Origin: Patescibacteria group bacterium
Lineage (GTDB): Bacteria > Patescibacteriota > Microgenomatia > UBA10105 > UBA927
Direction of reading: 5' to 3'
Assembly (NCBI GenBank): GCA_035510735.1
Contig: DATKGN010000004.1
Span: 243,810 to 307,809, forward strand
Length of the DNA: 64,000 bases
Both the position numbers and the translations under genes were made by a program. The notes beneath the pieces are model-generated. The model made no database searches. It was not told the origin of the DNA and was given only the letters and a program-made list of their open reading frames with translations. Positions 1-64,000 of this stretch are shown here, in pieces; positions within the stretch are counted from its first letter, which is position 1; the number at the start of each line of letters is the position of its first letter.

Positions 1-23
1 TATATTTCAACAATAAAATTCTT

Positions 24-566
24 ATGATTCCGACAGAAGATCAGGCGAAGGCCTTGTGGGATAAATATGCATTGCCGGAAAAAAAACGGTTGCATGTAAC
101 GCTTGTTACCCGCGTGGCATTGTTTCTTGCCAGGAAATCAGTGGAGGCAGGCGTCGTTACTGATATTAATATTCCGTTACTTCGGGCCGCGGCGCTTCTC
201 CATGATATTGATAAAGCAATCCCAAGGTTGCTAGGGGAACAACACCCTGATACCGCGGTACGCGTATTACGTGAAGAGGAAATGAGTGAGGTAGCTGAAG
301 TTGTCCGTCGGCATCCGCTTCATGCGATTGTAGACCCTACTATTGCGCCCAGAACGCCTGAAGAAAAAATTCTGTATTTGGCCGATAAGATGGTAAAGTT
401 TGAGATTCTAACGGTTGATAAACGATTCCAGCTTTGGCGGGATGAACAATTACCCCGGGAGGCTGTGGAGATGCTTGACGCTTGTTACCCGAAAGTGAAA
501 GAACTTGAGAAGCAAATACTCGGTAGCATTGGAGTTTTACCCCAAGAGGTTACATCGCTTGCTTGA
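24..566 (+). CDS. HD-domain phosphohydrolase (YqeK-like)
   Basis: ORF 180 aa. His...HD...D pattern (HVTLVTRVA...LLHDIDK). N-terminal layout is typical of the YqeK/HD hydrolase family. Confidence 0.55.
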   Translation: MIPTEDQAKALWDKYALPEKKRLHVTLVTRVALFLARKSVEAGVVTDINIPLLRAAALLHDIDKAIPRLLGEQHPDTAVRVLREEEMSEVAEVVRRHPLHAIVDPTIAPRTPEEKILYLADKMVKFEILTVDKRFQLWRDEQLPREAVEMLDACYPKVKELEKQILGSIGVLPQEVTSLA

Positions 567-620
567 ATGACGCAGACTCTGTACAATGAAGGCGACTTTG
601 ATTCTTAAAAAGGAGGATCC

Positions 621-1226
621 ATGAAACGAATACTATTTGTGTTTTTTGCAATACTACTGATGCTAGGAACGGGTTCTTTAATGTCCGTGCGGGCGGCAAC
701 TAAGGTACAACCAACCGTTACGATGGAAAACAAAACCGTAACATCGACGAACGCTGCAATGTCGCAAACAGGAGATCAGGGACAACCGGTAGAATATGCA
801 CTGCCGTATCCCGGAATGTTGCCAGATAACCCATTATATTTTTTGAAGCAGGTTCGTGATTGGATTATGGAAAAAATTATCGCGGACCCGGTCCGCAAGA
901 TTGAGTTCTATGTCCTTCAAAGCGATAAAGATATAAACGCGAGCGTATTTTTGAATGCAAAAAAGGAGAGTGCGCTCGGTCTCACATCCATGATGCTTGC
1001 ATCGAAAAATATGCAGATGGCCGTTGCTATGACCACGACATACAATACACAGGGACAAGCGATCCCGGGATATGTCGTTGATCAGCTCGGAAAGTCTTTG
1101 AGTAAGCATGAAGAAGTGTTGACGGATTTAGTGACTAAAGTCAGTGCGGATGAAAAACCACGTTACAATGCCGCACTAGCTGATGTCAGAGAGATGGAAG
1201 CAGAAGTTGCGAAATTACTTCAATAA
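621..1226 (+). CDS. Secreted hypothetical protein (N-terminal signal peptide)
   Basis: ORF 201 aa. Hydrophobic N-terminus MKRILFVFFAILLMLGTG...A. RBS aaaggagga upstream. No recognisable catalytic motif. Confidence 0.4.
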   Translation: MKRILFVFFAILLMLGTGSLMSVRAATKVQPTVTMENKTVTSTNAAMSQTGDQGQPVEYALPYPGMLPDNPLYFLKQVRDWIMEKIIADPVRKIEFYVLQSDKDINASVFLNAKKESALGLTSMMLASKNMQMAVAMTTTYNTQGQAIPGYVVDQLGKSLSKHEEVLTDLVTKVSADEKPRYNAALADVREMEAEVAKLLQ

Positions 1227-1503
1227 ATTGTTCAGTTTAACAAATACGATTATTTCGTTTCTGTGATACGAAAATATCGTATTGAGTAATTTTTGTTTAA
1301 CTTCATTGAATCAGTGTCATTTCTGTCACCAGAAGGGTTGTGAACTAAAGTAATTACCGAACTTTTTCCTCAAGAGTTTTCAGTTGAGGCTACGATTTTT
1401 TCTTGCCCACCTTTGATATAGAAGTTGCTAGTTGACGCTGCTTATTTAGTGTCTTAGTATTTGTTTTGGCACCATAGGTAGCGTTTATAATTTCACGAGT
1501 GAA

Positions 1504-1950
1504 ATGAAGTGTCCATACTGTAATTACGATAATACTGACGTTTTAGAGACGCGGGATAGTGAAGACCTAGCGGTGACGCGCCGGCGCCGCAATTGTTCAA
1601 AATGCGAGAAACGGTTTACGACATATGAACGGGTTGAGACGGTGCCATTGACTGTTGTTAAGAAAGATGAACGGCGAGAAACCTTCGATAGGGAAAAATT
1701 AAAACGGGGAATTTGGCGGGCAAGCGGAAAAACCACGATAAAAACAGAAGACATCGACCGGATTGTCGATGAGGTTGAACGGGAATTAATCGGTGGCGAC
1801 ACAACAGAGGTTCCGAGTAAAAAGATTGGCGAACTGGTTGCAAAGAGATTAAAAAAATTGGATAAGATTGCGTATATAAGATTTGCGAGTGTATTCCGAC
1901 AATTTGTAGATATCGAAGATTTTGAGCGGGAAGTGAAAAAACTTTTATAA
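1504..1950 (+). CDS. nrdR: Transcriptional repressor NrdR (zinc ribbon + ATP-cone)
   Basis: MKCPYCN...C-x2-C zinc ribbon at the N-terminus followed by an ATP-cone-like region, about 148 aa. Sits immediately upstream of a ribonucleotide reductase gene. Confidence 0.88.
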   Translation: MKCPYCNYDNTDVLETRDSEDLAVTRRRRNCSKCEKRFTTYERVETVPLTVVKKDERRETFDREKLKRGIWRASGKTTIKTEDIDRIVDEVERELIGGDTTEVPSKKIGELVAKRLKKLDKIAYIRFASVFRQFVDIEDFEREVKKLL

Positions 1951-2017
1951 AAAAGTTTTTCATCCCAGAGTGTATTAAAGGATTACGTACTAAAACATTT
2001 TATATAAAGGAATATAT

Positions 2018-4483
2018 ATGGAATTGACCGGCCTCCGAAATACCGTATTTTTAGACCGCTACTCCTTAAAGGATGAAAAAGGCACCCCTATTGAAAAATC
2101 ACCTGAGGAAATGTGGCGACGGATTGCACATGCAATTGCCGGCGTTGAACCAAAAGCAAAACGGACGTACTGGGAAGATAAATTTTACGGAGCGATGCAG
2201 GATTTCGTTTTTGTCCCGGGTGGTAGGATTTTATCCGGGGCCGGTACCGGATATAAAGTAACATTCTATAACTGTTTCGTCCTCCCGTCACCCCATGATT
2301 CACGTCAGGGCATATTAAAAACACTGACCCAAATGATTGAGATTATGTCGCGGGGAGGCGGAGTAGGTATCAACCTCTCAAGTCTTCGTCCGCGCGGCGC
2401 ACGGGTCTCGAAGGTGAACGGATTTTCATCAGGTCCTTGTAATTGGGCGGAACTTTTTTCCGTCGCAACCAAAGATATCATCCAGCAGGGCGGGAGCAGG
2501 AGGGGTGCTCTCATGCTCATGCTTTGGGACTGGCACCCGGATATTGAGGAATTCATTACCGTCAAACAGGATTTAACCCGCATTAACGGCGCCAATCTTT
2601 CTGTGTGTGTGTCCGATGCGTTTATGGAAGCGGTGAAAAAAGATGCCGACTGGGATTTGATGTTCCCGGATAAAAATGATCCGGATTATGACACCAAATG
2701 GGATGGCTATATGCCCAATTGGCTGGCGCTTGGGAAAAAACCGATTGTCTTCAAAACGATTAAGGCCCGTGCTCTCTGGGATCTTGTGGCACAGGCTGCA
2801 TGGCGAAGTGCAGAGCCAGGTGTCGTTTTCATGGAGCGGTATAACAAATGGTTTAACAATAACTACTTTGAATACGTGAACTGTGTCAATCCCTGCGGCG
2901 AAGAAGGCCTACCGAGCTGGGGCGTTTGTAATCTTTGTTCCATCAATCTTGCCGCTCTTGTTAACGAAAACGGTGAGATGGATTATGCCCGGCTTGAGGA
3001 AGTTGCACGGATTGGTGTCCGGTTCCAGGATGACGTCATCGATGCGGATTTTTATGTATTTGATGAAATTCGGAAGGTCCAGCAAAAAGGTGAGCGCCGT
3101 ATCGGACTTGGGACCATGGGTCTAGGCGACGCACTTATTAAAATGAAACTCCGATACGGATCTCCCGAGAGTTTGCCGGTGATCGACAAAATTTATAAAA
3201 CGATACGGGATGCTGCATACGATGCCTCTGTTGATATCGCAGTGGAAAAGGGACCGTTTCCGAAAATTAATATTAAAAAACACCTCGAAGGATATTTTAT
3301 TAAACAACTGCCTGACGAGGTACGGAAAAAATTAAAGAAACACGGAATCAGAAACAGTATGCTGTTGCAGCAGGCGCCGACGGGATCAACGTCCCTTCTG
3401 TCCGGAGTTTCAAGTGGCATTGAGCCGGTGTATGAATTTGAATTTATACGGCGTGACCGGTTGGGAGAACACACGCTCCGGCATCCGCTCTACGAAGCAT
3501 GGTTTGAGGATTTTAGTAAGACGCATGGTAGGGAACCGACAAAAGAAGAGCGCCCATTACAGTTTGTTTCAGCTAATGATCTGACGCCGGAAGATCATGT
3601 CTATGTTCAGGCAACTATTCAAAAATATGTTGACGCATCAATAAGTAAAACCGTAAACGCGCCGAACACCCATACGGTTGAAGACGTGAAACGACTCTAT
3701 ACGCTTGCATACGAACAGGGATGCAAAGGTATTGCGTATATGCGTGAAGGGAGCCGCCAGGGTGTTTTGACACGGAAGGAAGAACCCAAAAAAGAAGAAG
3801 CACCCAAACCGGTCGTCGCCCCGATGCCCGAGGTGAAGCCGCGTCCTATGGTCGTCCATGGGTCCACGTATCAAGTTGAGACGCCGGTTGGTCAGGCATA
3901 CGTTACTATCAATACCAATGGCGGCAATCAGCCGCTTGAGATGTTTATAAACGTCGGTAAAGCCGGAAGTGACGTCACCGCTATGGCGGAAGCAGTTGGT
4001 CGGTTAACCTCGTTAATCTTCCGTATCTCATCACCGGTTCCCGCAATTGAACGGGCACGGAAAATTGCGGCGGAACTCGTCGGAATTGGCGGAGCACGAT
4101 CTATGGGATTTGGAGAGAACCGAGTAAGGAGTCTTCCGGATGCGGTTGCGAAAGTTATTGACCGCCACTTTGGATTTTTCGCAAAGCATCGGCTGGAAAA
4201 TGCAGTGCCTGCAGGAGCAACGGTTCGCGCAGACAGTAAGCCGGATGGAACAAATGGTCATACAACACAGCAGGTTGTTACCGGATTGAACGGAGACGGA
4301 CATATGCATATTGCGGCGCCGGCTGTTGAACCTGCTCAGGAGCCTTTGAGTGCGCCTGCACAGATGCTTTTGACTGAACGCCGGGTGGTTACTGTAGATT
4401 TATGTCCAGGCTGCGGTGAGGCGAGTTTGGTTTTTGAAGAGGGATGCAAGAAGTGTTACAGCTGCGGTTATTCGGAATGCTAA
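2018..4483 (+). CDS. nrdJ: Ribonucleoside-diphosphate reductase, class II (adenosylcobalamin-dependent), NrdJ
   Basis: 821 aa. Characteristic NPCGE...CNL active-site cysteine region (VNPCGEEGLPSWGVCNLCSINL). C-terminal CxxC...CxxC tail. Follows nrdR. Confidence 0.88.
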   Translation: MELTGLRNTVFLDRYSLKDEKGTPIEKSPEEMWRRIAHAIAGVEPKAKRTYWEDKFYGAMQDFVFVPGGRILSGAGTGYKVTFYNCFVLPSPHDSRQGILKTLTQMIEIMSRGGGVGINLSSLRPRGARVSKVNGFSSGPCNWAELFSVATKDIIQQGGSRRGALMLMLWDWHPDIEEFITVKQDLTRINGANLSVCVSDAFMEAVKKDADWDLMFPDKNDPDYDTKWDGYMPNWLALGKKPIVFKTIKARALWDLVAQAAWRSAEPGVVFMERYNKWFNNNYFEYVNCVNPCGEEGLPSWGVCNLCSINLAALVNENGEMDYARLEEVARIGVRFQDDVIDADFYVFDEIRKVQQKGERRIGLGTMGLGDALIKMKLRYGSPESLPVIDKIYKTIRDAAYDASVDIAVEKGPFPKINIKKHLEGYFIKQLPDEVRKKLKKHGIRNSMLLQQAPTGSTSLLSGVSSGIEPVYEFEFIRRDRLGEHTLRHPLYEAWFEDFSKTHGREPTKEERPLQFVSANDLTPEDHVYVQATIQKYVDASISKTVNAPNTHTVEDVKRLYTLAYEQGCKGIAYMREGSRQGVLTRKEEPKKEEAPKPVVAPMPEVKPRPMVVHGSTYQVETPVGQAYVTINTNGGNQPLEMFINVGKAGSDVTAMAEAVGRLTSLIFRISSPVPAIERARKIAAELVGIGGARSMGFGENRVRSLPDAVAKVIDRHFGFFAKHRLENAVPAGATVRADSKPDGTNGHTTQQVVTGLNGDGHMHIAAPAVEPAQEPLSAPAQMLLTERRVVTVDLCPGCGEASLVFEEGCKKCYSCGYSEC

Positions 4484-4516
4484 ACGGGACTTCAAGCTCT
4501 CAATAAACACCTATAT

Positions 4517-5581
4517 ATGAATGTGTGGGTCCACAGGATTTTCTTGGTGTTCTCCGTAGTTTTCCTCTCTTTCGTGATTCTTGAGGGATTATTAAGACTT
4601 TTTCATTACACGTATTATCCGTTACATATATTAATGTTAGGTATATCGGATAGCGATAAGTCCGGTGTAACGGATGCCGTGCACTCGAGTGACTGGCGTT
4701 ATTATCATACTTTTTTAGATAAATCGAATACGTATGATCCTTGGTTAATGTGGAAGCCAAATCCCCAATTTGAAATTCACGACGCTTCAGGTTCTGCCCG
4801 GAAATTCTTTAACGCAATGGGGTATACCGGCCCTGAAATTAGTCCCAATAACAGTAATCATCGTATTGTCATTATTGCGCTCGGAGATTCCAATACATTA
4901 GGTCCCGGACAATTTGATAATCAAACCGATGAAGAAGTGAGTTGGCCGGGATATTTGCGTTCATTAGTAGGTAACCGGGTGGAGGTTCTAAACGGGGGCG
5001 TATGGGGGTATTCCTCGTTTCAGATTTTCCGTCGATTTAAAAACGTTATTCCGCTTAAACCTGATTTGGTTATTATTAGCCCAAGTATGAATGATAATCA
5101 TCTTGTCTTAACCCCCGATTCATCATATAGTCTGTTTACTGTCGGGGATGACTATGCTTTGTTGCATGTGAAACTTGTTCAACTGCTACAAGCGGGCTAT
5201 GATGCAGTTGTTGCAATTATAAATAGGAATGCTTCTCCGCGCCTGCCGCGTGTTTCATATAATGAATATCAACAACTTTTGAACAATACAATTACGGTTG
5301 CTAAGAAAAATAAAATGCATGTACTTTTTATAACAAGACCTTATTGTTTTTTTACACTGCAGTCATATATTCATCAACTCGCGACCAGGTTAATGGAATA
5401 TAATGAATTTATGAGACAAAGAGCGCGTGAGGAGAATATTCCGGTTCTTGATTTTGAAAAGATATATGCAGGTAAATGTAATTTGTTCAGCGATCCGGCT
5501 CACTTTAACGAAGAGGGATATAAAAATGCTGCAAATCTGCTATATGCGGAGTTGCAGAAGTTACAATTGATTCATAACTAA
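4517..5581 (+). CDS. SGNH/GDSL-family hydrolase, N-terminal membrane anchor
   Basis: N-terminal TM helix, then the GDSL block IIALGDSNTLG, then a downstream GxND-like block (SMNDNH). Confidence 0.55.
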   Translation: MNVWVHRIFLVFSVVFLSFVILEGLLRLFHYTYYPLHILMLGISDSDKSGVTDAVHSSDWRYYHTFLDKSNTYDPWLMWKPNPQFEIHDASGSARKFFNAMGYTGPEISPNNSNHRIVIIALGDSNTLGPGQFDNQTDEEVSWPGYLRSLVGNRVEVLNGGVWGYSSFQIFRRFKNVIPLKPDLVIISPSMNDNHLVLTPDSSYSLFTVGDDYALLHVKLVQLLQAGYDAVVAIINRNASPRLPRVSYNEYQQLLNNTITVAKKNKMHVLFITRPYCFFTLQSYIHQLATRLMEYNEFMRQRAREENIPVLDFEKIYAGKCNLFSDPAHFNEEGYKNAANLLYAELQKLQLIHN

Positions 5582-5585
5582 CCTT

Positions 5586-6131
5586 ATGCCAATCTATACC
5601 CGTACCGGAGATGCAGGTACTACAGCGCTTTTTGGCGGCAAGCGGGTGTTAAAATCCGAAGCCCTTGTTGACGTCTACGGATCCGTTGACGAATTAAACA
5701 GTTGGGTTGGACTTATTACCTCACAGATGAAAGAGACTCATCTTATAAAACTTTTTTCGGAAATTCAGTCGGATTTATTTTCCGTTGGCGGGTGTCTTGC
5801 TGGATGGAAGACAGAATTGAATATGCTTGAGACGCGTGTTACACAAATGGAAGTTGAGATTGATGCAATGGAAAAAGAATTGCCGCCGCTTACAAATTTT
5901 ATTCTTCCCGGGGGATCACAGCTCGCAAGTCAGATCCACGTTGTCAGAAGTGTTTGCCGGCGCGTTGAGAGACAGGTTGTTGCACTTACCAAAACACAAA
6001 CGGTTGACCCGCGCATTATCAAATATTTAAATCGGTTATCCGACTTGTGTTTTATGCTCGCACGGTTTATAAATAAAAACGAACATGCTGAGGAAGTAGT
6101 GTGGTCTGGAATTCCAAGGCAGAAAAAATAA
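5586..6131 (+). CDS. pduO: PduO-type ATP:cob(I)alamin adenosyltransferase
   Basis: N-terminal IYTRTGDAGTTALFGG signature of PduO-type corrinoid adenosyltransferases (EC 2.5.1.17). About 180 aa. Confidence 0.8.
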   Translation: MPIYTRTGDAGTTALFGGKRVLKSEALVDVYGSVDELNSWVGLITSQMKETHLIKLFSEIQSDLFSVGGCLAGWKTELNMLETRVTQMEVEIDAMEKELPPLTNFILPGGSQLASQIHVVRSVCRRVERQVVALTKTQTVDPRIIKYLNRLSDLCFMLARFINKNEHAEEVVWSGIPRQKK

Positions 6132-6185
6132 AGTAAGGAATCGAGGAACGCTGTGTAAATCAGCGGCTGTGCCGCAACCGTGGGC

Positions 6186-6213
6186 CCCTCCTTCGCGTAA
6201 AGCTTCGGAGGGC
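6186..6213. repeat. Hairpin repeat family 2 copy (CCCTCC-TTCGCGTAAAGCTTC-GGAGGG)
   Basis: Perfect 6 bp stem with a conserved loop. Near-identical copies at 20560-20588, a variant at 30644-30700, and a reverse-orientation copy inside tsaD at 15184-15209. Confidence 0.6.
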
Positions 6214-6258
6214 AAGCCGGGAACTCCTCCTTACCTATTATCCCGAGCAGGAGTTTTT

Positions 6259-6690
6259 ATGGTTACTAAAAAGTTATTCGGCATCATACTCTTCATTTGC
6301 TGCGCATTTTTCCTTGCTTGGAGAATTACTTCATCGTTACCTCAAAGCCGTACGGTTTCTTCTGTAAGAACTACACAATCGATAAACAAAAATTCCGTTC
6401 GTGTGTCGTTGACACTCGATACAGGAGAAAAAATTGCAACCTACGACGGTATTATTGCATCCAATGCATTTGACGCGCTCATTGCCGTTACCCGGGCACA
6501 TGCAATTTCTTTAATCACGAAAAAATATGACTTCGGTGTGTTTATCCAACAAATTGGCACATTTCCAAACACAAAAGATAACGCGTGGGTTTATTATGTC
6601 AACGGAGTATCAGGTGATGTTGCCGCAGATAAAAAAACTGTTAAAAACGGCGATACCGTTCTTTGGAAGTATACAAAACCGCTGTATTAA
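6259..6690 (+). CDS. Membrane-anchored DUF4430 / transcobalamin-like C-terminal domain protein (putative corrinoid-binding)
   Basis: Start taken at ATG 6259, which has an RBS gagcaggag; the tracked ORF starts at 6169, and those upstream codons translate the hairpin repeat. TM helix then a C-terminal W.YYVNG...G......NGD.VLWKY block typical of PF14478. Confidence 0.5.
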   Translation: MVTKKLFGIILFICCAFFLAWRITSSLPQSRTVSSVRTTQSINKNSVRVSLTLDTGEKIATYDGIIASNAFDALIAVTRAHAISLITKKYDFGVFIQQIGTFPNTKDNAWVYYVNGVSGDVAADKKTVKNGDTVLWKYTKPLY

Positions 6691-6696
6691 GAAATT

Positions 6697-7206
6697 ATGG
6701 AAACGCTATTATTTATTATTCTCGGAGTGTTATCAAGAATATTGCCTCATGCTCCCAATATGACTGCGGTTGGAGGAGTTGCTTTGTTTTCAGGTGCAAA
6801 GTTCAATACGAAAAAAGCGGTCACTATTACATTACTTACCATGTTGATAAGCGATTTCATTATTGGGTTTCATTCGCTTATGTTTGCGACGTATGGAGGC
6901 ATGATTCTTGCGGTTTTTGTGGGCAAATGGATTAGTCAACGCGCAGGCGCTCGCCGAATTATTGCCGGAACGTTCTTATCATCGGCGATATTTTTTGTCA
7001 TCACCAATTTTGCCGTGTGGGCAGCGACTCCGTTGTATGCAAAAACAATGAACGGGTTTATAACGTGCTACATTATGGCGCTGCCGTTTTTTAGAAATTC
7101 CATTACAGGAGACATGTTGTATTCAATATCATTTTTTACAATCGATGCAATATTTAACTATTACAAATTCCCATTATTCCATTGGCCGAGAAAATTATTT
7201 TCATAA
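6697..7206 (+). CDS. Small polytopic membrane protein, possible ECF-type S-component-like vitamin transporter
   Basis: 169 aa with about 5 predicted TM helices and no soluble domain. Immediately follows the DUF4430 gene (7 bp gap). Function inferred from context only. Confidence 0.3.
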   Translation: METLLFIILGVLSRILPHAPNMTAVGGVALFSGAKFNTKKAVTITLLTMLISDFIIGFHSLMFATYGGMILAVFVGKWISQRAGARRIIAGTFLSSAIFFVITNFAVWAATPLYAKTMNGFITCYIMALPFFRNSITGDMLYSISFFTIDAIFNYYKFPLFHWPRKLFS

Positions 7207-7212
7207 ATTATT

Positions 7213-9486
7213 GTGCCGAAGATTCAGGAAATTAACACCAATACCGCGCAGAAGACAGACAATGCTGTTGGCACGATGGTAAACGGCGTATGGGCGGTAG
7301 TTGCTGATAGGTATGTACAGTCCCTAAATCGTGGGTTTAATCAACCATTTGGAATAAACTCGCCATTCGGAGATATTGATGATGATCAAAATATGACCGG
7401 CAAACAGCCCCAATGCATCGGGGCGTGCAGTGAATACAGTAAAAAAAGCGAGCTGGATGGATTATTAAACGTATCGGAAAAAACCGGAGGAAATGTTAAG
7501 GCTGTTGCCCTTGAGGCCGCTGAAAATGCACTCTCTTATGAGTTGGAGTTTCTCGAGAAGAGGACGTTGTCTAAAGCGAACTATGATAAAAAGGGGAAAC
7601 ACGGGATGGTAAATAAAGGCAGAGATCTGATTGATTTGGTTGAGACAACGGGGCGGCAGGATCGGTATGAGAAACTTGAAAACGATATAGATGGAAAAAG
7701 AATGGGATTTGTAATAAGTGAGGAAGATGTTGAGAAGGGGAGACACTATATTGATGTGTTTTATAATAGAAAAAATGAAGTAGAGGAATTGGCTATCCAA
7801 TTTGACGGGAGCATAGAGGATCTCCATAGGTTGAACGATAATCTTGCTCTATTAACCGGCGAAAACGCATCGATTGATGAGACTGATTTTTCAAAACCAT
7901 TATTTTCCGACAGAGAAATTTCTTTAGAAGAAATTGTTCATGCCATAGAAGAAAGCTATATAAATGAAGAAAACCGTCAGAACGCGGGCGAATATCTTAC
8001 CCGCCTGCGCCGCGATACTTCTGATTTATCGCACTTGGATGAGTATCAGGAGCGTGCGCTGAAATTAGCAAGTCAAATAGAACAGGAATTATTATCAAAA
8101 GGCAATCTCCGTGAAGGATTAGCCGCACTCGTGTGGAGTCTTGAAGCTGTTGCAAACGGGGAAGAATTCAACGTACCAGAACACTCGTACTATAAAAATA
8201 TTTCTGATACTCCTCAACAGGAGTCAATTGTGACAACTCGAACGGACGAATTAGCAGCAGAGTCGCACATTAATCACCTTATTCCAATACGACTGAATGT
8301 TACAGAGGACAATGAAAAAATTCAGGATTCTCTTGTTGTTTCTCTATTCAGACGTGTCATTGAAAGTGAGCAAAATCAAGATGACTTTCTTCGACTTAGC
8401 CGCGAACCAGCTTTTATCTTTGACAACAATGCTGATGTATCCCCGGTTTGGCGCAAATTTGCAAGCACCACACTTCATATTTCCGAACAATCTGCTCAGA
8501 AACTCGAAGATCATATCGCCGGAGTTTATAAGATTATGGGTGACCAAAAACGAATAATTGATTTTGTATCAACGACGGGGATTGCAACAGTAGGTGCACT
8601 TGCAAGCTTACACATAATAGGAAATTTAGGCGCTATACCAGTCGGGACTGCAGAGAATAAAGATCTAGATGGCGCAGAAATTAATCACGAAGAAATTTTT
8701 CCTAACCCTTTACGTATACAAAAAGAACCAGTGTTCGAATCGACAGTCACGGTGTTAGAAAAGAGCATGTATACGAAAAGTGAGAAAAATCTGATATTTT
8801 CATTATTTCTGAAGGATACCGATGGTAAAGAGGGTAAAGATATTTCTCATGAAGGAGAAGATACGGAGTTAATTTTGCTCGCAAAAATAATTGAGCTTAT
8901 GAATATGCGTGGACAGGATGTGACGACATTCAAAAAAATAATCGACTTTGTACGGATAATTGACGCGCTTCCGGTTGAAAAACAGGTAGTGGCAATTCAG
9001 AAAGAAGAGGAGCAAACTGTTACGGTTCTTCAACTCCTTTGGGAAACGGTTCAAGAGTTAATTAAGCCGGTTAATGAGTCCGAACGAACACGGGTACGAA
9101 ATGTAAAAAACGAAGGTAAATCCGAACCTAACGAAGCCGTTGAACAGGTTTCCTTTACCATTGGTATATGGATGATGCTAAAAATTCTTAATTATTACAA
9201 TGCGCTTGAATCGTTACGCTCCTTTGTTGCAAAACCTCACCAGAAGAAAAATCTGCGTGAAGCACTTGCGGAGGAACAACCTGAGGGATTGATCCAAAAA
9301 GAACCGGCCCCGTGGCTTCTCGCCGCGATTATTTTATATTTGGCGAGAATTCGGGAACAGGGCATGAGAACAAAGACAGTTCAGCAAAAAATGAAAAAGA
9401 AAAAGAATTCCGGAAGGCCTATTATGATCGCGAAAAGACCCTTGTCGGGATACTGGGGAGGCCTCATATTTGCCTTCTGTTCGTGA
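7213..9486 (+). CDS. Large acidic hypothetical protein (757 aa), coiled-coil-rich, C-terminal hydrophobic segment
   Basis: GTG start. Strongly E/D-rich, with no catalytic motif recognised. A lysine-rich stretch precedes a C-terminal hydrophobic segment. Confidence 0.45.
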   Translation: MPKIQEINTNTAQKTDNAVGTMVNGVWAVVADRYVQSLNRGFNQPFGINSPFGDIDDDQNMTGKQPQCIGACSEYSKKSELDGLLNVSEKTGGNVKAVALEAAENALSYELEFLEKRTLSKANYDKKGKHGMVNKGRDLIDLVETTGRQDRYEKLENDIDGKRMGFVISEEDVEKGRHYIDVFYNRKNEVEELAIQFDGSIEDLHRLNDNLALLTGENASIDETDFSKPLFSDREISLEEIVHAIEESYINEENRQNAGEYLTRLRRDTSDLSHLDEYQERALKLASQIEQELLSKGNLREGLAALVWSLEAVANGEEFNVPEHSYYKNISDTPQQESIVTTRTDELAAESHINHLIPIRLNVTEDNEKIQDSLVVSLFRRVIESEQNQDDFLRLSREPAFIFDNNADVSPVWRKFASTTLHISEQSAQKLEDHIAGVYKIMGDQKRIIDFVSTTGIATVGALASLHIIGNLGAIPVGTAENKDLDGAEINHEEIFPNPLRIQKEPVFESTVTVLEKSMYTKSEKNLIFSLFLKDTDGKEGKDISHEGEDTELILLAKIIELMNMRGQDVTTFKKIIDFVRIIDALPVEKQVVAIQKEEEQTVTVLQLLWETVQELIKPVNESERTRVRNVKNEGKSEPNEAVEQVSFTIGIWMMLKILNYYNALESLRSFVAKPHQKKNLREALAEEQPEGLIQKEPAPWLLAAIILYLARIREQGMRTKTVQQKMKKKKNSGRPIMIAKRPLSGYWGGLIFAFCS

Positions 9487-9498
9487 TATGATAAACGT

Positions 9499-9936
9499 AT
9501 GAATGACCTGCCTCAGGATGCCCAACAGCCGAAAGCAGCGAGTGCTCCGCCCAGTGCAGTTACGGTTACGCCATCCGGTGCACGGGAAATTGAACCCGGC
9601 GGCACGGCCCCTCGGGAAGGTCTAAAGGATGCGACGGGCAATGAAATGCAAATCCCCAAGGAAGTTGCCTCAGCCGGTGTAAGAGTGCATCCTACGACAA
9701 TCGCAATACCCCAGTCAGTTGCGCAGATGGGTGTGAAGCCGACAGGGAATAATATTCCGGTTCAAACGACAACGAGTGTTGTTTTACCTCTATCCGACGA
9801 TCAAATTGCAACAGGGCTTCACCAAAGTATGACCAATTCGGTGCGGTGGCTTGCAGAATGGTGCGTGAGAAGATTGAAGCAGCTTCATGTTGCTGTAACA
9901 TCAACGCACGGAAAATTGATAAAAGTTAAGGAATAA
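9499..9936 (+). CDS. Hypothetical protein
   Basis: 145 aa ORF between the acidic protein and the TraG-like ATPase. No motifs recognised. Confidence 0.3.
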   Translation: MNDLPQDAQQPKAASAPPSAVTVTPSGAREIEPGGTAPREGLKDATGNEMQIPKEVASAGVRVHPTTIAIPQSVAQMGVKPTGNNIPVQTTTSVVLPLSDDQIATGLHQSMTNSVRWLAEWCVRRLKQLHVAVTSTHGKLIKVKE

Positions 9937-9942
9937 TTATCT

Positions 9943-12303
9943 ATGGACCAACAAATGTCGGGTAAATTATTGGACTTTACATACCGGTTGCAGGTCTTGG
10001 GTATCAGTTTTCTATTGATTGCGGTTTTTGCCGGTGCACTTATTTTATTGGGGTATATCATTTTTTTACTCTGGAAGTACCGAAACCGCGAAGAAGAATC
10101 TCTGGAAACCGTCGTCATGCAGGTCGCGGTACCCCGCGATAATGAGATAAAAATTGATGCGGCAGAACAGATGTTTTCCAGCATCCATAGCATCGCTCAT
10201 GGAGGATTTTGGTCGTTTTTGAAACCGAACGAGCATGTATCGTTTGAAATCGTTGCGAAACCGGAGGATATACGTTTTTATATCGCGGTACCGAAAAAAT
10301 TGACAGATCTCATTGAAAAACAGATTCATGGTGCCTATCCCGGTGCGGATATTAAGGAAGTGGAGGAATATTCTATATTTTCCGAGAACGGGAAAGTCGC
10401 GTTTGCGGGACTCGTGCTCGCAAACGCTGATTATATGCCGATCCGGATTTTTCGGGATTTACCGACCGATCCATTATCATCAATCACCTCAGTTCTTGCA
10501 AAAATGCGCCCCGGGGAGGCAGCCGCAATCCAGGTACTTATCCAGCCGGCTGAGGGCAAATGGCGGGAAAATGGGAGATCCTATATTTCCAAAATAAAAA
10601 AAGACGAATCAAATCCTGAGAAAGCAAGTTTTAAAGTTGACCCGAAATCCCTTGAAGCAATCGAACAAAAAACGAGTAAGCCCGGATTTAATACGGTGAT
10701 CCGTTGTGTCGTATCATCAACAGATCAGGAAACGGCAAAGATGCATTTGGATAATCTTCTTGCCAGTTTGAGTCAGTTTTCTTCGGATCATAATCACCTG
10801 ACGAAAGTAAAATTGCCGTTTAAACAATTATTTATGGTGGACTTTGTCTATCGGTATTTTCCGATCATGAATTTTCCGTTGTTTAAACAATTCAGCGTTC
10901 TCAATAGCGATGAGCTCGCTAGTGTATTTCATTTTCCCAATAAGTCAATCGAGACGGCACACATTTTTTGGCTCAACGCAAAGAGGGCACCCGCGCCATC
11001 TCAAATTCCGATGAGCGGTATGTTTTTGGGCAGATCCCGGTATCGTGGAGTTGAGCGGCCGATTTATATTGACGAAGAAGATCGACGACGGCACATGTAC
11101 ATTATCGGAAAAACCGGTACAGGTAAATCGCAACTTCTCGAAGAGATGATTGTGCAGGATATAAAAGAAAATAAAGGAATCGCGGTTATCGATCCGCACG
11201 GAGATCTCATCGACGGCGTCATGAGCAGAATCCCGGCGTCACGGGCGGAAGACGTTATCTATTTTGACCCATCGGATTCCGATCGGCCGCTTGGGCTCAA
11301 TATGCTTGAGGCAAAGACCGAAGAACAAAAGCATTTTGTCGTTACATCAATCGTCGGGCTTATGTATAAGCTCTATGATCCTATGAAGACCGGAATCATC
11401 GGTCCCCGATTTGAACATGCCATCCGAAACGCGATGCTGACCGTCATGGTGGAACCCGGAAACACATTTGTTGAGGTCGTCCGCGTACTTACAGATGCCG
11501 CATTCGTTCAGGAATTATTGCCGAAACTGACGGATCCGATTATTCGTCGTTATTGGACGGATCAGATCGCACAGACGGCGGATTTTCATAAATCAGAGGT
11601 ATTGGATTACATCGTCTCTAAGTTCGGCCGTTTCGTTACAAATAAGCTGATGCGTAATATCATCGGCCAGTCGCAATCATCATACGATTTCCGGAAAGTG
11701 ATGGATGACGGAAAAATATTATTAGTTAATCTGGCTAAAGGGAAAATCGGAGAGGAAAACAGTAATTTTCTGGGACTTATCCTTGTCCCGCGGATTCTTA
11801 TTGCCGCAATGAGCAGACAGGAAATTCCTGAGGAAACACGGCGCGATTTTTACTTATACGTTGACGAGTTTCAAAATTTTGCAACTCCGGATTTTGCCCA
11901 GATTCTTTCCGAAGCCCGAAAATACCGGTTAAATCTTATTGTCGCGAACCAATTCATCGGTCAGATGGAAGAAGAGGTAAAAAACGCGGTATTTGGAAAC
12001 GTGGGATCAGTGATCGCATTCCGGGTCGGCGTTACTGATGCGAATTATCTTCAACATGAATTCCAACCGACGTTTAATGAAGCGGACCTCATTAATATAG
12101 ATAAATTTAATGCGTATATGAAAACAAACGTGAGAAACGAGCCGGTCAAACCGTTTAGCATGGATTTGACGAAAGATATGACAAAAATTAACGCAGAAAA
12201 AAATGAAAAGATAGCGGAAGCGATTATTCAATTATCACGATTAAAATACGGGCGTTCAAAGGAATTGGTTGAGGCTGAAATATCGCATCGCGCGAGGCTA
12301 TAA
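9943..12303 (+). CDS. TraG/VirD4/TraD-like coupling-protein-family ATPase, membrane anchored
   Basis: N-terminal TM helix. Walker A IIGKTGTGKSQL, a DPHGD box (compare DPKGD/E of T4CPs), Walker B LYVDEFQNF. 786 aa. Confidence 0.6.
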   Translation: MDQQMSGKLLDFTYRLQVLGISFLLIAVFAGALILLGYIIFLLWKYRNREEESLETVVMQVAVPRDNEIKIDAAEQMFSSIHSIAHGGFWSFLKPNEHVSFEIVAKPEDIRFYIAVPKKLTDLIEKQIHGAYPGADIKEVEEYSIFSENGKVAFAGLVLANADYMPIRIFRDLPTDPLSSITSVLAKMRPGEAAAIQVLIQPAEGKWRENGRSYISKIKKDESNPEKASFKVDPKSLEAIEQKTSKPGFNTVIRCVVSSTDQETAKMHLDNLLASLSQFSSDHNHLTKVKLPFKQLFMVDFVYRYFPIMNFPLFKQFSVLNSDELASVFHFPNKSIETAHIFWLNAKRAPAPSQIPMSGMFLGRSRYRGVERPIYIDEEDRRRHMYIIGKTGTGKSQLLEEMIVQDIKENKGIAVIDPHGDLIDGVMSRIPASRAEDVIYFDPSDSDRPLGLNMLEAKTEEQKHFVVTSIVGLMYKLYDPMKTGIIGPRFEHAIRNAMLTVMVEPGNTFVEVVRVLTDAAFVQELLPKLTDPIIRRYWTDQIAQTADFHKSEVLDYIVSKFGRFVTNKLMRNIIGQSQSSYDFRKVMDDGKILLVNLAKGKIGEENSNFLGLILVPRILIAAMSRQEIPEETRRDFYLYVDEFQNFATPDFAQILSEARKYRLNLIVANQFIGQMEEEVKNAVFGNVGSVIAFRVGVTDANYLQHEFQPTFNEADLINIDKFNAYMKTNVRNEPVKPFSMDLTKDMTKINAEKNEKIAEAIIQLSRLKYGRSKELVEAEISHRARL

Positions 12304-12371
12304 AAAATTAACCTCTTTACAAATAATGCAAATACGGTAATCTGCTAAGTATGACAGTTATTTAAAACTTC

Positions 12372-13769
12372 ATGGATATACCCTCTGAGTCTTCGGGAAT
12401 ACCGAAACTACCATCACACGCAGTGTACATTTTCAACATGTCGGAAGACGTGTGGCCATTTATTAATTCAATGTCGGATAAAAAAGTCCGCGCGAACGAA
12501 ATTCAGTGGAATGTATACCTCGCCGACATGCGTCTTTTTATGTTTTGTAATGAAGATACGCAGGTATATTTCGTCTGTCCTCAGGGAGTGAGCGAAGAGT
12601 TTTTATCCTATTACAAAGAACTGTTCGGAAACAGACGGATAACCATACTTACGACAGCTATCCACAGCGGCGCAATTTGTGACGATATCCTCCACGATGA
12701 GTCGGTTATGAAAAAACTCATCGAAGTGGCCAACTCTTCTCAGCGGTTGACCATAACGAGTTATGCGACAACACCGGAATTTCTCCGCTTGATGAGGGAG
12801 CTAAGGAGCCGCGGACTGACAGTATATACGCCTGAGGCTCCGGAAGAAGAGGACGGGTGGACAGTAAATTTCTACGGAAGTAAATCCGGTATTCGGCAAC
12901 TCGCTCAACAGAGTCAAAATGCGGAACCGGATTTCCAGATGGCAAACGGCCTCATTTGTGTCGGAATCGAGGACGCTGCAAAAATTGCGGCGAAACGATA
13001 CATTAAAGAAAATGGTGTCGTTATAAAGACGAACAAGGGTCATGCCGGGATGGGTGTTGTCATTTTCCGTCCTGGAGATTTACCTCTTGATTATTTGTCA
13101 TGTGAACAAAAAATTCATTCTCTATTGGCAAAAGAAGCGTATTGGAATAAATTTCCCATTATTATTGAGGATTTTATTCAAATACAACCGGCGATCGGCG
13201 GCGGTAATCCAAATGTAGAGTTTAAAATTCTAAAAAACGGCAGAGTCGAGTTTTTATATTATTGCGGAATGCGGATGACCCGTGACGGTGTATTCAGCGG
13301 CGTAGAAATTCATAACGAAGTTGTGTCCGACAGAGTGGGAGCACAAATGGTTGATACAGGATTTTTTATCGGTGAAAAATATGCAGCGGCAGGATATAGA
13401 GGCTACTACGATGTGGATTTTGTAGCGGGAAGAAACGGGCAACTATATGTCACAGAATCAAATGTCAGAAGCACGGGGGGTACGTTTATCTACGAGATTG
13501 CGCTAAAGCTTTTTGGTAAGGATTTTATGTATACGACAAATATACTCTCGAATAACAGTTATGATATTTCCGATCTCAAGCCTCAAACGTTTACCGGTAT
13601 CCGGCGTAAGTTTCAACCGATCCTTTTTAACAAAAGCACCCGTGAAGGGCTTATTATCGTATCGGAAAATATTCTCCGTATCGATAAACTTGCGTACGTT
13701 ATTTTCGGAAAAACGAAGCGGCGCGTCTATGAGTTGGAAGAACAGATGGAGGCATTACTTAGAGCATAA
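12372..13769 (+). CDS. Putative ATP-grasp-fold enzyme
   Basis: VIKTNKGHAGMGVVIF glycine-rich loop and a downstream ESNVRSTGG block resemble ATP-grasp motifs. Assignment is tentative. Confidence 0.3.
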   Translation: MDIPSESSGIPKLPSHAVYIFNMSEDVWPFINSMSDKKVRANEIQWNVYLADMRLFMFCNEDTQVYFVCPQGVSEEFLSYYKELFGNRRITILTTAIHSGAICDDILHDESVMKKLIEVANSSQRLTITSYATTPEFLRLMRELRSRGLTVYTPEAPEEEDGWTVNFYGSKSGIRQLAQQSQNAEPDFQMANGLICVGIEDAAKIAAKRYIKENGVVIKTNKGHAGMGVVIFRPGDLPLDYLSCEQKIHSLLAKEAYWNKFPIIIEDFIQIQPAIGGGNPNVEFKILKNGRVEFLYYCGMRMTRDGVFSGVEIHNEVVSDRVGAQMVDTGFFIGEKYAAAGYRGYYDVDFVAGRNGQLYVTESNVRSTGGTFIYEIALKLFGKDFMYTTNILSNNSYDISDLKPQTFTGIRRKFQPILFNKSTREGLIIVSENILRIDKLAYVIFGKTKRRVYELEEQMEALLRA

Positions 13770-13839
13770 GGTACGGCTTTGATATAATACAGAAGCCTCC
13801 GATAAAATAGTGGCAAATTAGTAATAAACATTATATATC

Positions 13840-13911
13840 GGAGCCGTAGCTCAGCGGTAGAGCGCTACTCTTATAAAGTAGATGTCCTTGGTCCGAATCC
13901 AAGCGGCTCCA
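13840..13911 (+). tRNA. tRNA-Ile, anticodon UAU (TAT)
   Basis: Folded by hand. Acceptor stem GGAGCCG/CGGCTCC is a perfect 7 bp; D arm GCTC-AGCGGTA-GAGC; anticodon stem CTACT/AGTAG with loop CUUAUAA (U33, A37); variable loop 5 nt; T arm CTTGG-TCCGAAT-CCAAG; discriminator A. CCA is not encoded. Confidence 0.8.
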
Positions 13912-13912
13912 C

Positions 13913-14437
13913 ATGGAATTAGTTGTTCTCGTTGATGATCAAAATAACGAATTAGGGACACGCCCGAAAGATGATGTTCATTCGAATCATACGCCGCTCC
14001 ATCGCGGATTTTCCCTTTTTCTGTTTAATAATAAACATGAATTATTGATCACCCGTCGTACGCATACAAAAAAAACGTTTCCCGGTGTGTGGACGAATAC
14101 AGTCTGCGGTCATCCCGGTCCGGGTGAACAGGTCATTGATGCGGCTAGGCGCCGGTTAAAAGAAGAGATGGGGGTCGGGGGCGTTGATGTGAAAGAAGTG
14201 TCACCGTACCGATATAAGTTTACCGATATTCATGGAATTGTGGAAAATGAAATATGTCCAATTCTCATTACATTTGCCGATGTGAAACCAAAAATAAATG
14301 AGCGGGAGGTGGCGGGGTGGAAATGGATTCCATGGAAAGATTTTCTCACCGAAATACAGCTTAATCCATCGTCGTATTCACCGTGGAGTATTGAAGAGGC
14401 GGAAATTATTAAAAGATTAAATCTTCTCAACGGATAA
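13913..14437 (+). CDS. idi: Isopentenyl-diphosphate delta-isomerase type 1 (Nudix family)
   Basis: LHRGFSLFLFN...TFPGVWTNTVCGHP...GE...AARRRLKEEMGV matches the IDI-1 active-site region. 174 aa. Confidence 0.75.
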   Translation: MELVVLVDDQNNELGTRPKDDVHSNHTPLHRGFSLFLFNNKHELLITRRTHTKKTFPGVWTNTVCGHPGPGEQVIDAARRRLKEEMGVGGVDVKEVSPYRYKFTDIHGIVENEICPILITFADVKPKINEREVAGWKWIPWKDFLTEIQLNPSSYSPWSIEEAEIIKRLNLLNG

Positions 14438-15622
14438 ATCAGGAACTGCCGTGATATCGTGCCAGTTGGTGGGCGAACCCCTGAAATACGCATAGCTTGC
14501 AATATATACGGCGTTATCGGTGCACAGTGCTACCGGTGGCACAAACATTGTTATATTGTTATATTGTTTTATTGCTGAGTTCATTTTTTCTCTTAGCCGC
14601 AGATTAGCGGCAACGCCTCCCGATAAAAGAATTGATTTCGCCTGATGTATAGAAGCTGCATGGAGAGTTTTTTTCACCAGCACATCCGTTATGGACTCCT
14701 GGACTTCATAGGCTAATGCGCTTGTCATTCCGGCCTCCGAGCTGGAATCTATTTTTTTCGGGGTGGATCCCGGGTCAAGCTCGCCTCGCTGACGCGGCGA
14801 AGCGGGCCCGGGATGACATTTATTCCATTCTCGAAGAACCGCAGTTTTCAGTCCCGAAAAGGAAAAATTAAGCGATTTATCATGCATTAACGGACGCGGT
14901 AACTTAATTCTTCCCGTTGTCATTCCGGCCTCTGAGCCGGAATCTATTTTTTTCGGGGTGGATCCCGGGTCAAGCCCGGGATGACATTGAGAGGCCGCTT
15001 CCTGAATTGCCGGTCCTCCGCGGTTTTCAAATCCCAACAGTCTCGCCGTTTTATCAAACGCTTCTCCCGCCGCGTCATCGAGCGTACCTCCGAGCCATGT
15101 TAAATCCTTAATAGATTTCATGAGATAAAGCTCAGTATGACCGCCGCTAACGACAAGAGAGATGGCGGGAAACTCGATGCTTGCCCCGCGAAGCTTTAGC
15201 GAAGTGGGGTTGTCCCTCGACTGCGCTCGGGACGAATTTTGTCCTTCGTCATTGCTCAGGACAAAATTCGCATACATGTGGGCGAGAACGTGATTAACGG
15301 GGATGAGGGGTTTACCGGTCGTAAACGCAATTGTTTTTGCCGTTTCAACGCCGACGAGAAGAGAGCCGATGAGTCCCGGTCCGACGGTGATTGCGATTTG
15401 ATCGATCGATGCAAGCGTTTCCTTTGATTGTTTAAGGGCTTCTTCAATTGTCGGGATAATGCAGACAAGCTGCTCGCGCGCAGCCACTTCAGGGACGATG
15501 CCGCCGTATTTTGCGTGCATGAGTGTCGAACTTGCAACAACACTTCCCAGGATTGTTGTACCGTTCTCAACAACGGCCGCCGCCGTTTCATCGCAGGATG
15601 ATTCTATACTCAAAATTTTCAT
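14417..15622 (-). CDS. tsaD: tRNA N6-adenosine threonylcarbamoyltransferase TsaD, with three in-frame repeat-element insertions
   Basis: MKILSIESSCDETAAAV...HAKYGGIVPEVAAREQ and SGGHTELY core motifs. 401 aa, above the ~335 aa I recall for TsaD (from memory). The extra peptides coincide with the palindromic DNA elements. Confidence 0.88.
   Translation of the reverse strand: MKILSIESSCDETAAAVVENGTTILGSVVASSTLMHAKYGGIVPEVAAREQLVCIIPTIEEALKQSKETLASIDQIAITVGPGLIGSLLVGVETAKTIAFTTGKPLIPVNHVLAHMYANFVLSNDEGQNSSRAQSRDNPTSLKLRGASIEFPAISLVVSGGHTELYLMKSIKDLTWLGGTLDDAAGEAFDKTARLLGFENRGGPAIQEAASQCHPGLDPGSTPKKIDSGSEAGMTTGRIKLPRPLMHDKSLNFSFSGLKTAVLREWNKCHPGPASPRQRGELDPGSTPKKIDSSSEAGMTSALAYEVQESITDVLVKKTLHAASIHQAKSILLSGGVAANLRLREKMNSAIKQYNNITMFVPPVALCTDNAVYIASYAYFRGSPTNWHDITAVPDLSVEKI
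14723..14818. repeat. MITE-like palindromic element family 1, copy B (96 bp), in frame within tsaD
   Basis: Termini TGTCATTCC...GGGATGACA. Internal hairpins TTCCGGC/GCTGGAA and ATCCCGGG/CCCGGGAT. Has a 28 bp extra hairpin relative to copy A. Translates as ...CHPGPASPRQRGELDPGSTPKKIDSSSEAGMT. Confidence 0.75.
14919..14986. repeat. MITE-like palindromic element family 1, copy A (68 bp), in frame within tsaD
   Basis: Same termini and hairpins as copy B, near-identical. Translates as CHPGLDPGSTPKKIDSGSEAGMT. Confidence 0.75.
15184..15275. repeat. Composite hairpin insertion inside tsaD (family-2 loop motif plus two further palindromes)
   Basis: Contains CCCCGCGAAGCTTTAGCGAAGTGGGG (reverse complement of the family-2 loop), GTCCCTCGACTGCGCTCGGGAC, and the 11 bp stem GAATTTTGTCC...GGACAAAATTC. 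Encodes the extra TsaD segment VLSNDEGQNSSRAQSRDNPTSLKLRG between HMYANF and FPAISLVVSGGHTELY. Confidence 0.6.
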
Positions 15623-15636
15623 TATAGTTGTATATT

Positions 15637-16083
15637 TTACTCAAGTCCGAGGAGTTTGGCCAATTGACTTGTGGAGGGGGTGTGGATTTTAGGAATTTCA
15701 ATTAATTGTGCGCCAATATGGTCTGCCTGTAACTGTTTTTTTTCTTTCATCGGATCACCCTCAGTAATCGCAATGACGGACGGATGAATCCGGTTCACAA
15801 ATGCAACATAATTAGTATCTGTTTTCATCGGCGGAAGGGCGATAACTTCATCAACGAGAGTTAAGCTTTCAAGAATTTCTTTGCGTTGTTGTTGTGTGTG
15901 GACCGGCCGTGCTTCGCCTTTCATATGGCGAACATTTTCGTCTGATTCGAGAGCGACAATAAGGTAATTACCGTACGATTTTGCCTGTTTCAGGAATGAG
16001 ATGTGTCCGAAATGGATAAAATCGAAGCAGCCGCCGACAAGTACTACTTTCTTATTGTTTTCTCCAATGTTTATGTTATTCAT
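15637..16083 (-). CDS. Cytidylyltransferase-like (HIGH-family nucleotidyltransferase, RibL/TagD/HldE-domain-II-like)
   Basis: VVLVGGCFDFIHFGHISFLKQA is the (H/T)xGH nucleotidyltransferase motif. 148 aa. Confidence 0.6.
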   Translation of the reverse strand: MNNINIGENNKKVVLVGGCFDFIHFGHISFLKQAKSYGNYLIVALESDENVRHMKGEARPVHTQQQRKEILESLTLVDEVIALPPMKTDTNYVAFVNRIHPSVIAITEGDPMKEKKQLQADHIGAQLIEIPKIHTPSTSQLAKLLGLE

Positions 16084-16107
16084 AGGTTATCACTCGATTG
16101 TTTCATT

Positions 16108-16174
16108 GTTCTATTGTTGTATTGTTGAAAGACGTTAGGATCAACGTAGCAATTTAACAATATAGCAATAGAAC
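16108..16174. repeat. Intergenic 19 bp imperfect inverted repeat with ATTGTT direct repeats
   Basis: GTTCTATTGTTGTATTGTT ... AACAATATAGCAATAGAAC separated by about 29 bp. Each arm carries three copies of ATTGTT at 8 bp periodicity. Lies between two same-strand genes. Confidence 0.5.
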
Positions 16175-16179
16175 AATTT

Positions 16180-17604
16180 TTATAGAGTACCACGTAAATA
16201 TACCGCCTGCCACGGTTGAAAATTGGAATAAAATGTCGTCTTTTCAAGTGTCTGGTTGCCTCGTGTGACCGTATAGTCAAATGACGCTTTGGCGCCCCAA
16301 GCGGAAAAATCGACCTGTTTTATCGTTCCTTTGGGGAGAGTCGGGTCGTCCTGGTAAAGGTCGGGTGGAGGAGGCGTGACTCCCCAGAGTTTCTGGTTGG
16401 TTATTTGTGCATTCCTTCCGTCGCTTGTACCGTACAAATCAAATGTCAGGTTTAAATTTGTTGTATCGGTTTTTGCCTGGATGAGAATATAGCCGGGGGT
16501 GTCATTTTTGAATTTCAGATCAACAGAGGGGCTGTAGACTGTGGCATCAAGCCCCGCTTTGAATCCGCCCTCTTCATAGTAGTGAACGCGATAATCATGG
16601 GCGTGGCGCTCAACAATCGGGAGACCGGCGTTGAGGGCCGCACGAAACAGTGTAGTCGACACCTGGCAGACGCCGCCGCCATCGCCTAATATTGTGTGCC
16701 CGTCTTTGATAATATATGCCGATTGATATCCGGTTGCGGCTGTTATATCGCCGACTGCGTCATCAAAAGAAAATGTTTCGCCCGGTTTGATCAGTATGCC
16801 GTTTACCCGCGACGCGGCAAGGGCGACATTATGAATGCGCCCTGGGATTGATCCTGCAAATTCTGAGTATCCCGATGCAATGAGTTCTTTGATACCGAAT
16901 TGATTTGCATTGCTTGTTGATACATCAGGTTTTACCGTGTCGACAGGGAGGTTGATTGCTATGTATTGCTGATCTGTTTTTGCCACCGTTAAAAATGCCT
17001 GTTGAATCCGTTGAAGAGCAAGAGGGCGATTGAGCGCTAAACCGTCCTTGGAAGGTTTAAATGCGGTAACTTTATTATTGGAAAACGCAAATAATGCGTT
17101 TTCAACCGGAATATCGATCTGTTCTGATAAAGAATCCAGCAAATCATTAATAATGCTCTCCTTCCAACGGAAATACGGCTGTAAATCCACTTTTTTCTGG
17201 AAAAATTTGGTATAGAGATTTGATAATATTCCGTCCGAACGGCCTATTAAGTAAGCCTGCGTTGCTGAGAGATCGGCGTCATACCCCAAATCGATATCGC
17301 TTCCGGAAACCGTCGCAATCGTTGATTTAAACCGTAATTCAAATTTGGCTGAGGCAAAGGGCTCATTCTTTTGATTCCAATAGGTTGCGACTTCTTTTTG
17401 TGTTTTATCGCCGAACCAAATGCCACCCACGTAGACGTTCGGATACACTTTGTTTTGATAGTACGCGTCAAACATCGCGATACTTCCCCATGTTAGGGCA
17501 TATAAGATGATCACAATGCTCGCTAAAATGAGAAACCATCGGGGAAGCATATGAAGAAATTTTGGGGTAATCGTTTTTTTTGTCTTGTTCTTTGAATCGT
17601 GCAT
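16180..17604 (-). CDS. VanW-family protein, N-terminal membrane anchor
   Basis: VanW core DGHTILGDGGGVCQVSTTLFRAALNAGLPIVERHAHDY. N-terminal TM helix. Confidence 0.7.
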   Translation of the reverse strand: MHDSKNKTKKTITPKFLHMLPRWFLILASIVIILYALTWGSIAMFDAYYQNKVYPNVYVGGIWFGDKTQKEVATYWNQKNEPFASAKFELRFKSTIATVSGSDIDLGYDADLSATQAYLIGRSDGILSNLYTKFFQKKVDLQPYFRWKESIINDLLDSLSEQIDIPVENALFAFSNNKVTAFKPSKDGLALNRPLALQRIQQAFLTVAKTDQQYIAINLPVDTVKPDVSTSNANQFGIKELIASGYSEFAGSIPGRIHNVALAASRVNGILIKPGETFSFDDAVGDITAATGYQSAYIIKDGHTILGDGGGVCQVSTTLFRAALNAGLPIVERHAHDYRVHYYEEGGFKAGLDATVYSPSVDLKFKNDTPGYILIQAKTDTTNLNLTFDLYGTSDGRNAQITNQKLWGVTPPPPDLYQDDPTLPKGTIKQVDFSAWGAKASFDYTVTRGNQTLEKTTFYSNFQPWQAVYLRGTL

Positions 17605-17662
17605 GGTATGATAATTGTACTAGATATTCTTTGGTATGTGCTAATAGTTATTTATTTGCCTT

Positions 17663-19267
17663 ATGGATGATCAACCATTAACAACCGGCACAGTCGTGAT
17701 GAGCGATATTCCCCAATCCCCGCAGGAGACAGTCCCGCCACCGGATTTAGGAATTACTCCGTCGCCTGTGTCTCCCGCGCCCTCTGCGCCTCTGGAGCCT
17801 CCTCAGCCGGCAGCCGCGCCGCCTCCCGATCAGGCGTTTGTCGTCCCATCGGCCCCGACGAATGCTAACCCGTTTATACCACAAACAGTACCTGAGGATA
17901 TACAAAATCAGGCTCCTGTAGAAATTCCGGCGTCTCCACTACCGGCAAGGAATCCGTGGATTAAACGATTTCTTCTTATTGGGGTCATTCTTATCGTTAT
18001 AGCTGTTGCGGTTCTCGGGTTAAATAAACTGGGAATCGGCGGCTCCGCTTTATCAGGTAATGCGAGTCTCACATATTGGGGTCTATGGGAAAATGACGCC
18101 ACAATGCAAAGCGTGCTTGCCAGTTTTGAAGCCGCGCATCCAAACGTGAAAGTAACCTACACTCAGCAATCACCACAACAATACCGGGAGAGGCTGCAGG
18201 CCGCGCTCGGCAGGGGAGACGGGCCGGACGTATTCCGATTCCATAATACATGGGTTCCGATGCTCGCAACCAGTCTATCTACGGCTCCCAGTACGATTAT
18301 GACTGTGCCGCAATTTAACTCGACGTTTTATCCGGTCGCCAACGATGACTTGGTCGGGGGATCCGCAATTTACGGGCTTCCCATCATGATTGACGGCTTG
18401 GGCCTCTATTATAATGAAGACCTGTTTGCCGCAGCAGGCGTCACGCCGCCGACGACTTGGGAGGATGTCCTCAACATCGTTCCGAAATTAACAGTAAAAA
18501 ATGATACGACCATCGTAACGTCAGCTATTGCGCTCGGGACGACCGGTAATGTCGAAAATTACAGTGATATTGTGGCTACTATGATGCTCCAAAACGGTGC
18601 AAAACTGTCCATTCCGTCTGATTCAAAGGCCCAGGAAGCGTTGGTGTTTTATCGTAAGTTTTCGAACCCCTCAGATCCTGTGTATACATGGAATGATTCC
18701 ATGGATAATTCCATCTATGCGTTTGCCAACGGGAAAGTGGCGATGATTTTGGCGCCGTCCTGGCGCGTGTTTGATATTAAACAGATGAATCCACAGCTGA
18801 ATTTTAAAGTTGTGCCTATTCCACAACTACCGGGAAATACCATTAACTGGGCTTCTTATTGGGTCGAAGGTGTTTCTTTAAAGAGTAAGCATCAGGCACA
18901 GGCTTGGGAGTTGGTGCAATACATGACAAGTCATGACGTTGTCTCGAAATTTTATACCGAGGCCGCCAAGACGCGATTATTCGGAGAGCCGTATGCCCGT
19001 GTGGATCTGGGCAACACCATTGTTGACGATCCGTATGTCGGAGCGTATATTAAGGAGGCGCCGACGGCAAAATCGTTCCCGCTCGCATCCCGAACATTTG
19101 ATAACGGTATAAATGATAAATTAATCAAATATCTCGGAGACGCGATAAATGCAGTCGGAGCGGGTACATCTCCGAGTGACGCATTAAATACAGCAGCAAG
19201 CGGGTTTGCTCAGGTTTTTTCTAGTTATGGTTTAACGACAGGTCCTGCTCCGACTACAACTCCGTAA
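17663..19267 (+). CDS. Extracellular solute-binding protein (SBP family 1-like), Pro-rich N-terminal linker and TM anchor
   Basis: Pro/Ala-rich low-complexity N-terminus, one TM helix, then LTYWGLWEND...KVTYT. SBP-like fold signature inferred from motif spacing. Confidence 0.55.
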   Translation: MDDQPLTTGTVVMSDIPQSPQETVPPPDLGITPSPVSPAPSAPLEPPQPAAAPPPDQAFVVPSAPTNANPFIPQTVPEDIQNQAPVEIPASPLPARNPWIKRFLLIGVILIVIAVAVLGLNKLGIGGSALSGNASLTYWGLWENDATMQSVLASFEAAHPNVKVTYTQQSPQQYRERLQAALGRGDGPDVFRFHNTWVPMLATSLSTAPSTIMTVPQFNSTFYPVANDDLVGGSAIYGLPIMIDGLGLYYNEDLFAAAGVTPPTTWEDVLNIVPKLTVKNDTTIVTSAIALGTTGNVENYSDIVATMMLQNGAKLSIPSDSKAQEALVFYRKFSNPSDPVYTWNDSMDNSIYAFANGKVAMILAPSWRVFDIKQMNPQLNFKVVPIPQLPGNTINWASYWVEGVSLKSKHQAQAWELVQYMTSHDVVSKFYTEAAKTRLFGEPYARVDLGNTIVDDPYVGAYIKEAPTAKSFPLASRTFDNGINDKLIKYLGDAINAVGAGTSPSDALNTAASGFAQVFSSYGLTTGPAPTTTP

Positions 19268-19269
19268 GT

Positions 19270-20169
19270 ATGGCTTTAATGATCTCTGATTATCTTTATG
19301 CAACGGTTGCCTATGCTGATATATTTGATTATCCGCTCTCTACGGACGATCTTTACTATTGGTGTATCCAGCGGGTCCCGCGGAAAAACTTCCGTACGTC
19401 TACTGTGCCCGGTGTTGACCGTTCCGGATATCAACTATTTTTAAAGGGACGGCAAAGCGTGCTTCATACGTACGAAGAGCGTCATGGCGGGTCAAAACGT
19501 AAATGGGAGACTGCACGGCTTGTTGCCCGATGGCTTCAACTCATTCCCACAATATTTCTCGTCGGTGTGACGGGAGGAGTCGCCGTTAATAATGCGGAGC
19601 GGCATGATGATATTGACCTGTTTTTTATCACCGCGCGCGGCACATTATGGATAAGCCGCTTACTTGTGACGATTGCCGTTGATCTTTTGGGTATGCGTCG
19701 GAAGCCGGGCGCCACCAATGTTGCCAATAAAATTTGCCTCAATATGTTTATGAGCGAAGAGGCGATGTGTCTTTCAAAGGGAGAGCAGGACCTATTTAGC
19801 GCCCACGAGGTATTGCAGATGGAGCCCCTGTGGTCGAGAAAAAACACCTATTGGCGTTTTTTACAGGCAAATATTTGGGTAAAAAAATACCTTCCCGTTG
19901 CATGGAATATCAAACAAACCGGCCATAATCAACATCCGAAGATTTCCCACTGGTGGACCAGGTGGTCCCGGAAGGTTCTCCGGCTTTTTGAAACACCGGC
20001 AAAATATTTCCAACTCTGGTATATGGCGCGCAGGAGGACACGTGAAATTATACGGGATGGCGTTTTACGGTTTCATCCGCATGATGCGAGGGCGTGGATA
20101 CGCCATGCGTTTGAAGTTCGGTTAGCCAAACGAAAAATACCTATTGACAAGATTTTTTATACCCGATAA
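19270..20169 (+). CDS. Nucleotidyltransferase-fold (Pol-beta-like) domain protein
   Basis: GVTGGVAVNNAERHDDIDLFF fits the hG[GS]x9-13Dh[DE]h minimal NTase motif. Confidence 0.4.
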   Translation: MALMISDYLYATVAYADIFDYPLSTDDLYYWCIQRVPRKNFRTSTVPGVDRSGYQLFLKGRQSVLHTYEERHGGSKRKWETARLVARWLQLIPTIFLVGVTGGVAVNNAERHDDIDLFFITARGTLWISRLLVTIAVDLLGMRRKPGATNVANKICLNMFMSEEAMCLSKGEQDLFSAHEVLQMEPLWSRKNTYWRFLQANIWVKKYLPVAWNIKQTGHNQHPKISHWWTRWSRKVLRLFETPAKYFQLWYMARRRTREIIRDGVLRFHPHDARAWIRHAFEVRLAKRKIPIDKIFYTR

Positions 20170-20170
20170 A

Positions 20171-20197
20171 ATAGCAGTCACTTCTTAAGACTGCCAA
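20171..20197 (+). promoter_or_regulatory. Degenerate CIRCE-like inverted repeat (HrcA operator candidate) upstream of groES
   Basis: ATAGCAGTC-N9-GACTGCCAA against the CIRCE consensus TTAGCACTC-N9-GAGTGCTAA (7/9 + 7/9, correct 9 bp spacer). Lies 53 bp upstream of the groES start; a TATATAAAT -10-like box and RBS aaaggagga follow. Confidence 0.4.
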
Positions 20198-20249
20198 CGA
20201 CTTCCAGAAAGTTCAAAGAAGTATATAAATTATTTTTAAAGGAGGAATC

Positions 20250-20546
20250 ATGGCCAAGTTAAATATAAAGCCGTTGTTTGATAATGTTCTCATTAAGCCC
20301 CTAGAAGCTGAAGAAAAGCTTCCTTCAGGAATTATCCTTCCCGATAGCGCGAAAGAAAAACCCCAGATGGGTGAAGTGATGGCCGTAGGCCCGGGATCTG
20401 TTGATGAGAAGGGCAAAGAAGTGAAGATGGTCGTGAAAGTCGGCATGAAGGTTATGTATAAAAAGTGGGGAGGCAATGAAGTTAAAGTAAACGGCGCCGA
20501 ATGGATGCTCGTTGAGCAGAAGGATATATTGGCAATTGTTGAATAA
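20250..20546 (+). CDS. groES: Co-chaperonin GroES
   Basis: 98 aa, MAKLNIKPLFDNVLIKPLEAEEKLPSGIILPDSAKEKPQMGEVMAVGPG. Confidence 0.95.
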   Translation: MAKLNIKPLFDNVLIKPLEAEEKLPSGIILPDSAKEKPQMGEVMAVGPGSVDEKGKEVKMVVKVGMKVMYKKWGGNEVKVNGAEWMLVEQKDILAIVE

Positions 20547-20559
20547 GAATATAAATGTT

Positions 20560-20588
20560 GTCCTCCTTCGCGTAAAGCTACGGAGGAC
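20560..20588. repeat. Hairpin repeat family 2 copy between groES and groEL
   Basis: GTCCTCC-TTCGCGTAAAGCTAC-GGAGGAC. Same loop as 6186-6213. Confidence 0.6.
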
Positions 20589-20621
20589 TTAAGACTCGCT
20601 AAATCAAAATAAGAATTTTGA

Positions 20622-22304
<1,683 letters not shown>

Positions 22305-22334
22305 ACCCAACATTGTAACTAAGTGTATAAACTC

Positions 22335-22362
22335 AAAACCCCGCTCCCAAGCGGGGTTTTGG
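22335..22362 (+). terminator. Rho-independent terminator after groEL
   Basis: AAAA-CCCCGC-tcccaa-GCGGGG-TTTTGG. GC stem followed by a T-run, 31 bp after the groEL stop. Confidence 0.8.
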
Positions 22363-22369
22363 TAGAAGA

Positions 22370-23593
22370 ATGAAGAAAGATTATCTGCATCTCAAAGAGG
22401 TTGATCGTCAAGAGCTTCTTGTTGTTTTGTTGGGATATTTCGGTAATGCTTCAAGTCTGGCGGTAAATGTACAGCGATATCAAAAAGCAGGCAGCAAAGA
22501 TTTTTTGATTGTTGAAATGGATAAGGAAAGTAAAATACAGAAAGTGAGTTTATCTAGTCACTTTCCAGTAACTAAACTCGAGGAAATAGAAAGCCTTATT
22601 GAAAAAACTCTTTTAAAAAAAAATTCGAGTGTTGGGCATACAATACTTTTCTGTCATGAACCGATAAATGGTTACTTTATTTATAAAGATGAATTTCAAA
22701 TTTTACCAGTACCAAAGGAGGCTCCTCGTCCGGAAGTCTCTTGGGCTGATCATCCCTTCGTTTTGGAGTTTAGATACGAGGGTTCAGATAATCCAAGTGT
22801 AGACTCAATTCGTAAAGGTAATAAGATAACAACATATACACGAATCCTTAATTTACTATTAAACCGAAGCGTAAGCGCTGGTTGGAAGTATGCTCGATTT
22901 GAATGGATATACAATACCGATGATATTCGTCATATGACTTCTCAATGGAAGCAGGTGGGGTATACCTTTCAAGGTGTGAATTTCGACGGTAGTTCTTTTA
23001 CGAGTATAGTTGACATACCAGAACTAAAAAGAGTCGCTAATACAGATTATTATAAAGAATTCTATAGAGGAACTGGAGAATTGCAGCTACCTGATAATCT
23101 CGAGTCATCTCTGGATTCGGCATTTAATCTTCCGGAGGAATTATATAAGAAATTTTTTATGTCTATTAGTTGGCTATCATTTTATAATCATCTTTGGAAT
23201 GTTTCCGCTTCTTCTGCTTTTATAGCTTTAGTTTCTGCGATTGAATGTTTAATTAGAAATTCGGAAATATGTAATGTTTGTCATCAAAATTATGTGGATG
23301 AACTTGACTTTTGTCCAAATTGTAAGCAGCAAAGATACGGATTAACAAGAAGTTTTAAGGAATTTTTAGTGGATTTTATTCCTAATATAAAGAGTTTCCC
23401 TATCGAAAAAAATACTCTATATAATACGCGTTCTCAATTAGCCCACGGTTTAGAACTATTAATGTCCGATTTACAACCTTGGGGTTTTATTATGGGAGCC
23501 AAAGAACAAGAACAACGTGATTTACAAAGTAACTTGTATCGATTGACTAAAATTGGTATTTATAATTGGTTGCAGGTTAGTGGCCAAAAATAG
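22370..23593 (+). CDS. Hypothetical protein with zinc ribbon and HEPN-like Rx4H motif; candidate defence/toxin effector
   Basis: CNVCHQ...CPNCK zinc ribbon followed by NTRSQLAHG (R-x4-H) in a helical C-terminal region. The AT-rich patch appears confined to this ORF's N-terminal half. Confidence 0.4.
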   Translation: MKKDYLHLKEVDRQELLVVLLGYFGNASSLAVNVQRYQKAGSKDFLIVEMDKESKIQKVSLSSHFPVTKLEEIESLIEKTLLKKNSSVGHTILFCHEPINGYFIYKDEFQILPVPKEAPRPEVSWADHPFVLEFRYEGSDNPSVDSIRKGNKITTYTRILNLLLNRSVSAGWKYARFEWIYNTDDIRHMTSQWKQVGYTFQGVNFDGSSFTSIVDIPELKRVANTDYYKEFYRGTGELQLPDNLESSLDSAFNLPEELYKKFFMSISWLSFYNHLWNVSASSAFIALVSAIECLIRNSEICNVCHQNYVDELDFCPNCKQQRYGLTRSFKEFLVDFIPNIKSFPIEKNTLYNTRSQLAHGLELLMSDLQPWGFIMGAKEQEQRDLQSNLYRLTKIGIYNWLQVSGQK

Positions 23594-23844
23594 TGTTCCA
23601 TTAGTTCGATATTTTGGATATACTTTTCAATTTGTTATACCCCATTAATAATATTTTATACGCGGCGGTTTGTATCGGACTTGCGAATCTTCCGTATAAA
23701 CAATAAAGGGACAAGAGACCAAGGCAGTTTAATAATCTTGTCTTATAAAGACTCGCACTAATTTCCACAAATGGGGCTCTAATTCGAAGTAAATATGCAA
23801 TTAAGTATCTTAATAAGATATAATTTTGATTAAAGATAAATAAT

Positions 23845-24726
23845 ATGGGTGGCGAAGCGAACGAATTATTGATTCAAAGACAAGCGGGAATGCTCAGTGA
23901 GTTTGACGCTGTTATCCCACCCGACTCTGTACCGTTGACCGGGCTACGAGAATACATTCATAAAGATCCGATGTCTCATAATCGGAGTCCTTTTATATTG
24001 GCTAGCGGGTATCTATATGTTCATTTATCTAATTCAACTGATGAGAGAGAAAGATTACGCAGACTATTTGATATAGAACCTTCACTTATTAATAAGAGTG
24101 TCATGGATGTAATCAAATCTAAATTAGCGTCAGCGCAATTTAAACACCCGGGTTGGAAATTAGTAACAGATATATTGTATTCTGCTTTGGATTCCGCAAT
24201 TACTAAGCCAATAACGCATAAATTTGTTTTAAACTCACGTAGCCAAGTTTTAGGATGGGGAGAATGCGCGTATGCTGAGGATAGCTTCGCATCAGCATTA
24301 GATATATTTGATTCTGGCTTGGACGAAAAATTAGCATTTTTTTGTGATGAAAATGAAGAACCTGTTATAGCTCAAAAGATTGGCAAAGATGTTAGATTTG
24401 ATGGAGGTCGAGAGTCAACAGCCACGGCGATAGCGCTAAAACCATTAGCGGTTCAAGAGATTTTGGTTCCTCCTGGTACTTTGTTAGGTATTCGAACACG
24501 GAATGAATCGTACATCGGATCAGCGACGGATTTACTTGCCAGTACTTCATACATTACAGGTGTTACACCATTAAGATTCTCTACAATGGTAATCGATAAT
24601 CCCGATGAAGCCCTAGCGACTTTTGGGAAACAATATGCAGCATTACAAAAAGAATGTAAAAATGGCGTCGCTCCGACTATTCAATCTTTTATTGATTACT
24701 ATCGCACTAATATGCGAACACAATAG
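23845..24726 (+). CDS. Hypothetical protein, downstream of the HEPN-like protein
   Basis: 293 aa ORF with no recognisable motif, separated by a 250 bp AT-rich spacer. Confidence 0.35.
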   Translation: MGGEANELLIQRQAGMLSEFDAVIPPDSVPLTGLREYIHKDPMSHNRSPFILASGYLYVHLSNSTDERERLRRLFDIEPSLINKSVMDVIKSKLASAQFKHPGWKLVTDILYSALDSAITKPITHKFVLNSRSQVLGWGECAYAEDSFASALDIFDSGLDEKLAFFCDENEEPVIAQKIGKDVRFDGGRESTATAIALKPLAVQEILVPPGTLLGIRTRNESYIGSATDLLASTSYITGVTPLRFSTMVIDNPDEALATFGKQYAALQKECKNGVAPTIQSFIDYYRTNMRTQ

Positions 24727-24832
24727 GCTTGTGAATCGTTAATTTTAGCTTGTCCTCTGTTGCATTCTTCTTGAAGACTATGAAATGCACGGTTTCCGAT
24801 GAAGATCTTTGACACCCGTGTGCGATTGGATT

Positions 24833-25933
24833 TTAGGATGTGGTCAATAAAGATATTAAGTCTTTGGTGAGTAATTCCAAATCGGAAAGGCTTACCGTTT
24901 CGTTCACAGAATGATCATTCTCAACCCCTGTTGAAACGACAAAGACTTCAAGTCCCTTTTCTCCCCGCAGCGGATTTGCGTCACTTGCGACGAACGTTTC
25001 CTTTGTCTCAAATGTACCGCCGTGTTTTTCGATTATATGTTTATATTTTTGCACCAACGGCTCGTCTCCTCCTATTTCATACGCTACGGCGAGCTGATTC
25101 GTAGTAAACGTAACCTCTGCGCCGTTCCTCTTAGCAGCAGAATCAAAAAGTGACTTGAGGTGTGTAATGCGTTTGGCTAATTGTTCTTTGTTGAGGAAAC
25201 TTCTCACTTCCCCTTGGAGCGTAACATTGCCTGGCACCACATTTCTCGCTTTTCCGGCGGAAACGGTACCGATATTTAATTTCGTTCTTCCGTTATCAAG
25301 GTCACCAATATGGATGTCATTACCAATATCGAGAAAGACGGAGAGCGCATTTACGCCCTGTGATAAATCCTTGCCGGGATGGGCTTCTTTCCCCTTAATT
25401 TCAACATCAAAAGCCACATACGCTGCGCCTCGGGAAACTACGACGCCGGCTTTGAATGCGTTATCGTACACAAGGCCGCGTTTAACGTGGTAACGCGTTA
25501 AATCGAGCGCTTTTGCTCCCCGTGAACCGATTTCTTCCTGCACTGTACACGCGAGAATGAGCGGGGGATGCTTCTTTTTCCCGTTCACAATCGACCGTGT
25601 CGCTTCGAGGATGATCGATATACCGGCTATATCGTCTGCCCGCAGATTTGTGCTGCCGTCGCTGTGTAATATGTCTCCTTCTTTTACGGGTACGTGTCCT
25701 TTACTTAGCGGAACGCCATCCATGTGGGCGTTCAGAAGTATGGGTTCGCCTTCGCTCGGCAAATAACCGATAACGTTTCCGATTTCATCTACGTTTACTT
25801 CCAATCCTAAGGAGATTAATTGTTTTTGAAGATATGAAGCTACTTGTTGTTCCTGTTCTGACGGGGAATCGATGCGAGCGAGCTCCCGGAAGGTTGTTTC
25901 AATGGCCTCAATCATAACAAGGGTATTATACAC
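24833..25933 (-). CDS. M20/M42-family metallopeptidase
   Basis: NAHMDGV (metal-binding His/Asp), DDIAGISIILEA, and a Glu-rich catalytic region (VQEEIGSRG) typical of M20/M42 aminopeptidases. Confidence 0.65.
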   Translation of the reverse strand: MYNTLVMIEAIETTFRELARIDSPSEQEQQVASYLQKQLISLGLEVNVDEIGNVIGYLPSEGEPILLNAHMDGVPLSKGHVPVKEGDILHSDGSTNLRADDIAGISIILEATRSIVNGKKKHPPLILACTVQEEIGSRGAKALDLTRYHVKRGLVYDNAFKAGVVVSRGAAYVAFDVEIKGKEAHPGKDLSQGVNALSVFLDIGNDIHIGDLDNGRTKLNIGTVSAGKARNVVPGNVTLQGEVRSFLNKEQLAKRITHLKSLFDSAAKRNGAEVTFTTNQLAVAYEIGGDEPLVQKYKHIIEKHGGTFETKETFVASDANPLRGEKGLEVFVVSTGVENDHSVNETVSLSDLELLTKDLISLLTTS

Positions 25934-26145
25934 CGGATGACAAAAATTCCGATAATCCTAAATATTGAATCCCCGCATTCCTAGTTTTTTATGTTCTCCA
26001 CATGTTTACCCTGATTTTTTGTTATAATGACGCCTCAAAAGGCTATGAATCCACACGAAACACCCCCTGTTATATTTTGACTTATTTAGCCTATAGTGAT
26101 ATATTCCTTACTACTATTTAGTAGCTATAGTTAAACAATACTCAT

Positions 26146-27432
26146 ATGGGTGTCGAACAAAATCCAACCAGCTCTCCTAGCAAATCCGTTTCCCATTTGG
26201 TGAATGCAACTTTTTGGATGATTGAGGCTTTTGAACATCGTAAAGATATGACTCAACCGTGGGATGACCATGCGATAAATGGGTTACTTGCGGAACGCAA
26301 AATGGTTAATTTGCAAAATGCCCATAGTGCAGTCGTTATCGCACTGGAGCCGTACATTAGTGCGTTACGAAATGATGCATACGTTGTAGATATTGGCATC
26401 GGTGACGGACAATTATACCCGCTATTTTCAAGTGAAAAACATATCCGTCTTATCGGAATAGAGCCCGAACGACAAATGGTAGAACGAGGCGTGACACAGG
26501 GGAGACTGCCTAAAGATATTCAAATAGTAGATACATTGCCGCCATATGATGATATTCCTGATCGATCCATTGACCTTATGTACAGCGTTTCAACGTTTCA
26601 CGCAGTGTCGGAAACTCTTCTTCGATCAATCATCCGAAATTTAAAGCAGAAATTCCGGGGCGACGAACAATTTGTTGGAGTACAAGATATTGGAACAGGG
26701 AATACGTACCTACAGCACGTTTCCCGGGAAACGATGGACAGCATTAGTGAGTATATTTTACGTAAGTACGCGTTGTCTTCGTTTGATATCGGAAAACTAT
26801 TCGATCACGGTGGGTTGTTAGGACTGTATCACGAGCGGGTTCTTATGGACGTTTATCGTTCGATTTCGCATGCTGGACGTGTTCGAAATCAACGAATTGT
26901 TACCATCAATACTCCGAAGGAAATAGAGCAGCTTTCCTTCCACAAATCTTGGGATATGACACGGGAAGTTATCCAGGAAATCGCTCAATATAGGCATTCA
27001 AGCAATAATTTGACGAAATATCGCACCGAAGACGAAATTCGGGCGTATATCAAAACTGGGGATAAAAAGGGAGTTATGAAGATGATACATGCGCTTCACA
27101 GATATCTTAAATTGTTACACGAAATGCCTGATTCATATTTAAATAATCCCATATTTCAAAGAGCAAGGGTTGGTATTAGTGCGCTACTTGGATCTGTGAA
27201 GCAGGATATATATGAAGGCTATTTACAGTATGTTTTTAGTTCAGAGGGGTTTTCAGTTACCCCAAAACGTGCTACTACCTACCGGGAATATGAAGTACAT
27301 GATCCGGTCATATATCCTCCATATGCGTCATCCAGTATAGATGGAAGTTTAAATGGTGTTCCCTCACCGGGAAATCTGAGCATACTTATGAGTACGAGAG
27401 TTTTTGTGGCGGAAAACAAAATGCATGAATAG
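26146..27432 (+). CDS. Hypothetical protein with possible class I SAM-methyltransferase-like motif
   Basis: YVVDIGIGDGQLYPLF resembles MTase motif I and a later IGIEP resembles motif II. No DPPY/NPPY-type motif, so it is unlikely to be a DNA amino-MTase. Confidence 0.3.
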   Translation: MGVEQNPTSSPSKSVSHLVNATFWMIEAFEHRKDMTQPWDDHAINGLLAERKMVNLQNAHSAVVIALEPYISALRNDAYVVDIGIGDGQLYPLFSSEKHIRLIGIEPERQMVERGVTQGRLPKDIQIVDTLPPYDDIPDRSIDLMYSVSTFHAVSETLLRSIIRNLKQKFRGDEQFVGVQDIGTGNTYLQHVSRETMDSISEYILRKYALSSFDIGKLFDHGGLLGLYHERVLMDVYRSISHAGRVRNQRIVTINTPKEIEQLSFHKSWDMTREVIQEIAQYRHSSNNLTKYRTEDEIRAYIKTGDKKGVMKMIHALHRYLKLLHEMPDSYLNNPIFQRARVGISALLGSVKQDIYEGYLQYVFSSEGFSVTPKRATTYREYEVHDPVIYPPYASSSIDGSLNGVPSPGNLSILMSTRVFVAENKMHE

Positions 27433-27462
27433 TGGTGGCTCCGAGAACCGTTTGCCTATGAT

Positions 27463-28494
27463 TTGCGCATATACTATGCTTACGCTATGGCAGAGCAAGT
27501 CTATAACGAACCGGGAAGTTCTAAGAACGCATTTGAAATCCTCAAACCGCACATTGTCCCCGGCGTCGGACTCGCCGATCTTATCGGCGTTATGAACGCC
27601 CAACAACTTACGCATGAATTTGCGTTCAAAAACGTCGGAGATATTGCCCAGTGGCTTACGAAGAGTTGGTTTGCCAAATTGCCGGAAAAACTTGTAGGAA
27701 TTCTTGAAATACCAAACCCAGGGTTTGAAGAGCGGTCACCCCAACCTCTCATTTATGAAATTCCCGGAGAACATATTAGAGTGAACAAAAAACGGATTGT
27801 CGTTCATGGTGTATTTCATGCGCCGAATTACAATGAAGATGCTCCAAATATTGAATTCCCCGGGATTCTTAGAGATTATGCAAACTTCACATATACAGTG
27901 GGAGATAATTGGTTTTCAGAACAAGGGCTCGATAAGGTTTTTGGCATTTCCAATGTATGTACCCCGTTACATGACATGACGGGTTACGCATTGTCTAGGA
28001 GTACGCTTTTCGACAAAAGTCATCCAAGACCAAAAAACTTAATTGGAAAAGTTGTATATGGGTATAAATTCGCAAAGTATTTTGGTAACGAGGTTTATGG
28101 GGGAGCGAGTGAATTTCACGAAATGAATAAATTTGACGAAAGTAATAGATTATTTGAACGATATACGAACAATTTTCAGGATTTGCTTTTATTAAAGTAC
28201 TTATATAATAACTTTAAAATGCCGGAACCATTACAAATGGAAGTCAATATAGCATTGGATAGTCGTACGAAAGGATTGGGTGAGCAAAATAGAAACGGAA
28301 CAATTCAGAGGTCTCTTCTTCAAGCGTATGAAGTATCCGGTTTACTACCAGAAACAACGTTAGAAAAAGATCATAATTACATCCACGTACTTGTTGGAAT
28401 TACTCATGAACATCAGGTGGTGTACGCCCTTCAACATCCTGATTACGATCCGTTTCAAGCGGTTATCGCGGCTCAAGAACTTATTACGCGGTAA
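27463..28494 (+). CDS. Hypothetical protein
   Basis: 343 aa ORF with no recognisable motifs. Confidence 0.35.
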   Translation: MRIYYAYAMAEQVYNEPGSSKNAFEILKPHIVPGVGLADLIGVMNAQQLTHEFAFKNVGDIAQWLTKSWFAKLPEKLVGILEIPNPGFEERSPQPLIYEIPGEHIRVNKKRIVVHGVFHAPNYNEDAPNIEFPGILRDYANFTYTVGDNWFSEQGLDKVFGISNVCTPLHDMTGYALSRSTLFDKSHPRPKNLIGKVVYGYKFAKYFGNEVYGGASEFHEMNKFDESNRLFERYTNNFQDLLLLKYLYNNFKMPEPLQMEVNIALDSRTKGLGEQNRNGTIQRSLLQAYEVSGLLPETTLEKDHNYIHVLVGITHEHQVVYALQHPDYDPFQAVIAAQELITR

Positions 28495-28742
28495 ATCTTC
28501 AAGCAGGGAAGCGGTTTTTATATTCCGGTTTTGCGCGCGGTGCTATAATACGGGCTGGAGTTGAATATGCTACAGCAGAATACAGAGAATTTCTTCGGCT
28601 ATCTCTCAGAGACAGACGGAGAATAGTAGATTCTGAAATTAATAACGAGTGGTCACGAAAAGAAGATTCGCAATACTTCAACGGGTGGGCGGAAAATTTA
28701 CCCAATGGTCGGAATCGAATCGTTTGCGAAGAGCGGGGGATT

Positions 28743-29090
28743 ATGAACTATATGATCGGTGGCTTGATTGCTAAAGATGAATCGATTAACCATACCCCAC
28801 TATTATTGCTGGCAACACCCGAAGATTATTTTCATATCATAGATGTTGCGCTAGCAGATAAATTTATCCGTCCAAACGAGCTTGTTGATTTGCAAAAACA
28901 GGTGCGATCGGCAGAAGTCAGTGGTAATCACAATAACATACAAGCGGAATTATATAGATTACTTTCACTCGTGCGCGAACCGTATATTAATTTGCGGGTG
29001 CTTGGATATACGTACGCAGATTTAAAAATAGATTTTTCCAAACCTTTGGATGGGCCAGCCTACATGCCGATTCTGACACCGACTGTTTGA
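28743..29090 (+). CDS. Hypothetical protein
   Basis: 115 aa ORF with no motifs. Confidence 0.25.
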   Translation: MNYMIGGLIAKDESINHTPLLLLATPEDYFHIIDVALADKFIRPNELVDLQKQVRSAEVSGNHNNIQAELYRLLSLVREPYINLRVLGYTYADLKIDFSKPLDGPAYMPILTPTV

Positions 29091-29111
29091 TAATTTGGTA
29101 TACTAGCTGGC

Positions 29112-29996
29112 ATGAAACCTTTTTACCTCACAGAAATCACAACGACTGATGGATTAGTGCACCAGGGGATATTCTCTGCGCCGAAAAAACCGGGGAAACG
29201 TGCCATCCTATGGGTACACGGACTGACCGGCAGATTTTACGGCGATAAAGAGATCATGGAGGCGTTTGCGGATGAGTGCGGGAACCGTGGTTGGGGATTT
29301 GCGGCGTTTAACAACCGAGGGCATGACCACATTACCGGTATGCATAAAGTAGACCAGAAGAATCCCGGCGGATTCACGTATGCAATGGGAGGCGGGGGAT
29401 ATGAAAAATTTGAAGAATGTATTTTTGATATTCACGCGGGAGTTGATTTCCTCGTCTCCCGGGGATTCCCGGAAGTATTCGTCGTCGGACATAGCACGGG
29501 GGCGCTCAAAGTTATATATTCCGAAGGGACGAAGCCGCATGAAAATGTTGCCGGTGTTGTTTTGGCGGGAGCGATCAGCGATCGGCTAGGACCTGAAGTT
29601 GATAAAGAAAAATTATCAATTCAGATTGCCCAAATGGAAAAGTTAATTGCCGAAGGTAAAGGGGATGAACTCGTGAACGGACTCGCTTTCTTTCCCATGA
29701 CGCCGAAACGGTTCATAAGTTTATATAAAAAGGGATCCGCTGAAGATGTCGTTGATTACGGCGACGAAAACCCAAAGATGACTGCTTTTTCCAAAATCCT
29801 AAAACCAACGTTAGTTATCATTTCCGGCCAAGATGAAAATTTGGACCGACCAGCCGAGGATATACAAAAAGTGTTTGATGCAAAGACGCATGCGAAACAA
29901 TATAAAAGCATCATTATCCCGAGTGTTGACCATGGATTTACCGGGAAAGAAAAAGAAGCGGTGAATATAATTGTATCCTGGATTACGACGTTGTAG
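29112..29996 (+). CDS. Alpha/beta-hydrolase fold protein (paralogue of 44486..45379)
   Basis: Nucleophile elbow VVGHSTGAL (GxSxG) and a conserved HGLTG...FNNRGHD block. Clear paralogy to the ORF at 44486. Confidence 0.6.
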   Translation: MKPFYLTEITTTDGLVHQGIFSAPKKPGKRAILWVHGLTGRFYGDKEIMEAFADECGNRGWGFAAFNNRGHDHITGMHKVDQKNPGGFTYAMGGGGYEKFEECIFDIHAGVDFLVSRGFPEVFVVGHSTGALKVIYSEGTKPHENVAGVVLAGAISDRLGPEVDKEKLSIQIAQMEKLIAEGKGDELVNGLAFFPMTPKRFISLYKKGSAEDVVDYGDENPKMTAFSKILKPTLVIISGQDENLDRPAEDIQKVFDAKTHAKQYKSIIIPSVDHGFTGKEKEAVNIIVSWITTL

Positions 29997-30022
29997 CATC
30001 TATTTGTTATAATCCTCTTGAT

Positions 30023-30634
30023 ATGAAAAAATCGGCGTCGGTCGTTGTTTTAAAGCCCGGATACGCAAGATGGGAAGGATATGCATCACAGCGGGCGTGC
30101 GGAACGATTACTCTTATCAAGTCTCACAAAAATTGCATGGTCGATTTAGGAGTGCCGGGAGATAAAGGTAAAATTCTAAATGAATTAAGAAAGCAAAACC
30201 TCAAACCCAGAGATATCGATACCGTTATTCTCACGCATTCTGATGTTGATCACATTGGTAATATGAATCTGTTTCCGGATGCTACGTTTATCGGTGGAAA
30301 TGATGTGATACAAGGAGATTTATTTAAGGAATTTTTTAAAGAAAAATATACCGTTGATGAAAACATTTCCGTTATCCATACGCCGGGTCATGATAATCGG
30401 AGTATCACAGTCATAGTTAATGCTATAGATGGTGTAGTTGCTATAACCGGTGATTTATTTGAATACGAAAATGATTGGCGTACCGTTGATACGTCCAAAC
30501 CGTGGGAAGTCTGGAGCCAGGATACAAAACTTCAGACCGAAAGCCGCGTAAAAATTTGGAAACTTGCCGATTATATTGTGCCCGGCCATGGGAATATATT
30601 TAAAGTAGATAAATCCGTTCATTTGGATAGGTAA
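30023..30634 (+). CDS. MBL-fold metallo-hydrolase
   Basis: THSDVDHIGN is the HxHxDH motif. A downstream HTPGHD and a C-terminal PGHG also match. Confidence 0.75.
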   Translation: MKKSASVVVLKPGYARWEGYASQRACGTITLIKSHKNCMVDLGVPGDKGKILNELRKQNLKPRDIDTVILTHSDVDHIGNMNLFPDATFIGGNDVIQGDLFKEFFKEKYTVDENISVIHTPGHDNRSITVIVNAIDGVVAITGDLFEYENDWRTVDTSKPWEVWSQDTKLQTESRVKIWKLADYIVPGHGNIFKVDKSVHLDR

Positions 30635-30643
30635 TCGATTTAA

Positions 30644-30700
30644 CCCCCTTCGCAAATGGCTTCCGCCTTCGCTAAAGCTTCGTCGGACAAGTCGGGCGGA
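30644..30700. repeat. Hairpin repeat family 2, tandem degenerate variant
   Basis: CCTTCGCAAATGGCTTCCG followed by CCTTCGCTAAAGCTTCG, flanked by CCGCC...GGGCGG. Confidence 0.45.
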
Positions 30701-30823
30701 CAGGCAAAAATTGAATAGAATAGACCTTTGTGCTAGTATTTAGTGTATTCCACGGATGAGATACGAGGAAATGAGGAGGTCCCGATTGGGGCCTTTTGCC
30801 TTTGTTAGAGTTTCTGAGAAGAG

Positions 30824-31300
30824 GTGTTTTATACGACCGAACCAACGAAAACTACACCGCGATACCGCATAACAAAACCGGTGGTTGACGACATTGAGCC
30901 TCTTTGGAAATGGGGAGAGGAAAATTGGGAGCTTTGGAGCGATAGCAAACACAAATGGTATACGAAAAAATCTCTCACGAAATGGGTGAAAGACCCCCAA
31001 AAAGACATTCTTCTTGTTGCAAAAATTGATACGAAACCCATCGGTATGTGTATGACATATGTGCTTCGCGATTGGGCCTACTGCACGGGCCTTTTCGTTG
31101 ATAAAGAATATCGCAGTATAGGAATAGGTAAAACATTACTCACGGAAACCATGAAGCGTTTACGAAAACGTCGCATTGATCTATTTTCATTTATGGTCGA
31201 CGCACGAAACGCGAAGAGTCTCCGGTATTATAAAAAATTGGGTTTTGCGCGCGGTTTTGATAGTATCTGCATGTATAAAACATTGCGGAAAAGTTCCTGA
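30824..31300 (+). CDS. GNAT-family N-acetyltransferase
   Basis: Acetyl-CoA-binding motif A VDKEYRSIGIGKTLL. 158 aa. Confidence 0.65.
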   Translation: MFYTTEPTKTTPRYRITKPVVDDIEPLWKWGEENWELWSDSKHKWYTKKSLTKWVKDPQKDILLVAKIDTKPIGMCMTYVLRDWAYCTGLFVDKEYRSIGIGKTLLTETMKRLRKRRIDLFSFMVDARNAKSLRYYKKLGFARGFDSICMYKTLRKSS

Positions 31301-31318
31301 ATGGTATAAAAGAGTATT

Positions 31319-31645
31319 ATGACGGACATGATTCTTGTTTATATAACGTGTGCAAGCCCCGAAGAAGCTAAAAAGATCGGGATGCATTTACTGAAAAAGC
31401 GTTTGTGCGGATGTATTAATATCATTCCCGGCATGAACTCCGTCTATTTTTGGCCGCCGAAAACCGGAGTATTTGAAGAGGGCCACGAAACCATCCTGAT
31501 TGTGAAAACACTTGAGAAAAAATTTGCCGACGTTGAACGCGAAGTAAAAACAGTTCATGTATCCCAGACGCCGTGCATCATTGCAATTCCCGTATCAAAT
31601 GTTTCGAAAAAGTATTACGATTGGATACAAGGAGAAATACAATGA
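31319..31645 (+). CDS. cutA: Divalent-cation tolerance protein CutA
   Basis: MILVYITCASPEEAKKIG...CINIIPGMNSVYFW...HETILIVKT. 108 aa. Confidence 0.75.
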   Translation: MTDMILVYITCASPEEAKKIGMHLLKKRLCGCINIIPGMNSVYFWPPKTGVFEEGHETILIVKTLEKKFADVEREVKTVHVSQTPCIIAIPVSNVSKKYYDWIQGEIQ

Positions 31646-32385
31646 ATGGAAAATTGAAAGGAAAAGTCGCACTTGTCACTGGCTCGTCTCGCGGGATCGG
31701 GCGGGCAACGGCAATTCTATTTGCCAAAGAAGGAGCGAATGTCGTTGTTAACTATAAATCCAATAAGAAAGAAGCTGATGAAGTCGTTAAAATTATTGGT
31801 GACGGCAATGCGATTGCTATTAAAGCTGACGTGACACATGGAAGTGACGTTAAATTATTAATCAACGAAACAGTGAAGAAGTTCGGGGGCATTGATATAT
31901 TAATTAATAATGCGGGGGAAATATTCAGGCCCGGTGATTGGAAAAGTGATCAGGCAACCTGGCAAAAAACCATCGATACGAACCTTACCTCAGCATGGCT
32001 TATGATCCGCGAGGCGGCTCCCATCATGCAGAAAAACGGCGGGGGAGCGATTGTGAATACGGTTTCCGTTTACGGATTTTTGGGTGCGGCAGCGGTACTT
32101 GCGTATACGTCAGCCAAGGGCGGGCTCATCACGCTTACGAAGTCATTTGCCAAAGAGCTTGCCCCATCGATCCGGGTGAACGCGGTAGCTCCTAGTAACG
32201 TCATGACCGATATGGTCAAGGGCGCCGGTCCGGCGCTTATTGAACAATTCAGGCAGGAAACGCCGCTCAAGCGGATAGCTGAACCGGTCGAGCTTGCAAA
32301 AGCTATGCTGTTTCTGGTTTCGGATGATGCCAGCTACGTGACCGGGGAAGTTTTGGTCGTCGACGGGGGATATAGCCTCAAGTAA
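31642..32385 (+). CDS. SDR-family oxidoreductase (FabG-like)
   Basis: Start at ATG 31642 (RBS aggag), overlapping the cutA stop. TGSSRGIGRA cofactor motif, NNAG, and Y-x3-K. Confidence 0.85.
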   Translation: MNGKLKGKVALVTGSSRGIGRATAILFAKEGANVVVNYKSNKKEADEVVKIIGDGNAIAIKADVTHGSDVKLLINETVKKFGGIDILINNAGEIFRPGDWKSDQATWQKTIDTNLTSAWLMIREAAPIMQKNGGGAIVNTVSVYGFLGAAAVLAYTSAKGGLITLTKSFAKELAPSIRVNAVAPSNVMTDMVKGAGPALIEQFRQETPLKRIAEPVELAKAMLFLVSDDASYVTGEVLVVDGGYSLK

Positions 32386-32405
32386 CTTTCTGGTATACTC
32401 TGTTC

Positions 32406-33269
32406 ATGCCGTTTTATGTTTATGCGTGGATAGCAAACGCTTGTCTTGGTTTGGGTGCCATATCAGGAAAGCTTTCCGCAAAGCACCAGATAAAAAATCC
32501 GTGGTTATTTAATTTCGTTTGGGGTTTAATCATCACCGTTCTTACTCTTCCGTTTGCACTTGCGGCTCACCCCCATTTGCCAACCCATTGGGGTCAGCTG
32601 TGGCTCATGGGTTTTTTTTCCATGGCAGCAGGAGTTCTTTATATTTTTTCGCTGTATGCAGTTGATATTTCCGTTTTGGGGCCGATGTATAACCTGCGGA
32701 TTGTCATCAGTACTATTTTGGGATTCCTTTTGTTCCACGAACGGTTGGCTGGTTTTCAAATCGGTCTTATGGTACTCATTTTGATCGGCGGAGTTTTGAT
32801 AACGGTTGATGAACGGTTCAGTACTAAATCGTTTTTTAACCGAGCTATTGTACTTGTTTTAATTACGGTTACGATGTCTGCTATCTACGGCGCCACCATA
32901 AAGTATGCGATGCAATTCGAAGGATATTGGGAAGTGACCATGTGGGGGAATATCCTTGCGCAGGTTCTTTTAATCCCGACGATTTGGTTTTTTTGGCGGG
33001 ATATACGAAAGGTCCGGTGGCATGAGTGGAGCGGCGTTGTGGGGATTGGCGTATTTTCAACCATTGCATCTGCAGCGCAAAACGCGGCCTACGCCGTGAA
33101 TATCGGTATCACGACCGCAATACTTTCGGCTCCGTCATCCATGATTTTGGCAGTCATGTTGTCGCTCTTTATGCCGAAATTGCTTGAGAAACATACGATG
33201 AAAATATATGCGATCCGGTTTTCGGCCGCTGCCATCATGGTCGTCGCCGCGCTCCGTTTATCTTCGTAA
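32406..33269 (+). CDS. Polytopic membrane protein (DMT/EamA-like permease candidate)
   Basis: About 9-10 hydrophobic helices with no soluble domain. Confidence 0.35.
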   Translation: MPFYVYAWIANACLGLGAISGKLSAKHQIKNPWLFNFVWGLIITVLTLPFALAAHPHLPTHWGQLWLMGFFSMAAGVLYIFSLYAVDISVLGPMYNLRIVISTILGFLLFHERLAGFQIGLMVLILIGGVLITVDERFSTKSFFNRAIVLVLITVTMSAIYGATIKYAMQFEGYWEVTMWGNILAQVLLIPTIWFFWRDIRKVRWHEWSGVVGIGVFSTIASAAQNAAYAVNIGITTAILSAPSSMILAVMLSLFMPKLLEKHTMKIYAIRFSAAAIMVVAALRLSS

Positions 33270-33324
33270 TTTCCACTTCCGTAATTTGCCTCACGGCGCG
33301 TTTTTATGCTATGATCGAAAACAC

Positions 33325-34218
33325 ATGAAACAGAAGTTTTTTTTCCTCGTTGCTATCCTCGGACTTATTATTGTGGTTGGCGCAGTAATCCATTATCTGG
33401 GTACCCGCGGTCCAAAAATAGGTGAACTCCGGGTAGAAAGTCAACCGGATGCATCAATTTTCCTGGATGATAAAAATATCGGAAAAACGCCATTTCGTGA
33501 CAAAATTGATGTCGGCGATTATACATTGAAACTAGTTCCGAACTCGACAACATCGCAACTGAATTCATGGGAGGGTAAGGTATCAGTCGGTCAGAACCTC
33601 CTGACCTATGTGAATGCAAACCTTAGTGAGTCGGACCTTACGACAGCTGTCGATGAGGTGTGGCTGGAAAAAATAACGAGCAAAACCTCGGAGCTATCCG
33701 TAACGACCAATCCTGATGGTGCGACCGTGCTTGTTGACGATGTCATTAAAGGGGTGACTCCCTTATCGCTTCAGGATATAACAACAGGAGACCACGATAT
33801 CAGCATCACGAATACCGGTTTTCTGACCCGGACGCTCAAGATTAAAACGACTCCGGGGTATCGTCTTATCGCGAGTTTTAAATTAGCACTTTCTCCCGGA
33901 AGTCCGACTCCTGATACAGGGATTGCGGCATCATCAAGTGCAACTCCAGTGTCTAATGCTCTGCCCTCAAGTAGCAATGCTTCGTCGTCGGCGTCTCAAC
34001 AACCTGACCCTCCCAAGCCGTTTGTCATCATAAAAGATACTCCAACCGGATTTTTACGCGTCCGCATGGATGCATCAGTCAGCGCATCGGAAGCGGCGCG
34101 GGTGAATCCGGGTGATAAATTTACCATCGTTGATGATAAAAACGGCTGGTATGAGATAAAATATGACGGCACGAACACGGGGTGGGTCTCAGGTCAATAC
34201 ACCGAGAAAGTTCAGTAA
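33325..34218 (+). CDS. Membrane-anchored PEGA-domain and SH3b-domain protein
   Basis: Start at ATG 33325 (MKQKFFFLVAILG TM helix). PEGA-like GATVLVDDVIKGVTPL; C-terminal GWYEIKYDGTNTGWVSGQY is SH3b-like. Confidence 0.55.
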   Translation: MKQKFFFLVAILGLIIVVGAVIHYLGTRGPKIGELRVESQPDASIFLDDKNIGKTPFRDKIDVGDYTLKLVPNSTTSQLNSWEGKVSVGQNLLTYVNANLSESDLTTAVDEVWLEKITSKTSELSVTTNPDGATVLVDDVIKGVTPLSLQDITTGDHDISITNTGFLTRTLKIKTTPGYRLIASFKLALSPGSPTPDTGIAASSSATPVSNALPSSSNASSSASQQPDPPKPFVIIKDTPTGFLRVRMDASVSASEAARVNPGDKFTIVDDKNGWYEIKYDGTNTGWVSGQYTEKVQ

Positions 34219-35335
34219 CAAAATCGTTTGGGTCCTTTCTATATTCCTCCTTATTGCGGGATTTATTGTCATCAGCAGGGTGTTGTTGTTGGGTAGTTAT
34301 CCTGATTTTACCAATTATTATTACGGCACGATTGCATTTCTGCATGGGCAAAATCCGTATCTCGGGATGGCAAAGGTTTTTGCGCCGTTTGCCTATCCGC
34401 CGTTTCTTTTTATTATCCTTTCTCCGCTCACCGTATTGCCGTTTATTATTGCGGGTAAAGTGTGGGCAACACTTTCTATACTGTTTTTTTTGGCTTCTCT
34501 GTACGTACTTATTACTGTGTGTGATGGTCATAAACCTGACCACATGACGGTGATTGCAATAGCTATACTGGTCGCGACATTTTTTCCGGCAAAATTTGCA
34601 CTCGGTATGGGACAAATCAATATGCTCATTCTTCTGGGCGTCGCATCATTTTTCTATTTGGAAAAGAAAAAATTGGATTTCGCCGCCGGTATTGTTCTTG
34701 CGGTTGCTATGTCGGTGAAACTGTTTCCGATCCTATTTATCCCCTGGCTCATACTGCGCCGGCGTTGGCAAATTTTGGGCGGATGTATTACTGGGCTCAT
34801 GGTATGTTACGGAGTGCTTGAAATATTGGGTTATGGCAGACTTATCGGATATTATTATGTCCACGTATTTCCGGCGGTCGCCTCAGGGTGGAAAAGCGAT
34901 TATTACAACCAGTCGCTTAGCGGGTTCCTGGCGCGTGAAGTCACAAATGACGCCGTCCGGCGATTGGCGGAAATTGCAGCGGGCTTTGGAATAGTGATTG
35001 CTACATTCATCTCTATTGTCAGTTCGAAAGACCGGAAGCGATTTATTCTTGAGGGAAGTCTCGTTCTTGTTGCAAACGTACTTATCAATGCATTTTCCTG
35101 GCAACACCACTTCGTCTGGATAATTCCGGCACTTATCGCAGTATGGTTTGCAGTCCGGGAATTTCACGTGTCCTGGCTGCTTCGCACTATTTTGTTTGTC
35201 GGTTATGTTTTGGTGGCATCTAATATCCGTAATCCGGATGCGGTACCAGTATTATTAAGATCACACGTTTTCTACGGAGCGCTGTTGTTATGGGGAGGGC
35301 TTCTTTGGATCATTATGCGCCGATACCATAGATGA
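34163..35335 (+). CDS. Integral membrane DUF2029/GT87-like glycosyltransferase candidate
   Basis: Multi-TM. N-terminal YPDFTNYYYG...NPY resembles DUF2029 family proteins. The true start is uncertain (56 bp overlap with the upstream ORF). Confidence 0.45.
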   Translation: MTARTRGGSQVNTPRKFSNKIVWVLSIFLLIAGFIVISRVLLLGSYPDFTNYYYGTIAFLHGQNPYLGMAKVFAPFAYPPFLFIILSPLTVLPFIIAGKVWATLSILFFLASLYVLITVCDGHKPDHMTVIAIAILVATFFPAKFALGMGQINMLILLGVASFFYLEKKKLDFAAGIVLAVAMSVKLFPILFIPWLILRRRWQILGGCITGLMVCYGVLEILGYGRLIGYYYVHVFPAVASGWKSDYYNQSLSGFLAREVTNDAVRRLAEIAAGFGIVIATFISIVSSKDRKRFILEGSLVLVANVLINAFSWQHHFVWIIPALIAVWFAVREFHVSWLLRTILFVGYVLVASNIRNPDAVPVLLRSHVFYGALLLWGGLLWIIMRRYHR

Positions 35336-36251
35336 TGAGTACCACACATACGGACCAGAGAATAACCGTTGTTAACAGGGGTTTATCGGTTGTCAGAATT
35401 TTTTCAGGAGACTCTCCTTTGCCCTCATAAATGAGTTGCATGTAGCGCATAATACCGTACAGCACAAAAGGAATCGTTATCATGATCCATTTCCGATCCG
35501 GTAAATCCTGGGTAAACATCGTATAACCTTTAAAGAAAAAACCCTGATTGACCGGCCGTTCAAGAAATGTATAAAACGCGTACGTAATAAATGTTGAGTT
35601 TGCAAACATTGCAGTGTACGTATCAAGAAGCCGTTCAGAGTAATGGGAAAGGCTTGATCGCGTTTCATTTGGCAGGGTTCCTTTGTATCCCTGAATGAGC
35701 GTCAGTTCCGCGCGCCGTTTACCGATGGCGAGAAATAGAGCAAGCGATAACGTTGCAAGAGCAATCCAGACGGAAATATGATATCCGGTAGCAGCTTCTC
35801 CCGCGTAGACACGGATAAAGTAGGCTGCGGTGATCGTGAGGATGTCGATTACGGTAATATGTTTCAAAAACAACGTATATGAATACTCCAAAAGGATAAA
35901 AATAATAGACAGGGTAAAGAAGGTTTTATTGATGGAAAAGCTGATAATAAGCCCGCTCACAACAAGTAATCCGGATAATATATACGCCAACGGTTTCGGA
36001 AGATCGCCGCTTGCAATAGGCCGGAATTTTTTAAACGGGTGTTTCCGGTCATGATCGATGTCCATGACATCGTTGAACACATAATTTGATGAGGACAGAA
36101 GACAAAAAGCGATGAATCCCAATAGGGTGGAAGAAAACGCAGCGCCCTCAAAAATATGACCCGTCATCAGGATCGTTGCAAAAAGAGCGAGATTTTTCAA
36201 CCATTGTCGTGGTCTCGCTGTTTTGATAATTGCGAAAAGAAGGCTACCCAT
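35313..36251 (-). CDS. UbiA-family prenyltransferase (decaprenyl-phosphate phosphoribosyltransferase-like)
   Basis: ARPRQWLKN near the N-terminus, NDVMDIDHD (NDxxDxxxD) Asp-rich motif, multiple TM helices. Confidence 0.7.
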   Translation of the reverse strand: MGSLLFAIIKTARPRQWLKNLALFATILMTGHIFEGAAFSSTLLGFIAFCLLSSSNYVFNDVMDIDHDRKHPFKKFRPIASGDLPKPLAYILSGLLVVSGLIISFSINKTFFTLSIIFILLEYSYTLFLKHITVIDILTITAAYFIRVYAGEAATGYHISVWIALATLSLALFLAIGKRRAELTLIQGYKGTLPNETRSSLSHYSERLLDTYTAMFANSTFITYAFYTFLERPVNQGFFFKGYTMFTQDLPDRKWIMITIPFVLYGIMRYMQLIYEGKGESPEKILTTDKPLLTTVILWSVCVVLIIYGIGA

Positions 36252-37279
36252 ATCATAAATCCGCTGACGGCAAGTATGACAAAAAGCATCGCAAACACTT
36301 TTTGCTTACTTGTTATCGTAAGCGCAATTGCACCCAGTATAGCGGACACACCCCAGTAAAACAAGGCAATTTTTCGTTTCCCCCAACCGATATCTAAGAG
36401 TCTGTGATGAAGGTGACCACGATCGGCTAAAACCGGTGAACGGCTTTTTCCGATACGCCGCAGAAGTGTATAAACGGCATCAATCATGGGAATTCCGAGC
36501 ACAAGGAGAGCGGTGCCGACTTTGCCGTACGACAGAATTCCGAGGATCGCGAGTAAAAATCCCGCAAGTGTTTTCCCCCCGTAGCCCGGCATAATCTTCT
36601 GGGGAAAAAAATTCCACGGGATGAATCCCGCAAATGCTCCCGCTATAACAAACGCAAATATGGTAACGCCGATTTGTGATGGATCATGGATGGTAAACCG
36701 TAATGATAATAATCCGAGTACGCAGGCACTTATTGCGACAAACCCGGGCATTTGTCCGTCAACTCCCGCTGACCATCCGATGATATTCATCGTCCACAGA
36801 ATCCATAAAAAGGCAAAAAGATCCGCCCAGACGAAAATTGAATGCGTGCCCATGAACTGAAAAGAAATATGCAGGATATTTAAGTTAATGACTCCTCCTA
36901 TAAATGGATTGGTTACGTACGGTATGCCAACACCGGAAAATACGACAATGAGTGCCGCGGCTGCGTTTGTGGAAAAGCGAATATATGGATTAATATCTTT
37001 CCGGTCATCGAGTAACCCAACGATCACTAATATAACTGATCCTAAGAGCGTGCCCGCAATAACTTTGTTCATCGGAACAAAAAAGAGTGTTGCAAGGGCG
37101 ATACCAAAAAAAAGGGCTGCTCCGCCTGCTCTCGGAATGATGCCCTTGTGCGTGTGAGCCGGGTGATACCTGGCCTTGGGATCATCGACGAGATGATAGT
37201 GTTTCGCTAAATGTATGACTACGGGTGTTGCTATTGTCGTGAGAATGAGCGCGGATATAAATGGTAGAAAAAAATTCAT
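36197..37279 (-). CDS. Glycosyltransferase family 4 polyprenyl-phosphate sugar-1-P transferase (WecA/MraY family)
   Basis: Polytopic protein. C-terminal ADRGHLHHRLLD motif and a DDxxD-like LLDDRKD. Confidence 0.7.
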   Translation of the reverse strand: MNFFLPFISALILTTIATPVVIHLAKHYHLVDDPKARYHPAHTHKGIIPRAGGAALFFGIALATLFFVPMNKVIAGTLLGSVILVIVGLLDDRKDINPYIRFSTNAAAALIVVFSGVGIPYVTNPFIGGVINLNILHISFQFMGTHSIFVWADLFAFLWILWTMNIIGWSAGVDGQMPGFVAISACVLGLLSLRFTIHDPSQIGVTIFAFVIAGAFAGFIPWNFFPQKIMPGYGGKTLAGFLLAILGILSYGKVGTALLVLGIPMIDAVYTLLRRIGKSRSPVLADRGHLHHRLLDIGWGKRKIALFYWGVSAILGAIALTITSKQKVFAMLFVILAVSGFMIWVAFFSQLSKQRDHDNG

Positions 37280-37284
37280 GAATG

Positions 37285-37665
37285 TTATGTTACCAGAAAC
37301 AGAACTTTAATGACTGCGATAAATGAAAGTAAGTTAATAAGAAACGAAGACAAAAAAAGTACCTGGGTAAAAATGAGATATTCGCTCATTACATAGATAC
37401 TTATAAGGAGATTAATGAGGTATATACATAATGCGCCGAGCGGAAGAATAAATATCCAGACTGGTTGAGCGAGCTGGTCCGCACCCCAGGGTCGTGAATA
37501 CCAGAGAGGGACAAGCGGCGGCAGTATGGGCCATCGCCATATGATCGCTGCAATTGAGGCTGCGAGGAAAAAGAAAATGAATTTTGTCGCTAATTGGATG
37601 ACCCAATTTTTTTTAACGACTTTCCATGATGTTAATCTGTCGGCTGATTGAAATGATAATTTCAT
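37285..37665 (-). CDS. Small hydrophobic membrane protein
   Basis: 126 aa with 3-4 TM helices. 4 bp overlap with the upstream gene. Confidence 0.35.
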   Translation of the reverse strand: MKLSFQSADRLTSWKVVKKNWVIQLATKFIFFFLAASIAAIIWRWPILPPLVPLWYSRPWGADQLAQPVWIFILPLGALCIYLINLLISIYVMSEYLIFTQVLFLSSFLINLLSFIAVIKVLFLVT

Positions 37666-39017
37666 AATTTTGTATGACGGTCCGGTAGCATGGACTTTTG
37701 GGAAATATTCATGTTATAAACGATTTCGTAGCTTGCGTCGCCGTGAACAAGGAACGCCCTATTCGGATAGACTGGAATAGTTTTAACGATTTCAGACGGC
37801 GGGACTATGATGTCGCCGACATACCAGGGAAATGGTACATTATTCGGATCATAGAAAAAGACTTTCGTTTCATCTTTGCTGTAATATTTCGATTCAAAAT
37901 AGATAAGAGGATTATCAACCAGAACGATATCGTTTTTCCCCATAAGTGCATTTATCTGGAGAATCGTGCTTCTTGAATCAAGTTTGGGATGCTCCTGTGG
38001 ATACCAAATATTGAAGCCGATGATAAAAAGAAAAGCAATGGCCGCTGCCGCAATTTGCAGCGCATGATTTCTGATTTTTTCTATCGTAAGGGTAATGAGA
38101 AATACTTCGGCGATCGTCACTGGGATAACATACCGGATAACAAAAAGGGGTTTTATAAATGAGACGCCGATTGTAACGATAAGCGGAATGATTACCATCA
38201 TAAAAAAGAAACTGTTTCTCGCCCTGACATTTTTAGGAAGTAGGGCGATAATAAATAGAACAAGAAGAATACATGATAACCCCTCTGTAAACGACCATAA
38301 AAACCATGGGGTCCCTTCATATCCGATAAACATATTACCTAATACCGATAAAATAAGCCGGAGGTCTACGGGGAAGTACCAGGAGGATGAAAGTCTGGAC
38401 AAGTCGAGGATTACGTGAATGAGCCACGGAGCAAAAAGAACGACGGTTATTGCGAACGCGCGCACCATAGAATCGTTCAGGATAGTTTTCCAATGTTTCC
38501 AGTGATGTAATTGTTTCTTAACGAATATGTAATGAAGTATCTGAACAGCCGGGACGATAACCATATACGTATGTGTGTAAAGTCCAAGCGTTGTTGCGAT
38601 GATGTAGAGTAACATCCGGTCGTTCATATAGGCATACATTGAAGTAACGGCAAAAAACATATACCAGCCATAGGTGCGCGCTTCGACGCCGTAATATATA
38701 AGCATCGGGTTGAAGAAGAAAAACACCGGAAGGAACCACGACAGCCAATGTGATTTAAATAGTTTTTCTGACCAGTAGATGACGACAATTGTCGCGAGTG
38801 AAAAACCGATGAATGACAAGCTTCGTACGGCCACCTCACCCGTTCCGAAGATTTTCATCCAAAAGTGGAGGAGCAGGTAGTACAGAGGCGGCTCAAAGGT
38901 GACCTTCAAAAATTCCAAGGGCGACCGCTGTGCAAACAGCACTGAGAATGCTTCATCTCTCCAAAAGCTTTGAGTGAGGTAAAAGAGCGGCGTGTTATGG
39001 AAGAGAAAATTCATCAT
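37662..39017 (-). CDS. GT-C fold glycosyltransferase (GT39/ArnT/PMT-like)
   Basis: Polytopic. N-terminal loop with WRDEAFS (DE motif) and FGTGEVAVRSLSF, as in ArnT/PMT family proteins. Confidence 0.6.
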   Translation of the reverse strand: MMNFLFHNTPLFYLTQSFWRDEAFSVLFAQRSPLEFLKVTFEPPLYYLLLHFWMKIFGTGEVAVRSLSFIGFSLATIVVIYWSEKLFKSHWLSWFLPVFFFFNPMLIYYGVEARTYGWYMFFAVTSMYAYMNDRMLLYIIATTLGLYTHTYMVIVPAVQILHYIFVKKQLHHWKHWKTILNDSMVRAFAITVVLFAPWLIHVILDLSRLSSSWYFPVDLRLILSVLGNMFIGYEGTPWFLWSFTEGLSCILLVLFIIALLPKNVRARNSFFFMMVIIPLIVTIGVSFIKPLFVIRYVIPVTIAEVFLITLTIEKIRNHALQIAAAAIAFLFIIGFNIWYPQEHPKLDSRSTILQINALMGKNDIVLVDNPLIYFESKYYSKDETKVFFYDPNNVPFPWYVGDIIVPPSEIVKTIPVYPNRAFLVHGDASYEIVYNMNISQKSMLPDRHTKL

Positions 39018-39026
39018 TCTTTTAAA

Positions 39027-40508
39027 TTATACCTTTTCTGTCACGCGGTATTCCAATCGTTTCCCGAGAATCATGCGCGTATGTGCGTCCAGGCCTGGAA
39101 GCGCCGAAAGAAAGAAGGAAACAATCGGCACTGTAATCCATTGGAGGTAGAGGAACGGGAGTTTCCATGAAGTGAATTCTTTCGGCCGTGGAGGTTTCGT
39201 ACGCCAATCGAGAATGATGATAATCAAGAGAAAAATTAAGGATAATGTGAGAATGCCCGATGAAAGCTGGGCCAGATTGTGACCGAGGACCGTACGGCTG
39301 AATGCCTGGTTGACGAGAGGCGGGAGGACGCTTCCGATGGTGAGAATAAACCAATTTGACGGCCAAAATACATGTTGTTCGAGTAGGTTAAGTGTACGGC
39401 GCATCCTATCTCCTGCCGGGATTTCATTATGGATAAATGCATTTTGCATAACGAACGGTATATCCGATATACCCCAGGCCCATCGTTTGGACTGTTCATA
39501 TTGGTTGACCATTGTACGCCAGAATCCATGACTCTCTGCGGCATCAAGGAGTAGCGGTAAAAAGATGCTTTTCGTACTTACCTTTTCTCCGAGTGCGAAA
39601 TAGACCTTAAAGAACATGTGATAATCTTCAGGAATGACATCTGTGCCCCAATATCCGGCTTTGACGGCGGTCGCAAAAGATAGTGAGTAGGTTGAGAAAT
39701 TAATCAGTTTATTTTTTTGTGAAAGTATTGCAAGGTTTGAAATGCTGAACATGGTATTGACGACCCGGCTCGGGAGCGGGATACGCCAAATATTGTTGTA
39801 AAAAAGAATGGCACCCTGGTAAAAATGATAGTCGCGATCAGGATCCGTCAAAAAAAGATGAGAAAGGTAGGAAAAATATTTCGGGTGAATAAGCGCATCG
39901 GCGTCGCACGAGGTTACAGTGACAAATGCCAGTGGAATTTTCCATGATTTTAGTTTAGAAACGATTGACCGTGCGGCGAACGCCATGTTAGATGATTTTC
40001 CCGCAACTTCTCCAGCTTTCAATAGATGTTTTGTAACGATAAATTTTCCGAATTGCGGCGTAAACTCTTTTTGTAATAGTGATGTCGTTTCTTGGGAGAG
40101 TGTGTCTTTTCCTTCAGTTGCAAGTACGATAATAAGCCTTTCCTTCGGGAAATCCTGTTTTGCAAGAGATTCCAACGTCCGCTGTAAAATATGAATCGGC
40201 TCCCTGTATTCAGGGATAATGATGACGTGATACAGTTTGTTAAACGATTCCTGCATTTTGGCAAGCGCGAGCCAGTCTATCTTTACGTGTGCGTTCATCG
40301 TGACAAAAGACTTGATTGCGTGAAGCGCAAGTGTAAATGATTTATAAAACCAGAATACGTCGAAAGTGATAATGAGATACGCAACGAGCGCCGGGTGCCA
40401 AAAGGAGAGCCATAATGGCATTGTGATAAGAAACCATGACAGGCTCGGAACGACTATTTCCATCAGCCGCATGGTGAATGTTGGATGACGTATGAATAAT
40501 TGGCGCAT
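39027..40508 (-). CDS. Processive GT2-family glycosyltransferase (cellulose/chitin-synthase-like)
   Basis: D,D,D35Q(R)xRW architecture: TSCDAD, and YEQSKRWAWG (QxxRW). N- and C-terminal TM helices. Confidence 0.75.
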   Translation of the reverse strand: MRQLFIRHPTFTMRLMEIVVPSLSWFLITMPLWLSFWHPALVAYLIITFDVFWFYKSFTLALHAIKSFVTMNAHVKIDWLALAKMQESFNKLYHVIIIPEYREPIHILQRTLESLAKQDFPKERLIIVLATEGKDTLSQETTSLLQKEFTPQFGKFIVTKHLLKAGEVAGKSSNMAFAARSIVSKLKSWKIPLAFVTVTSCDADALIHPKYFSYLSHLFLTDPDRDYHFYQGAILFYNNIWRIPLPSRVVNTMFSISNLAILSQKNKLINFSTYSLSFATAVKAGYWGTDVIPEDYHMFFKVYFALGEKVSTKSIFLPLLLDAAESHGFWRTMVNQYEQSKRWAWGISDIPFVMQNAFIHNEIPAGDRMRRTLNLLEQHVFWPSNWFILTIGSVLPPLVNQAFSRTVLGHNLAQLSSGILTLSLIFLLIIIILDWRTKPPRPKEFTSWKLPFLYLQWITVPIVSFFLSALPGLDAHTRMILGKRLEYRVTEKV

Positions 40509-40604
40509 ATTAACAACCCAAGTGATTCGCTACATTATACCATTGTGAGGTAAATTTGTTGCCTCATTATGGACAGGAATAACGAAGGATGTGGTCATAA
40601 CGGT

Positions 40605-41444
40605 TTATGTCGGGAGTGTAAACAGCGTCCGGGCGTTTTTGGTTGTTTGCTCTTCTACTTCAGTGTAGGGGATATTGAGCAATTCCGCAATTTTGTGGGC
40701 CACGAGCGGAATGTTTTTGGGTTCATTCCGCTGCCCGCGGTGGGGGATGGGGGTCAAATACGGCGAATCGGTTTCCAAAAGTATCATAGAAAGCGGGATT
40801 GACGGGACAATGAGTTGCAGTTGTTTTGAAAAGGTGAGATTGCCGTCGATGCCGACAAATAGATTTCTTCGTTTCGCTTCACGAAGGTCCTGAAGCCCGC
40901 CGGAGAAACAATGAATGACCCCTCGCGGCATGGTTGGGACATTGTCCATGACGTCAAAGAAGTCTTCATACGCATCGCGGCAGTGCATGATCACCGGCAG
41001 ATTATGGTTGAGGGCAATGCGGAGTTGTTCCTCAAACAGAATTTTTTGTTCCTGTTTTTTCCCGGCGGCCACCTCGCCCTTAAATAAATGGTAATCCAGG
41101 CCGATCTCGCCGATTGCTATTATTGTCATTCCAGGCTTGACCTGGAATCCATCTTTGTTATTGCCCGAATCGGGATCCCGGATCGGGGTCCGGGATGACA
41201 ATATTAATTGTTCAAGAGCGTTAAGATCGTGTTCATGTGACGCTTCATATGGGTGAAAGCCGATACTTGCGAAAACAACACCAGCATTATTTCTCGCAAG
41301 TTGTATTGCAAGCGTCGAAGAAAACATATCAACGCCGGGACAGATAAACTGTTTGACCCCGGCTTTTTTGGCATTCCCGATGACCATGGCACGGTCGTCA
41401 TTGAACTGTTCAAACATGAGGTGACAGTGGGTGTCGATGAACAT
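40605..41444 (-). CDS. tatD: TatD-family metal-dependent hydrolase/DNase, with an in-frame repeat insertion
   Basis: MFIDTHCHL start and IAIGEIGLDY. The tracked ORF extends to 41582 through repeat copy D; the likely true start is ATG 41444. A 25-residue insert is encoded by repeat copy C. Confidence 0.78.
   Translation of the reverse strand: MFIDTHCHLMFEQFNDDRAMVIGNAKKAGVKQFICPGVDMFSSTLAIQLARNNAGVVFASIGFHPYEASHEHDLNALEQLILSSRTPIRDPDSGNNKDGFQVKPGMTIIAIGEIGLDYHLFKGEVAAGKKQEQKILFEEQLRIALNHNLPVIMHCRDAYEDFFDVMDNVPTMPRGVIHCFSGGLQDLREAKRRNLFVGIDGNLTFSKQLQLIVPSIPLSMILLETDSPYLTPIPHRGQRNEPKNIPLVAHKIAELLNIPYTEVEEQTTKNARTLFTLPT
41124..41200. repeat. MITE-like palindromic element family 1, copy C (77 bp), in frame within tatD
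   Basis: TGTCATTCC-AGGCTTGACCTGGAATC...ATCCCGGATCGGGGTCCGGGATGACA. Encodes SRTPIRDPDSGNNKDGFQVKPGMT. Confidence 0.7.
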
Positions 41445-41473
41445 ATATTTTATTGTCATTCCCGCGAAGGCGG

Positions 41474-41540
41474 GAATCTCGAATTCAAAAACTGGATCCC
41501 CGATCAGGTCAGGGATGACATTATTATTGAATCCTCGGGA
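41474..41540. repeat. MITE-like palindromic element family 1, copy D (67 bp), at the metG 3' end / tatD 5' junction
   Basis: TGTCATTCC-CGCGAAGGCGGGAATC...GGATCCCCGATCAGGTCAGGGATGACA. Overlaps the last about 17 nt of the metG ORF. Confidence 0.7.
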
Positions 41541-43062
41541 ACAAGGGCGGCTGGGATGTAATAGGTGTCCCTTGCTGAACATTTACCCAGCTGTCTTTAT
41601 AATTGGGATTTTTCGTCAATAACGCTTTACTGCCTAATATTGTTGCGATTTTTTGGGCCGTTGCCGGCAGAAAGGGATATATTTGCCACGCGACCTGATT
41701 TAGGCTGTCTGCCAAACCATATAATACCCAGTTAAGAGATTTTTTATCGGTTTTTGCTAATCGCCATGGTTGATTGACGTCAATATATTTATCAGCCTCT
41801 TTTATGAAATTCCAAATAGCTGTTAACCCTTCACTAAATTGGTACGCTTGTATGGCACGATCGAAATCAGACCATGCCTTTTTCCAATTATATATGTGTT
41901 CATCGGTCCGTAACGGGTGGGTTTCCGGATCCTGATCGATTGTTGGGATTTTTCCCTCGCAATACTTATCTATCATCGTGGTAATGCGGCTGGTAATATT
42001 GCCTAATCCATTCGCGAGATCTGCATTATACAATTCTTTAAATCTTCGTTCGGAAAAATCACCGTCACTGGTTGACGGAATTTCGCGCAAAAAATAATAG
42101 CGTACGGGGTCGGCTCCATATTTATTTATTAATTCGACCGGATCAATCACGTTGCCGAGGGTTTTACTCATTTTTTGGCCGTTTAATGTGAAATATCCGT
42201 GAATGAATACGGATTTTGGTAGTTTGAGTCCTGCGGAAAGTAAAAATGCCGGCCAGTAGACCGTATGAAACCGGTTAATACCTTTGCCGATCATATGTAC
42301 ATCGGCCGGCCACCATTTCTTGTATTTTTCATCATTCCACCCGAATCCGACGCCGGATTGATAAATGTTTAAGGCATCAAACCAGACGTACATCCTCTGT
42401 GTTGGATCTTCGGGAACTGGGACGCCCCAATTTTTTGCGCGTGCATTACTTCGGGAAACACTTATATTCAACAAAGGTTGTTTAAGAAAAGAAAGAATTT
42501 CATTTTTCCGGAAATCCGGAATAATTTTTATCGTATCTTCCGAGATAAGTTTGATGAGCTGTTTCTGATATGAGGAGAGGCGGAAAAAATAATTTTCCTC
42601 TTTCACCGTTTCCAATTTTTTTCCGGGGTGTTCGAAACATTCGCCGTTTTCATTGAGTTCATCTTTCGTATAAAATGCTTCACATCCGACACAATATAAT
42701 CCTTCATATGATTTTTTATAAATATCTTTTTTACACAAGTTCCACAGTTTCTGGCTTGCTTTGAAATGGTGGTAGACGTCGCTTCCTTTTTGCCAGACGT
42801 TGAAATCGCAGTTTAAGGCCTTCGTTAAATCGAAAAATTTCTGCGTATTATCGTCAATAAATTTTTGCACCGGAACGCCTGCTTTCTCCGCGGCCTGAAC
42901 ATTTTTGAGGGCGTTTTCATCTCCGCCCGAGAGGAGGAGTGTCTCATCTCCTAATAATTTGTGATAGCGGGCGACAACGTCTCCCTGCACGAATTCGAGC
43001 GCGTGCCCGATGTGTGGAGCTGCATTGACGTAGGGGATAGAGCAGGTGACGTAGAATTTCAT
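41524..43062 (-). CDS. metG: Methionine--tRNA ligase
   Basis: HIGH motif (PYVNAAPHIGHA), KMSKTLGN (KMSKS), and zinc knuckle CVGCEAFYTKDELNENGEC. Confidence 0.92.
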   Translation of the reverse strand: MKFYVTCSIPYVNAAPHIGHALEFVQGDVVARYHKLLGDETLLLSGGDENALKNVQAAEKAGVPVQKFIDDNTQKFFDLTKALNCDFNVWQKGSDVYHHFKASQKLWNLCKKDIYKKSYEGLYCVGCEAFYTKDELNENGECFEHPGKKLETVKEENYFFRLSSYQKQLIKLISEDTIKIIPDFRKNEILSFLKQPLLNISVSRSNARAKNWGVPVPEDPTQRMYVWFDALNIYQSGVGFGWNDEKYKKWWPADVHMIGKGINRFHTVYWPAFLLSAGLKLPKSVFIHGYFTLNGQKMSKTLGNVIDPVELINKYGADPVRYYFLREIPSTSDGDFSERRFKELYNADLANGLGNITSRITTMIDKYCEGKIPTIDQDPETHPLRTDEHIYNWKKAWSDFDRAIQAYQFSEGLTAIWNFIKEADKYIDVNQPWRLAKTDKKSLNWVLYGLADSLNQVAWQIYPFLPATAQKIATILGSKALLTKNPNYKDSWVNVQQGTPITSQPPLFPRIQ

Positions 43063-43074
43063 TATGTGGTCATT

Positions 43075-43410
43075 CTATCGTTTTTGCATGTATACCTCAA
43101 GGGAAATGAGGCAGGCGAGCAGTAGAATGGAATAATACAGATCTCTGAGCCCAAGGAAGCGGAGTAAAAAAAAGACGAATACCCCACCACCAACCAGAAT
43201 GGAACGTCGTACAATATTTGTTATAAATAATGTGAGACTGAACGTCGTTGCGAAAACTAAGAGAAAAAACGCCCCAAGCGGAACGATGAAGTCCGGGTCC
43301 TGGGTATTTATTAACCAGCCTAAGCCGCTTAAGCCGCAGATTCCGATTATAAGCCAGATTACATTATGGTTTGTGTGACCATGGAGCCTTGGCGCATCAT
43401 GTAATTCCAT
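43075..43410 (-). CDS. Small membrane protein
   Basis: 111 aa with 3 TM helices. Confidence 0.35.
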   Translation of the reverse strand: MELHDAPRLHGHTNHNVIWLIIGICGLSGLGWLINTQDPDFIVPLGAFFLLVFATTFSLTLFITNIVRRSILVGGGVFVFFLLRFLGLRDLYYSILLLACLISLEVYMQKR

Positions 43411-43432
43411 AAATCTAGCGTATCACATCGTC

Positions 43433-44467
43433 ATGTGGTATCGTGTGATCATCATGAATGACTTCATTATTATAATAGCAATCAATCTCCTTGGATTTAC
43501 CGTATTGGTATGGATTATCAAACATGAGCTCTCAAAACTCAATAAGAGCGGCGACGAAACGCTTGTGGCATGGCTCAAGAGCATGCAGGTGACGATTGAG
43601 CATACTAATAAGACATTAAACGACGCTATGCGCGGGACCTCGGTCGAGATGACGAGAACGCTGCAGTCGAACTCCCGGCAGCTTAATGAGAGGCTCGATG
43701 AGGCTGCCCGTGTGATCGGTGCGCTCAATAAAAACGTCGGGGAAATGTCGGAGGTCGGCCGCGGCATCAGGTCACTTCAGGAATTTCTTCAGTCGCCGAA
43801 ACTCCGCGGCAACATCGGTGAACAGGTCCTTAAAGATATGATCGGACAATCATTTCCCAAACAATCATTTCATTTACAGTATGCGTTTAAATCCGGAGTC
43901 AAAGTCGATGCAGTTCTCAAAACCGACGCAGGGCTTCTCTGTATCGATTCAAAATTCCCGATGGAAAATTTTACTCTTTTGCATAACGGAGAGACCGAAG
44001 CTATCCGTAATCAGGCAAAGCGCGATTTTATCTCTGACGTAAAAAAACATGTGAGCGATATCAGTAAGAAATATATATTACCCGAAGAAGGGACGATGGA
44101 TTTTGCCCTTATGTACATTCCGTCGGAATCAGTTTACTACGAAATAGCCAATATAAATGACCTCATGGAATTTGCCAGAGGCCAGAGGGTTTATCCGGTT
44201 TCGCCCAACACGCTTTATGCGCATCTCCAAGTGTTACTCTTATCATTTCAGGGAAAAGAGCTTGAACTGAAATCAAGGGAAATCTTCCGCTTGCTTCGTG
44301 CAATACAAAAGGATTATGAGAAAGTCGAAGATAATCTGAGTGTTCTTGGTAAACATGTCGGAAATGCTTATAATACAATGGGAAATGTCACAAGCGCATT
44401 TAATCTTTTGGGACAAAAACTCACACGGACGCAAAATTTCCGTGAGTTATCCGAAGAACACGCATAA
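43433..44467 (+). CDS. rmuC: DNA recombination protein RmuC
   Basis: N-terminal TM/coiled coil and the RmuC core LQSPKLRGNIGEQVLKDMIGQ...FPMENF...FALMYIPSESVYYE. Confidence 0.8.
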   Translation: MWYRVIIMNDFIIIIAINLLGFTVLVWIIKHELSKLNKSGDETLVAWLKSMQVTIEHTNKTLNDAMRGTSVEMTRTLQSNSRQLNERLDEAARVIGALNKNVGEMSEVGRGIRSLQEFLQSPKLRGNIGEQVLKDMIGQSFPKQSFHLQYAFKSGVKVDAVLKTDAGLLCIDSKFPMENFTLLHNGETEAIRNQAKRDFISDVKKHVSDISKKYILPEEGTMDFALMYIPSESVYYEIANINDLMEFARGQRVYPVSPNTLYAHLQVLLLSFQGKELELKSREIFRLLRAIQKDYEKVEDNLSVLGKHVGNAYNTMGNVTSAFNLLGQKLTRTQNFRELSEEHA

Positions 44468-44485
44468 TCGTATTTCCAATATTCT

Positions 44486-45379
44486 ATGTTGCAGGGACAA
44501 TTAGTTAAAACCATCACCTCTGACGGATTAGAGTTATCAGGATTTTGGATGGACCAAAAGAGTGAGGTTGCCGTTTTATATTCCCACGGAACAGCTGGGG
44601 ATTTTTATACTCACAAATTTATTGAAGTTGTGGGAGAACAATTGGCTTCCCAAAAAATTTCATTCCTCACCGCCAACAATCGCGGACATGATGTATTCGC
44701 AGATATCAGAAAGCATAACGGGGAACAAATTGATTGGGTCCAAGTTGGTGGTGCGTATGAGAAATTTGAGGATTCACTTTTTGATATAGCGGCCTGGGTC
44801 GAATTTCTATCAAAACATGGAGTAAAGAAAATTATCTTACAGGGTCACAGCCTCGGACCAAATAAAAATATTTTTTATCAATATAAAAAACAGGACCCGC
44901 GCATTATCGCCTTTATTCACCTGTCTCCGCAAAACGATGCGGGTTTGATGAGACATAAATTCGGAGAAGAAAAATATAAGTCAGTTAACCAAATGATTGC
45001 GAAAAAACTTGAGGAAGGAAAAGCCCGTGAAATGCTTCCCGATGAGTTTATCGAGGTGTGCCCGATATCCGTCGGAGCATACTCAGGATATTTTATGGAA
45101 GACGGAGTCGGCAATTTATTTCCATATCTTAGTCCCGATAATCCGAACTGGCGGGTTCTAGGGTCGATTAAAGAACCGCAGCTTCTTATATACGGAGAGA
45201 AAGATATATATATTTTGCCGTCCGTAGCGGATGCTGTGAAGATTTTCGGTAGTAAGGTTAAAAATTCCCAGAGTTTCACATCAAAAATAATAACAAACGC
45301 ATCGCATAGTTATGTGGGATACGAAAAAGAGTTAACGGACGAAATCATGAAATGGATAAAGCAAATGAAGCTGGTATGA
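44486..45379 (+). CDS. Alpha/beta-hydrolase (paralogue of 29112..29996)
   Basis: SHGTAGDFYTHKF...NNRGHD and the elbow LQGHSLGPN. Confidence 0.55.
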   Translation: MLQGQLVKTITSDGLELSGFWMDQKSEVAVLYSHGTAGDFYTHKFIEVVGEQLASQKISFLTANNRGHDVFADIRKHNGEQIDWVQVGGAYEKFEDSLFDIAAWVEFLSKHGVKKIILQGHSLGPNKNIFYQYKKQDPRIIAFIHLSPQNDAGLMRHKFGEEKYKSVNQMIAKKLEEGKAREMLPDEFIEVCPISVGAYSGYFMEDGVGNLFPYLSPDNPNWRVLGSIKEPQLLIYGEKDIYILPSVADAVKIFGSKVKNSQSFTSKIITNASHSYVGYEKELTDEIMKWIKQMKLV

Positions 45380-45957
45380 GAACGATTTTTATTATCCATG
45401 GAAGCTATGGCAACCCGCAAGAAAACTGGCTTCCCTGGTTAAAAAAAGAACTGGAAAAATTAGGGTATCGCGTATTTGTTCCAGAATTCCCTATTCCTAA
45501 AAATCAGGATTTGGCATACGGAGGTCACGATCTGTCCGCCTGGCTTGCTACTCTTAAAGAGTACGAACAATATATTGATGAACATACGATATTCGTCGCA
45601 CATAGTCGCGGGTGCATATTTATGTACCGGGTATTAGAGCAAATTAAACGTCCGGTTGCAGCAGTTTTTTTGGTTGGACCATGGATTACCTACCGATGGT
45701 ATCCGAAGGGATGGAATAAAATTGACTCTTTTCACGAGAAGCCATTTGATTGGGACAAAATAAAAAAGGGAAGCAGGTATTTTGAGATTTACCAATCAAC
45801 GAATGATGATACGCCGGTTACTGAGGGGAAAGATTTGGCTCAAAAATTAGATGCACAATTAATAATTGTTAAAGACGCTGGGCATTTTAACGTGGCATAT
45901 CATCCACGATTTAAGAAATTTGACCAATTGTTGGAAAATATAAAAAATAAATTATGA
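45352..45957 (+). CDS. YdeN/RBBP9-like serine hydrolase (PF06821-type), paralogue 1
   Basis: FIIHGSYGNPQENWLPWLKKEL and FVAHSRGC match B. subtilis YdeN YIIHGY...HWFPWLKKRL...LVAHSLGC. 201 aa. Confidence 0.7.
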   Translation: MDKANEAGMRTIFIIHGSYGNPQENWLPWLKKELEKLGYRVFVPEFPIPKNQDLAYGGHDLSAWLATLKEYEQYIDEHTIFVAHSRGCIFMYRVLEQIKRPVAAVFLVGPWITYRWYPKGWNKIDSFHEKPFDWDKIKKGSRYFEIYQSTNDDTPVTEGKDLAQKLDAQLIIVKDAGHFNVAYHPRFKKFDQLLENIKNKL

Positions 45958-47135
45958 AATTTGTATTATTTCACGGATCGTTCGGAAACCCTGAGGAAAA
46001 TTGGTTTCCTCAGCTTAAAGAACAATTGCAATTACTTGATCAGGAGGTCGTCGTCCCCACTTTCCCGTGCGATGATTGGGATGAACTGACGAAAGCGGGG
46101 CTGTCAGCGCCTCCGAAACATCAGAGTCTTGAGAATTGGTTTAAAGCATTCGACGAGATGTATAAAACGTTTGATAAAAATGAGAAACTTTGTTTTATCG
46201 GCCACTCGCTGGGGCCGCTGTTTATACTCCATGTGGTTGAGCGATACAATATCCAACTGGATTCTGCTATTTTTATCAGCCCGTTTATGTCCAAGCTCAA
46301 CAAACCCTGGCAATTTGACCATGTAAACGCGCCGTTTTACAAAACGGATTTTGATTATGAAAAACTCCGCAAACGTATTCCTGTTTCCTATGTGTTGTAT
46401 TCAGACAGCGATCCCTATGTTGAACGGGAGCAGCCCGTCAAATTTGCAGAACCATTACATAGTTCAATAATTCTTGTTAAGAAGGCGGGTCATTTGAATG
46501 CCGCCGTGAATTTAAACGAATTTCCCTTAGTATATGAGTTATGTAAATCTAGGTTGGATTTAAGCTTATACCAGCACTATATCGATCACCGACGGCAGTT
46601 GTTTGCGACGAATTATCTCAAAGGACGCCATGAAGAGGTTGTGTATCTCAAGCCGGAAGAAATATTTGATGAGGGATTGTTTCATTTTCGGAATTTGAGT
46701 AAGAAAGGATTCTGCACGTTTTTTACCGGTCTGTCACTTTGGGAAACACAGAGCGAATATTATAAAGAAGCGAGAAAAGCAGCCCTAAGAGTCAAAGATT
46801 TTACCCGCGTGTTTGTTGTTCAGGATTTGGACGATTTGAAACGTACAATATTATTACAACAAATCGATTTGGATTTGAAGGCCGGAATTAAAATATTTCT
46901 TGTCATGATGCAGGATATTGAAAAAGAGGTACGTGAGCTCGATTTTGGGATTTGGGATAATGATTATTTGTGTGTTGTGCGGTTTAATAAGGAAAAACAG
47001 GTTGAAGTGAAGTTAAGTAGTAGAAAACAGGATATTCTTGAAGCCGAAAAGTGGGAAAAAATTATTTTGGCAAAAGCGGAAAAAATTACGGGTATTGATA
47101 ACGACATCAATACGTTTATAAAAAAACACTCATGA
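45954..47135 (+). CDS. YdeN/RBBP9-like serine hydrolase with about 190 aa C-terminal extension, paralogue 2
   Basis: VLFHGSFGNPEENWFPQLKEQL and FIGHSLGP. The extra C-terminal domain is of unknown function. Start overlaps the previous stop. Confidence 0.6.
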   Translation: MKFVLFHGSFGNPEENWFPQLKEQLQLLDQEVVVPTFPCDDWDELTKAGLSAPPKHQSLENWFKAFDEMYKTFDKNEKLCFIGHSLGPLFILHVVERYNIQLDSAIFISPFMSKLNKPWQFDHVNAPFYKTDFDYEKLRKRIPVSYVLYSDSDPYVEREQPVKFAEPLHSSIILVKKAGHLNAAVNLNEFPLVYELCKSRLDLSLYQHYIDHRRQLFATNYLKGRHEEVVYLKPEEIFDEGLFHFRNLSKKGFCTFFTGLSLWETQSEYYKEARKAALRVKDFTRVFVVQDLDDLKRTILLQQIDLDLKAGIKIFLVMMQDIEKEVRELDFGIWDNDYLCVVRFNKEKQVEVKLSSRKQDILEAEKWEKIILAKAEKITGIDNDINTFIKKHS

Positions 47136-47761
47136 CATTTGTTTTTATTCATGCATCATTCGGATCGCCAGAAGAGGCGTGGTTTCCATGGCTTAAGAAA
47201 GAATTAGAAGGGTTAGGTCATGAAGTATTTGCACCCCGATTACCGACAGATGAGTGGTCGAAAGTCACAAAATTACCCGTTGCAGAATACCGATCGAGTC
47301 AAAATCTGACGGTATGGACAGAGTCATTCGAAAAACTTCTACCGAAAATACAAAATCACAAAGAACTCTGTTTTGTGGGTCATTCACTTGGTCCGATGTT
47401 TATCCTTTTTATGGTTGAAAAGTGCGGATTATACGCAAAAAATGCGTATTTTATTGCTCCGTTTTTCCATCCGGCAACTGAGGAAGAGTTAAAGGATAAA
47501 TCGGCAGCCCTGATCCATAAAGCGAATATAACGTTTTATTATCATGATTTCGATTTTGCACGTCTTCGATCGTTAATCCCTCAATCAACGGTTATTTATA
47601 GTGACGATGATCCGAATGTCCACGAGTGGGAGGCGCTCGAGTTCGCAGAAAAATTAGGGAGTAAAACGATTAAACTGACCGGATTGGGACATATGGGAAT
47701 AGAATCACATCTTTTCAAGTTTCCGCAACTCCTTAATGCAATAAAACGGGACAATCCGTAA
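47132..47761 (+). CDS. YdeN/RBBP9-like serine hydrolase, paralogue 3
   Basis: VFIHASFGSPEEAWFPWLKKEL and FVGHSLGP. 4 bp overlap with the upstream gene. Confidence 0.7.
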   Translation: MTFVFIHASFGSPEEAWFPWLKKELEGLGHEVFAPRLPTDEWSKVTKLPVAEYRSSQNLTVWTESFEKLLPKIQNHKELCFVGHSLGPMFILFMVEKCGLYAKNAYFIAPFFHPATEEELKDKSAALIHKANITFYYHDFDFARLRSLIPQSTVIYSDDDPNVHEWEALEFAEKLGSKTIKLTGLGHMGIESHLFKFPQLLNAIKRDNP

Positions 47762-47775
47762 TATAATAACCCCAC

Positions 47776-48414
47776 ATGACATTCTTATTCATTCACGGTA
47801 CTTTTGAATCACCAAATAATGCTTGGTTTCCGTGGTTGAAAAACGAGTTACAAAAGATGGGCCATATTGTGATAGCGCCGCAATTTCCGGTGGACAAATG
47901 GTCGGAGATATCCAAGCAGCCTGTGTCCGAATACGCTCCTACGCAACAATTAGGTGCATGGTTTGATGTTTTCGAAAAGATTCGTAACACTATTAAACCG
48001 GATACAAAATTATGTATTGTTGCCCATTCATTAGGCCCCGTGTTTACGTTACTCGTCGCTCAAAAATATTCTATGCAATTAGCGAATGCATATTTTATTG
48101 CGCCGTTTTTTGAGGTGTACGGGAAATCCGACTATATTGAAAAGGCAAACGATTCGTTTTATCATCAACAATTCGATTTTCCCAAACTACGGAGGCTTAT
48201 TCCAAATTCAACTGTTCTGTACAGTGATAACGATCCATATATTGATAAACTTAAATCTGTAGAATTTCGGGAAAAATTGAAGAGCAAGATTGTAAGGTTA
48301 CACGGGTTAGGTCATATGGGATCGGAATCGGGCATGAAGGACTTTCCCCAATTACTCGATCTGATCAAACAAGATAGTAATATAATAACCCGACATGACA
48401 AAAGTATCCGTTGA
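47776..48414 (+). CDS. YdeN/RBBP9-like serine hydrolase, paralogue 4
   Basis: LFIHGTFESPNNAWFPWLKNEL and IVAHSLGP. Confidence 0.7.
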   Translation: MTFLFIHGTFESPNNAWFPWLKNELQKMGHIVIAPQFPVDKWSEISKQPVSEYAPTQQLGAWFDVFEKIRNTIKPDTKLCIVAHSLGPVFTLLVAQKYSMQLANAYFIAPFFEVYGKSDYIEKANDSFYHQQFDFPKLRRLIPNSTVLYSDNDPYIDKLKSVEFREKLKSKIVRLHGLGHMGSESGMKDFPQLLDLIKQDSNIITRHDKSIR

Positions 48415-51400
48415 TGAAGGCTCATTGAACGAACAGCAATTGAAAGCCGTGAAGCACGGCTCCGGGCCTCTTATGATTATCGCCGGGGCCGGGACTGGGA
48501 AAACAACCGTCGTTACGGAGCGGATAAAATATCTTATTGCAAAGGAAATCGTAAAACCCGAGGAAATTTTAGCCCTCACCTTCACCGAAAAAGCGAGCCG
48601 CGAAATGGAAGAACGGGTCGATAAAGCATTGCCGTACGGGGTCACGCAGATGTGGATTTCAACGTTTCATGCGTTTTGCGACAGGATATTACGGAATGAA
48701 GCCATTAATGTAGGCATTGACCCCGGGTACACACTCATGACAGAGGCGGAGACAATCATGTTTTTCCGGAAGAATATTTTCCGATTCGATCTTAACTATT
48801 TCCGTCCGCTCGGAAACCCGACGAAATTTATCGCCGGTATGGTCGGACATTTCAGCAGGTTAAAAGATGAGGATGTGACGCCGACGGAATATCTCAAATG
48901 GGCAAAATCCCCCGGAGGTAAAAATCAAAATTCCAAATCCAAAATAAATGCAAAATCCAAAATTCAAAATGGAGAAAACGATCAGAATGAAGGAGAAAAA
49001 TATTTTGAACTTGCAAACGCTTATAGAACATATGAAGAGCTTAAAGTGAAGGAAGGGGTTTGTGACTATTCTGATTTAATCAGTCAAGTACTACTTATTT
49101 TCCGGACGAGACCGAAAATTCTCGCTAACTATCAGAATCAATTTAAATATGTTCTCATTGATGAATTCCAGGATACGAATTTCGCGCAGAATCAGTTGGC
49201 CATTCTCCTTGCGGGTCGGAGAAAGAATATTACGGTTGTCGGCGATGATGACCAGGCGATTTACCGCTGGCGAGGTGCGGCCGTCTCCAACATGATTCAA
49301 TTTCGGGCGTCATTTCCGAAAGCAACCATTGTCGTGTTGACTTCAAATTATCGGTCGACAAAAGAAATACTTGACCGTTCATACGACCTGGTCCAACACA
49401 ATAATCCCGACCGGCTGGAAGTCGCGGAAAAAATTGAAAAGAAATTGGAGAGCGCGCGAAGAATAAACGGGGAGAAGATTCAGGTTTTGTTCGCCGATCG
49501 CGTGGAAAACGAAGCGGATGCCGTCGCGCGGAAAATTGTTGATGTCATGAAACAACATAACGAATATTCATACTCGGACATTGCTCTGTTAGTACGTGCG
49601 AATAATCACGCGGATCCGTTTGCGAGAGCTTTTGCACGGTCGGGAATACCCTATCAATTTTTAGGGCCGGGACAACTGTACCGGCAACCGGAAGTGAAGG
49701 ATCTTATCGCATATCTCAAGGTTCTTTACAACTTTGAAGACAGTGTCGCGATGTACCGGCTCTTAACCATGGATTGGCTGAACTTGCCTCCGCGAGATGT
49801 AGCGTCACTGTCAAATTACGCAAAACGGTATGGAATTTCCATTTTTGAAGCATGCGAAGCGCTATCTGGGAACGCGCCGCAAAATTTTCTTGATCCGCTG
49901 CTCCCTTCGGCTCGCGTTGCTCGCTCAGGGCAAGCGCAACAAGATATTGCTAAGTTTAACCTGAGCGAAGCCGAAGGTCTCGATAAGCGATCTTCGAAAA
50001 TTTCGCCTCGCGTTCCCACGCGTATTCCTAGGCCTTTTGTAACTGATGAGACGCAAAAAAAGGTTATACAACTGGTTGCCATGATCCATAAACACCTGGG
50101 ATTAATTAAAAGAGAAACAGCGGGGCAGATTCTCTATTATTTTCTTGAAGACACAGGCTTACTCAAACGGCTTGCGAATTACGAATCGGTTAAGGATGAG
50201 AAAATTGCGCTTAATATTTCCAAATTTTTCAACAAATTGAAGACGTATGAAGTTGAGCACGATGATGCAAGCGTTTTTACCGTCGTCGACTGGATCGATT
50301 TATCCATGACACTCGGAGAATCACCGATGTCAACGGACGCCGACTGGAGCGATAATAATGCCGTGACACTTATGACGGTTCATTCCGCAAAAGGGCTCGA
50401 ATTTCCTGTGGTTTTCCTCGTTAATTTAGTGTCACAACGGTTTCCGACGACACAGCGGAAGGAACAGATTCCTATTCCCGAAGCGCTCATTAAGGAAGTA
50501 TTGCCGACCGGGGATTTTCACACACAGGAAGAGCGGCGGCTTTTTTACGTCGGAATGACCCGCGCACGCGATCTCTTATTTTTAACCGCGGCAAAATTTT
50601 ATGGTGAGGGGAAACGGGAGAAAAAGTTATCGCCGTTTATCGCGGAATCGCTGGGGACTGGTTTTGAGGATTCTATCGTCATCGATGAAGGGCGTAATAC
50701 AAAGCAGTTATCTTTTTTGGACTGGGCGAAACCGGAAGAACCTACAAAAAAAATGGTAGGTCACCCGATTTCGTATCTTTCTTATTCACAGCTTGCAACG
50801 TTTGAAACGTGCCCGCTTCAATATAAATATCGGTATATTATAAAAATTCCGATTCCGCCGTCTGCAGCTTTGTCGTTCGGTGATACTATTCACAAAGTCG
50901 TGCGCGCATTTTATGAACTTGTAAAAAATGGAGAGCATCCGACCCTGGAAACATTATTTCAGCTGCTTGATGAACATTGGGTGTCAGTCGGATTCGGTAA
51001 TAAGGCGTATGAAGCAAAGCTGAAGGCACACGGTAAAGAGTTATTGGAGGGGTTTTTCAAAAAGGGATATGATCCGAAAACTATTCCGATAGCTCTTGAG
51101 GAACCGTTTAAGATAAAAATTACCCCAGAGCTTACGCTCGGGGGAAGAATTGATCGGATTGATAAACATGAAGACGGCACGATAGAAATCATTGATTATA
51201 AAACCGGTCAAGCGCCAAAGAGCCGGGATGCGGCACGCGATGAACAGTTGACAGTGTACGCGCTTAGCGCTGCACAAGGTGGCATCTATAAAGACCCGCC
51301 AAAAAAGGTCATCGTTTCGTTTTATTTTTTTGAAGGCCAGGAAAAATTGTCCGCGACAAGAAATCAGGAGGAGTTGGCCCTTGCCCGTAAAGAGATTTTT

Positions 51401-51499
51401 GAAAAAGCAAAGCTCATGGAACAAAGTGATTTTGCCCCGACGCCCGGAAGACACTGTGATTTCTGCGAATTTCGTCTCATCTGTGAAGCGTGGAATTAA
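48395..51499 (+). CDS. UvrD-family helicase fused to C-terminal PD-(D/E)xK RecB-like nuclease (AddA-like)
   Basis: Walker A IIAGAGTGKTT, helicase motifs (VLIDEFQDTN, VGDDDQAIYRWRGA). C-terminal GRIDRIDKHEDGTIEIIDYKTG nuclease motif and CDFCEF...C cluster. Confidence 0.8.
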   Translation: MTKVSVDEGSLNEQQLKAVKHGSGPLMIIAGAGTGKTTVVTERIKYLIAKEIVKPEEILALTFTEKASREMEERVDKALPYGVTQMWISTFHAFCDRILRNEAINVGIDPGYTLMTEAETIMFFRKNIFRFDLNYFRPLGNPTKFIAGMVGHFSRLKDEDVTPTEYLKWAKSPGGKNQNSKSKINAKSKIQNGENDQNEGEKYFELANAYRTYEELKVKEGVCDYSDLISQVLLIFRTRPKILANYQNQFKYVLIDEFQDTNFAQNQLAILLAGRRKNITVVGDDDQAIYRWRGAAVSNMIQFRASFPKATIVVLTSNYRSTKEILDRSYDLVQHNNPDRLEVAEKIEKKLESARRINGEKIQVLFADRVENEADAVARKIVDVMKQHNEYSYSDIALLVRANNHADPFARAFARSGIPYQFLGPGQLYRQPEVKDLIAYLKVLYNFEDSVAMYRLLTMDWLNLPPRDVASLSNYAKRYGISIFEACEALSGNAPQNFLDPLLPSARVARSGQAQQDIAKFNLSEAEGLDKRSSKISPRVPTRIPRPFVTDETQKKVIQLVAMIHKHLGLIKRETAGQILYYFLEDTGLLKRLANYESVKDEKIALNISKFFNKLKTYEVEHDDASVFTVVDWIDLSMTLGESPMSTDADWSDNNAVTLMTVHSAKGLEFPVVFLVNLVSQRFPTTQRKEQIPIPEALIKEVLPTGDFHTQEERRLFYVGMTRARDLLFLTAAKFYGEGKREKKLSPFIAESLGTGFEDSIVIDEGRNTKQLSFLDWAKPEEPTKKMVGHPISYLSYSQLATFETCPLQYKYRYIIKIPIPPSAALSFGDTIHKVVRAFYELVKNGEHPTLETLFQLLDEHWVSVGFGNKAYEAKLKAHGKELLEGFFKKGYDPKTIPIALEEPFKIKITPELTLGGRIDRIDKHEDGTIEIIDYKTGQAPKSRDAARDEQLTVYALSAAQGGIYKDPPKKVIVSFYFFEGQEKLSATRNQEELALARKEIFEKAKLMEQSDFAPTPGRHCDFCEFRLICEAWN

Positions 51500-51501
51500 T
51501 G

Positions 51502-52374
51502 TTAGTGTATAACGAGAGGATAATAAATATTTGTGCCGCCGAATCCTTCTTTGAATTTCGTAAATCCTTTCCATTCTAGATTTTTGCCCGGAATCCGTTC
51601 GTCCCAAACGCCGACAAAATCAAATGACCGGCACTTATGTTCCTTTGATTCTTTGAGCGCTTCCCATACGAGGAGCGTCGGAGCGTAGAGTTTTTTTCCC
51701 TTTTTTATAGCCCCGGCGATCCAATAGTATGCGATGTTGTCCCAGAAAAGGAGAAGAACACCACCGACGGGACGGTGATCGTCGTCTCGTGCATATGCGA
51801 GGAGTATGGATATATTTTTCGGATGAAAGATATTCCACAATTCTTTAATGCCCGTTGTCGTAATAAATCCAAACAGTCCGCCTGATTTATTTTTAATGCG
51901 GATGAGATCATTGATATTCTCAGATTTTTTAACAATGACGCCAAGTTTCAGTGCTCTTCGTACTGCACGGCGTTTCGCTTCGGAAAACGAGCCGAAGATT
52001 GTATTCTTATTACGCGTCAGATCAACCCGGAATGTTTTTGTAGGAAGGAACGGCGTGGTGTTAATTGTTACGGATTTGGCAAGCGTTTTGCACCACGCAT
52101 CAAGTAGTTTTTGATTTTGATTTTCTACGGGTTCTATAACAAGGTTTTTTATATGATTCGCCTTAATGATTGAAACGAGTTTCTTTGGATTTGGCAGCTT
52201 GAGAGGCCGGTGAACTTTCATCATCCCCCCGAAGAGGGGAAATTGCCGGTAAAAAATATTTACACCGTCCAGACTGACGGCCTTCCAGCCCAACAGCCTG
52301 ATATATTGTGCGTACTCATCTGATTGTTGGGGTTCCATAGCCTGTATGACGTAATTATATTTTTGCCTGGACAT
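51502..52374 (-). CDS. FemAB-family peptidoglycan peptide-bridge aminoacyltransferase, paralogue 1
   Basis: FemAB-like C-terminal block ...YYWIAGA...FDFVGV...KGFTKFKEGFGG. Confidence 0.65.
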   Translation of the reverse strand: MSRQKYNYVIQAMEPQQSDEYAQYIRLLGWKAVSLDGVNIFYRQFPLFGGMMKVHRPLKLPNPKKLVSIIKANHIKNLVIEPVENQNQKLLDAWCKTLAKSVTINTTPFLPTKTFRVDLTRNKNTIFGSFSEAKRRAVRRALKLGVIVKKSENINDLIRIKNKSGGLFGFITTTGIKELWNIFHPKNISILLAYARDDDHRPVGGVLLLFWDNIAYYWIAGAIKKGKKLYAPTLLVWEALKESKEHKCRSFDFVGVWDERIPGKNLEWKGFTKFKEGFGGTNIYYPLVIH

Positions 52375-53368
52375 GTAAATAGGCCCACCTTATCGTATCG
52401 GCCGCAGTGTAGAGGTGGTAGAGAAGCGGATTGACAACAAGATCAAAGGATCCCGCAAATTCGATAAGCTGTGGTTTATATCCTTCTTTAAAACGATGGA
52501 ATCCGTACCATGGGTCCTTTGTGTCGGGATTGGGTCCCATTGCACCCCAGAGATCAAATTGTTTGAAACCTTCTTTTTTTGCCCATTTGGCGATCTCCCA
52601 TAACATGAGGTTCGGTGCCATGATATCGCGGTTTATCCGGGAGGATGTTCCATAGGGATAGTAGACCGTATCGTTCCACAAAAAAACGATCCATGCGGTG
52701 ACAATAGTTCCCTCATACGTTGCCGTAAATAATTTGGCGATATTTTTCTCTTTAAACAATCGCCACATCGTGGTATGGTAATGCCGGTTATGGGCATAAA
52801 AACCCTGGCGTTTCGTCGTCTCTTCAGAGAGAGTTACGTATGCGTTAAACGCTTTTTCGCTTGAATCCTCGCGGATTACGACGCCGTGTTTTTGGGCAAC
52901 TCGGATGTTGTATCGGGTTTTCGGATGCATGGCCTTGAGCAAGTCATCCTCTGATTTTGTCAGATCAAGCACGAATGTGTATTTGGTGAATAATGGATGG
53001 TGTGACTTACGGAAGAGTGCCGATAGGGGTATTTTGGCATCCGCAGCCTGTATATTTGGTTCAAGTTGGATATAAATTGCATTTTTTTCGCGACCCAAAT
53101 TACCCAGCGCCTCAATCATATCAGAAACCGGTTCCGGGCCTTTCGGGAAATAGCCAATGGTATAGGCGACATGCGGCACTTTATGGAACGATATTTGCCA
53201 TCCCTCAATGAGCTTATTATTGTTGAATACGCCGAGCCGCGCGATATCGATATTCATGCTCTTACGGAATTCGCCCCACTCCCAGGATTGGAGAGGATGT
53301 GCGACTAGCGCATCCCATTTTCCTCTCTCGGAATCATCGACGGGACGGATTGATCTGTCGGCCTTCAT
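52355..53368 (-). CDS. FemAB-family peptidoglycan peptide-bridge aminoacyltransferase, paralogue 2
   Basis: FemAB-like ...YYPYGTSS...FDLWGA...YGFHRFKEGYKP. Tandem with paralogue 1. Confidence 0.65.
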   Translation of the reverse strand: MKADRSIRPVDDSERGKWDALVAHPLQSWEWGEFRKSMNIDIARLGVFNNNKLIEGWQISFHKVPHVAYTIGYFPKGPEPVSDMIEALGNLGREKNAIYIQLEPNIQAADAKIPLSALFRKSHHPLFTKYTFVLDLTKSEDDLLKAMHPKTRYNIRVAQKHGVVIREDSSEKAFNAYVTLSEETTKRQGFYAHNRHYHTTMWRLFKEKNIAKLFTATYEGTIVTAWIVFLWNDTVYYPYGTSSRINRDIMAPNLMLWEIAKWAKKEGFKQFDLWGAMGPNPDTKDPWYGFHRFKEGYKPQLIEFAGSFDLVVNPLLYHLYTAADTIRWAYLHVQAKI

Positions 53369-53614
53369 GATGTATATTATCTATCTTTTATTCCTATGAT
53401 ACAATGGGATTAAATGAAAAGAAGAGCAAAAAAAAGAGCCTACCAACAGGCTTCTTCTGAGGCTATTGCGTGGCTCCCGATCGACAGCAGGTTGTTCCCA
53501 TTTTTTTCATTTACCCATGTCAGGGGGGTTGCCCGGGTTTTTCTGATTTTGGAAATGATTCTCTCTGTCGGCGTTGTCGTTGGCACGCTGGCACTCGTTA
53601 TCTTGCGGTTTACC

Positions 53615-53815
53615 CTAAAGTAAGAGGTCGTCATCCTGAAACCCCCGGTCACTATTGAGTGATACATTTAATTCCATGACATGGGCGGGAATGTCAGCGA
53701 TGAATCGTGAAATCATATTTTGTGTCCGCGTGCCGAAAAACAGCCCCCCCTGTTGGCGTACATTAGGTAGAGTTTTTCTTTTTGTCCTTGTGCTTTTTCA
53801 CTGTATTTCAAAGTA
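53615..53815 (-). pseudogene. Remnant of a UvrD-family helicase C-terminus (frameshifted stub)
   Basis: Minus-strand translation gives ...AQGQKEKLYLMYANRGG/LFFGTRTQNMISRFIADIPAHVMELNVSLNSDRGFQDDDLLL*. This is close to the C-terminus of the intact helicase at 56619-58487 (KLYLTYANRRLFFGTRTQNMISRFIADIPAHVLELNVSLNADRGFNDDDMLL*). One frameshift falls in a G7 run. No helicase core lies upstream. Confidence 0.6.
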
Positions 53816-53872
53816 AAGATTCCTGTTTTTTTGCATATTTGTATAAAAGCGGTACAATGTGCCCAAAGAGTA

Positions 53873-55380
53873 TGGCAACAGATGGATATTTACTTGGGTA
53901 TGATTTAGGCAGCTCGTTTATCAAAGCCTCGCTTATTGATAGTAAAACCGGCATCCTCATCGCAAAAGCTGCATCCACTGATAAAGAATTAACGATAGAT
54001 TCTCCGCACCCCGGTTGGGCCGAACAACATCCTGACATGTGGTGGAAAAACATTGTTCAGGCGACATTAAAAATTAAAATGCAGGTAGGGAATAAATTAA
54101 AAGACGTGAGAGCGATTGGTATAACGTATCAGATGCATGGATTGGTTCTCGTCGATAAACATATGAACGTGCTGTATCCATCAATTATTTGGTGTGACAG
54201 CCGCGCTGTAGCACTTGGCGACAAAGCATTTAAAAAAATCGGCCAAAAAACATGCCTTACCCATTTCCTAAATTCTCCAGGTAACTTTACTGCTTCAAAA
54301 CTCGCATGGGTGAAACAGAATTTACCTCACATATATAAGAGGATATATAAAATCATGCTTCCGGGGGACTATATTGCATATAAGTTTACCGGAGAGGTAA
54401 AGACAACCGTCACAGGGCTTTCGGAGGGAATTCTTTGGGATTATCAGAAGCAGGATATCGCGGATCTGGTACTTAACTATTACGGCATCCCGAAAGATTT
54501 TATTCCGGACATCGTGCCGACATTTTCGATACAGGGCAGACTCACAGCGGAAGCGGCAGAAATGACGGGCTTGCCGGTCGGAGTACCGGTTTCTTATCGC
54601 GCCGGGGATCAGCCAAACAATGCACTCTCCCTGAATGTTCTTAATCCCGGAGAAATTGCAGCAACCACCGGGACATCGGGAGTAGTCTATGGCGTCGGCG
54701 ATAAGCCTATTTTCGATAAAAAGTCCCGTGTAAATGTATTTGTCCATGTAAATCATACGAAAAAGACACCCCGTTACGGTACACTTTTGTGTTTAAACGG
54801 TGCCGGAATTCTCAATTCGTGGTCGAAAAATAAGTTATTTACGCTCAGTAAAGAGGGTCTCAGTTACGACGAAATGAATCATATGGCTCTCCTCGCGCCA
54901 ATCGGTTCTGATGGACTTTGTATTTTACCATTTGGGAACGGGGCGGAACGTACTCTCGAAAACAAAAACATCGGCGCATCGATTCATGGGCTTAATTTAA
55001 CAATTCACACCAGAAGACATATAGCCAGAGCAATTCAGGAAGGCGTTGTTTTTGCGATGAATTATGGACTTCAGATTATGAAAGACATGGGACTTTCAAT
55101 AAAAGTTATTAGAACCGGTTATGCCAATATGTTCCTAAGTCCACTGTTTGCTCAGGCCTTTTCAACTCTCACGAACTCGGTGATTCAGCTCTACAATACC
55201 GACGGTGCTCAGGGTGCCGCGCGTGGAGCCGGTATCGGAGCAGGTATATACCCGTCCGCTCGAGAAGCATTTAAACATTTAGAAATTATGAAAACAATAA
55301 AGCCAAATTTTTCCCAACGGGGCGCATATCTGGAGGCATATGCGCGATGGGAGACATGTTTAAAGAAAAGTTTACTATAA
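53873..55380 (+). CDS. xylB: FGGY-family carbohydrate kinase, xylulokinase-like
   Basis: GYDLGSSFIKASLID...DSPHPGWAEQHPDMWW FGGY N-domain signature. Adjacent to xylose isomerase. Start chosen at ATG 53873; the track ORF begins at 53782. Confidence 0.75.
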
Positions 55381-55403
55381 AAAATTTATTATGAAAGGAC
55401 AAT

Positions 55404-56609
55404 ATGAATAAACGAAAACTTTCCATGCCCTTTTGGTGTGTAGCAAATTCTGTAGGTGATCCATTCGGAGCGCCAGTAATGGACAGTGTAACTCCTTTAG
55501 AAGTCTGTGATATTTTATGCGATGCCAAATCGAAGGGGTTAATCAACTTTACCTCAACTCATGACGATAACCTTGTGGATTGGGATCCGACAAAACCGGA
55601 AGATGATCTCGACAAAAACAGCGTTACTTATAAGACTCTTCGGACAATCAAAAAGAAGATGGATGCTGTGGGGCTTAAGATGAAAATGGTAACCTGCAGC
55701 CTGCACGGCGATCTGATTTTTCGAAACGGAGGACTCACGAATCCGGATCCGGAGATTAGAGCACTGGCTGCTCAAAAAGTCATGCGAACTATCCGGATCG
55801 GAAATTTTTTCGGTGCGGAATATCTGACGTATTGGGTGGCACGTGACGGATTTGAGTGTCAGTTCGCCATACCTTGGGATAAATGTTACACGTATATCGA
55901 ACAGGGCCTTAACCTGGCTACGCGGTATATAAAGGAAAATAATTTTTCCATTAAAGGCGGTACGATTGAGAGTAAGCCGAACGAACCGCGCGGAGAAATG
56001 TTTCTTGCCACCACAGGCCATGCGCTCGCGCTTGTCAGCCGTCTGGAAGATCCTGATTTTTGGGGAGTAAATCCGGAAATACTCCAGCATGAAGGAATGA
56101 CGAATTTGTCGGCAATTAATGCAATTGCTATGGCAGTTCACGCAAAGAAACTTCCCTTTCTGCATCTGGGAAATCAGAAACCCGGACAGTTTGATAATGA
56201 CAATCCTACCATGACGGGTATGGACGGAGTGAAGGAAATTATCGGAGTGTTCTGGATGTTACGGAAGCTTAATTGGGGCGGACACATTGAGTTTGATAAT
56301 CATGTACTACGAACCGACGCGACGCCCGGCAAAAAGAACGCCATTGCCGTACGGAAAGCATTTATCAAACACAATGTGGAAAGCTATAGATTGGCTGAGA
56401 AGAAAGCCGATGAGCTTGCCGGCAACAAGACGCTCGATAAACTCTATGAGCGGATTTGCGGTAAAAAATCCGCATTGACAGCAGCCTTAGATCGGTATGA
56501 TTTTAAGGCTATCAATAAAGCAAAAATCTCGTATGACAAATTGAATACGACTCCGGTGAACATTGCTGAACTTGATTACGTCGTCAACAAAGCGCTCTTA
56601 GGTGAGTAA
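55404..56609 (+). CDS. xylA: Xylose isomerase
   Basis: IESKPNEPRGEMFLATTGHALALVSRLEDPDFWGVNPE matches the XylA EPKPNEPRG...TVGHALAF...NPE region. A WVARDGFE block resembles the FWGGREG motif. Confidence 0.8.
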   Translation: MNKRKLSMPFWCVANSVGDPFGAPVMDSVTPLEVCDILCDAKSKGLINFTSTHDDNLVDWDPTKPEDDLDKNSVTYKTLRTIKKKMDAVGLKMKMVTCSLHGDLIFRNGGLTNPDPEIRALAAQKVMRTIRIGNFFGAEYLTYWVARDGFECQFAIPWDKCYTYIEQGLNLATRYIKENNFSIKGGTIESKPNEPRGEMFLATTGHALALVSRLEDPDFWGVNPEILQHEGMTNLSAINAIAMAVHAKKLPFLHLGNQKPGQFDNDNPTMTGMDGVKEIIGVFWMLRKLNWGGHIEFDNHVLRTDATPGKKNAIAVRKAFIKHNVESYRLAEKKADELAGNKTLDKLYERICGKKSALTAALDRYDFKAINKAKISYDKLNTTPVNIAELDYVVNKALLGE

Positions 56610-56618
56610 AAAGGCAGG

Positions 56619-58487
56619 TCATAGTAACATGTCATCGTCATTGAAGCCACGATCGGCATTCAGCGATACGTTGAGCTCTAATACGTGGGCCGGAATATCC
56701 GCGATAAACCGGGAAATCATATTTTGCGTCCGCGTACCGAAAAATAATCTGCGGTTTGCATACGTAAGGTATAATTTTTCTTTCGCGCGGGTTAAGCCGA
56801 CGTAACACAGGCGCCGTTCTTCCTCGAGTTCCTCCTTATCCATGAGCGTCCGGCTGTGGGGGAATAGCCCCTCTTCCATGCCGACGATAAACACGATATC
56901 AAATTCAAGGCCCTTGGCTGCATGGAGCGTCATAAGCGTGACGGCGTCGCGGTTTTCTTCGCGCAGGCGGACGTTTTTGGGTTCATACTCCTGTTCGACG
57001 AGTGCGACGGTTTCCAAAAAATCCCGTAACACAGGAAATTCAGTTGCGACCGAACGGAGTTCCTTAATATTCTCGAGTCTGTATGCTTCTTCCTCGACAT
57101 TGGCGTCATACAGCTCCAGATATTGTGTCGCTGCCAAAATTTGATCAAGAAGTTCAAGCGTTGTGAGGTTGACGAGCTTGTTATCGTGTGCAATTGTTTC
57201 AAAAAACTCGAGGAATTTTGTGAGCCGTCCTTTTCCCAATTTTTCAATACGGTTGTAGGAAACAGAATCCTTGGGATTTGCGACACAGCGAAGATAGGCT
57301 AATACGTCCTTGATTTCCTTTCGTTCATAAAACCGGGTGCCTCCGACCAGGTGGTAGGGAATTCCTGCATGTAAAAATGCCTCCTCCAACACGCGGGACT
57401 GCGCATTGGTTCTGTATAAAACGGCAAAATCGTGAAACGGCCGACCTCCGGCCTGCAAAATCGTCTGGACGAGAAATGACGCTTCATCGTGCTCGGTGCG
57501 CGCTTCATAGAGTGTGATCTGTTCGCCGCCGGTTTTTTCCGTCCAGAGTTTTAATATTGTGTGCGACGTATTTTTGGATATAACGCCATGGGCGGCATCA
57601 AGAATTTTTTGTGTTGAGCGGTAGTTTTGTTCCAGGTGAAATTCATGAGATTGTGGGTAGTCGCGTTTAAAGTTCGTAATATTGCGGAAATCAGCCCCGC
57701 GCCAGCGGTAAATACTCTGCGAGGCATCACCGACAACGCAGATGTTGTGATAGCGGCCTGATAAATATTTTGTTAACAGATATTGCGCCTTGTTCGTATC
57801 CTGGTATTCGTCCACCATAACGTAATGATATTTTTCCTGATAATATCCCAATACTTCTTTGTTTTTTTGAAAGAGCTCAACGGTTTTTGACAGGAGGTCA
57901 TCAAAATCCAATGCTTCGTTATTCTTTAACAATTTTTGATAGGCCAGATAGATTTGCGCAACGGCCTCCTGGAAATATCCGCGCGCGTACTGCGGATATT
58001 CGGTGGCTGATATAAGCTCATTTTTTGCTTCACCGATGGTGTGAAGGACCGCATTGGGATTAAAACTTTTTGTGGATAAATCGAGCGACTTCATCACCTC
58101 TTTGATTGCATCAACCTGATCCTGTTCATCGTAAATAGCAAAATTCGGCGCGATACCGATGCGCACTCCATCGCGGCGCAGAATCTTGACGCACAATGCA
58201 TGGAACGTTCCGGCAAAAGGCATATCAGTCGATCTTCCGAGGAGTTTCCGGATCCTGTCTTTCATCTCGTTGGCCGCTTTATTGGTAAACGTGACCATGA
58301 GGATTTCATGAGGGGACACGTGTTTTTCGCCGATTAAATAGGCGACTTTATAGGTTAAGACTCTCGTCTTTCCGCTCCCCGCCCCCGCGAGGATGAGAAT
58401 AGGCCCATCGCAAAGTTTCACAGCTTCAATTTGGTCCTTGTTTAAGTCGTTGAGTAAGCTCTTTGCCATAGAGTATAATCTTATCAT
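56619..58487 (-). CDS. uvrD: ATP-dependent DNA helicase, UvrD/PcrA/Rep family
   Basis: Walker A ILAGAGSGKTRVLT, motifs VMVDEYQDTN and VGDASQSIYRWRGA, C-terminal GLTRAKEKLYLTYA. Confidence 0.88.
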   Translation of the reverse strand: MIRLYSMAKSLLNDLNKDQIEAVKLCDGPILILAGAGSGKTRVLTYKVAYLIGEKHVSPHEILMVTFTNKAANEMKDRIRKLLGRSTDMPFAGTFHALCVKILRRDGVRIGIAPNFAIYDEQDQVDAIKEVMKSLDLSTKSFNPNAVLHTIGEAKNELISATEYPQYARGYFQEAVAQIYLAYQKLLKNNEALDFDDLLSKTVELFQKNKEVLGYYQEKYHYVMVDEYQDTNKAQYLLTKYLSGRYHNICVVGDASQSIYRWRGADFRNITNFKRDYPQSHEFHLEQNYRSTQKILDAAHGVISKNTSHTILKLWTEKTGGEQITLYEARTEHDEASFLVQTILQAGGRPFHDFAVLYRTNAQSRVLEEAFLHAGIPYHLVGGTRFYERKEIKDVLAYLRCVANPKDSVSYNRIEKLGKGRLTKFLEFFETIAHDNKLVNLTTLELLDQILAATQYLELYDANVEEEAYRLENIKELRSVATEFPVLRDFLETVALVEQEYEPKNVRLREENRDAVTLMTLHAAKGLEFDIVFIVGMEEGLFPHSRTLMDKEELEEERRLCYVGLTRAKEKLYLTYANRRLFFGTRTQNMISRFIADIPAHVLELNVSLNADRGFNDDDMLL

Positions 58488-59174
58488 ATGAAAAATTTAT
58501 TTATTGCCGGTAATTGGAAGAGTAATAAAACGAACGCAGAATCACAAGTGTGGGTCAAAGATATCGCCAGCAAATTGAGTGATATATCGGCGGATTTGTC
58601 AAAAATTCCCGTCGTCGTATGCGTCCCATTTACGTCTCTCTCTGTTATTAATTATGCGTTGAAAGCAGGTAATGTACCCCTTGCGCTCGGTACTCAAAAC
58701 GTCTCAAAGTTCGACGAAGGTGCGTATACGGGGGAAGTTACCGCCAAGATGGTTAAAGAAGTCGCCGATTGGGTTATCATCGGACACTCCGAGCGGCGGA
58801 AATATTTTAACGAAACCGATGAAGATTTAGCGATCAAAGCGCAAAAGGCAAAGGGAACTGGTCTCCGCGTGATTTTCTGTGTTCCGGATGATAAAACACC
58901 GGTCCCCACTGGGGTTGACGTCGTCGGATATGAGCCCGTCTGGGCAATAGGTACCGGTAAAACCGATTCACCGGAAAATGCTGCCGCGGTTGTGACTTCC
59001 ATAAAGGCAAAAACGAAGGTCGCTACGGTGATCTATGGTGGGAGTGTGACCGGCGATAACGTGGACACATTTGTTTCCCAATCTGCAATTGACGGAGTGC
59101 TTCCCGGCGGTGCAAGTCTGGATCCTGAAAAATTTTCACATCTCATTCACGCAGCATTGGCCGCAACGAAGTGA
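58488..59174 (+). CDS. tpiA: Triose-phosphate isomerase
   Basis: AGNWKSNKT, IGHSERR and YEPVWAIGTGKT motifs. Confidence 0.9.
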   Translation: MKNLFIAGNWKSNKTNAESQVWVKDIASKLSDISADLSKIPVVVCVPFTSLSVINYALKAGNVPLALGTQNVSKFDEGAYTGEVTAKMVKEVADWVIIGHSERRKYFNETDEDLAIKAQKAKGTGLRVIFCVPDDKTPVPTGVDVVGYEPVWAIGTGKTDSPENAAAVVTSIKAKTKVATVIYGGSVTGDNVDTFVSQSAIDGVLPGGASLDPEKFSHLIHAALAATK

Positions 59175-59190
59175 TGAGTGGTGTTCTTCT

Positions 59191-60231
59191 ATGCAGGCAA
59201 AGTTAAAACGGGTGTTTACGCCGGTAATCCGGAAAGTATTTTCTATCTTTCTGTTTGCTCTTGTTATCGCTTCCCTGTGTTTTATACTTCTTAGAGCCTT
59301 CCGTTTTATGGATACAACGGGTCTAACTCCCACTGTTGTATTCCGATTACTTGTCGATGATGGAGCTCCGCTTGCTTCATCCAATCATAGAACGAATATT
59401 CTCCTTATGGGCGTGGGCGGCGGTAATCACGATGGAGCCGATCTCACTGATACCATGATCGTTCTTTCCCTTGATACGAAAAATAAAAAAGCCGCACTTA
59501 TCTCCATACCCCGCGATATCTGGTCCGATACGCTTAAAGATAAGATAAATAGTGCGTACCATTATGGTGAGCAAAAGGAAAAGGGTGGAGGATTGGTATT
59601 ATCGCGGGTAATTGACGAAGATGTTATCGGAATGCCCATCCAATACAGCGTCCTTATTGATTTTTCCGGATTTAAGAATGTTATTGATTTAATGGGCGGT
59701 ATTACCGTGCATGTGAGTCAGACGTTCACCGATACTCAATATCCGATTCCCGGTAAAGAACATTATACCTGCCCCGGCGATCCGACGAATCAATGCGATT
59801 ATGAGACCGTACATTTCGATGCAGGTACACAGCGTATGGACGGGAATACAGCGCTTATCTACGTCCGGAGCCGTCACGCCGAGGGGTCGGAGGGGAGTGA
59901 CTTCGCCAGAAGCAGACGACAACAGGAAGTGCTTGTTGCGCTCCAGGATAAACTTGCCCACCCTCAAACGTGGGCCACATATCAGCGTCTCCTTGCATTG
60001 CCACAGGCATTAAAAACAGCAACGTCGACCGATATGAATATCGGCGAACTTCTTACGGTCGGTAAGCAGTTGTTGCATGTTAAACAATCGAATATAGAAA
60101 GGATTTCATTCGAATCTACACTCACCCAGCCGCCGGATTATTTATACGGGGGGCTTTTTGTGCTTGTACCTAAAGAAGATTGGGATAGTGTGCACACGTA
60201 TATACTACAAAAACTCGAGTTTGATCGATAG
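59191..60231 (+). CDS. LytR-CpsA-Psr (LCP) family protein
   Basis: Start at ATG 59191. N-terminal TM helix, then the LCP core NILLMGVGGGNHDGADLTDTMIVLSLD...ISIPRD. Confidence 0.78.
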   Translation: MQAKLKRVFTPVIRKVFSIFLFALVIASLCFILLRAFRFMDTTGLTPTVVFRLLVDDGAPLASSNHRTNILLMGVGGGNHDGADLTDTMIVLSLDTKNKKAALISIPRDIWSDTLKDKINSAYHYGEQKEKGGGLVLSRVIDEDVIGMPIQYSVLIDFSGFKNVIDLMGGITVHVSQTFTDTQYPIPGKEHYTCPGDPTNQCDYETVHFDAGTQRMDGNTALIYVRSRHAEGSEGSDFARSRRQQEVLVALQDKLAHPQTWATYQRLLALPQALKTATSTDMNIGELLTVGKQLLHVKQSNIERISFESTLTQPPDYLYGGLFVLVPKEDWDSVHTYILQKLEFDR

Positions 60232-60244
60232 TTTTGAATATAGA

Positions 60245-60300
60245 CCCATCTAATCAGATTTTTCACGTAAGAACGTTGTAAATCTGAGTAAGATGGGTTT
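60245..60300. terminator. Long hairpin between convergent genes (bidirectional terminator candidate)
   Basis: CCCATCTAATCAGATTT-(18 nt)-AAATCTGAGTAAGATGGG followed by TTTAT. Lies between the + strand stop at 60231 and the - strand stop at 60329. Confidence 0.5.
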
Positions 60301-60328
60301 ATATCAGGACAACTTCGCTAGGATGTAT

Positions 60329-61003
60329 TTAGAGCGCCAATCCGATAAGAACGAGCATGAAGGCGCCGCCTACGACGGAAGCACCCAGGACTGAAGGACC
60401 GGAACCGGTTACCGGCGTTGTAGGAGTCGAAGCGGCCGCTACTTCACAGATACAGTTTGTCTTGTCCGTACAACTCGGGTTACGGCATGACCCTGAGATA
60501 CACACGAGTCCTGAACTACAATCCGAATTGAGCGAACAACCGCTGTTGCACGAAGAGAGAACCGGTGTCGGCGTTGGTGTTGCTGTTGCCGAGACACAGG
60601 TACAGCTTGATTGATCGGTACAGCTTGGGTTTCGGCATGAACTGCCTGAGCAGACTAATCCGCTTGAACAATCCGCATTGACGGTACAGGAGTTGTTGCA
60701 TCCGGCTAAAGGCGTCGGTGTCGGTGTATTGGTGGGCGTTTCGCTCGGTGTACCGGTGGGCGTTGGGGTATCGGTTGGTCCGGGAGTGCCCGTCGGAGTA
60801 CTTGTCGGTGTTGCAATGGCAAATGATAGGGTACACGCGGGTTCTGCCGCTTTTGGCGTGATTTGCGGGACGTTCGGCGCTATAGGAGAGGTTTTTGTCA
60901 ATTGCTGGCTCGTCACAAACGTAAGGACGGCAAGTCCGATCGTAATGATACCGACCAAGAATACGTACCAATTATTTTTCAAATGTTTCATAGTTAATGC
61001 CAT
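60329..61003 (-). CDS. Cell-surface Thr/Pro-rich protein with duplicated Cys-rich module, N- and C-terminal hydrophobic segments
   Basis: Two consecutive copies of a roughly 38 aa module (CNNSCTVNADCSSGLVCSGSSCRNPSCTDQSSCTCV and CNSGCSLNSDCSSGLVCISGSCRNPSCTDKTNCICEV). TP-rich linker. C-terminal LVLIGLAL tail. Confidence 0.5.
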   Translation of the reverse strand: MALTMKHLKNNWYVFLVGIITIGLAVLTFVTSQQLTKTSPIAPNVPQITPKAAEPACTLSFAIATPTSTPTGTPGPTDTPTPTGTPSETPTNTPTPTPLAGCNNSCTVNADCSSGLVCSGSSCRNPSCTDQSSCTCVSATATPTPTPVLSSCNSGCSLNSDCSSGLVCISGSCRNPSCTDKTNCICEVAAASTPTTPVTGSGPSVLGASVVGGAFMLVLIGLAL

Positions 61004-62370
61004 TGACCGTCAGACCCAAAAATTTCCGATTCGACGGTAAAGTTCGTCGTACCTACCGGAATCGTATAATCAAGTGTATATTCGCCTGCGCTATTTTGTA
61101 TTGCCGTTTCGGTAAACGCGCCGCCGTTGACACGGATATGCGCCTTTGTTGCATTGCCACCCGCAACTGCAATCGTCACGTCATCGCCCGGTTGAAGAGC
61201 AGCGAGCCCTGCCGCATCCAGCACGGTAGTTCCTTTATAGACCTTAATATTCGTACATTGAGAAGCAGGAGTAGGAGTGGGTGTGCTACCCCCTCCGCCG
61301 CCACCCCCTCCGCCGCCACCCCCTCCGCCGCCACCGTTAGAGGTCGTCACTGTACAACCAATGGTATTTTGACCGCCACTCGAGGCACATGTCGTATAGT
61401 GCCAATTAGCACAAGCGTCTGCATTTTGTCCCTGATCGCATCCTACTCCGGCTGGCACCCATGTTTGGCCAGGCCCGGGTGTAGGAATTACACCAGTCTT
61501 TGGATCTGGGGTTGGGAATACGATCGGTGGTAATTTACCGCTTGCATCAAGGTTTGCCTGAGGGTTAGAGACAACTTCAACCCCTGGATTAGCTATGGCA
61601 AATTTAAGTGCTGCTGTTTCTGTATCCGGCAATGCAATAATGAACCGCTGACCGTTTGAAATATAGGTGCCGGCGATCTGTACAGGATTAGAGCCTGTGG
61701 TAGCCTGCCACTGCTCTTTCGTGGCAACTGTAGTGGTACCGCTTATCGTTCCGTAAGTATTTACTGGTGCAGTTGCCGCCGCGGCCGCCGGAGCTGCTGT
61801 TGCCGGAGCTGCTGTTGCTGCTGCCGCAGCCTGCTGAGCGTTATAGTTATCATTTTTCGCCTCCTGGTTTGCGTTAATGTGTGCACAATATCCGTTTGAT
61901 TTATCACATGCAAAACCAAAAAGGGTAAGGGTATTTTTTATACCAATGACTGCAACGGGCAGAGTAACGAGCATAAACAAGAGAAGCGTGATAACCCCCA
62001 CGCGGGATTTCTTTTTTTTGATCGTCTCATGCGGCGGAGTTACCGGTTCTGCCGGCGGACTTTGCTTCGGATCCGAAGGCTTTGCTATTTTTATTTCCTC
62101 CTCAGGTGGAGGGACGATAAGAGAATCTGAAGGAGGCGACGCCATAAAGGGAGAGCCCGAAAGCGGTGTAGGCGTTGGAGGATCCTGCGTGTGGCTTGGG
62201 GTGGCAGAATCCGGCAGTGTTTGCGTCGGTTGTCCGGCAGGTGATGCACTTAAGGGAGAATTGGTCGACATCGGGTCTGGTGGCGGAGGCGCGACCGACG
62301 CCGGCGCAGATCCCTGCGAACCTGCTTTACTACTTGTATCTGCTTGTGCTGTGTCTAAAATGTCTGCCAT
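60994..62370 (-). CDS. Surface/secreted protein with Pro-rich N-terminus, TM helix, poly-Ala/Thr and poly-Gly low-complexity tracts
   Basis: G17 run encoded by three 15 bp tandem repeats (CCCCTCCGCCGCCAC x3, 61289-61333). AAAAATAAPATAAPAAAAATAP encoded by repeated gccggagctgctgtt units. Confidence 0.5.
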   Translation of the reverse strand: MADILDTAQADTSSKAGSQGSAPASVAPPPPDPMSTNSPLSASPAGQPTQTLPDSATPSHTQDPPTPTPLSGSPFMASPPSDSLIVPPPEEEIKIAKPSDPKQSPPAEPVTPPHETIKKKKSRVGVITLLLFMLVTLPVAVIGIKNTLTLFGFACDKSNGYCAHINANQEAKNDNYNAQQAAAAATAAPATAAPAAAAATAPVNTYGTISGTTTVATKEQWQATTGSNPVQIAGTYISNGQRFIIALPDTETAALKFAIANPGVEVVSNPQANLDASGKLPPIVFPTPDPKTGVIPTPGPGQTWVPAGVGCDQGQNADACANWHYTTCASSGGQNTIGCTVTTSNGGGGGGGGGGGGGGGGSTPTPTPASQCTNIKVYKGTTVLDAAGLAALQPGDDVTIAVAGGNATKAHIRVNGGAFTETAIQNSAGEYTLDYTIPVGTTNFTVESEIFGSDGQWH

Positions 62371-62447
62371 ACCATAAATTCACCAGAAATAATCAGGCCT
62401 AACTATACATTAGAATGGATGAGTGTGAGAAGTCAATAAATAAAATA

Positions 62448-63776
62448 TTAATGGGTCGCGATGAGAGAGCCGCTTGCAAAAAGGCTAACTCCGAGGAGTA
62501 TTAAAAGGATTGCCGGAAGCTCATTGCCGGTCACCGGTTGTGGCTGTCCTGACAGCGTTGATTCCGGAGTTGTCGTTGCAGCTATCGTACCGGTATCGGT
62601 TGGGATCATTGTAATAATGGGCGTGATTGTGGGTGCAAGTGTTGCCGATGGTGTAGCATCACCTAATACCTGAGTGCCGCTTTTGAATACTTCAAATGTG
62701 TGGGTGATTGCAACGGTTTTCCCTAATTGATTGACCGATGTTATGGTAACGCTTTGTTTACCCGGCGCTAACGCTTTTGGCGGGGTATAGCTCCACAGGC
62801 CGCTCTCATCCACTTTTGCTGAGCCGCTCATTATTTGTGTGATGCCGACGCTTACACCCACATATTTACCGGGAATACCCGTCCCCTGGATAAGGGGATG
62901 CGTGGTTGCAAGCCCGGTACCCTGACCGGGAGTGGTTAGGGAAACTATAAATGTCCTACTCGTCGTATCGCCAAGAACTGCGGCCGTCGGAAGGACTGGT
63001 GTCGGCCGAAGCGCAAGGGCTGTCGTGCCCTGGACTTTTGCCTGTTGACGGCGGAAATCATACGTTTTTCCCAAAAGCATTTCCGGCACCGGAGAATCAT
63101 TAAGCGTATCCGTTATTGCAGTTGACTCAAGACCCTCGGCTTCGACGGTAATATGCTCGGTCATGCGGTCAACTGTCGGTAAATAACTTGTGACATCCTG
63201 TGTCCGGATTTGATTGAGCGGAATCAGCCAAAGACCTGTTGATTTGGTGAGTGTTGATAATTCCTGACTTCCGTCGATGGTCAGGTATATGAGCGCTCCG
63301 TCTTCGGGTCTGTCGGTGGTGGCATGAACGGTGCCGTATGCAGGCTCAAGACCGGTTGTGTTGGGCGGTAATGTTGCCGCGGTTTGAAGTGGGTACGCCT
63401 GACCGTTGTTGTCATAGTACTTGCTATTGGATAAAAGTTTGATTGAATAATTCGTTTGAGACTTGGCGTCACGGACGGTAATACTGTGGGTTGTGTATGT
63501 GCCGAGTTTACCGGTTGTATCCCGCTGGTCGTAGTAAACTTGATTACTTTTCCCGGGCGCTGAAACCAGGATCGTCCCCGTTGTCGGTAATTGAGTGGTC
63601 CATGATACGGTAAACGTGGAATCGCTAACGTTCGACATGTGGACATTTGACGGAGCTTGCGACCCTGAAGCATTAGACGGAGCGAGAAATACGTTTTGGA
63701 ACACAATGATAGTGCCGATAATGAATATTATTAAAAATAATCCTATGATGGTTGGAATTTTTGTCGGCAATCTCAT
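62448..63776 (-). CDS. Large secreted protein with FN3-like N-terminal domain and C-terminal membrane anchor
   Basis: N-terminal signal/TM. PSNVHMSNVSDSTFTVSWTT...YYD resembles an FN3/PAP-N-like domain. C-terminal LPAILLILLGVSLFASGSLIATH. Confidence 0.45.
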   Translation of the reverse strand: MRLPTKIPTIIGLFLIIFIIGTIIVFQNVFLAPSNASGSQAPSNVHMSNVSDSTFTVSWTTQLPTTGTILVSAPGKSNQVYYDQRDTTGKLGTYTTHSITVRDAKSQTNYSIKLLSNSKYYDNNGQAYPLQTAATLPPNTTGLEPAYGTVHATTDRPEDGALIYLTIDGSQELSTLTKSTGLWLIPLNQIRTQDVTSYLPTVDRMTEHITVEAEGLESTAITDTLNDSPVPEMLLGKTYDFRRQQAKVQGTTALALRPTPVLPTAAVLGDTTSRTFIVSLTTPGQGTGLATTHPLIQGTGIPGKYVGVSVGITQIMSGSAKVDESGLWSYTPPKALAPGKQSVTITSVNQLGKTVAITHTFEVFKSGTQVLGDATPSATLAPTITPIITMIPTDTGTIAATTTPESTLSGQPQPVTGNELPAILLILLGVSLFASGSLIATH

Positions 63777-64000
63777 GATAAGTCCTTAACACTTCATTTT
63801 ATAAGTCATCTTGAGCGTATGTACAAGATGGAGTTTAATATACTTTTTTATTCGCAATCGCCGAGAGCGTATCAACATCAATTTTTGATGACAATGGTAT
63901 AATAATTTGTTGAGTTGTGGCTGAAACCGTCGTAGTTTTTACTGTTTTTAAGAGTTCAAACGTTATCCATAAGCAGACAGTAAAAAATGTAAATACGGAG

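Follow-up and report, generated by a model that had tools for sequence, protein, structure and literature searches.

Palindromic insertions in tsaD of a Patescibacteria genome are probably inverted pairs of CGTC-type REPs

What are the short palindromic elements that lie within the tsaD gene of a Patescibacteria genome without closing its reading frame, and how did they come to be there? Two of them, A and B, were found in the 64-kb stretch of DNA analyzed here, which we refer to as the window. The earlier note on this locus called them MITE-like insertions and likened them to the Rickettsia palindromic elements (RPEs).

The 401-aa product of tsaD matches the Pfam TsaD family (E = 3.5e-76) and TsaD proteins in the PDB (E = 1e-64), the latter in an alignment made up of four blocks. 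This alignment is interrupted exactly at the two elements (aa 212-239 and aa 265-301), with a third break at aa 122-147. Compared with the TsaDs of solved structure, which range from 327 to 354 aa, the protein is oversized, as had been claimed; among close relatives, the length varies from 318 to 443 aa. The closest, syntenic relative (locus L121/P0001, genome GCA_964385705.1, 84% nucleotide identity) contains neither A nor B, nor the third insert. The breaks in the PDB alignment, together with the absence of the segments from this relative, confirm the previous view that they are insertions. Comparison with the empty L121 locus revealed that the ancestral loop has been partly replaced (about 40 nt at site A), indicating that A and B are not pure additions, and no target-site duplication was found at either of them.

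In the AF2 model, pLDDT values below 50 were obtained at aa 275-287 of the segment encoded by A, which is entirely coil, at aa 217-219 and 227-233 of that encoded by B, and at aa 124-143 of the third insert. The segments encoded by A and B are predicted to be low-confidence coils, forming disordered loops on a confident and otherwise normal TsaD fold. They would be translated as part of the enzyme.

Both elements start with TGTCATTCC and end with GGGATGACA, and these 9-nt ends are complementary to each other, in agreement with the paired termini described in the earlier note. The near-identity of the two copies also held, as they differ by only 2-3 substitutions apart from a 27-nt nested palindrome that accounts for their whole difference in length; the length given for A was correct (96 bp), whereas B measures 69 bp and not 68. 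Two internal hairpins had been proposed for each element. B contains both of them with perfect stems (TTCCGGC/GCCGGAA and ATCCCGGG/CCCGGGAT), but the DNA fold of A shows a single G-T mismatch in the first stem (GCTGGAA) and the nested palindrome in the loop of the second. Neither element introduces a stop codon into the tsaD frame, and the 32 codons of A and 23 of B agree with the residue numbers estimated earlier; the encoded peptide is of the form CHPG...EAGMT. Its end, GGA-ATG-ACA, is read as Gly-Met-Thr in A, B, and a further intragenic copy, C, described below. The claim that this is always so applies to these three copies, as in relatives the elements are also found in different frames and in different orientations. 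Short GC-rich palindromes of this sort are a possible source of assembler confusion. The coordinates of all features are collected in Table 1.

Table 1. Repeat elements, their parts, and their host genes in the window
Feature	Position	Strand	Description
tsaD (tRNA t6A37 threonylcarbamoyltransferase)	14417..15622	-	401 aa; ORF list, Pfam, PDB; carries elements A and B and the third insert
Element A, REP dimer	14723..14818	-	96 bp, 32 codons; read as CHPGPASPRQRGELDPGSTPKKIDSSSEAGMT (TsaD aa 269-300)
A, left REP half	14723..14749	+	TGTC tag, stem ATTCCGGC/GCTGGAAT, 6-nt loop, then C; structure-aware scan and DNA fold
A, right REP half	14766..14818	-	TGTC tag, stem ATCCCGGG/CCCGGGAT, loop with nested insert, tail CCA; scan and DNA fold
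Nested 27-nt palindrome in loop of right REP of A	14781..14807	.	Four-copy alignment; inverted repeat detected
Element B, REP dimer	14918..14986	-	69 bp, 23 codons; read as CHPGLDPGSTPKKIDSGSEAGMT (TsaD aa 213-235)
B, left REP half	14918..14944	+	TGTC tag, perfect 8-bp stem ATTCCGGC/GCCGGAAT, 6-nt loop, then C; scan and DNA fold
B, right REP half	14961..14986	-	TGTC tag, perfect stem ATCCCGGG/CCCGGGAT, 5-nt loop, tail CCA; scan
Third tsaD insert	15182..15259	-	aa 122-147, ..NSSRAQSRDNPTSLKLRGAS..; PDB alignment gap, missing in L121, folds, AF2
tatD-family hydrolase, host of C	40605..41444	-	Pfam TatD_DNase, E = 6.7e-70; PDB alignment
Element C, REP dimer	41124..41200	-	77 bp, in frame in tatD, ..SSRTPIRDPDSGNNKDGFQVKPGMT..; pattern and structure-aware scans
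Element D, REP dimer	41454..41520	.	67 bp, just upstream of tatD; pattern and structure-aware scans

The pattern TGTCATTCC-N(8-14)-GGAATC-N(30-60)-GGGATGACA matched four times in the 64-kb window and not once in 100 shuffles. The two additional matches, C and D, are the further copies anticipated in the earlier note, and very many other genomes hold more. C is accompanied by a stretch (aa 117-152) that stays unmatched in the PDB TatD alignment. Like A and B in TsaD, it occupies a variable loop of its host protein and contains no stop codon. The listed tatD ORF reaches 41582; homology begins near Met47 (homologues start at query aa 45-47), which leaves D in the gap that separates the metG stop (41524) from the probable true start of tatD (about 41444). 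Pattern and structure-aware scans of the window yielded these four dimers and zero monomers, and each dimer consists of two inverted copies of one hairpin with the tags pointing outward. A search of Rfam returned zero matches on the elements. An intron, an intein, or an RNA element was rejected on the basis of this result, the preserved frame, and the simple two-hairpin structure of the DNA repeat.

This layout is that of the CGTC-tagged REPs defined by Di Nocera, De Gregorio & Rocco (BMC Genomics 2013, PMC3733652), which are present in many copies per genome, for the most part as inverted dimers with a spacer, some of them intragenic and encoding 20-30 residues; they were described from five phyla, Patescibacteria not being among them. 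All eight half-sites of A to D passed a scan for tag, stem, and tail, compared with a mean of 0.54 in simulated sequence. Each carries a TGTC tag, which is frequent in the class and allowed there, as is CCTC, and each has an 8-bp stem that begins with AT and contains at most one mismatch (the class has stems of 8-9 bp with A-T first pairs). The tail, about CCA in the class, begins with C in every half and reads CC in five and CT in three. The loops measure 4, 5, 5, 5, 6, 6, and 6 nt, plus one of 32 nt that holds the nested insert, whereas those of the published families measure 4 nt (CGTC-1) or 5 nt (CGTC-2 to CGTC-4). The loop lengths fit the CGTC REP class, but no single family among CGTC-1 to CGTC-4 can be assigned.

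The published search expression for the Ssn-related motif (SRM), HGTCWYN(0-2)YYVSBRHN(0-5)WNVSBRGN(0-2)RNCYNB, is matched exactly by three of the eight halves, including the right half of B, where simulated windows gave a mean of 0.17; the remaining five fail by loop length or by one base. In all eight, the palindrome is preceded by GTC and followed by C, positions that are critical for cleavage and binding by SsnA (Chenal et al., Nat Commun 2025, PMC11893778). Pairs from other genomes indicate that the stem itself is conserved. Among 131 pairs from many phyla, 93 of the left halves and 82 of the right halves were complementary at all of the inner three stem pairs, which the pattern leaves free, with at least 15 different triplets represented, and the free base after the right stem was C in 114 of the 131. 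A compensatory change from GGG/CCC to GGA/TCC was seen in locus L123. We also counted strand-specific G-T wobbles as a sign of the folding strand; these counts mainly reflected stems of other subfamilies in the wrong register and were uninformative.

We consider it probable that A to D are inverted pairs of CGTC/TGTC-tagged REPs of the dRS3/NTS/SRM/RPE-6 class, an explanation that we take as a whole, including the putative spread by an Ssn nuclease discussed below. The resemblance to Rickettsia palindromic elements pointed out in the earlier note is more than an analogy. The elements share the definition of CGTC REPs, of which the CGTC-1 family is equated in PMC3733652 with Neisseria dRS3 and with RPE-6 of R. 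conorii (Ogata et al. 2002), and the same search pattern matches a dimer in dnaE of Rickettsia tamurae. RPE-6 elements are likewise stop-free, in-frame insertions into housekeeping genes of a small-genome bacterium. In both cases, a palindromic repeat lies in frame in protein-coding genes and is missing from orthologues. What differs is the host phylum, and the likeness described here concerns RPE-6. The classical RPE-1 is a longer element.

In Neisseria, the left half of D (TGTCATTCCCGCGAAGGCGGGAATCTCG) has a close counterpart, with 2 mismatches to the 28-nt NTS consensus (PMC11893778) when compared by eye. The Neisseria repeats, however, are intergenic and clustered around genes, whereas those studied here are paired and lie inside coding sequence; in addition, the exact fit to the published expression is confined to the halves mentioned above, and the window lacks an ssn gene. 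REPINs and BIMEs with their RAYTs also have an inverted REP pair as the repeated unit and a small, hairpin-flanked gene as the presumed autonomous partner, but they carry a GTAG tag and depend on a Y1 (IS200/IS605-type) transposase in place of the CGTC class with a GIY-YIG nuclease. As the repeat family of A and B is already known and very widespread, these copies represent a clear new example and not a new kind of element. Our literature search turned up no paper that treats palindromic elements or REPs in Patescibacteria, and a genome of the Patescibacteria (CPR) now joins the hosts of the CGTC REP/NTS/RPE-6 class.

A scan of a genome collection with the pattern detected pairs at a minimum of 120 loci in many phyla, the R. 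tamurae dimer among them, and a metagenome scan for the A/B subfamily detected 34 loci. On contigs related to ours, this subfamily occurs in frame in LeuRS, PheS, PBP2, PurL, WecG, and a DUF2298 protein. In-frame insertion is common in the pair family and not peculiar to the source genome, and pairs are rarer in ORFs than at random positions. Within tsaD, several lineages that form no common group in the TsaD tree share the site-A junction to the exact nucleotide, and the copies at this site are decaying in some lineages (L161 and L162). In our genome as well as in L163, A and B are nearly identical to each other, but the copies of one genome differ from those of the other. The CHPGLDPGS..SEAGMT type of peptide recurs at site A in several lineages; in other relatives, the same loops are filled by unrelated peptides or by the same DNA in other frames. 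Throughout, the REP halves are far better conserved than the spacers, which differ freely, or the flanking genes.

The term MITE-like turned out to be imprecise, as no target-site duplication accompanies the elements and two independent REP hairpins make up the unit, which is not a degenerate insertion sequence with long inverted ends. Classical MITEs, which derive from degenerate insertion sequences with short terminal inverted repeats and are cut and pasted by a DDE-type transposase with duplication of the target site, would account for the complementary 9-nt ends and for the small size (67-96 bp) of elements that themselves lack coding capacity. Direct repeats in the flanks of 162 pairs were at chance level, however, and the empty-site comparison shows loop DNA that was replaced and not duplicated. 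Moreover, each half forms a covarying hairpin of its own that also occurs singly next to an ssn gene, the halves are conserved while the spacers vary, and none of the loci revealed a relative that combines these ends with a transposase. A MITE origin is very unlikely in the light of these data, and the plain TIR-MITE was discarded for the absence of a target duplication. An error of assembly or binning, with chimeric joins at repeated sequence, could be suspected from the known difficulty of such palindromes for assemblers. Its probability is negligible: both copies are in frame, the tsaD flanks are colinear with those of the relative, and homologous copies at the same tsaD codon in independent NCBI, ENA, and Logan assemblies exclude such an artefact, as the earlier note had required.

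Two further explanations would give the elements a function in the host. The pairs could act at the DNA level, as with the Neisseria NTS: Ssn cutting of incoming single-stranded DNA that bears the motif would govern gene replacement by natural transformation, and marks in tsaD or tatD would then protect or expose these genes. The motif is indeed the one bound by SsnA, NTS/SsnA modulates transformation in N. meningitidis (PMC11893778), and the superior conservation of the REP halves would be in line with such a role. We nevertheless consider it rather improbable, given that the closest relative has no pairs, that site-A copies decay, and that the depletion of pairs in ORFs is what merely tolerated insertions would produce. 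Alternatively, the inserts could be functional additions to TsaD, for instance new surfaces for contact with TsaB/TsaE or tRNA, under selection at the protein level. The retained reading frame and the recurring site-A peptide speak for this. It is nonetheless highly improbable, as disorder is predicted for the segments, the nearest relative has none of them, other relatives fill these loops with unrelated peptides or with the DNA in another frame, and conservation tracks the DNA hairpin with its compensatory changes and not the amino acids.

Returning to the reading as REP pairs, a candidate partner is the Ssn family of GIY-YIG nucleases (cd10448 type), whose genes are often flanked by the NTS/SRM motif and which bind and cut this motif as single-stranded DNA (Chenal 2025, PMC11893778). 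Cutting of single-stranded DNA and the effect on transformation are demonstrated for Ssn, and movement of repeats is not among its demonstrated activities (PMC11893778). An HMM built from 120 homologues detected no Ssn-like GIY-YIG gene in the 64-kb window, nor did GIY-YIG probes; because of this, mobilization of A to D by Ssn is something that we infer. Two of the 120 pair-bearing loci listed contain a GIY-YIG gene that matches the HMM, one of them weakly. In a Patescibacteria relative (Wildermuthbacteria, L124/L125), a forward REP ends 7 nt before the ATG of a 99-aa GIY-YIG gene (positions 4001-4300 of L124) and a reverse REP covers its 3' end, with the tags outward and further pairs on both sides. 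This REP-ssn-REP arrangement, in which single halves adjoin the gene, resembles that of Neisseria ssn, and no coding unit other than the ssn gene of L124 was seen between such ends.

The pairs may be selfish, non-autonomous DNA, a gene-less version of the REP-ssn-REP unit, tolerated where the protein can bear about 20-30 additional residues. An Ssn-type nuclease encoded elsewhere in the genome would recognize them as single-stranded hairpins and nick a few bases 5' of each TGTC tag, that is, just outside both ends of the pair and on opposite strands. The nicks would lead to copying or recombination of a repair- or conversion-like kind and not to cut-and-paste, because target duplication is absent and loop sequence was replaced. 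Covalent intermediates of the REP-transposase type are not known for GIY-YIG enzymes. A more specific proposal is that a site-directed, conversion-like process, begun by Ssn nicks on single-stranded DNA, installed or homogenized pairs at the same codon across lineages and copied them from one loop to another close by in the same gene. The shared site-A junction, the near-identity of A and B within a genome, the lack of target duplication, and the replaced loop DNA hint at it, yet we rate it as unlikely. The identical site-A position is equally compatible with a single old insertion and with ongoing mobility. If the proposal were true, a GIY-YIG nuclease and its hairpin would make up a mobility or recombination system of a new kind, and the question of what moves CGTC REPs and RPEs would be answered.

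The REP-ssn-REP unit of a CPR genome offers a concrete enzyme/substrate pair with which to ask what, if anything, mobilizes CGTC-type REPs and Rickettsia-type palindromes. In small CPR genomes, such repeats often lie inside essential genes (TsaD and TatD here; LeuRS, PheS, PBP2, and PurL on related contigs), where the encoded segments inflate and diversify the proteins predicted from metagenomes and can lead alignments, domain assignments, and trees astray. Four loops of CPR TsaD have been filled time and again by DNA of this sort, and the protein provides a convenient natural series on the arrival, decay, and tolerance of repeats. The third insert in our tsaD, which is without a GTCAT tag, consists of three short hairpins of other palindromic families.

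Both elements inside tsaD, A and B, start with TGTCATTCC and end with GGGATGACA; their lengths are whole codons, and they read CHPG...EAGMT in the tsaD frame without a stop. A equals B plus a nested 27-nt palindrome and 2-3 substitutions. Single-strand folds revealed two internal hairpins per element, with energies that beat those of shuffled sequence (z = -2.4 to -4.1). The earlier note had described two near-identical, stop-free, in-frame elements of 68 and 96 bp, each with two hairpins; this description holds except for the length of B, which was off by one.

Aligned with solved TsaD structures (327-354 aa), the protein was split into four blocks, leaving query residues 122-147, 212-239 (B), and 265-301 (A) without a structural match. 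The source names attached to the closest proteins place the host in the Patescibacteria. The nearest TsaD relative (P0001) has 352 aa and 81% identity over aligned positions, and its contig, L121, carries the same gene neighbors as the window (VanW, cytidylyltransferase, NUDIX, and a pre-ATP-grasp protein). Its tsaD, 84% identical to that of the window in nucleotides, lacks A, B, and a third insert. The alignment breaks and this syntenic gene confirmed that A and B are insertions, not common TsaD segments. At both sites the element replaces part of an ancestral loop (~40 nt at site A by comparison with L121). An AlphaFold2 model (mean pLDDT 79.8, pTM 0.80) has a confident core and places coil with pLDDT <50 at residues 124-143, 217-233, and 275-287, the three inserts, which are predicted to be disordered. 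A near-identical peptide occupies the site of the third insert in another TsaD homologue, P0004. In L121, the "empty" site B (~6630-6670) contains a perfect hairpin with a 7-bp stem, GTCTCGC-TCC-GCGAGAC (peptide RVSLRET), and this loop is likewise not repeat-free.

Positions of the elements and of other features in the window
Feature	Position	Strand or location	Details
tsaD	14417..15622	minus	401 aa; Pfam TsaD E = 3.5e-76
Element A	14723-14818	inside tsaD	96 bp
Nested 27-nt palindrome	14781-14807	loop of the second hairpin of A (right REP half)	from alignment of copies
Element B	14918-14986	inside tsaD	69 bp
Third tsaD insert	15182-15259	aa 122-147, NSSRAQSRDNPTSLKLRGAS	in frame; three short hairpins without GTCAT tag; absent from L121
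Element C	41124-41200	in frame in TatD-family gene	
Element D	41454-41520	between metG stop and likely true tatD start	
Cobalamin riboswitch	6120-6246		Rfam, 34.6 bits, barely above threshold
tRNA	13840-13911	directly upstream of the NUDIX gene adjoining tsaD	Rfam
Inverted repeat	16105-16177	in the overlap region upstream of cytidylyltransferase gene	25 nt, 88% complementary, arms 23 nt apart
UvrD/PcrA-like helicase ORF	48395..51499		1034 aa
Long palindrome	49867-50018	inside helicase ORF	152 bp; fold z = -5.0
Tandem repeat	61285-61335		15-nt unit (GCCACCCCCTCCGCC...) x3

The pattern TGTCATTCC-N(8-14)-GGAATC-N(30-60)-GGGATGACA had four matches in the window and none across 100 shuffles. Further copies beyond tsaD, which the earlier note had proposed to look for, are present as C and D and in many other genomes. 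Across the four copies, TTGTCATTCC, GGAATC, GGATCCC, and GGATGACA are invariant, and the inner stem bases vary yet remain complementary (GGC/GCC, AGG/CCT, CGC/GCG), which defines each half as a four-part unit: the tag TGTC, a stem of 8 bp that opens with AT, a short loop, and a C after the stem. The halves of each pair are inverted, with tags outward. A structure-aware scan of the window recovered all eight halves and one likely chance match (0.54 expected).

Full-text search with GTCATTCCCGCG pointed to the work of Chenal et al. 2025. The Neisseria motif NTS, CGTCATTCCCGCGMAVGCGGGAATCYRG, includes the dRS3 repeat, and a degenerate Ssn-related motif, SRM, is defined alongside it (PMC11893778). 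SsnA, a 94-aa GIY-YIG protein, binds the NTS hairpin as single-stranded DNA only, and its cleavage site lies a few nucleotides upstream of the motif; for binding, the most critical base is the C that follows the palindrome, and for cleavage the three bases preceding the palindrome are critical (PMC11893778). These positions are preserved in all eight halves of A-D. The published SRM expression matched 3 of 8 halves exactly (0.17 expected), and by inspection the left half of D, TGTCATTCCCGCGAAGGCGGGAATCTCG, departs from the 28-nt NTS consensus at 2 positions; the defining features of SRMs are shared in part. CGTC-tagged REPs often carry a TGTC tag, with stems of 8-9 bp whose first pairs are A-T, loops of 4-5 nt, a tail of ~CCA, and mainly dimeric arrangement; some dimers are intragenic, coding for 20-30 residues, one REP lies in Rickettsia conorii dnaE, CGTC-1 is both Neisseria dRS3 and R. 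conorii RPE-6, and no dedicated transposase was known (Di Nocera et al. 2013, PMC3733652). A-D share the tested defining features of these REPs and of RPE-type in-frame palindromes, and CGTC-tagged REPs and NTS/SRM describe the same objects. The MITE-like label of the earlier note was rejected, as no target duplication was visible at A or B in the alignment to L121 tsaD or across the pairs compared. Our literature search found no paper tying Patescibacteria to these repeats, nor does the main text of the Ssn paper (PMC11893778) mention the group; the element kind is already known, and the host group appears new.

In a genome collection, the pair pattern matched at least 120 loci. The matches listed come from Patescibacteria, Alpha-, Beta-, and Gammaproteobacteria (including Coxiellaceae, Tisiphia, and Rickettsia tamurae), Planctomycetota, Chloroflexota, Nitrospirota, Omnitrophota, Gemmatimonadota, Acidobacteriota, Spirochaetota, and Bacteroidota. 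The search pattern left the three inner stem pairs and the base after the right stem free. Among the matches listed, these stem pairs are nonetheless fully complementary in 93/131 left and 82/131 right halves, with at least 15 triplets, and the free base is C in 114/131 pairs, providing strong evidence that the conserved unit is the hairpin with its flanking bases. Pairs occur within long open frames less frequently than randomly chosen positions do (6/20 in Patescibacteria and 15/107 in other phyla, against ~55-61% in controls, among the matches listed), and the intragenic pairs are nonetheless a sizeable minority. The R. tamurae match falls in a 1245-aa ORF recognized as dnaE. This match, the in-frame insertion, and the identity of CGTC-1 with RPE-6 agree with the Rickettsia-type behavior proposed in the earlier note. 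A metagenome scan for the A/B subfamily yielded 34 loci, with nearly invariant halves and freely varying spacers; ~15 copies lie within long ORFs, where several reading frames are used and either orientation occurs, and host genes include LeuRS, PheS, PBP2 transpeptidase, PurL, WecG, and a DUF2298 membrane protein. In an Azospirillaceae contig (L039, 2588-3042), four REP pairs repeat in tandem at regular 124-bp intervals.

Four TsaD loops (query aa ~63-72, 120-150, 208-240, and 266-303) vary strongly in length across the 120 closest homologues and often hold peptides typical of REP-pair DNA in different frames (VIPAKAGI..WIPDQVGDD, CHSREGGN.., and CHPGLDPGS..SEAGMT). The nucleotide junction at site A, ..AAR/TGTCATCCC ... 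ATGACA/AGY.., is identical in the window and in loci L123, L160, and L163; L161 and L162 have decayed copies, and the L123 copy shows a compensatory stem change. In a neighbor-joining tree of the TsaD core, carriers fall into at least four separate groups, with near relatives lacking the element. The shared position may go back to a single old insertion that was later lost in places, to allele transfer, or to repeated insertion at one site, and we keep all three accounts because a single-protein tree is weak evidence. The two tsaD copies, ~200 bp apart, are near-identical within a genome and differ between genomes: those of L163 are identical, including their own nested hairpin, and A and B of the window share a spacer absent from the other genomes. 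This within-genome sameness suggests local copying or gene conversion. The palindrome nested in the right REP loop at sites A and B of L163 (GCTTCGCTGAAAGCTTCGG type) differs from that of the window and is similar to the third hairpin in the 15182-15259 insert.

In two Wildermuthbacteria loci (L124/L125), a 99-aa GIY-YIG gene, with 78% identity to an Omnitrophota homologue sited among such hairpins, has a forward REP whose end lies 7 nt upstream of the start codon and a reverse REP over the 3' end; the tags point outward, and more pairs lie on both sides. This arrangement is evidence for a link between REP pairs and Ssn in Patescibacteria. The tsaD pairs share its geometry but lack the gene. 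The analysis shows the anatomy of the elements, their insertion status, stem covariation, predicted disorder, and lack of target duplication; mobilization by Ssn is inferred. The REP pairs would be non-autonomous relatives of REP-GIY-YIG-REP units; an Ssn enzyme encoded elsewhere would nick single-stranded DNA just outside each pair end, and repair or recombination would spread or homogenize the copies. Against mobilization by Ssn, no ssn gene was found within the 64-kb window, the activities reported for Ssn are cleavage of single-stranded DNA and modulation of transformation (PMC11893778), and the same-site pattern may merely reflect age. At locus L011 (1820-2250), a tRNA-like sequence (GGCCCGTTCGTCTAGTGGTCAGGACACCAGG...) occurs on either side of a weaker GIY-YIG ORF (1924-2169, 81 aa), a possible case of nuclease gene insertion into or next to a tRNA gene.

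The long palindrome in the helicase ORF coincides with aa 490-581, which a PcrA alignment leaves unmatched. Because its ends differ (TGGGAACGCG...), it is another repeat family in a repair gene.

Follow-up and report, generated by a model that had tools for sequence, protein, structure and literature searches.

Palindromic DNA inside protein-coding genes is best known from the Rickettsia palindromic elements (RPEs), reported by Ogata et al. in 2000 and 2002 and summarised in PMC10969869. As that summary presents them, RPEs are palindromic repeats of about 100-150 bp, described from Rickettsia only, which lie in frame within unrelated, essential coding genes, are translated as extra peptide at permissive positions and form several families within one genome (PMC10969869). 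In a 64-kb window (the whole stretch of DNA analysed here) from a Gottesmanbacteria-like member of Patescibacteria, the tsaD gene contains three stacked and nested hairpin-forming units, designated P1, P2 and P3, which share these traits with RPEs as summarised there, translation being judged here from the reading frame and the distribution of stops. They are set apart by size (22-38 nt) and by host. Copies of P1 and P2 are dispersed, and the units lie in frame within an intact ORF at a position predicted to be permissive. Unlike the RPEs, the P2 family spans many phyla, the P3 hairpin uses native codons as one of its arms, and the same loop has been taken by at least four families, with turnover between close relatives.

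Several other systems of small repeats and hairpins are comparable in part. REP/REPIN sequences (PMC3116915) are likewise short (20-40 nt), imperfect, dispersed palindromes found in inverted pairs or tandem clusters, as is P2, and in both systems stems covary within families. However, REPs are extragenic by definition and depend on RAYT (REP-associated tyrosine transposase), whereas the tsaD units are intragenic and in frame (PMC3116915). Intragenic MITEs such as ERIC, BOX and QMITE1 of Coxiella (PMC10969869) are also small non-autonomous repeats tolerated in ORFs, but the units described here are several-fold smaller and display no evident terminal inverted repeats matching an IS and no clear target-site duplication. 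Template switching creates and maintains perfect hairpins with multi-base compensatory changes (PMC8794818, PMC7202029). P3 has the same hallmarks, namely, an arm reverse-complementary to older sequence next to it, a perfect stem and multi-base compensatory differences; nevertheless, descriptions of the process concern RNA genes and mutational hot spots, not translated protein loops (PMC8794818, PMC7202029). It also fails to explain P1 or P2. Tiny hairpins that nest in one another and occur inside genes are represented in cyanobacteria by the very small dispersed repeats and in yeast mitochondria by the GC-cluster/byp elements, which belong to other lineages and have other sequences. Moreover, byps are not translated but bypassed; in tsaD, the pattern of frame and stops points to translation. 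Literature searches on the candidate phyla radiation (CPR) combined with in-frame palindromes, or with the sequence and peptide strings given here, returned nothing relevant.

The product of tsaD matches the Pfam TsaD family with an E-value of 3.5e-76 and is intact, with the metal-binding residues H111 and H115, as well as D369, conserved as invariant alignment columns. The features of the gene and its loop are as follows.

14417..15622, minus strand: tsaD coding sequence, 401 aa (ORF list, Pfam TsaD and PDB matches)
15179..15262, minus strand: variable loop V121-S148, VLSNDEGQNSSRAQSRDNPTSLKLRGAS, in frame; the stretch as given extends to 15270
15179..15208, minus strand: P1 unit, 30 nt or 10 codons, coding strand CCCACTTCGCTAAAGCTTCGCGGGGCAAGC, encoding PTSLKLRGAS
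15184-15209, minus strand: P1 palindrome
15212..15233, minus strand: P2 unit, copy of a dispersed hairpin, coding strand GTCCCGAGCGCAGTCGAGGGAC, encoding SRAQSRD
15233-15270, minus strand: P3 hairpin, 38 nt, with arms of 13 nt that are 100% complementary
15233..15245, minus strand: P3 copy arm, coding strand AGGACAAAATTCG, encoding G-Q-N-S; it repeats the native arm in inverted orientation
15258..15270, minus strand: P3 native arm, coding strand CGAATTTTGTCCT, A-N-F-V-L codons
15241..15262, minus strand: Unit A, the inner part of P3, degenerate and P2-like, coding strand GTCCTGAGCAATGACGAAGGAC, encoding VLSNDEG

The first-pass annotation had proposed a composite hairpin insertion in tsaD, located between HMYANF and IEFPAISLVVSGGH. 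The ORF reading places VLSNDEGQNSSRAQSRDNPTSLKLRGAS between these two blocks, and comparison with other TsaD proteins bears out the insertion itself. The segment is absent from solved TsaD structures and from minimal orthologues: phmmer alignments to the solved chains 8iey and 6nak break at query residues 122-147 (further breaks fall at 212-239 and 265-301), and the corresponding gap is filled by 2-3 residues in the solved proteins and by 3-5 residues, e.g. ANFIGGTTIEFP, in the minimal orthologues. In the AlphaFold model, the TsaD core is confident (pTM 0.81), pLDDT falls below 50 at residues 126-141, and residues 124-152 have no secondary structure. The loop is placed between helix 111-120 and strand 153-158, so that its neighbours are the HxxxH metal-binding helix on one side and the strand FPAISLVVSGGH on the other. 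The model thus predicts a disordered segment at a permissive surface position. Of the sense frames, only the one in use is open throughout the composite, the others having stops, and all inserts seen at this site are multiples of three in length and stop-free in that frame. As judged from these reading frames, the segment appears to be translated, and it is presumably neutral for the enzyme. When folded as a whole, the 110 nt of the region give a z-score of −3.0 as RNA and −3.3 as DNA, matched by none of 200 shuffled sequences.

The loop was compared across 121 TsaD homologues. In a genome scan with a TsaD alignment (universal motifs), the matches listed were distant relatives with 35-45% identity. 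At least five extra residues are present at the loop site in 88 of the 121 homologues, and the inserts fall into at least four recurrent peptide/hairpin families. The site is expanded, too, in the majority of distant CPR representatives of TsaD, and 41 homologues have no or only a short insert. The composite is not private to its source genome: the module of P3 and P2 recurs in about a quarter of the homologues (31-33, depending on the filter), and P1 is also present in P0004. The same architecture in independent assemblies, together with the intact ORF, rules out an assembly artefact or a pseudogene. Close relatives differ in the presence or absence of the units, a difference that the annotation had proposed to look for. 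The closest one, L087, is 83-84% identical in nucleotide sequence across the flanks and 92.6% identical in TsaD outside the loops, but its sequence is different in all four variable loops and it lacks the P3 copy arm. The codons flanking the site resemble those of L087, ruling out a loop swapped in from a distant allele by homologous replacement. Loop type is uncorrelated with similarity of the TsaD core. In addition, outer stems have been kept and inner parts exchanged, both at tsaD and in a hairpin between groES and groEL. The tsaD loop is a fast-turnover hot spot for several unrelated hairpin families.

P3 was found at tsaD loci only, without dispersed copies elsewhere. Its native arm reads as the codons GCG AAT TTT GTC, and GCG AAT TTT or near variants are present also in insert-free orthologues, such as the empty site of L273. 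The hairpin is predicted to fold as RNA with −19.8 kcal/mol (z −6.1; none of 200 shuffles equal). Across orthologues, 95.4% of the stem cells are paired and four pairs are altered on both sides; the covariation score of 0.332, compared with 0.122 in shuffles, was attained by none of 500 shuffles. The pairing is visible even at the protein level, where V is matched by Q and L by E, in 10 of 10 cases each (Fisher 1e-5). Between L275 and L276, a G-C pair of the stem is swapped to C-G. Where an Ile codon stands in the stem and pairing would demand a TAA stop, the mismatch has been retained. Unit A, in the inner part of P3, is identical to P2 at 16 of 22 bases, and L085 has a version of it closer to P2, GTCCCGAACGTAGTCGAAGGAC. 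A scan of viral contigs for the P3 pattern listed 120 matches, which we take as chance; none lies in tsaD.

In contrast to P3, which is confined to tsaD, P2 contains a 20-mer, TCCCGAGCGCAGTCGAGGGA, that is dispersed in metagenomes: at least 120 exact matches were found in metagenome contigs with a GC content of 0.34-0.73, none of them in tsaD. In these contigs P2 frequently stands as inverted pairs (as in L183 and L193) or as tandem arrays (L094, L131). Outside tsaD, no second copy was found in the 64-kb window or in roughly 130 kb of DNA from relatives, and local activity of the family is therefore unproven. P2 is a DNA-level element. Orthologues share the DNA itself, not a common peptide encoded by unrelated DNA: identity at synonymous sites is 0.91 in the P2 block versus 0.41 across the remaining tsaD. 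In L274, the P2 hairpin occupies the tsaD site in another reading frame (IPSGVEGS), and L087 has a remnant of the hairpin, also read in a different frame. The junction between P3 and P2, AAAATTCG|TCCC, is identical in all P2-type genes, which is easier to reconcile with one ancient insertion than with repeated ones; with a single ancient insertion, however, near-perfect P2 nucleotides in lineages whose synonymous sites are saturated need a constraint outside this model. No target-site duplication is evident for P2 at tsaD. In L085, a 27-nt insertion with a 22-nt hairpin is nested in the P2 loop and flanked by a 5-nt direct repeat, CGCAG.

The borders of P1 could be set by comparison of L275 and L083, which lack it, with L081, which has it, and in this comparison P1 is a clean insertion of 30 nt. 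Its flanks, GGGACAAC and GGGGCAAGC, are similar but not identical, and a clear target-site duplication was not seen at tsaD. By folding energy alone P1 (z −1.3) and P2 (z −1.6) are weak; it is their belonging to families that marks them as real. The P1 family combines a constant loop with variable stems, and its other members in the window are intergenic.

6187..6211, plus strand: hairpin CCTCC-TTCGCGTAAAGCTTC-GGAGG with the tail GCAAGCC behind it, located 56 nt past a stop codon
20562..20586, plus strand: hairpin in the groES-groEL spacer (z −4.6)
30667..30682, plus strand: exact 16-nt P1 loop in a tandem arrangement; its local fold is not significant (z +0.7)

The 16-mer CTTCGCTAAAGCTTCG of tsaD is copied exactly at 30667-30682, whereas in the copies at 6191-6207 and 20566-20582 the loop is longer by one base (CTTCGCGTAAAGCTWCG). 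The 3′ tail GGGCAAGC is common to the tsaD copy and the copy at 6187. In L089, the orthologous groES-groEL hairpin shares the loop but not the stem. The annotation had assigned one of the tsaD palindromes and the intergenic hairpins to one family, and this assignment holds: the pattern CTTCGC-N(0-3)-AAAGCWWCG occurs four times in the window, where 0.01 occurrences are expected; none of 100 shuffles attains four, and the pattern is far commoner than chance would give. Its wider claims stand in part. All three proposed palindromes are present, but they are not of one kind, P3 being specific to tsaD and having native codons as an arm; similarly, the proposed link to a population of small repeats applies to the P1 family, but not to P3, found only in tsaD, nor within the window to P2, which is single there. 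P1-type hairpins in viral contigs have no clear bias in orientation relative to neighbouring ORFs. Searches of Rfam 15 at permissive thresholds with the window region and 14 P2 loci retrieved sub-threshold chance matches only. Protein searches with the insert peptide in duplicate and with a 65-aa segment that included its flanks yielded no scored candidates. Intrinsic terminators, which combine a G+C-rich stem with a T/U tract behind it, were considered and rejected, as neither P1, P2 and P3 nor the intergenic P1-type hairpins were flagged.

These observations are, in our view, fairly probably explained by hairpin DNA that is translated and tolerated, some of it having entered by insertion and the rest having been copied on the spot through template switching; we infer both the template switching and the mode of mobility. 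Three small hairpin-forming units would have piled up in TsaD's most permissive surface loop and would be transcribed and translated through as about 23 extra disordered residues, which the enzyme tolerates. P2 and P1 would have been inserted as copies of dispersed hairpin families. P3 would have been made in place when the native Ala-Asn-Phe-Val codons were copied in inverted orientation beside the original; template switching during replication, or fold-back copying, would be the simplest route, and either the same process or selection would have kept its stem perfect during sequence drift. Existing hairpins seem to draw new hairpins to their tips and feet and long palindromes are prone to deletion, so that the loop would turn over quickly, the surviving loops being filtered only by the need to keep the frame and to avoid stops. 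A more far-reaching proposal, possible but doubtful, is that hairpin cores (the P2 20-mer and the P1 loop) spread without a conventional transposon, preferring the tips and feet of hairpins and copying the flanks as stems. Such spread would explain the families with constant loops and variable stems, the stems made of native codons, and the recurrence of the module at an essential-gene site in non-sister lineages.

Alternatively, all three palindromes may have been built in place by short-range template-switch or quasipalindrome events, with no mobile element and with convergent similarity elsewhere. The mechanism exists (PMC8794818), and it suits the native arm, perfect stem and multi-base compensatory differences of P3, the resemblance of Unit A and P2 to tandem copies of one another, and the swapping of inner parts within conserved outer stems at tsaD and in the groES-groEL hairpin. 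Yet the 20-nt identity of P2 at no fewer than 120 unrelated loci of 34-73% GC cannot be convergence, and P1 is a clean insertion of 30 nt, both its 16-nt loop and its GGGCAAGC tail being matched by intergenic copies; we consider this origin unlikely. We think it about as unlikely that the hairpins, P3 especially, are a selected cis-acting structure, with a role in mRNA stability, processing or translational pausing or as a protein-binding DNA hairpin, and that the peptide is a by-product. If any hairpin could serve, the different hairpin families at the same site elsewhere would be accommodated, and P3 is indeed specific to tsaD and covaries in its pairing despite the coding constraint; moreover, P1-family loops are kept as stems vary, even at an orthologous intergenic position, and P2 nucleotides are conserved past protein needs. 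The structure is nonetheless dispensable, given that the insert is missing or short in 41 of 121 homologues and that L087 lacks the copy arm, and loop type does not follow phylogeny. No Rfam family and no terminator-like T tract were found, and covariation can arise from template switching without selection (PMC8794818). Finally, in the stem counts G.U pairs of the sense strand are about as frequent as A.C mismatches, not in excess of them, which leaves strand-specific RNA selection without support and does not discriminate between constraint at the DNA and the RNA level.

Two further readings concern the peptide. An adaptive loop kept for its amino acids, for contact with TsaB, TsaE or tRNA or as a lineage-specific regulatory tail, is very improbable, because conservation is at the nucleotide level, synonymous sites included, and the same DNA hairpin read in another frame (L274, L087) yields unrelated peptides. 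The loop does adjoin the metal-binding helix, is long in most CPR TsaD proteins and displays the motif (E/Q)NSSRAQSRD in many homologues, but it is replaced as a whole between close relatives and is predicted to be disordered and of low complexity. Least plausible of all, to the point of being scarcely credible, is that the hairpins are excised from the mRNA or that the ribosome jumps over them, as in T4 gene 60 or mitochondrial byp. Strong hairpins in a coding region recall bypass or take-off structures and the insert is of similar size (about 30-90 nt); however, lengths in multiples of three and a single open frame are expected only under translation, excision of P3 alone (38 nt) would shift the frame, and matching take-off and landing codons are not evident in the sequence.

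If the loop is indeed translated, tolerated hairpin DNA, essential conserved enzymes of reduced CPR genomes can bear loops written by selfish or mutational hairpin DNA rather than by selection at the protein level, and such loops can be replaced wholesale among close relatives. This has consequences for homology modelling and for calling CPR-specific insertions adaptive. With dozens of alleles at a single position, the tsaD site is a natural and densely sampled setting for studying how palindromes arise, move, nest and decay. It is also informative on base pairing under coding constraint, of which the Val-Gln and Leu-Glu covariation and the mismatch forced by TAA are a clean example. Two hairpin families unnamed in Rfam and the searchable literature emerge from the analysis, one with a constant 20-mer that crosses phyla and one with a constant loop and free stems. 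Should the proposal of transposon-free spread prove true, a replication-linked process would be continuously writing disordered loops into conserved CPR proteins, and the conservation of the 20-mer would mark the recognition site of a widespread, yet unnamed, cellular or mobile machinery.

The tsaD gene of the window is intact and encodes the segment VLSNDEGQNSSRAQSRDNPTSLKLRGAS, preceded by HMYANF, with which the HxxxH metal-binding helix ends, and followed by IEFPAISLVVSGGH. All three palindromes which the first-pass annotation had claimed for a composite hairpin insertion in tsaD could be located, as three adjoining units (P3, P2 and P1).

14417-15622, minus strand: tsaD, intact, 401 aa (Pfam TsaD, E = 3.5e-76)
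15179-15262, minus strand: V121-S148 segment, read in the tsaD frame
15233-15245 and 15258-15270, minus strand: arms of P3, 13 nt, 100% complementary
15212-15233, minus strand: palindrome P2
15184-15209, minus strand: palindrome P1

Alignments with solved bacterial TsaD (8iey, 6nak) have a gap at query residues 122-147, where the solved chains possess 2-3 residues, with further interruptions at the gene's other two inserts (212-239 and 265-301). In an AlphaFold model of TsaD (30 homologues as input) the core is confident (pTM 0.81), with pLDDT <50 at residues 126-141 and no secondary structure across 124-152. Because the reading frame is intact, all tsaD inserts seen have lengths that are multiples of three, and the composite is, among sense frames, open only in the one used, we infer from sequence that the segment is translated. 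P3 alone folds strongly (z = -6.1), P2 and P1 taken singly have z of -1.6 and -1.3, and the entire composite region folds at z of about -3, as RNA or as DNA. An Rfam search gave no family matching P1, P2 or P3, an intrinsic-terminator check found none of the units terminator-like, and a literature search found no paper describing them.

The position of the segment is an insertion hot spot. We aligned the window TsaD with 120 homologues (55-71% overall identity; one named Candidatus Gottesmaniibacteriota, several labelled Patescibacteria or Candidatus). Minimal forms read ANFIGGT-IEFP at the loop. TsaD has five insertion sites, and this one is the most often used: 88 of the 121 sequences are longer by at least five residues precisely here. 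The family (E/Q)NSSRAQSRD, corresponding to P2, recurs in 31-33 sequences, next to VIPxxxx...DDK types, FTVHS...MNHEP, TIQQFNNRT and others; one homologue (P0004) has the loop ENSSRAQSRDNPTSPRLRGAS, which combines P2 and P1 like that of the window. In a wider search of cluster representatives, 8-50 low-complexity residues occupy the site in most TsaD proteins of the CPR type. Among the 121 homologues, similarity of the core does not predict loop type (mean identity 0.715 for P2-P2 and 0.719 for P2-other pairs), and pairs at 85-93% core identity mostly differ in it.

At the DNA level, we compared thirteen syntenic tsaD loci, all with the gene order VanW, CTP-transferase-like, tsaD, NUDIX and pre-ATP-grasp. 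The close relative L087 (GCA_964385705.1) has flanks of 83-84% nucleotide identity (>4 kb on either side), neighbouring proteins 90-98% identical to those of the window, and a TsaD 92.6% identical outside four loops, all of which are unrelated in sequence. Its main loop reads VPSEKPSTMNHEPIT and has only GTC CYG AGC in common with the window. Since the codons flanking the loop site in the window resemble those of L087, the difference is, on sequence grounds, one of local insertion and deletion and not one of import of a distant allele. The neighbourhood varies as well: several relatives (L087 5477-6697; also L086, L276 and L277) have an MFS transporter gene immediately before tsaD on its upstream side, in the first three between the CTP-transferase-like gene and tsaD; this gene is missing from the window. 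The CTP-transferase-like genes of the window and L087 are unusually far apart, at 69% nucleotide identity vs 83-84% in the flanks, and in L088 three successive DUF6922 + AbiEii gene pairs (11726-15570) adjoin tsaD.

P3 is built partly from native codons. Its arm 1 is GCG AAT TTT GTx, the first three codons of which also occur in the relative L273, whose site is empty, while arm 2 is an inverted copy encoding (Q/E)NS. Besides the window, eight loci of relatives (six distinct tsaD genes) carry the pattern CGAATTTT...AAAATTCG, always at this site, and a search of the window and 276 loci gave no match elsewhere. Inner stems vary by lineage and stay complementary (GTCCT/AGGAC, CTTTC/GAAAG, GTTC/GAAC, CTTGAG/CTCAAG, GTTGAG/CTCAAC, TTGAT/ATCAA). 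When the arms were aligned by hand, 95.4% of cells were paired, four pairs had both-sided changes, and the covariation score was 0.332 vs 0.122 in shuffles (reached by 0 of 500), with slid controls far lower. At the protein level, the residue after ANF covaries with that before NS (Val-Gln 10/10, Leu-Glu 10/10; Fisher 1e-5). Ile in the native arm would require a TAA stop in the other; it is found instead with Glu, Lys or Gln, and P3 of L277 has an A/G mismatch exactly as predicted for Ile, with the inner stem kept.

The P2 block AAT TCG TCC CGA GCG CAG TCG AGG GAC is nearly invariant in nucleotides among orthologues, with synonymous-site identity of 0.91 vs 0.41 elsewhere in tsaD. Thus, orthologues do not share this peptide on unrelated DNA, the outcome that the first-pass annotation had named as contrary to an insertion. 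CCCC...GGGG replaces TCCC...GGGA in L275 as a compensated pair, and L277 has another paired variant. The hairpin is read in a different frame in L274 (IPSGVEGS) and likewise in L087, where P2 is reduced to TCGTCCCGAGCG, a left-half remnant. In L085 (tsaD at 10001-11113), the P2 loop itself contains a 27-nt in-frame insertion with the 22-nt hairpin GGATGTACCATTCGGTACGTCC; the insertion is flanked by the direct repeat CGCAG and encodes GCTIRYVPQ.

Neither the window nor the relatives' flanks contain a second copy of the P2 core; a scan of metagenome contigs with the exact 20-mer matched at least 120 stretches. The matches listed include no tsaD and span GC contents of 0.34 to 0.73; the core is usually flanked as in GTCA-core-TCT, and tandem arrays or inverted pairs of copies are frequent. 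The 20-mer is exactly conserved across phyla and across saturated lineages. In GC-rich soil contigs (L094, L131, L183, L193) it forms inverted doublets as well as tandem arrays (period of 36 or 45 nt). Since the flanks of L123 and L169 contain a related variant, GTCATTCTGAGCG..., the 20-mer may belong to a superfamily whose outer signature is GTCAYYCC...GGRRTC.

P1 belongs to another family. Against L275 and L083, P1 stands out as 30 nt (10 codons) cleanly added after GGGACAAC; the window and L081 have it. The link to intergenic hairpins proposed from the shared loop motif is real, because the 16-mer CTTCGCTAAAGCTTCG has an exact copy at 30667-30682, the hairpins 6187-6211 and 20562-20586 have the P1 loop plus one extra base, the family pattern has 4 matches in the window vs 0.01 expected, and the 3' tail GGGCAAGC is common to the tsaD and 6187 copies. 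There are 63 viral-contig stretches with the 16-mer; 18 of 51 unique contexts have at least 4 bp of complementary flanks directly adjoining the loop, with at least 14 different stem sequences, i.e. a constant loop with variable stems. The hairpin at 20562-20586 lies in the groES-groEL spacer, where L089 (about 5003-5093) has the same P1-type loop on a different stem, L087 (about 422-518) keeps the outer stem GTCCT/AGGAC around a different interior, and L088 is without a hairpin. At 30640-30705, just past a stop codon, two P1-like loops stand in tandem (CTTCGCAAATGGCTTCCG, then CTTCGCTAAAGCTTCG); one frame gives PPSQMASAFAKASSDKSGGQA, and the local fold is no better than shuffles.

Other repeats are found in the window. 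Two more tsaD inserts of the GTCATTCC...GGGATGAC type (14722-14820 and 14917-14990; peptides CHPG..LDPGSTPKKIDSxSEAGMT) are mutually 95% identical across 62 nt, and a further palindrome is nested in the former at about 14784-14805. On the plus strand, antisense to tsaD, both show a terminator-like hairpin with a T run (14727-14748, 14922-14943). The sequences of L087 at these two sites are short and unrelated. A TatD-like hydrolase gene (40605-41582, minus strand) contains two in-frame GTCATTCC...GGRATGAC hairpin inserts (41124-41200 and 41453-41522; peptides NVIPDLIGDPVFEFEIPAFAGMT and SSRTPIRDPDSGNNKDGFQVKPGMT), and the window has 14 copies of GTCATYCC vs 4.2 expected. A ATTGTTATATTGTT-type repeat (14547-14576) encodes the C-terminal TsaD loop KQYNNITM; the same type fills the main loop of other orthologues (TIQQFNNRT) and forms an intergenic hairpin at 16105-16178 (25-bp stem, DNA fold z = -5.3), between the upstream neighbour of tsaD and the VanW-like gene. 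Finally, there are a 122-nt direct repeat (53619-53740 and 56623-56744; 75% identity, 3 kb apart) and at least three overlapping copies of the 15-nt tandem repeat GCCACCCCCTCCGCC (61285-61335) inside overlapping ORFs.

The same P3-P2 junction recurs in lineages that are not nearest relatives. This could reflect an old state retained with many losses, which for the L087 lineage is supported by its P2 remnant; repeated site-specific acquisition or short-patch exchange could also produce it. For P3 itself, with its perfect, covarying stem, template switching is the simplest source (PMC8794818, PMC7202029).

Among known systems, REP/REPIN sequences (PMC3116915) are likewise small palindromes with doublet behaviour, but are extragenic and depend on RAYT (REP-associated tyrosine transposase). 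Rickettsia palindromic elements (PMC10969869) are the closest parallel, being in-frame and tolerated at permissive positions, although the tsaD units are set apart from them by size, sequence and host, as described, and by stacking, nesting and use of native codons. Our preferred reading of the tsaD segment is translated passenger DNA: P3 would be a hairpin made in place from the gene's own codons, beside which sit two dispersed hairpin units, P2 and then P1, in the one TsaD loop that may tolerate almost anything.

Follow-up and report, generated by a model that had tools for sequence, protein, structure and literature searches.

How a 27-residue segment came to lie inside the TatD hydrolase of a Patescibacteria genome, and how it relates to the element that fills the spacer between tatD and the neighbouring metG gene, is the question raised by this locus. 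We analysed both within the window, by which we mean the whole 64-kb stretch of DNA under study. A first-pass annotation had placed four copies of one structured repeat here (copies A to D), with copy C in frame inside tatD directly ahead of IAIGEIGLDY, spanning 41124–41200 and adding about 25 residues. Copy C is indeed an in-frame insertion of 27 codons (81 nt) that encodes TatD residues 82–108, just N-terminal of that motif, and its ends (TTGTCATTCC...GGGATGACAA) lie one nucleotide further out on either side (Table 1). The NCBI-annotated protein P0001 is 100% identical to the 279-residue window TatD.

Whether these residues are native protein sequence, a doubt raised with the original description, was checked in the nearest relative, L003, which is 82–85% identical and whose TatD lacks copy C and its 27 residues, showing that the insertion is genuine. 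The empty site is imperfectly clean since L003 reads DSSV at this position: either a small deletion went with the insertion of copy C, or an older copy has been lost in L003. Solved TatD structures in the PDB have no counterpart to query residues 71–106, and in an AF2 model of the protein (mean pLDDT 86.9) residues 85–107 form coil, with pLDDT below 50 at 89–102, between a helix at 74–84 and a strand at 108–117. By this model, copy C is predicted to be a translated, disordered 27-residue loop between a TIM-barrel helix and the next strand. The segment could instead be an ancestral functional loop of TatD, with its DNA similarity to the other copies coincidental or secondary, and many Microgenomates TatD orthologues do have variable extra residues here, several of them ending in GMT, which makes the position a long-standing variable loop. 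Those GMT endings, however, are the translated repeat end GGAATGACA, and the predicted disorder also counts against an ancestral function. The DNA of copy C itself fits the structured repeat model (E = 3e-7 and 6e-5) and folds with z = -4.8. Moreover, tsaD reads the same DNA in a different frame, the 5′ end of the element being translated in the CHPG frame in copies A and B and in the LSSR frame in copy C, so that what is conserved is the DNA and not the peptide. The empty site and the covariance model matches together effectively refute a native loop, to which we assign next to no probability.

We scanned the 64 kb with a covariance model (R1) trained mostly on other genomes, using right-half monomers, a scan that the first-pass annotation had suggested. 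It returned eight half-sites (E = 2e-7 to 8e-4) and no further match; these half-sites make up four inverted-pair dimers, copies A to D, with no singletons. The seed pattern has 3 matches where 0.06 are expected, and copies C and D each recur in two other assemblies at 100% identity; together with the half-site matches, this means that the repeat is not a chance match, and the four copies, which align with one another, belong to one family as originally proposed. Folding shows two hairpins per element, set head-to-head with their TGTC tags pointing outward. A monomer is built of an unpaired GTC tag, a stem of 8 bp starting A-T, T-A, a loop of 4–6 nt and a C right after the stem, and in all eight half-sites TGTC directly precedes the stem and both the GTC and the trailing C are present. 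The window stems are ATTCCNNN/NNNGGAAT and ATCCCNNN/NNNGGGAT, 8 bp each, while the loops measure 4 nt in D-left (GAAG), 5 nt in C-left, B-right and D-right, and 6 nt in A-left, B-left and C-right; that of A-right holds a nested insertion. Three half-sites match the published SRM regex, at 14958–14986 (-), 41171–41200 (-) and 41454–41481 (+), and the other five miss its strict form. The stem variants of hairpin 1 are exactly the three described earlier (GGC/GCC, AGG/CCT and CGC/GCG), and hairpin 2 has compensatory variants as well. The four-copy alignment also bears out that the termini and the GGAATC / GATCCC core are conserved, although the unit that they were taken to define is more aptly seen as two REP hairpins paired head-to-head, a published class.

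Table 1. Positions of the repeat copies, their monomers and the genes around copies C and D (window coordinates)
Feature	Position	Strand	Description
Copy A	14722-14819	+	REP dimer in frame in tsaD; ~27 nt extra insertion in right-hairpin loop
Copy B	14917-14987	+	REP dimer in frame in tsaD
tatD	40605-41444	-	TatD family hydrolase, 279 aa; Pfam PF01026, E = 6.7e-70; host of copy C
Copy C	41123-41201	+	Head-to-head dimer of two TGTC-tagged REP hairpins, in frame in tatD
C left monomer	41123-41155	+	TGTC-ATTCCAGG-CTTGA-CCTGGAAT-C; model R1 25.1 bits, E = 5.7e-5 (sequence outside the training set)
C right monomer	41168-41201	-	TGTC-ATCCCGGA-...-TCCGGGAT-C; model R1 32.9 bits; fits published SRM regex
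True tatD ATG	41442-41444	-	
Spurious tatD ORF extension	41445-41582	-	46 codons; runs through copy D and overlaps metG 3′ end
Copy D	41453-41521	+	Head-to-head REP dimer filling the metG-tatD spacer
D left monomer	41453-41484	+	TTGTCATTCCCGCGAAGGCGGGAATCTCG; covariance model 32.7 bits; 26/28 positions equal the Neisseria NTS consensus (consensus from PMC11893778)
D right monomer	41489-41521	-	Covariance model 33.4 bits; on the gene-sense strand, hairpin then CCAGUUUUUG
metG	41524-43062	-	Methionyl-tRNA synthetase, 512 aa (Pfam); stop and C-terminus judged native
metG stop TAA	41524-41526	-	

The two copies in tsaD correspond to TsaD inserts at residues 265–301 (copy A) and 212–239 (copy B) relative to PDB 8iey. 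Insertions that are removed post-transcriptionally are a known trait of rRNA genes in CPR genomes, and the elements here are strongly structured, which raises the possibility that they are excised from the mRNA in an intron-like manner, or from the protein in an intein-like manner, such that TatD and TsaD are made without them. We regard this as extremely unlikely: the elements are 70–100 nt long and made of two simple hairpins, match no Rfam intron or ribozyme family and carry no intein motifs, and the three copies inside genes each have a length divisible by three, lack stop codons and are read in an open frame, which would be needless if they were excised. In Rfam as a whole no family reached its gathering score; the only weak match, FtrB, scored 28 bits where 66 are required. 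RPE-type inserts, furthermore, are regarded as translated in-frame fusions (PMC10969869).

Copy D exists as first described, though ~20 nt away from the position then given (41474–41540), and it does not extend across the stop of metG, whose TAA lies 2–3 nt past the element; the true tatD ATG is 8 nt from the element's other end. In the relative L124, the end of metG is identical (...PPLFPRIQ*), and a different element, oriented the other way, comes next. Copy D as the source of the metG stop, for which a comparison of metG orthologues had been proposed, is ruled out by the coordinates and by this L124 end; as judged from sequence, copy D is purely intergenic and the stop codon and C-terminus of metG are native. 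The suspicion that copy D gives tatD a false N-terminal extension was well founded. Read from 41582, as in the ENA and Logan gene calls, the tatD ORF encodes 325 aa, versus 279 aa in the NCBI annotation and in all orthologues, and the orthologue N-termini read MF/YIDTHCHL.

The compensatory changes had been taken as a sign that the secondary structure is under selection, with the proviso that the covariation might lose significance with more copies. Across 123 distinct monomers drawn from more than 20 phylum-level lineages it holds: paired cells amount to 90.3% versus 76.7% in shuffles, the covariation score is 0.256 versus 0.062, neither observed value being reached in 500 shuffles (0/500 each), and there are 106 double-change cells, while in shifted registers pairing is only 18–51%. 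The first two stem pairs are AU/UA in 116 and 121 of the 123 copies, and the C after the stem, a position that the search pattern left free, is conserved in at least 90%. Loops in this wider sample are mostly GAAA, GAAG or CTTGA, and the commonest tails are CCAG and CCAT. Exact-ended dimers occur at 120 or more loci, which span more than 20 phylum-level lineages and of which ~20 are in Patescibacteria. In other phyla such dimers are set within the reading frames of PheT, TruB, a Wzy-like ligase, AddA/UvrD, an Mrp/Nuo subunit and an Eco57I-type methylase, and they are also found in MAGs of Rickettsia and Rickettsiaceae (L031, L052, L080, L107). A search of 2.9 million viral contigs returned only 2 exact-ended dimers, so phages are no obvious vector. 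The part of the selection claim that stands is that the hairpin matters for the repeat family; a host function of each copy is not thereby demonstrated. Most likely, the hairpin is kept as an ssDNA recognition structure needed for propagation.

An alternative is that the host selects these elements as RNA, for example copy D as a stabiliser or terminator at the 3′ end of the metG mRNA and the others as translational pausing or folding signals in tatD and tsaD. Copy D starts just past the metG stop, its first hairpin on the sense strand is terminator-like together with what follows it, and the sense-strand RNA of the elements folds as a Y (z = -2.5 to -5.0); REPs in general are found for the most part shortly after the end of an ORF and are believed to function as RNA (PMC3733652). 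The terminator match itself, at 41516–41496 on the sense strand with CCAGTTTTTG after it, is weak (5 T in 8), with 2 such sites in the region against 0.8 expected. The two imperfect pairs in the window (in A-left and D-right) are G.U on the tagged strand, which speaks for this reading, but in the wider sample G.U is not in excess over A.C: tagged-strand mismatches comprise 10 G.T and 8 A.C and so give no strand signal. Both orientations relative to genes occur, as in L124 at the very same site, the family is found in many unrelated contexts and phyla, and the form in which SsnA binds the motif is ssDNA, not RNA (PMC11893778). An RNA role could be secondary, exapted for copy D, and would leave the family unexplained; as the account of these elements we consider it unlikely.

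These features agree with a class that has already been published. The Patescibacteria elements are a known, very widespread bacterial palindromic repeat found in a new lineage, and our literature search found no report of the CGTC/TGTC REP class in Patescibacteria. Very probably, copies C and D each pair two TGTC-tagged REP hairpins head-to-head and belong to the CGTC-tagged REP superfamily, whose monomer is the Ssn-related motif (SRM), a hairpin bound by Ssn nucleases. The superfamily (Di Nocera, De Gregorio & Rocco, BMC Genomics 2013; PMC3733652) includes the Neisseria dRS3/NTS repeats and the Rickettsia elements RPE-4, a CGTC-4 REP, and RPE-6, a CGTC-1 REP. In CGTC-1 to -4 REPs, CGTC is often changed to TGTC (or CCTC), the stems of 8–9 bp start with AT, the loop has 4–5 nt and the tail 3 nt; most form head-to-head dimers, intragenic dimers encode 20–30 aa, and apparent N-terminal copies are really extragenic (PMC3733652). 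The window copies share the unpaired CGTC/TGTC tag, the AT-starting 8-bp stem, the short loop, the 3-nt tail, the head-to-head pairing with structured spacers, the placement right after stop codons, the intragenic coding of 20–30 aa and the seemingly N-terminal copy that in truth lies outside the gene. They depart from the 2013 description in that some loops have 5–6 nt rather than 4–5 nt, though most copies comply, in that their spacers (~16–25 nt) fall at the short end of the 20–100 bp reported, and in that three of the four dimers are intragenic whereas most REPs are intergenic.

The kinship with the Neisseria Transformation Sequence (NTS) and the SRM, the motifs of the GIY-YIG ssDNA nuclease SsnA (Nat Commun 2025, PMC11893778), is seen in the near-complete agreement of D-left with the NTS consensus, in the three half-sites that fit the SRM regex, and in the bases important to SsnA that the window motifs share, the GTC ahead of the hairpin (cleavage) and the C that follows (binding). 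That study treats neither dimers inside genes, nor RPEs, nor Patescibacteria, and the role it shows in Neisseria, where Ssn limits transformation, need not hold for Patescibacteria. RPEs (Ogata et al. 2000/2002, via PMC10969869 and PMC3733652) are palindromic, lie in frame in unrelated housekeeping genes and are translated into extra surface peptides; the window likewise has a palindromic repeat in frame, as copy C in TatD and as copies A and B in TsaD. The classic RPE-1, by contrast, is ~150 bp long and shares no sequence relationship, and RPEs as a category belong by definition to Rickettsia. The window copies are putative kin of RPE-4 and RPE-6 by the statement in PMC3733652 and the Rickettsia MAG dimers. 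REPINs and BIMEs with RAYT also have inverted doublets of tagged REP hairpins as their replicating unit, make no target duplication and are tied to a single-copy enzyme specific for ssDNA hairpins, but they have a GTAG tag and an IS200/IS605-type tyrosine transposase in place of the CGTC/TGTC tag and GIY-YIG nuclease. A RAYT-associated REP was rejected for the window copies, where GTAG is absent and every copy has TGTC. In NIMEs, the RS repeats are bounded by inverted copies of dRS3, whose core ATTCCC-N8-GGGAAT corresponds to the stem of this very hairpin; NIMEs form large intergenic clusters in Neisseria, whereas the window has isolated dimers, mostly inside genes.

The inverted-repeat ends could also suggest a classical MITE, a non-autonomous derivative of a DDE transposon (e.g. 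IS630/Tc1-mariner) with TIRs TTGTCAT.../...ATGACAA that duplicates a TA target. Both C and D have TA on each side, and in copy C an element of 79 nt plus 2 would give the 81 nt that keep the frame. Copies A and B have no TA flanks, however, and over 130 copies with flanks, direct repeats of 2–5 nt adjoin the boundaries no more often than by chance and the neighbouring dinucleotides show no enrichment in TA, so that the elements show no target-site duplications and are not a classical MITE. The supposed TIRs are the tags and outer stems of two independent hairpins, each of which matches the REP/SRM model alone, and neither the window nor the other loci showed a transposase with ends of this kind. 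A MITE origin is, for us, highly unlikely.

Given the dimeric REP reading, the family might spread or persist through ssDNA hairpins that a small Ssn-type GIY-YIG nuclease would recognise, with the GTC tag and the trailing C supplying what SsnA requires for cutting and binding. In essential genes, the insertions that survive would be those that keep the frame, bring no stop codons and fall in tolerant loops, and copy D may additionally form a weak terminator behind metG or a hairpin at the 3′ end of the mRNA. In the Ssn system, the C after the palindrome is the key binding base, and a cd10448-type single-domain GIY-YIG gene is typically flanked by the motifs (PMC11893778). Searches of the 64-kb window, part of a 382-kb contig, with a motif regex, with the L091 protein in tblastn and with Pfam on all small non-overlapping ORFs found no ssn/GIY-YIG gene, so the link to Ssn in the source genome is one that we infer. 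The arrangement of dimer, ssn and dimer was found in 1 of ~120 8-kb loci (L091), where the nearest named homologues are from Bacteroidota, and a protein search with the L091 nuclease retrieved PF01541 proteins only, all of those with source-given names being from Bacteroidota.

These repeats link three literatures, those on CGTC REPs, on Rickettsia RPEs and on Ssn/NTS, in a phylum for which no report was found. That one repeat with the same recognition bases spans more than 20 phylum-level lineages is a data point and not a new principle. It is conceivable, though we hold it doubtful, that CGTC/TGTC REP dimers are a general and still-active source of lineage-specific peptide loops in essential proteins encoded by the ultra-small genomes of Patescibacteria, the hairpins being kept intact in coding sequence by a CPR-encoded Ssn-type nuclease; the TsaD and TatD inserts and the GMT-ending remnants in many Microgenomates TatD orthologues are consistent with it. 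If true, the RPE phenomenon of Rickettsia and the Ssn system would extend to a second large group of reduced-genome symbionts. For annotation, the dimers matter in that they yield false N-terminal extensions, as in the two overlong tatD gene calls, and their inserts of ~25 aa can pass for lineage-specific protein features. Dimers probably also break assemblies, and L003 has a run of 100 N exactly at the site of copy D.

Each of the four elements in the window (copies A to D) consists of two hairpins, the left one reading TGTC-AT-TCC-NNN-loop-NNN-GGA-AT-C on the plus strand and the right one reading TGTC-AT-CCC-NNN-loop-NNN-GGG-AT-C, in the same layout, on the minus strand. We trained a covariance model of the monomer (R1) on 123 right halves, 120 of them from other genomes, leaving the left halves out, and scanned the 64 kb with filters off. 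The model matched exactly eight sites (E = 2e-7 to 8e-4), namely both halves of each of the four copies as inverted pairs, and the next-best match had E = 0.27. Since the left halves were recovered from outside the training set, both halves are one motif, and the apparent 'terminal inverted repeats' therefore amount to no more than the tags plus outer stems of two separate hairpins. Each element folded into two hairpins both as DNA (z = -4.8 for C, -4.5 for B and -1.8 for D) and as RNA, where a terminal stem closes it into a Y shape. The seed pattern matched three times in the window against 0.06 expected, far above chance. The right hairpin of copy A (14760-14819) carries in its loop ∼27 nt of extra GC-rich sequence, CTCGCCTCGCTGACGCGGCGAAGCGGGC, which is palindromic in part and could be a nested repeat.

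Positions of the repeat copies and neighbouring features in the window
Feature	Position	Strand	Setting or basis	Ends or motif
Copy A	14722-14819		in tsaD	
Copy B	14917-14987		in tsaD	
Copy C	41123-41201		inside tatD	TTGTCATTCCAGGCTTGACCTGGAATCC...GGGATCCCGGATCGGGGTCCGGGATGACAA
Copy D	41453-41521		metG-tatD intergenic	TTGTCATTCCCGCGAAGGCGGGAATCTCG...GGATCCCCGATCAGGTCAGGGATGACAT
metG	41524-43062	minus	Pfam	
tatD		minus	Pfam	
Third TsaD insert	15182-15259	minus	inside tsaD; palindromic repeat, three small hairpins	includes CGTCCCGAGCGCAGTCGAGGGAC
Cobalamin riboswitch	6120-6246	plus	34.6 bits, just above gathering score (31.5)	
tRNA-Ile	13840-13912	plus		anticodon TAT

The elements are REP dimers of a described class. 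CGTC-tagged REPs, whose tag is often TGTC, have stems of 8-9 bp beginning AT, loops of 4-5 nt and a 3-nt tail, and occur mostly as head-to-head dimers with the tags outside; they lie a short way downstream of stop codons, dimers within genes encode 20-30 aa, and apparent N-terminal copies are truly extragenic (PMC3733652). The window elements fit this description point by point. Within the class, CGTC-1 is the dRS3 of Neisseria, and CGTC-1 and CGTC-4 in R. conorii are RPE-6 and RPE-4 (PMC3733652). A text search with the repeat sequence also led to the Ssn nuclease (PMC11893778), whose Neisseria Transformation Sequence, CGTCATTCCCGCGMAVGCGGGAATCYRG, agrees with the left half of D at 26 of 28 positions, and whose degenerate pattern for Ssn-related motifs matches three half-sites and nothing else in the window. 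SsnA binds the hairpin solely as ssDNA, and its binding depends on the C that directly follows the stem, its cutting on the three bases that precede the stem (PMC11893778); all eight window half-sites have these features. The elements are not classical MITEs. Among 130 copies whose flanks were available, the boundaries showed direct repeats of 2-5 nt as often as expected by chance and TA was not enriched, so the elements lack target-site duplications and the TA on either side of C and D is incidental.

The first-pass annotation had inferred compensatory stem changes from the four copies, and this was borne out on 123 distinct right-half monomers, collected by a search that fixed TGTCATCCC alone and left the 3′ arm and three inner pairs free. 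Paired cells made up 90.3%, compared with 76.7% when partners were shuffled, and the covariation score was 0.256 versus 0.062, neither observed value being reached in 500 shuffles; double-sided changes were present in 106 cells. Sliding the partner by 1-3 columns reduced pairing to 18-51%. Inner pair 11/30 was CG 52, UA 22, GC 11 and AU 2 times, inner pair 13/28 CG 53, AU 29, GC 20 and UA 9 times, and non-pairs came mostly from one subfamily with a tandem G.A/A.G motif. The hairpin is thus under selection. Because these copies are paralogues of a proliferating family, the signal shows that propagation or persistence of the family requires the hairpin; it does not show that each copy serves its host. 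Mismatches on the tagged strand were balanced (G.T 10, A.C 8) and gave no RNA-specific signature.

Copies C and D both recur in two further assemblies from this organism, in a region that is 100% identical, and are thus not assembly artefacts. Copy D had first been placed ∼20 nt away and thought to straddle the metG stop, but it is wholly intergenic, lying 2-3 nt from the metG TAA (41524-41526) and 8 nt from the real tatD ATG (41442-41444). An ORF starting at 41582 passes through D to give 325 aa, and is called so by the ENA and Logan gene callers; since the NCBI protein has 279 aa and all orthologues begin MF/YIDTHCHL, this extension is spurious, as first proposed. The idea that D might supply the metG stop fails on the metG orthologue of a relative (L124), which has the identical ...PPLFPRIQ* end followed by 10 nt, a distinct dimer of this class in opposite orientation, 9 nt and the tatD ATG. 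The stop is therefore native, and the spacer has been colonised more than once. On the sense strand, D presents a hairpin and then CCAGUUUUUG, a consensus match, starting 8 nt past the metG stop, and judging from sequence might also provide metG with a 3′ hairpin or weak terminator. In the closest relative (L003; syntenic, 82-85% nucleotide identity), exactly 100 N (9874-9973) separate the metG end (…QPPL) from the tatD ATG at the site of D, apparently a repeat-induced scaffolding gap. The Rfam family FtrB, a Francisella sRNA, matches weakly across D (41434-41536, plus strand; 28 bits, gathering score 66, E = 0.02); FtrB may itself contain a REP-like hairpin pair.

Copy C is, as first described, an in-frame insertion in tatD before IAIGEIGLDY. 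The TatD of L003 reads LEKLIDSS-VVAIGEIGLDY where the window protein, whose homologues carry names that place this Patescibacteria (CPR) genome near Gottesmanbacteria/Microgenomates, reads LEQLI-[LSSRTPIRDPDSGNNKDGFQVKPGMTI]-IAIGEIGLDY, and solved TatD structures align on both flanks but not to query residues 71-106. The insert is predicted to form a disordered loop: in an AlphaFold2 model of good overall confidence (mean pLDDT 86.9), residues 85-107 are coil, with pLDDT <50 at 89-102, between a helix (74-84) and a strand (108-117). In TIM barrels, the helix-to-strand loop faces away from the catalytic strand ends, and the insert probably lies on that opposite face. Other Microgenomates TatD orthologues have varied extra residues in this loop, several with the same GMT end as copy C, a pattern that suggests repeated colonisation or older copies decaying. 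In L124, the loop instead holds a short tandem repeat (10310-10345; ACAACCT units, TTYNLQPTT), so it tolerates other kinds of insertion.

Compared with PDB 8iey, TsaD carries three inserts, of which residues 212-239 correspond to copy B and 265-301 to copy A. The third (122-147, ∼26 aa) derives from a different repeat, which R1 did not match; part of one of its arms recurs, inverted, at 30667-30691. The 5′ end of the REP is read in different frames, as ..CHPG.. in tsaD versus ..LSSR.. in tatD, while all three intragenic copies finish GGA-ATG-ACA (GMT), where the adjacent frame would read TGA. These reading frames fit a repeat at the DNA level of which selection has kept the insertions that are open and in frame.

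An exact-ended dimer pattern recovered at least 120 loci in a collection of species-representative genomes, covering Rickettsiales, other Pseudomonadota, Planctomycetota, Gemmatimonadota, Omnitrophota, Acidobacteriota, Bacteroidota, Chloroflexota, Nitrospirota and others, a phylum breadth greater than the five reported in 2013; about 20 of the loci listed are Patescibacteria. Viral contigs gave only two matches in 2.9 million. Among the matches listed, 13 of 131 exact-ended dimers lie within ORFs that remain open for 60 codons or more to either side, and the Pfam-confirmed hosts include PheT (Rickettsiales), TruB, a Wzy-type ligase (Magasanikbacteria), an AddA/UvrD helicase-nuclease (Omnitrophota), an Mrp/Nuo subunit (Rickettsia) and an Eco57I-type methylase. 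Published work already covers the repeat class, its dimers, the in-frame intragenic copies and the likely protein partner; in our literature search no paper connected Patescibacteria with REPs, RPEs or Ssn motifs, and what we describe is a known class in a new lineage.

We infer that the family may propagate or be maintained by way of hairpins in ssDNA, with an Ssn-type GIY-YIG nuclease recognising them. No gene for a nuclease of this kind was found in the 64 kb window, and among ∼120 listed loci of 8 kb just one (L091, 608-1387) has a GIY-YIG gene (PF01541, 103 aa), set between two direct copies of a 79-nt dimer with identical left flanks, as a dimer-ssn-dimer unit. This record is labelled Methylophilus and the closest source-named homologues of its nuclease are all Bacteroidota (Chitinophagaceae), pointing to an error in binning or labelling. 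Two Rickettsiaceae MAG loci (L052, 37-408; L080, 7545-7923) hold three tandem dimers spaced ∼140-170 nt apart with near-identical flanks, whereas the dimers in the window are isolated.

Follow-up and report, generated by a model that had tools for sequence, protein, structure and literature searches.

The window, the whole 64,000-nt stretch of DNA that was analysed, comes from the tiny genome of a Microgenomates-group member of the Patescibacteria (CPR) and carries at positions 44486–48414 one DUF1749 alpha/beta hydrolase gene (G0) and four PF06821 serine hydrolase genes (P1–P4), all on the + strand (Table 1). They belong to a co-directional string, rmuC-G0-P1-P2-P3-P4-helicase, which reaches past the array on either side. 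G0 begins 18 nt after rmuC, ATGA overlaps connect G0 to P1, P1 to P2 and P2 to P3, and the 3' end of P4 overlaps the helicase start by 20 nt. An earlier, sequence-only reading of this DNA had described the starts as overlapping the preceding stops; this holds for the three ATGA junctions, and the genes do form a tight string, but P3 and P4 are separated by a 14-nt spacer without overlap. The start of P1 is best supported at the ATG at 45376, which yields the N-terminus MRTIFIIHG that is also found in orthologues. An upstream ATG at 45352 is an alternative start. Scans for promoters and terminators returned hits at chance level (26 versus 20.5 ± 4.3 and 12 versus 9.7 ± 3.1, respectively).

Table 1. 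Genes, domains and repeats at the hydrolase array and related features elsewhere in the window.
Feature	Position	Strand	Evidence
rmuC, left flank of slot	43433..44467	+	PF02646 RmuC, E 1.6e-50
G0, DUF1749-family alpha/beta hydrolase, 297 aa, GHSLG nucleophile motif	44486..45379	+	PF08538
P1, PF06821 serine hydrolase, 193 aa	45376..45957	+	PF06821, 66.4 bits
P2 N-terminal domain, PF06821 serine hydrolase, residues 1–200 of 393-aa fusion	45954..46553	+	PF06821, 52.8 bits
P2 inter-domain linker, residues 201–227	46554..46634	+	alignment conservation; low pLDDT
P2 C-terminal domain, putative divergent DUF6879, PLD/Nuc-like fold, stop codon included	46635..47135	+	model and Foldseek
P3, PF06821 serine hydrolase, 209 aa	47132..47761	+	PF06821, 45.7 bits
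Direct repeat copy 1, TAATATAATAACCCCACATGACA, P3 stop to P4 start	47759..47781	+	23-mer match
P4, PF06821 serine hydrolase, 212 aa	47776..48414	+	PF06821, 63.6 bits
Direct repeat copy 2, TAATATAATAACCCGACATGACA, within P4 3' end, ends in helicase start	48378..48400	+	23-mer match
UvrD-type helicase with C-terminal PD-(D/E)XK nuclease (AddA-like), right flank	48395..51499	+	PF00580, PF13361, PF12705
DUF1749 gene distantly paralogous to G0; the next gene has a metallo-beta-lactamase fold	29112..29996	+	PF08538, 53.1 bits

The assignment of the four genes to the YdeN/RBBP9 family, already made from the sequence alone, is confirmed by profile scores of 45.7–66.4 bits for P1–P4 against a PF06821 gathering score of 22 bits. 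The catalytic Ser (HSxG), Asp (DxDP) and His (GH) are invariant across P1–P4 in the canonical order, and the same triad is invariant in 81/81 sampled PF06821 relatives, so the nucleophile is intact in every copy as the earlier reading had presumed. Because all four proteins keep the triad, they are probably all active enzymes. The signature that the four had been said to share is only approximate: P2 reads FPQLK, P4 reads HGTFE, and the oxyanion motif of P3 is HA instead of HG. No other member of the P3 clade has this G-to-A change, which could lower the activity of P3. After strand 2, P2–P4 have about 11 extra residues, an insertion that P1 and the outgroups lack.

All five array proteins begin directly at the first beta-strand (MxFxxxHG), with no leader sequence in any of the five translations, and are predicted to be cytoplasmic. 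The modelled hydrolase domain of P2 (pLDDT ~90) has YdeN (1UXO, TM 0.84) and RBBP9 (TM 0.78–0.82) as its best structural matches, and P4 matches the same two proteins by sequence (E 1e-6 and 8e-4, respectively) with the triad aligned. The hydrolase domain of P2 is modelled as a compact alpha/beta hydrolase of about 190 aa without a lid, a fold that P1, P3 and P4 are expected to share. Bacillus subtilis YdeN and human RBBP9 (2QS9/7OEX) thus resemble the array enzymes in fold and in triad order, but the identity is only about 20%, and neither the insertion of P2–P4 nor the additional C-terminal domain of P2 has a counterpart in them.

The only two characterised relatives offer a guide to activity, both of them distant (~20–30% identity). 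RBBP9 is an aromatic aminopeptidase (PMC8866121). The position of its amine-anchoring Glu108, identified in a low-scoring alignment, is occupied by Glu in the P4 clade and predominantly by Asp in the P2 clade; P3 varies there and P1 has aromatic residues, an acid counterpart being confined to the P4 and P2 clades. ML-005, a YdeN homologue found by metaproteomics with 28% identity to YdeN, has a Ser/Asp/His triad and acts as an esterase on short-chain (C4) substrates (PMC6119806). Since ML-005 is a proven C4 esterase which, by its description, belongs to the same family as P1–P4, it is a plausible activity model for the array, although it is a distant homologue encoded by a single gene and has a single domain.

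G0 belongs to another family. It scores 54.4 bits against PF08538 (DUF1749; cutoff 24), and its 28% identity to the gene at 29112–29996 (E 2e-30) bears out the paralogy noticed earlier; both proteins lie above the cutoff and carry the GHSxG nucleophile motif. The match of G0 covers profile positions 86–295 of 299, only the C-terminal two thirds. To our knowledge, the one characterised DUF1749 member is SidJ, a fungal siderophore esterase, whereas G0 lies in a CPR bacterial context without a siderophore-related neighbour.

The C-terminal extension of about 190 aa that had been noticed on one paralogue is located on P2 at residues ~201–393. In the full-length model (pTM 0.57), both domains of P2 are confident and the linker between them is modelled at a pLDDT of only 36–45, despite strong sequence conservation: its residues D, Y, Q, Y, H, R and Y are invariant in the alignments of P2 orthologues. 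Modelled separately, the C-terminal domain (pLDDT 82.8, pTM 0.82) gave 47 Foldseek matches in the PDB at E ≤ 1e-3, and all those listed are PLD-fold proteins, including PLD, NucT, Nuc, PLD3, TrmB and FAM83 (probability 1.0, E 3e-5 to 1e-3). The superposition on Nuc (1BYR) has a TM of 0.73 and an rmsd of 3.8, and structure matches in BFVD are also PLD-like. There was no match in the PDB at the sequence level, and identity to the structural matches is 9–14%. Nuc (1BYR), NucT (6EHI), PLD3 and Zucchini are catalytic members with this fold. The catalytic HKD motif HxK(x)4D(x)6GSxN is absent from the P2 orthologue alignment, which has no invariant Lys and a single invariant His, located in the linker, and the conserved core likewise lacks His and Lys across 49 proteins of other architectures that carry this type of domain. 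Judged by spacing and by position in the strands, DFGIWDN(D/E), which contains the DFGxWD signature of the domain, would form the strand-turn-strand expected to bear HxKxxxxD. Because the HKD His and Lys are missing, the domain should not be classed among the HKD enzymes; it is similar in this respect to the non-catalytic sugar-binding domain of TrmB (2F5T) and the pseudo-PLD FAM83 (5QHM/4URJ).

DUF6879 (PF21806), an uncharacterised bacterial domain, was matched by 13 of 18 orthologous C-terminal domains at E ≤ 0.01 (best E 4.5e-8). The P2 copy in the window scores 17.3 bits (E 3e-3), under the gathering score of 23.9 bits, which its homologue P0021 exceeds at 30.1 bits. The domain is therefore best read, from these profile matches, as a divergent DUF6879 branch; no paper in the literature searched mentions DUF6879, so no function can be transferred to P2. 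The fusion is kept at 45–82% identity across CPR bacteria and is probably also present in DPANN archaea. In other organisms, the fusion partners of the DUF6879-like domain are methyltransferase, TIR and Ser/Thr kinase domains, and proteins that have the domain twice in tandem resemble bilobed PLDs. The C-terminal domain of P2 retains conserved polar residues in a presumed pocket (T, W, Y, R, R, D and the DFGxWD signature); their strong conservation, and that of the linker, could point to a second, unrecognised catalytic site rather than to binding alone.

In related genomes, the array corresponds to a slot of variable content between conserved borders, both of them DNA-repair genes. rmuC is the left border in L028, L033, L034, L041, L061, L062, L065, L066, L072 and L094, and the helicase is the conserved right border. 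Between them lie differing subsets of one to three hydrolase genes: G0, P1 and P3 in L065, P2 and P3 in L066, P1 and P2 in L034, an inverted G0 with P4 in L061 and L062, and P2 only in L028, L033, L035 and L094. The window contains all five types. G0 has orthologues in the slot of L025, L026, L027 and L065, and inverted ones in L061 and L062. The copy number in relatives, a check proposed by the earlier reading, singles out the window set as the largest, with at most three Ser_hydrolase genes per locus in about 140 other loci. Because different subsets occupy the same slot, the array was built up and pared down through gains and losses of genes, without recent amplification; the ancestral slot may have contained the full array or have been filled stepwise. 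GC content is 0.395 in the array, compared with 0.437 and 0.451 in the flanking genes, and is the second lowest among 301 segments of the same length.

One step of this assembly has left a scar in the sequence. A 23-bp direct repeat brackets P4; the 23-mer is present twice and no more in the window, where 0.00 matches are expected, and the repeat is homologous to the junction in L066 where a P3-type gene runs straight into the helicase. The last ~11 aa of P4 are encoded by the duplicated junction. Because the repeat brackets P4, we regard the gene as an inserted cassette, which would have entered an older P3-helicase junction with duplication of 23 bp.

How the four PF06821 genes came to lie together bears on the earlier claim of a four-fold local expansion. 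If one YdeN-like gene had recently been amplified in tandem in this lineage, four neighbouring family members on the same strand would be accounted for, and P3 and P4 are indeed sister clades in an NJ tree and the closest paralogue pair in the genome, with 53.5% identity. However, pairwise protein identity among P1–P4 is only about 30–53%, and in the tree, which had been proposed as a check for recent duplication, each copy joins a separate clade of closer orthologues (49–68%) from other Microgenomates genomes: L025/L027/L034 genes for P1 (49–52%), P0128/P0126/P0127 for P3 (59–64%) and P0121–P0123 for P4 (60–65%). All of the types have orthologues in this slot in other genomes, and P4 is flanked by a short repeat rather than a long duplicated segment. 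P1–P4 are thus four long-separated orthologous lineages; the separate clades, the differing subsets and the P4 scar speak against the expansion, and recent amplification is very improbable. An assembly duplication or a set of decaying pseudogenes has nothing in its favour beyond the repetitive look of the locus: two assemblies made independently (ENA ERZ27248486 and Logan SRR8676595) contain the identical array, its copies are highly diverged, and the reading frames are intact with invariant triads. We give this explanation practically no credence.

Two functional explanations deserve more attention, although we consider both of them unlikely. In an anti-phage defence or conflict island, the enzymes would be effector-like hydrolases in a hotspot with the PLD-fold domain as a sensor, a possibility related to the detoxification or defence role suggested earlier. 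The variable content between conserved flanks and the lower GC would agree with this, as would two observations on related proteins: fusion partners of DUF6879-like domains elsewhere match PADLOC models for TIR, kinase and MADS, and in L067 a standalone Ser_hydrolase adjoins a PNP_UDP_1 protein, a methyltransferase and a TIR-like/DUF6879-like/methyltransferase protein. Yet L067 is one case, none of the five hydrolases (G0, P1–P4) matches a PADLOC-DB 2.0 model, and the matches of rmuC and the helicase to defence models reflect generic RmuC and UvrD domains. Moreover, the P2 fusion behaves as a stable single-copy gene across many Microgenomates, and has no constant neighbour, no neighbour family occurring in more than 7 of 58 loci. 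A detoxification or defence role has no direct support. Somewhat less probable still is that the hydrolases are DNA-repair accessories to RmuC and the AddA-like helicase-nuclease, for example removing protein or ester adducts from DNA ends while the Nuc-like domain binds nucleic acid. The overlapping co-directional string from rmuC to the helicase, the recurrence of this synteny in several relatives and the fold that P2 shares with Nuc, NucT, PLD3 and Zucchini would be expected under such a role, but the rmuC and helicase flanks occur in only about 6 of 58 genome loci, a fusion with 70% identity lies among unrelated genes in L003, the slot of L041 and L014 holds unrelated cargo (a TraG-like ATPase and an MFS transporter), and the C-terminal domain lacks the HKD catalytic residues.

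We therefore favour, with moderate confidence, a reading in which five cytoplasmic hydrolases of old lineages have been gathered in a variable slot, differ in specificity and include one, P2, whose tail is probably a ligand-binding module. By analogy with ML-005 and RBBP9, the array enzymes most likely cleave small soluble esters or strip N-terminal residues from peptides. Diversified substrate specificity among P1–P4 is plausible from their sequences. The hydrolases are otherwise ordinary PF06821 members, and the P2 fusion is the interesting part of the locus: its flexibly tethered C-terminal domain is probably not a phosphodiesterase but a ligand-binding module that dimerises and serves to target or regulate the hydrolase. 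With a specificity of its own in each clade, the array may provide a scavenging or deacylating battery for a metabolically reduced cell.

The four YdeN/RBBP9-like serine hydrolases P1-P4 scored 45.7-66.4 bits against PF06821 (gathering score 22), which bears out the family assignment made in the sequence-only reading, and are preceded by the alpha/beta hydrolase G0 of the DUF1749 family. The proposed paralogue of G0 elsewhere in the window was recovered as well, with 28% identity (E 2e-30) and membership of PF08538. A profile built from P1-P4 revealed no fifth Ser_hydrolase in the 64-kb window, and none of the five hydrolases matched a named NCBIfam model. No copy lacks the catalytic Ser: the triad is invariant across P1-P4, with the nucleophile Ser in A/G-H-S-x-G, the Asp in DxDP and the His in G-H. 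It aligns to the triads of YdeN and RBBP9 and is retained in 81 of 81 aligned family members. In the oxyanion motif of P3, HA replaces HG, and because this change is found nowhere else among 13 clade members or the 81 family members overall, the activity of P3 may be reduced or changed. All five hydrolases are predicted to be cytoplasmic because they start straight at the first beta-strand (MxFxxxHG). The PF06821 family is, to our knowledge, barely characterised anywhere, and the hydrolases add unremarkable new members to established families that are themselves poorly characterised.

Coordinates of the features discussed (in the window unless a locus in another genome is named)
Feature	Coordinates	Strand	Assignment or position	Junction with next gene
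rmuC	43433-44467	+		
G0, alpha/beta hydrolase, 297 aa	44486-45379	+	PF08538 DUF1749, 54.4 bits vs gathering score 24	ATGA overlap, presuming ATG at 45376
P1	45352 or 45376 to 45957	+	PF06821 Ser_hydrolase	ATGA overlap
P2, 393 aa	45954-47135	+	PF06821 Ser_hydrolase in N-terminal half	ATGA overlap
P2 linker, residues 201-227	46554-46634			
P3	47132-47761	+	PF06821 Ser_hydrolase	14-nt spacer
P4	47776-48414	+	PF06821 Ser_hydrolase	20-nt overlap
UvrD-type helicase with PD-(D/E)XK nuclease domain, 1034 aa	48395-51499	+		
23-mer copy 1	47759-47781		spans P3 stop to P4 start	
23-mer copy 2	48378-48400		within P4 3' end, finishing in helicase start	
G0 paralogue	29112-29996		PF08538	
Second small cluster	26146-30634	+	holds the G0 paralogue	
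Cobalamin riboswitch match	6120-6246		overlaps start of ORF 6169-6690	
tRNA-Ile, TAT anticodon	13840-13912			
Unrelated cargo, L041	6544-9993		in slot	
Unrelated cargo, L014	7781-9496		in slot	
Fusion gene, L015 (JACQIB010000005.1)	9986-11170			
Three-gene row and the genes that follow it, L067 (ENA ERZ21862435 contig_1, 2.6 Mb)	1015-7905			

The G0 paralogue lies in a second small cluster, in the order 428-aa methyltransferase-domain protein, 343-aa ORF with no Pfam match, DUF1749 gene and metallo-beta-lactamase-fold protein. Two RNA features were also observed elsewhere in the window. A cobalamin riboswitch match (34.6 bits, just over the Rfam gathering score of 31.5) is an unusual find for CPR, where cofactor metabolism is limited. 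The sole tRNA in the 64 kb is a tRNA-Ile with a TAT anticodon, an uncommon bacterial means of AUA decoding, for which most bacteria use a lysidine-modified CAU tRNA.

The hydrolase genes had been described as translationally coupled, each start overlapping the preceding stop. The tight packing and the overlaps at G0/P1, P1/P2 and P2/P3 agree with this description, the P1 start at 45376 being backed by orthologues that begin MRTIFIIHG; P3 and P4 do not overlap. The co-directional gene string runs past the array on both sides. Scans for sigma-70 promoters and intrinsic terminators stayed at chance level, equal to shuffled sequence, and were left out of the evidence, so we infer the operon structure from gene spacing only.

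The array itself was confirmed as observed, in its families, triads, additional domain and tight packing; its proposed origin by local expansion was not. Protein identity is 53.5% between P3 and P4, 39.5% between the N-terminal part of P2 and either P3 or P4, and 30-34% between P1 and P2-P4, and the '100%' identities between copies at the DNA level were discarded as free-end-gap artefacts. Each paralogue is nearer to orthologues elsewhere: the closest in other genomes reach 60-65% for P4, 59-64% for P3 and 49-52% for P1, and a database search found P2-like fusion proteins at up to 82% identity, with hundreds of clusters at 45-70%. In a neighbour-joining tree, every window copy falls into its own clade with its orthologues from other genomes, with the P3 and P4 clades as sisters and P1 as the outlier. 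Because of this grouping with closer orthologues, the tree argues against a recent tandem amplification, which we rejected. An assembly artefact was ruled out by the identical order of the array in two independent assemblies and the strong divergence of the copies. The array has a GC content of 0.395, compared with 0.437 and 0.451 in the flanking genes, the second lowest among 301 equal-length windows.

One addition to the array appears to have left a trace at the sequence level. The direct repeat TAATATAATAACCC[C/G]ACATGACA, a 23-mer, occurs in exactly two copies in the window (0.00 expected), one on either side of most of P4, and in none of the other loci except two re-assemblies of this same genome. 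In locus L066 of a related genome, the end of a P3-type gene carries the homologous ...GACAATCCGTAATATAATA... and leads directly into the helicase gene; for this reason the P3-to-helicase junction is the older one, into which P4 was probably inserted with duplication of the junction. The C-terminal tail of P4, NIITRHDKSIR, is the duplicated junction in another reading frame. Both copies contain TATAAT 8 nt upstream of an ATG and end at the start codon. We read the 23-mer as a probable cassette-insertion scar, which may serve as an internal promoter or leaderless-start element too. On this reading, the scar clearly illustrates how a streamlined genome gains gene cassettes at a variable slot.

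This slot, the variable space between rmuC and the helicase gene, was compared in 58 loci from species-representative genomes, 80 metagenome loci and eight found by exact look-up. A frame of TatD, MetRS, a small membrane protein, RmuC, the slot, the helicase and two FemAB genes recurs, and the slot content varies. It holds P2 alone (L028, L033, L035, L094), P1 and P2 (L034), P2 with a P3-type gene (L066, L072), G0 with P1-type and P3-type genes (L065), a P4-type gene with G0 on the opposite strand (L061, L062), or P2 with unrelated cargo (L041, L014). This cargo, a TraG/VirD4-like coupling ATPase and an MFS transporter, indicates that the slot takes in mobile or accessory genes. The four PF06821 genes and G0 of the window are the fullest version among the examined loci, none of the others having more than three Ser_hydrolase genes after merging of split ORFs. 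Apparent arrays of four genes in L075 and three in L072 came down to three and two, respectively, by the same merging.

The extra C-terminal domain noticed on one paralogue belongs to P2 and is conserved across a whole family of fusion proteins. The fusion of the hydrolase with a DUF6879-like domain forms 394 database clusters, typically of 390-400 aa with both halves strongly conserved, and is found in Gottesman-, Roizman-, Woese- and Dojkabacteria MAGs as well as in MAGs labelled as DPANN archaea (Aenigmatarchaeota, Woesearchaeota or Micrarchaeota). In the MAGs with archaeal labels it was seen at about 57% identity, in L015 and also in L011, L009, L010, L045 and L058. A Hel308-type archaeal helicase (PF21280) lies within 8 kb of the fusion gene in L015, so at least some of the archaeal copies look genuine, which suggests real inter-domain sharing between CPR and DPANN.

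The domain in P2 matches DUF6879 weakly (17.3 bits, below the cutoff of 23.9), and 13 of 18 orthologous C-terminal domains also match, with a best E of 4.5e-8. Its AlphaFold model (pLDDT 82.8, pTM 0.82) retrieved only PLD/Nuc-fold proteins in Foldseek, among them PLD, NucT, Nuc (TM 0.73), PLD3, phosphatidylserine synthase and Zucchini, together with the non-catalytic TrmB sugar-binding domain and FAM83. A BFVD structure search agrees with this picture, and a PDB sequence search with the domain profile gave noise only (E >= 0.04). The HKD motif is absent from the domain, which has no invariant Lys, the sole invariant His being in the linker. We infer from spacing and strand position that the strand-turn-strand expected to hold HxKxxxxD corresponds to DFGIWDN(D/E). 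In an exhaustive search across architectures, the domain was also found standalone, with a class-I methyltransferase, with TIR, between a kinase and a methyltransferase, and between a TIR-like domain and a methyltransferase; a cluster look-up returned no taxonomy for these proteins of other architectures. The core conserved in 49 proteins of other architectures (G52, T55, W63, Y69, R74, R85, D107, D130-F-G-x-W-D135 and C140) is a polar pocket that would suit ligand binding. P0186 was rejected as a fusion in reversed order, since its match to the hydrolase profile is limited to the final 80 residues. Variants of about 560 aa (P0007, P0008, P0011, P0013, P0021) carry two complete tandem PLD-fold domains after the hydrolase and mimic bilobed PLD enzymes, which by analogy implies that the single-domain form would dimerise. 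In the full-length P2 model (pTM 0.57), both domains are confident and the linker is not (pLDDT 36-45), suggesting a flexible tether; the same linker retains invariant D, Y, Q, Y, H, R and Y across 20 orthologues, and such conservation without confident structure suggests an interface or substrate-contacting segment.

As for function, the modelled N-terminal domain of P2 best matches YdeN (TM 0.84) and RBBP9 (TM about 0.8), and RBBP9 and ML-005 are the sole characterised relatives we know of. RBBP9 acts as an aminopeptidase on aromatic N-terminal residues (PMC8866121), and ML-005 is a short-chain esterase (PMC6119806). The position aligned, weakly, to the amine-anchoring Glu108 of RBBP9 differs by clade: P4 has Glu there, P2 mostly Asp and P1 an aromatic residue, while P3 is mixed. 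An insertion common to P2-P4 is missing from P1 and the outgroups. These clade-specific features would fit diversified specificities, allowing for the weak alignment there. The best reading is that P1-P4 and G0 form a set of active cytoplasmic enzymes, esterases or aminopeptidases, probably with different substrates, in a variable accessory slot, and that the PLD-fold domain of P2 may dimerise and serve in binding or regulation.

Proximity to rmuC and the helicase could instead point to DNA repair, which is unlikely because this synteny is confined to one subclade. When all neighbours in the 58 loci were clustered, the fusion gene had no conserved partner (no family in more than 7 of 58), and its copy in L003, at 70% identity, has a wholly different gene context; the fusion is therefore functionally self-contained, its closeness to DNA-repair genes being lineage-specific synteny. 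The defence role raised in the sequence-only reading found no direct support, as none of the five hydrolases matched in PADLOC; it keeps a small probability in view of the TIR, kinase and methyltransferase partners that the DUF6879-like domain has elsewhere and of one suggestive locus. That locus, L067 of a distant organism, is a tight row of a 636-aa PNP_UDP_1-domain protein, a methyltransferase and a standalone PF06821 Ser_hydrolase, followed by a transposase fragment and a TIR-like/DUF6879-like/methyltransferase protein (P0210); this single case may show the hydrolase-DUF6879 pairing in unfused form. We regard it as a long shot that the fusion is a widespread unrecognised CPR/DPANN enzyme whose degenerate PLD-fold domain recognises a specific phosphorylated or nucleotide-derived ligand and serves to gate or target the hydrolase, the module being a new ligand sensor in signalling or conflict systems, with the rmuC-helicase slot as a defence-like hotspot. 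If it were true, the same sensor would in other prokaryotes be coupled to TIR, protein-kinase and methyltransferase domains.

The points worth keeping are the conserved fusion and the insertion scar of 23 bp. Of more use is a defined fusion family of a YdeN-like hydrolase and a non-HKD PLD-fold DUF6879 domain, common to many Microgenomates and apparently to DPANN archaea too. It is free of literature: searches for DUF6879, DUF1749 and PF06821 returned nothing relevant, the PF06821 results being a drug code. The recurrence of the C-terminal module with TIR, kinase and methyltransferase partners offers a concrete handle on DUF6879 function. CPR bacteria have very small genomes, and that five small hydrolases are retained next to one another suggests that their activities matter to the episymbiotic lifestyle, for example in processing scavenged esters or peptides.
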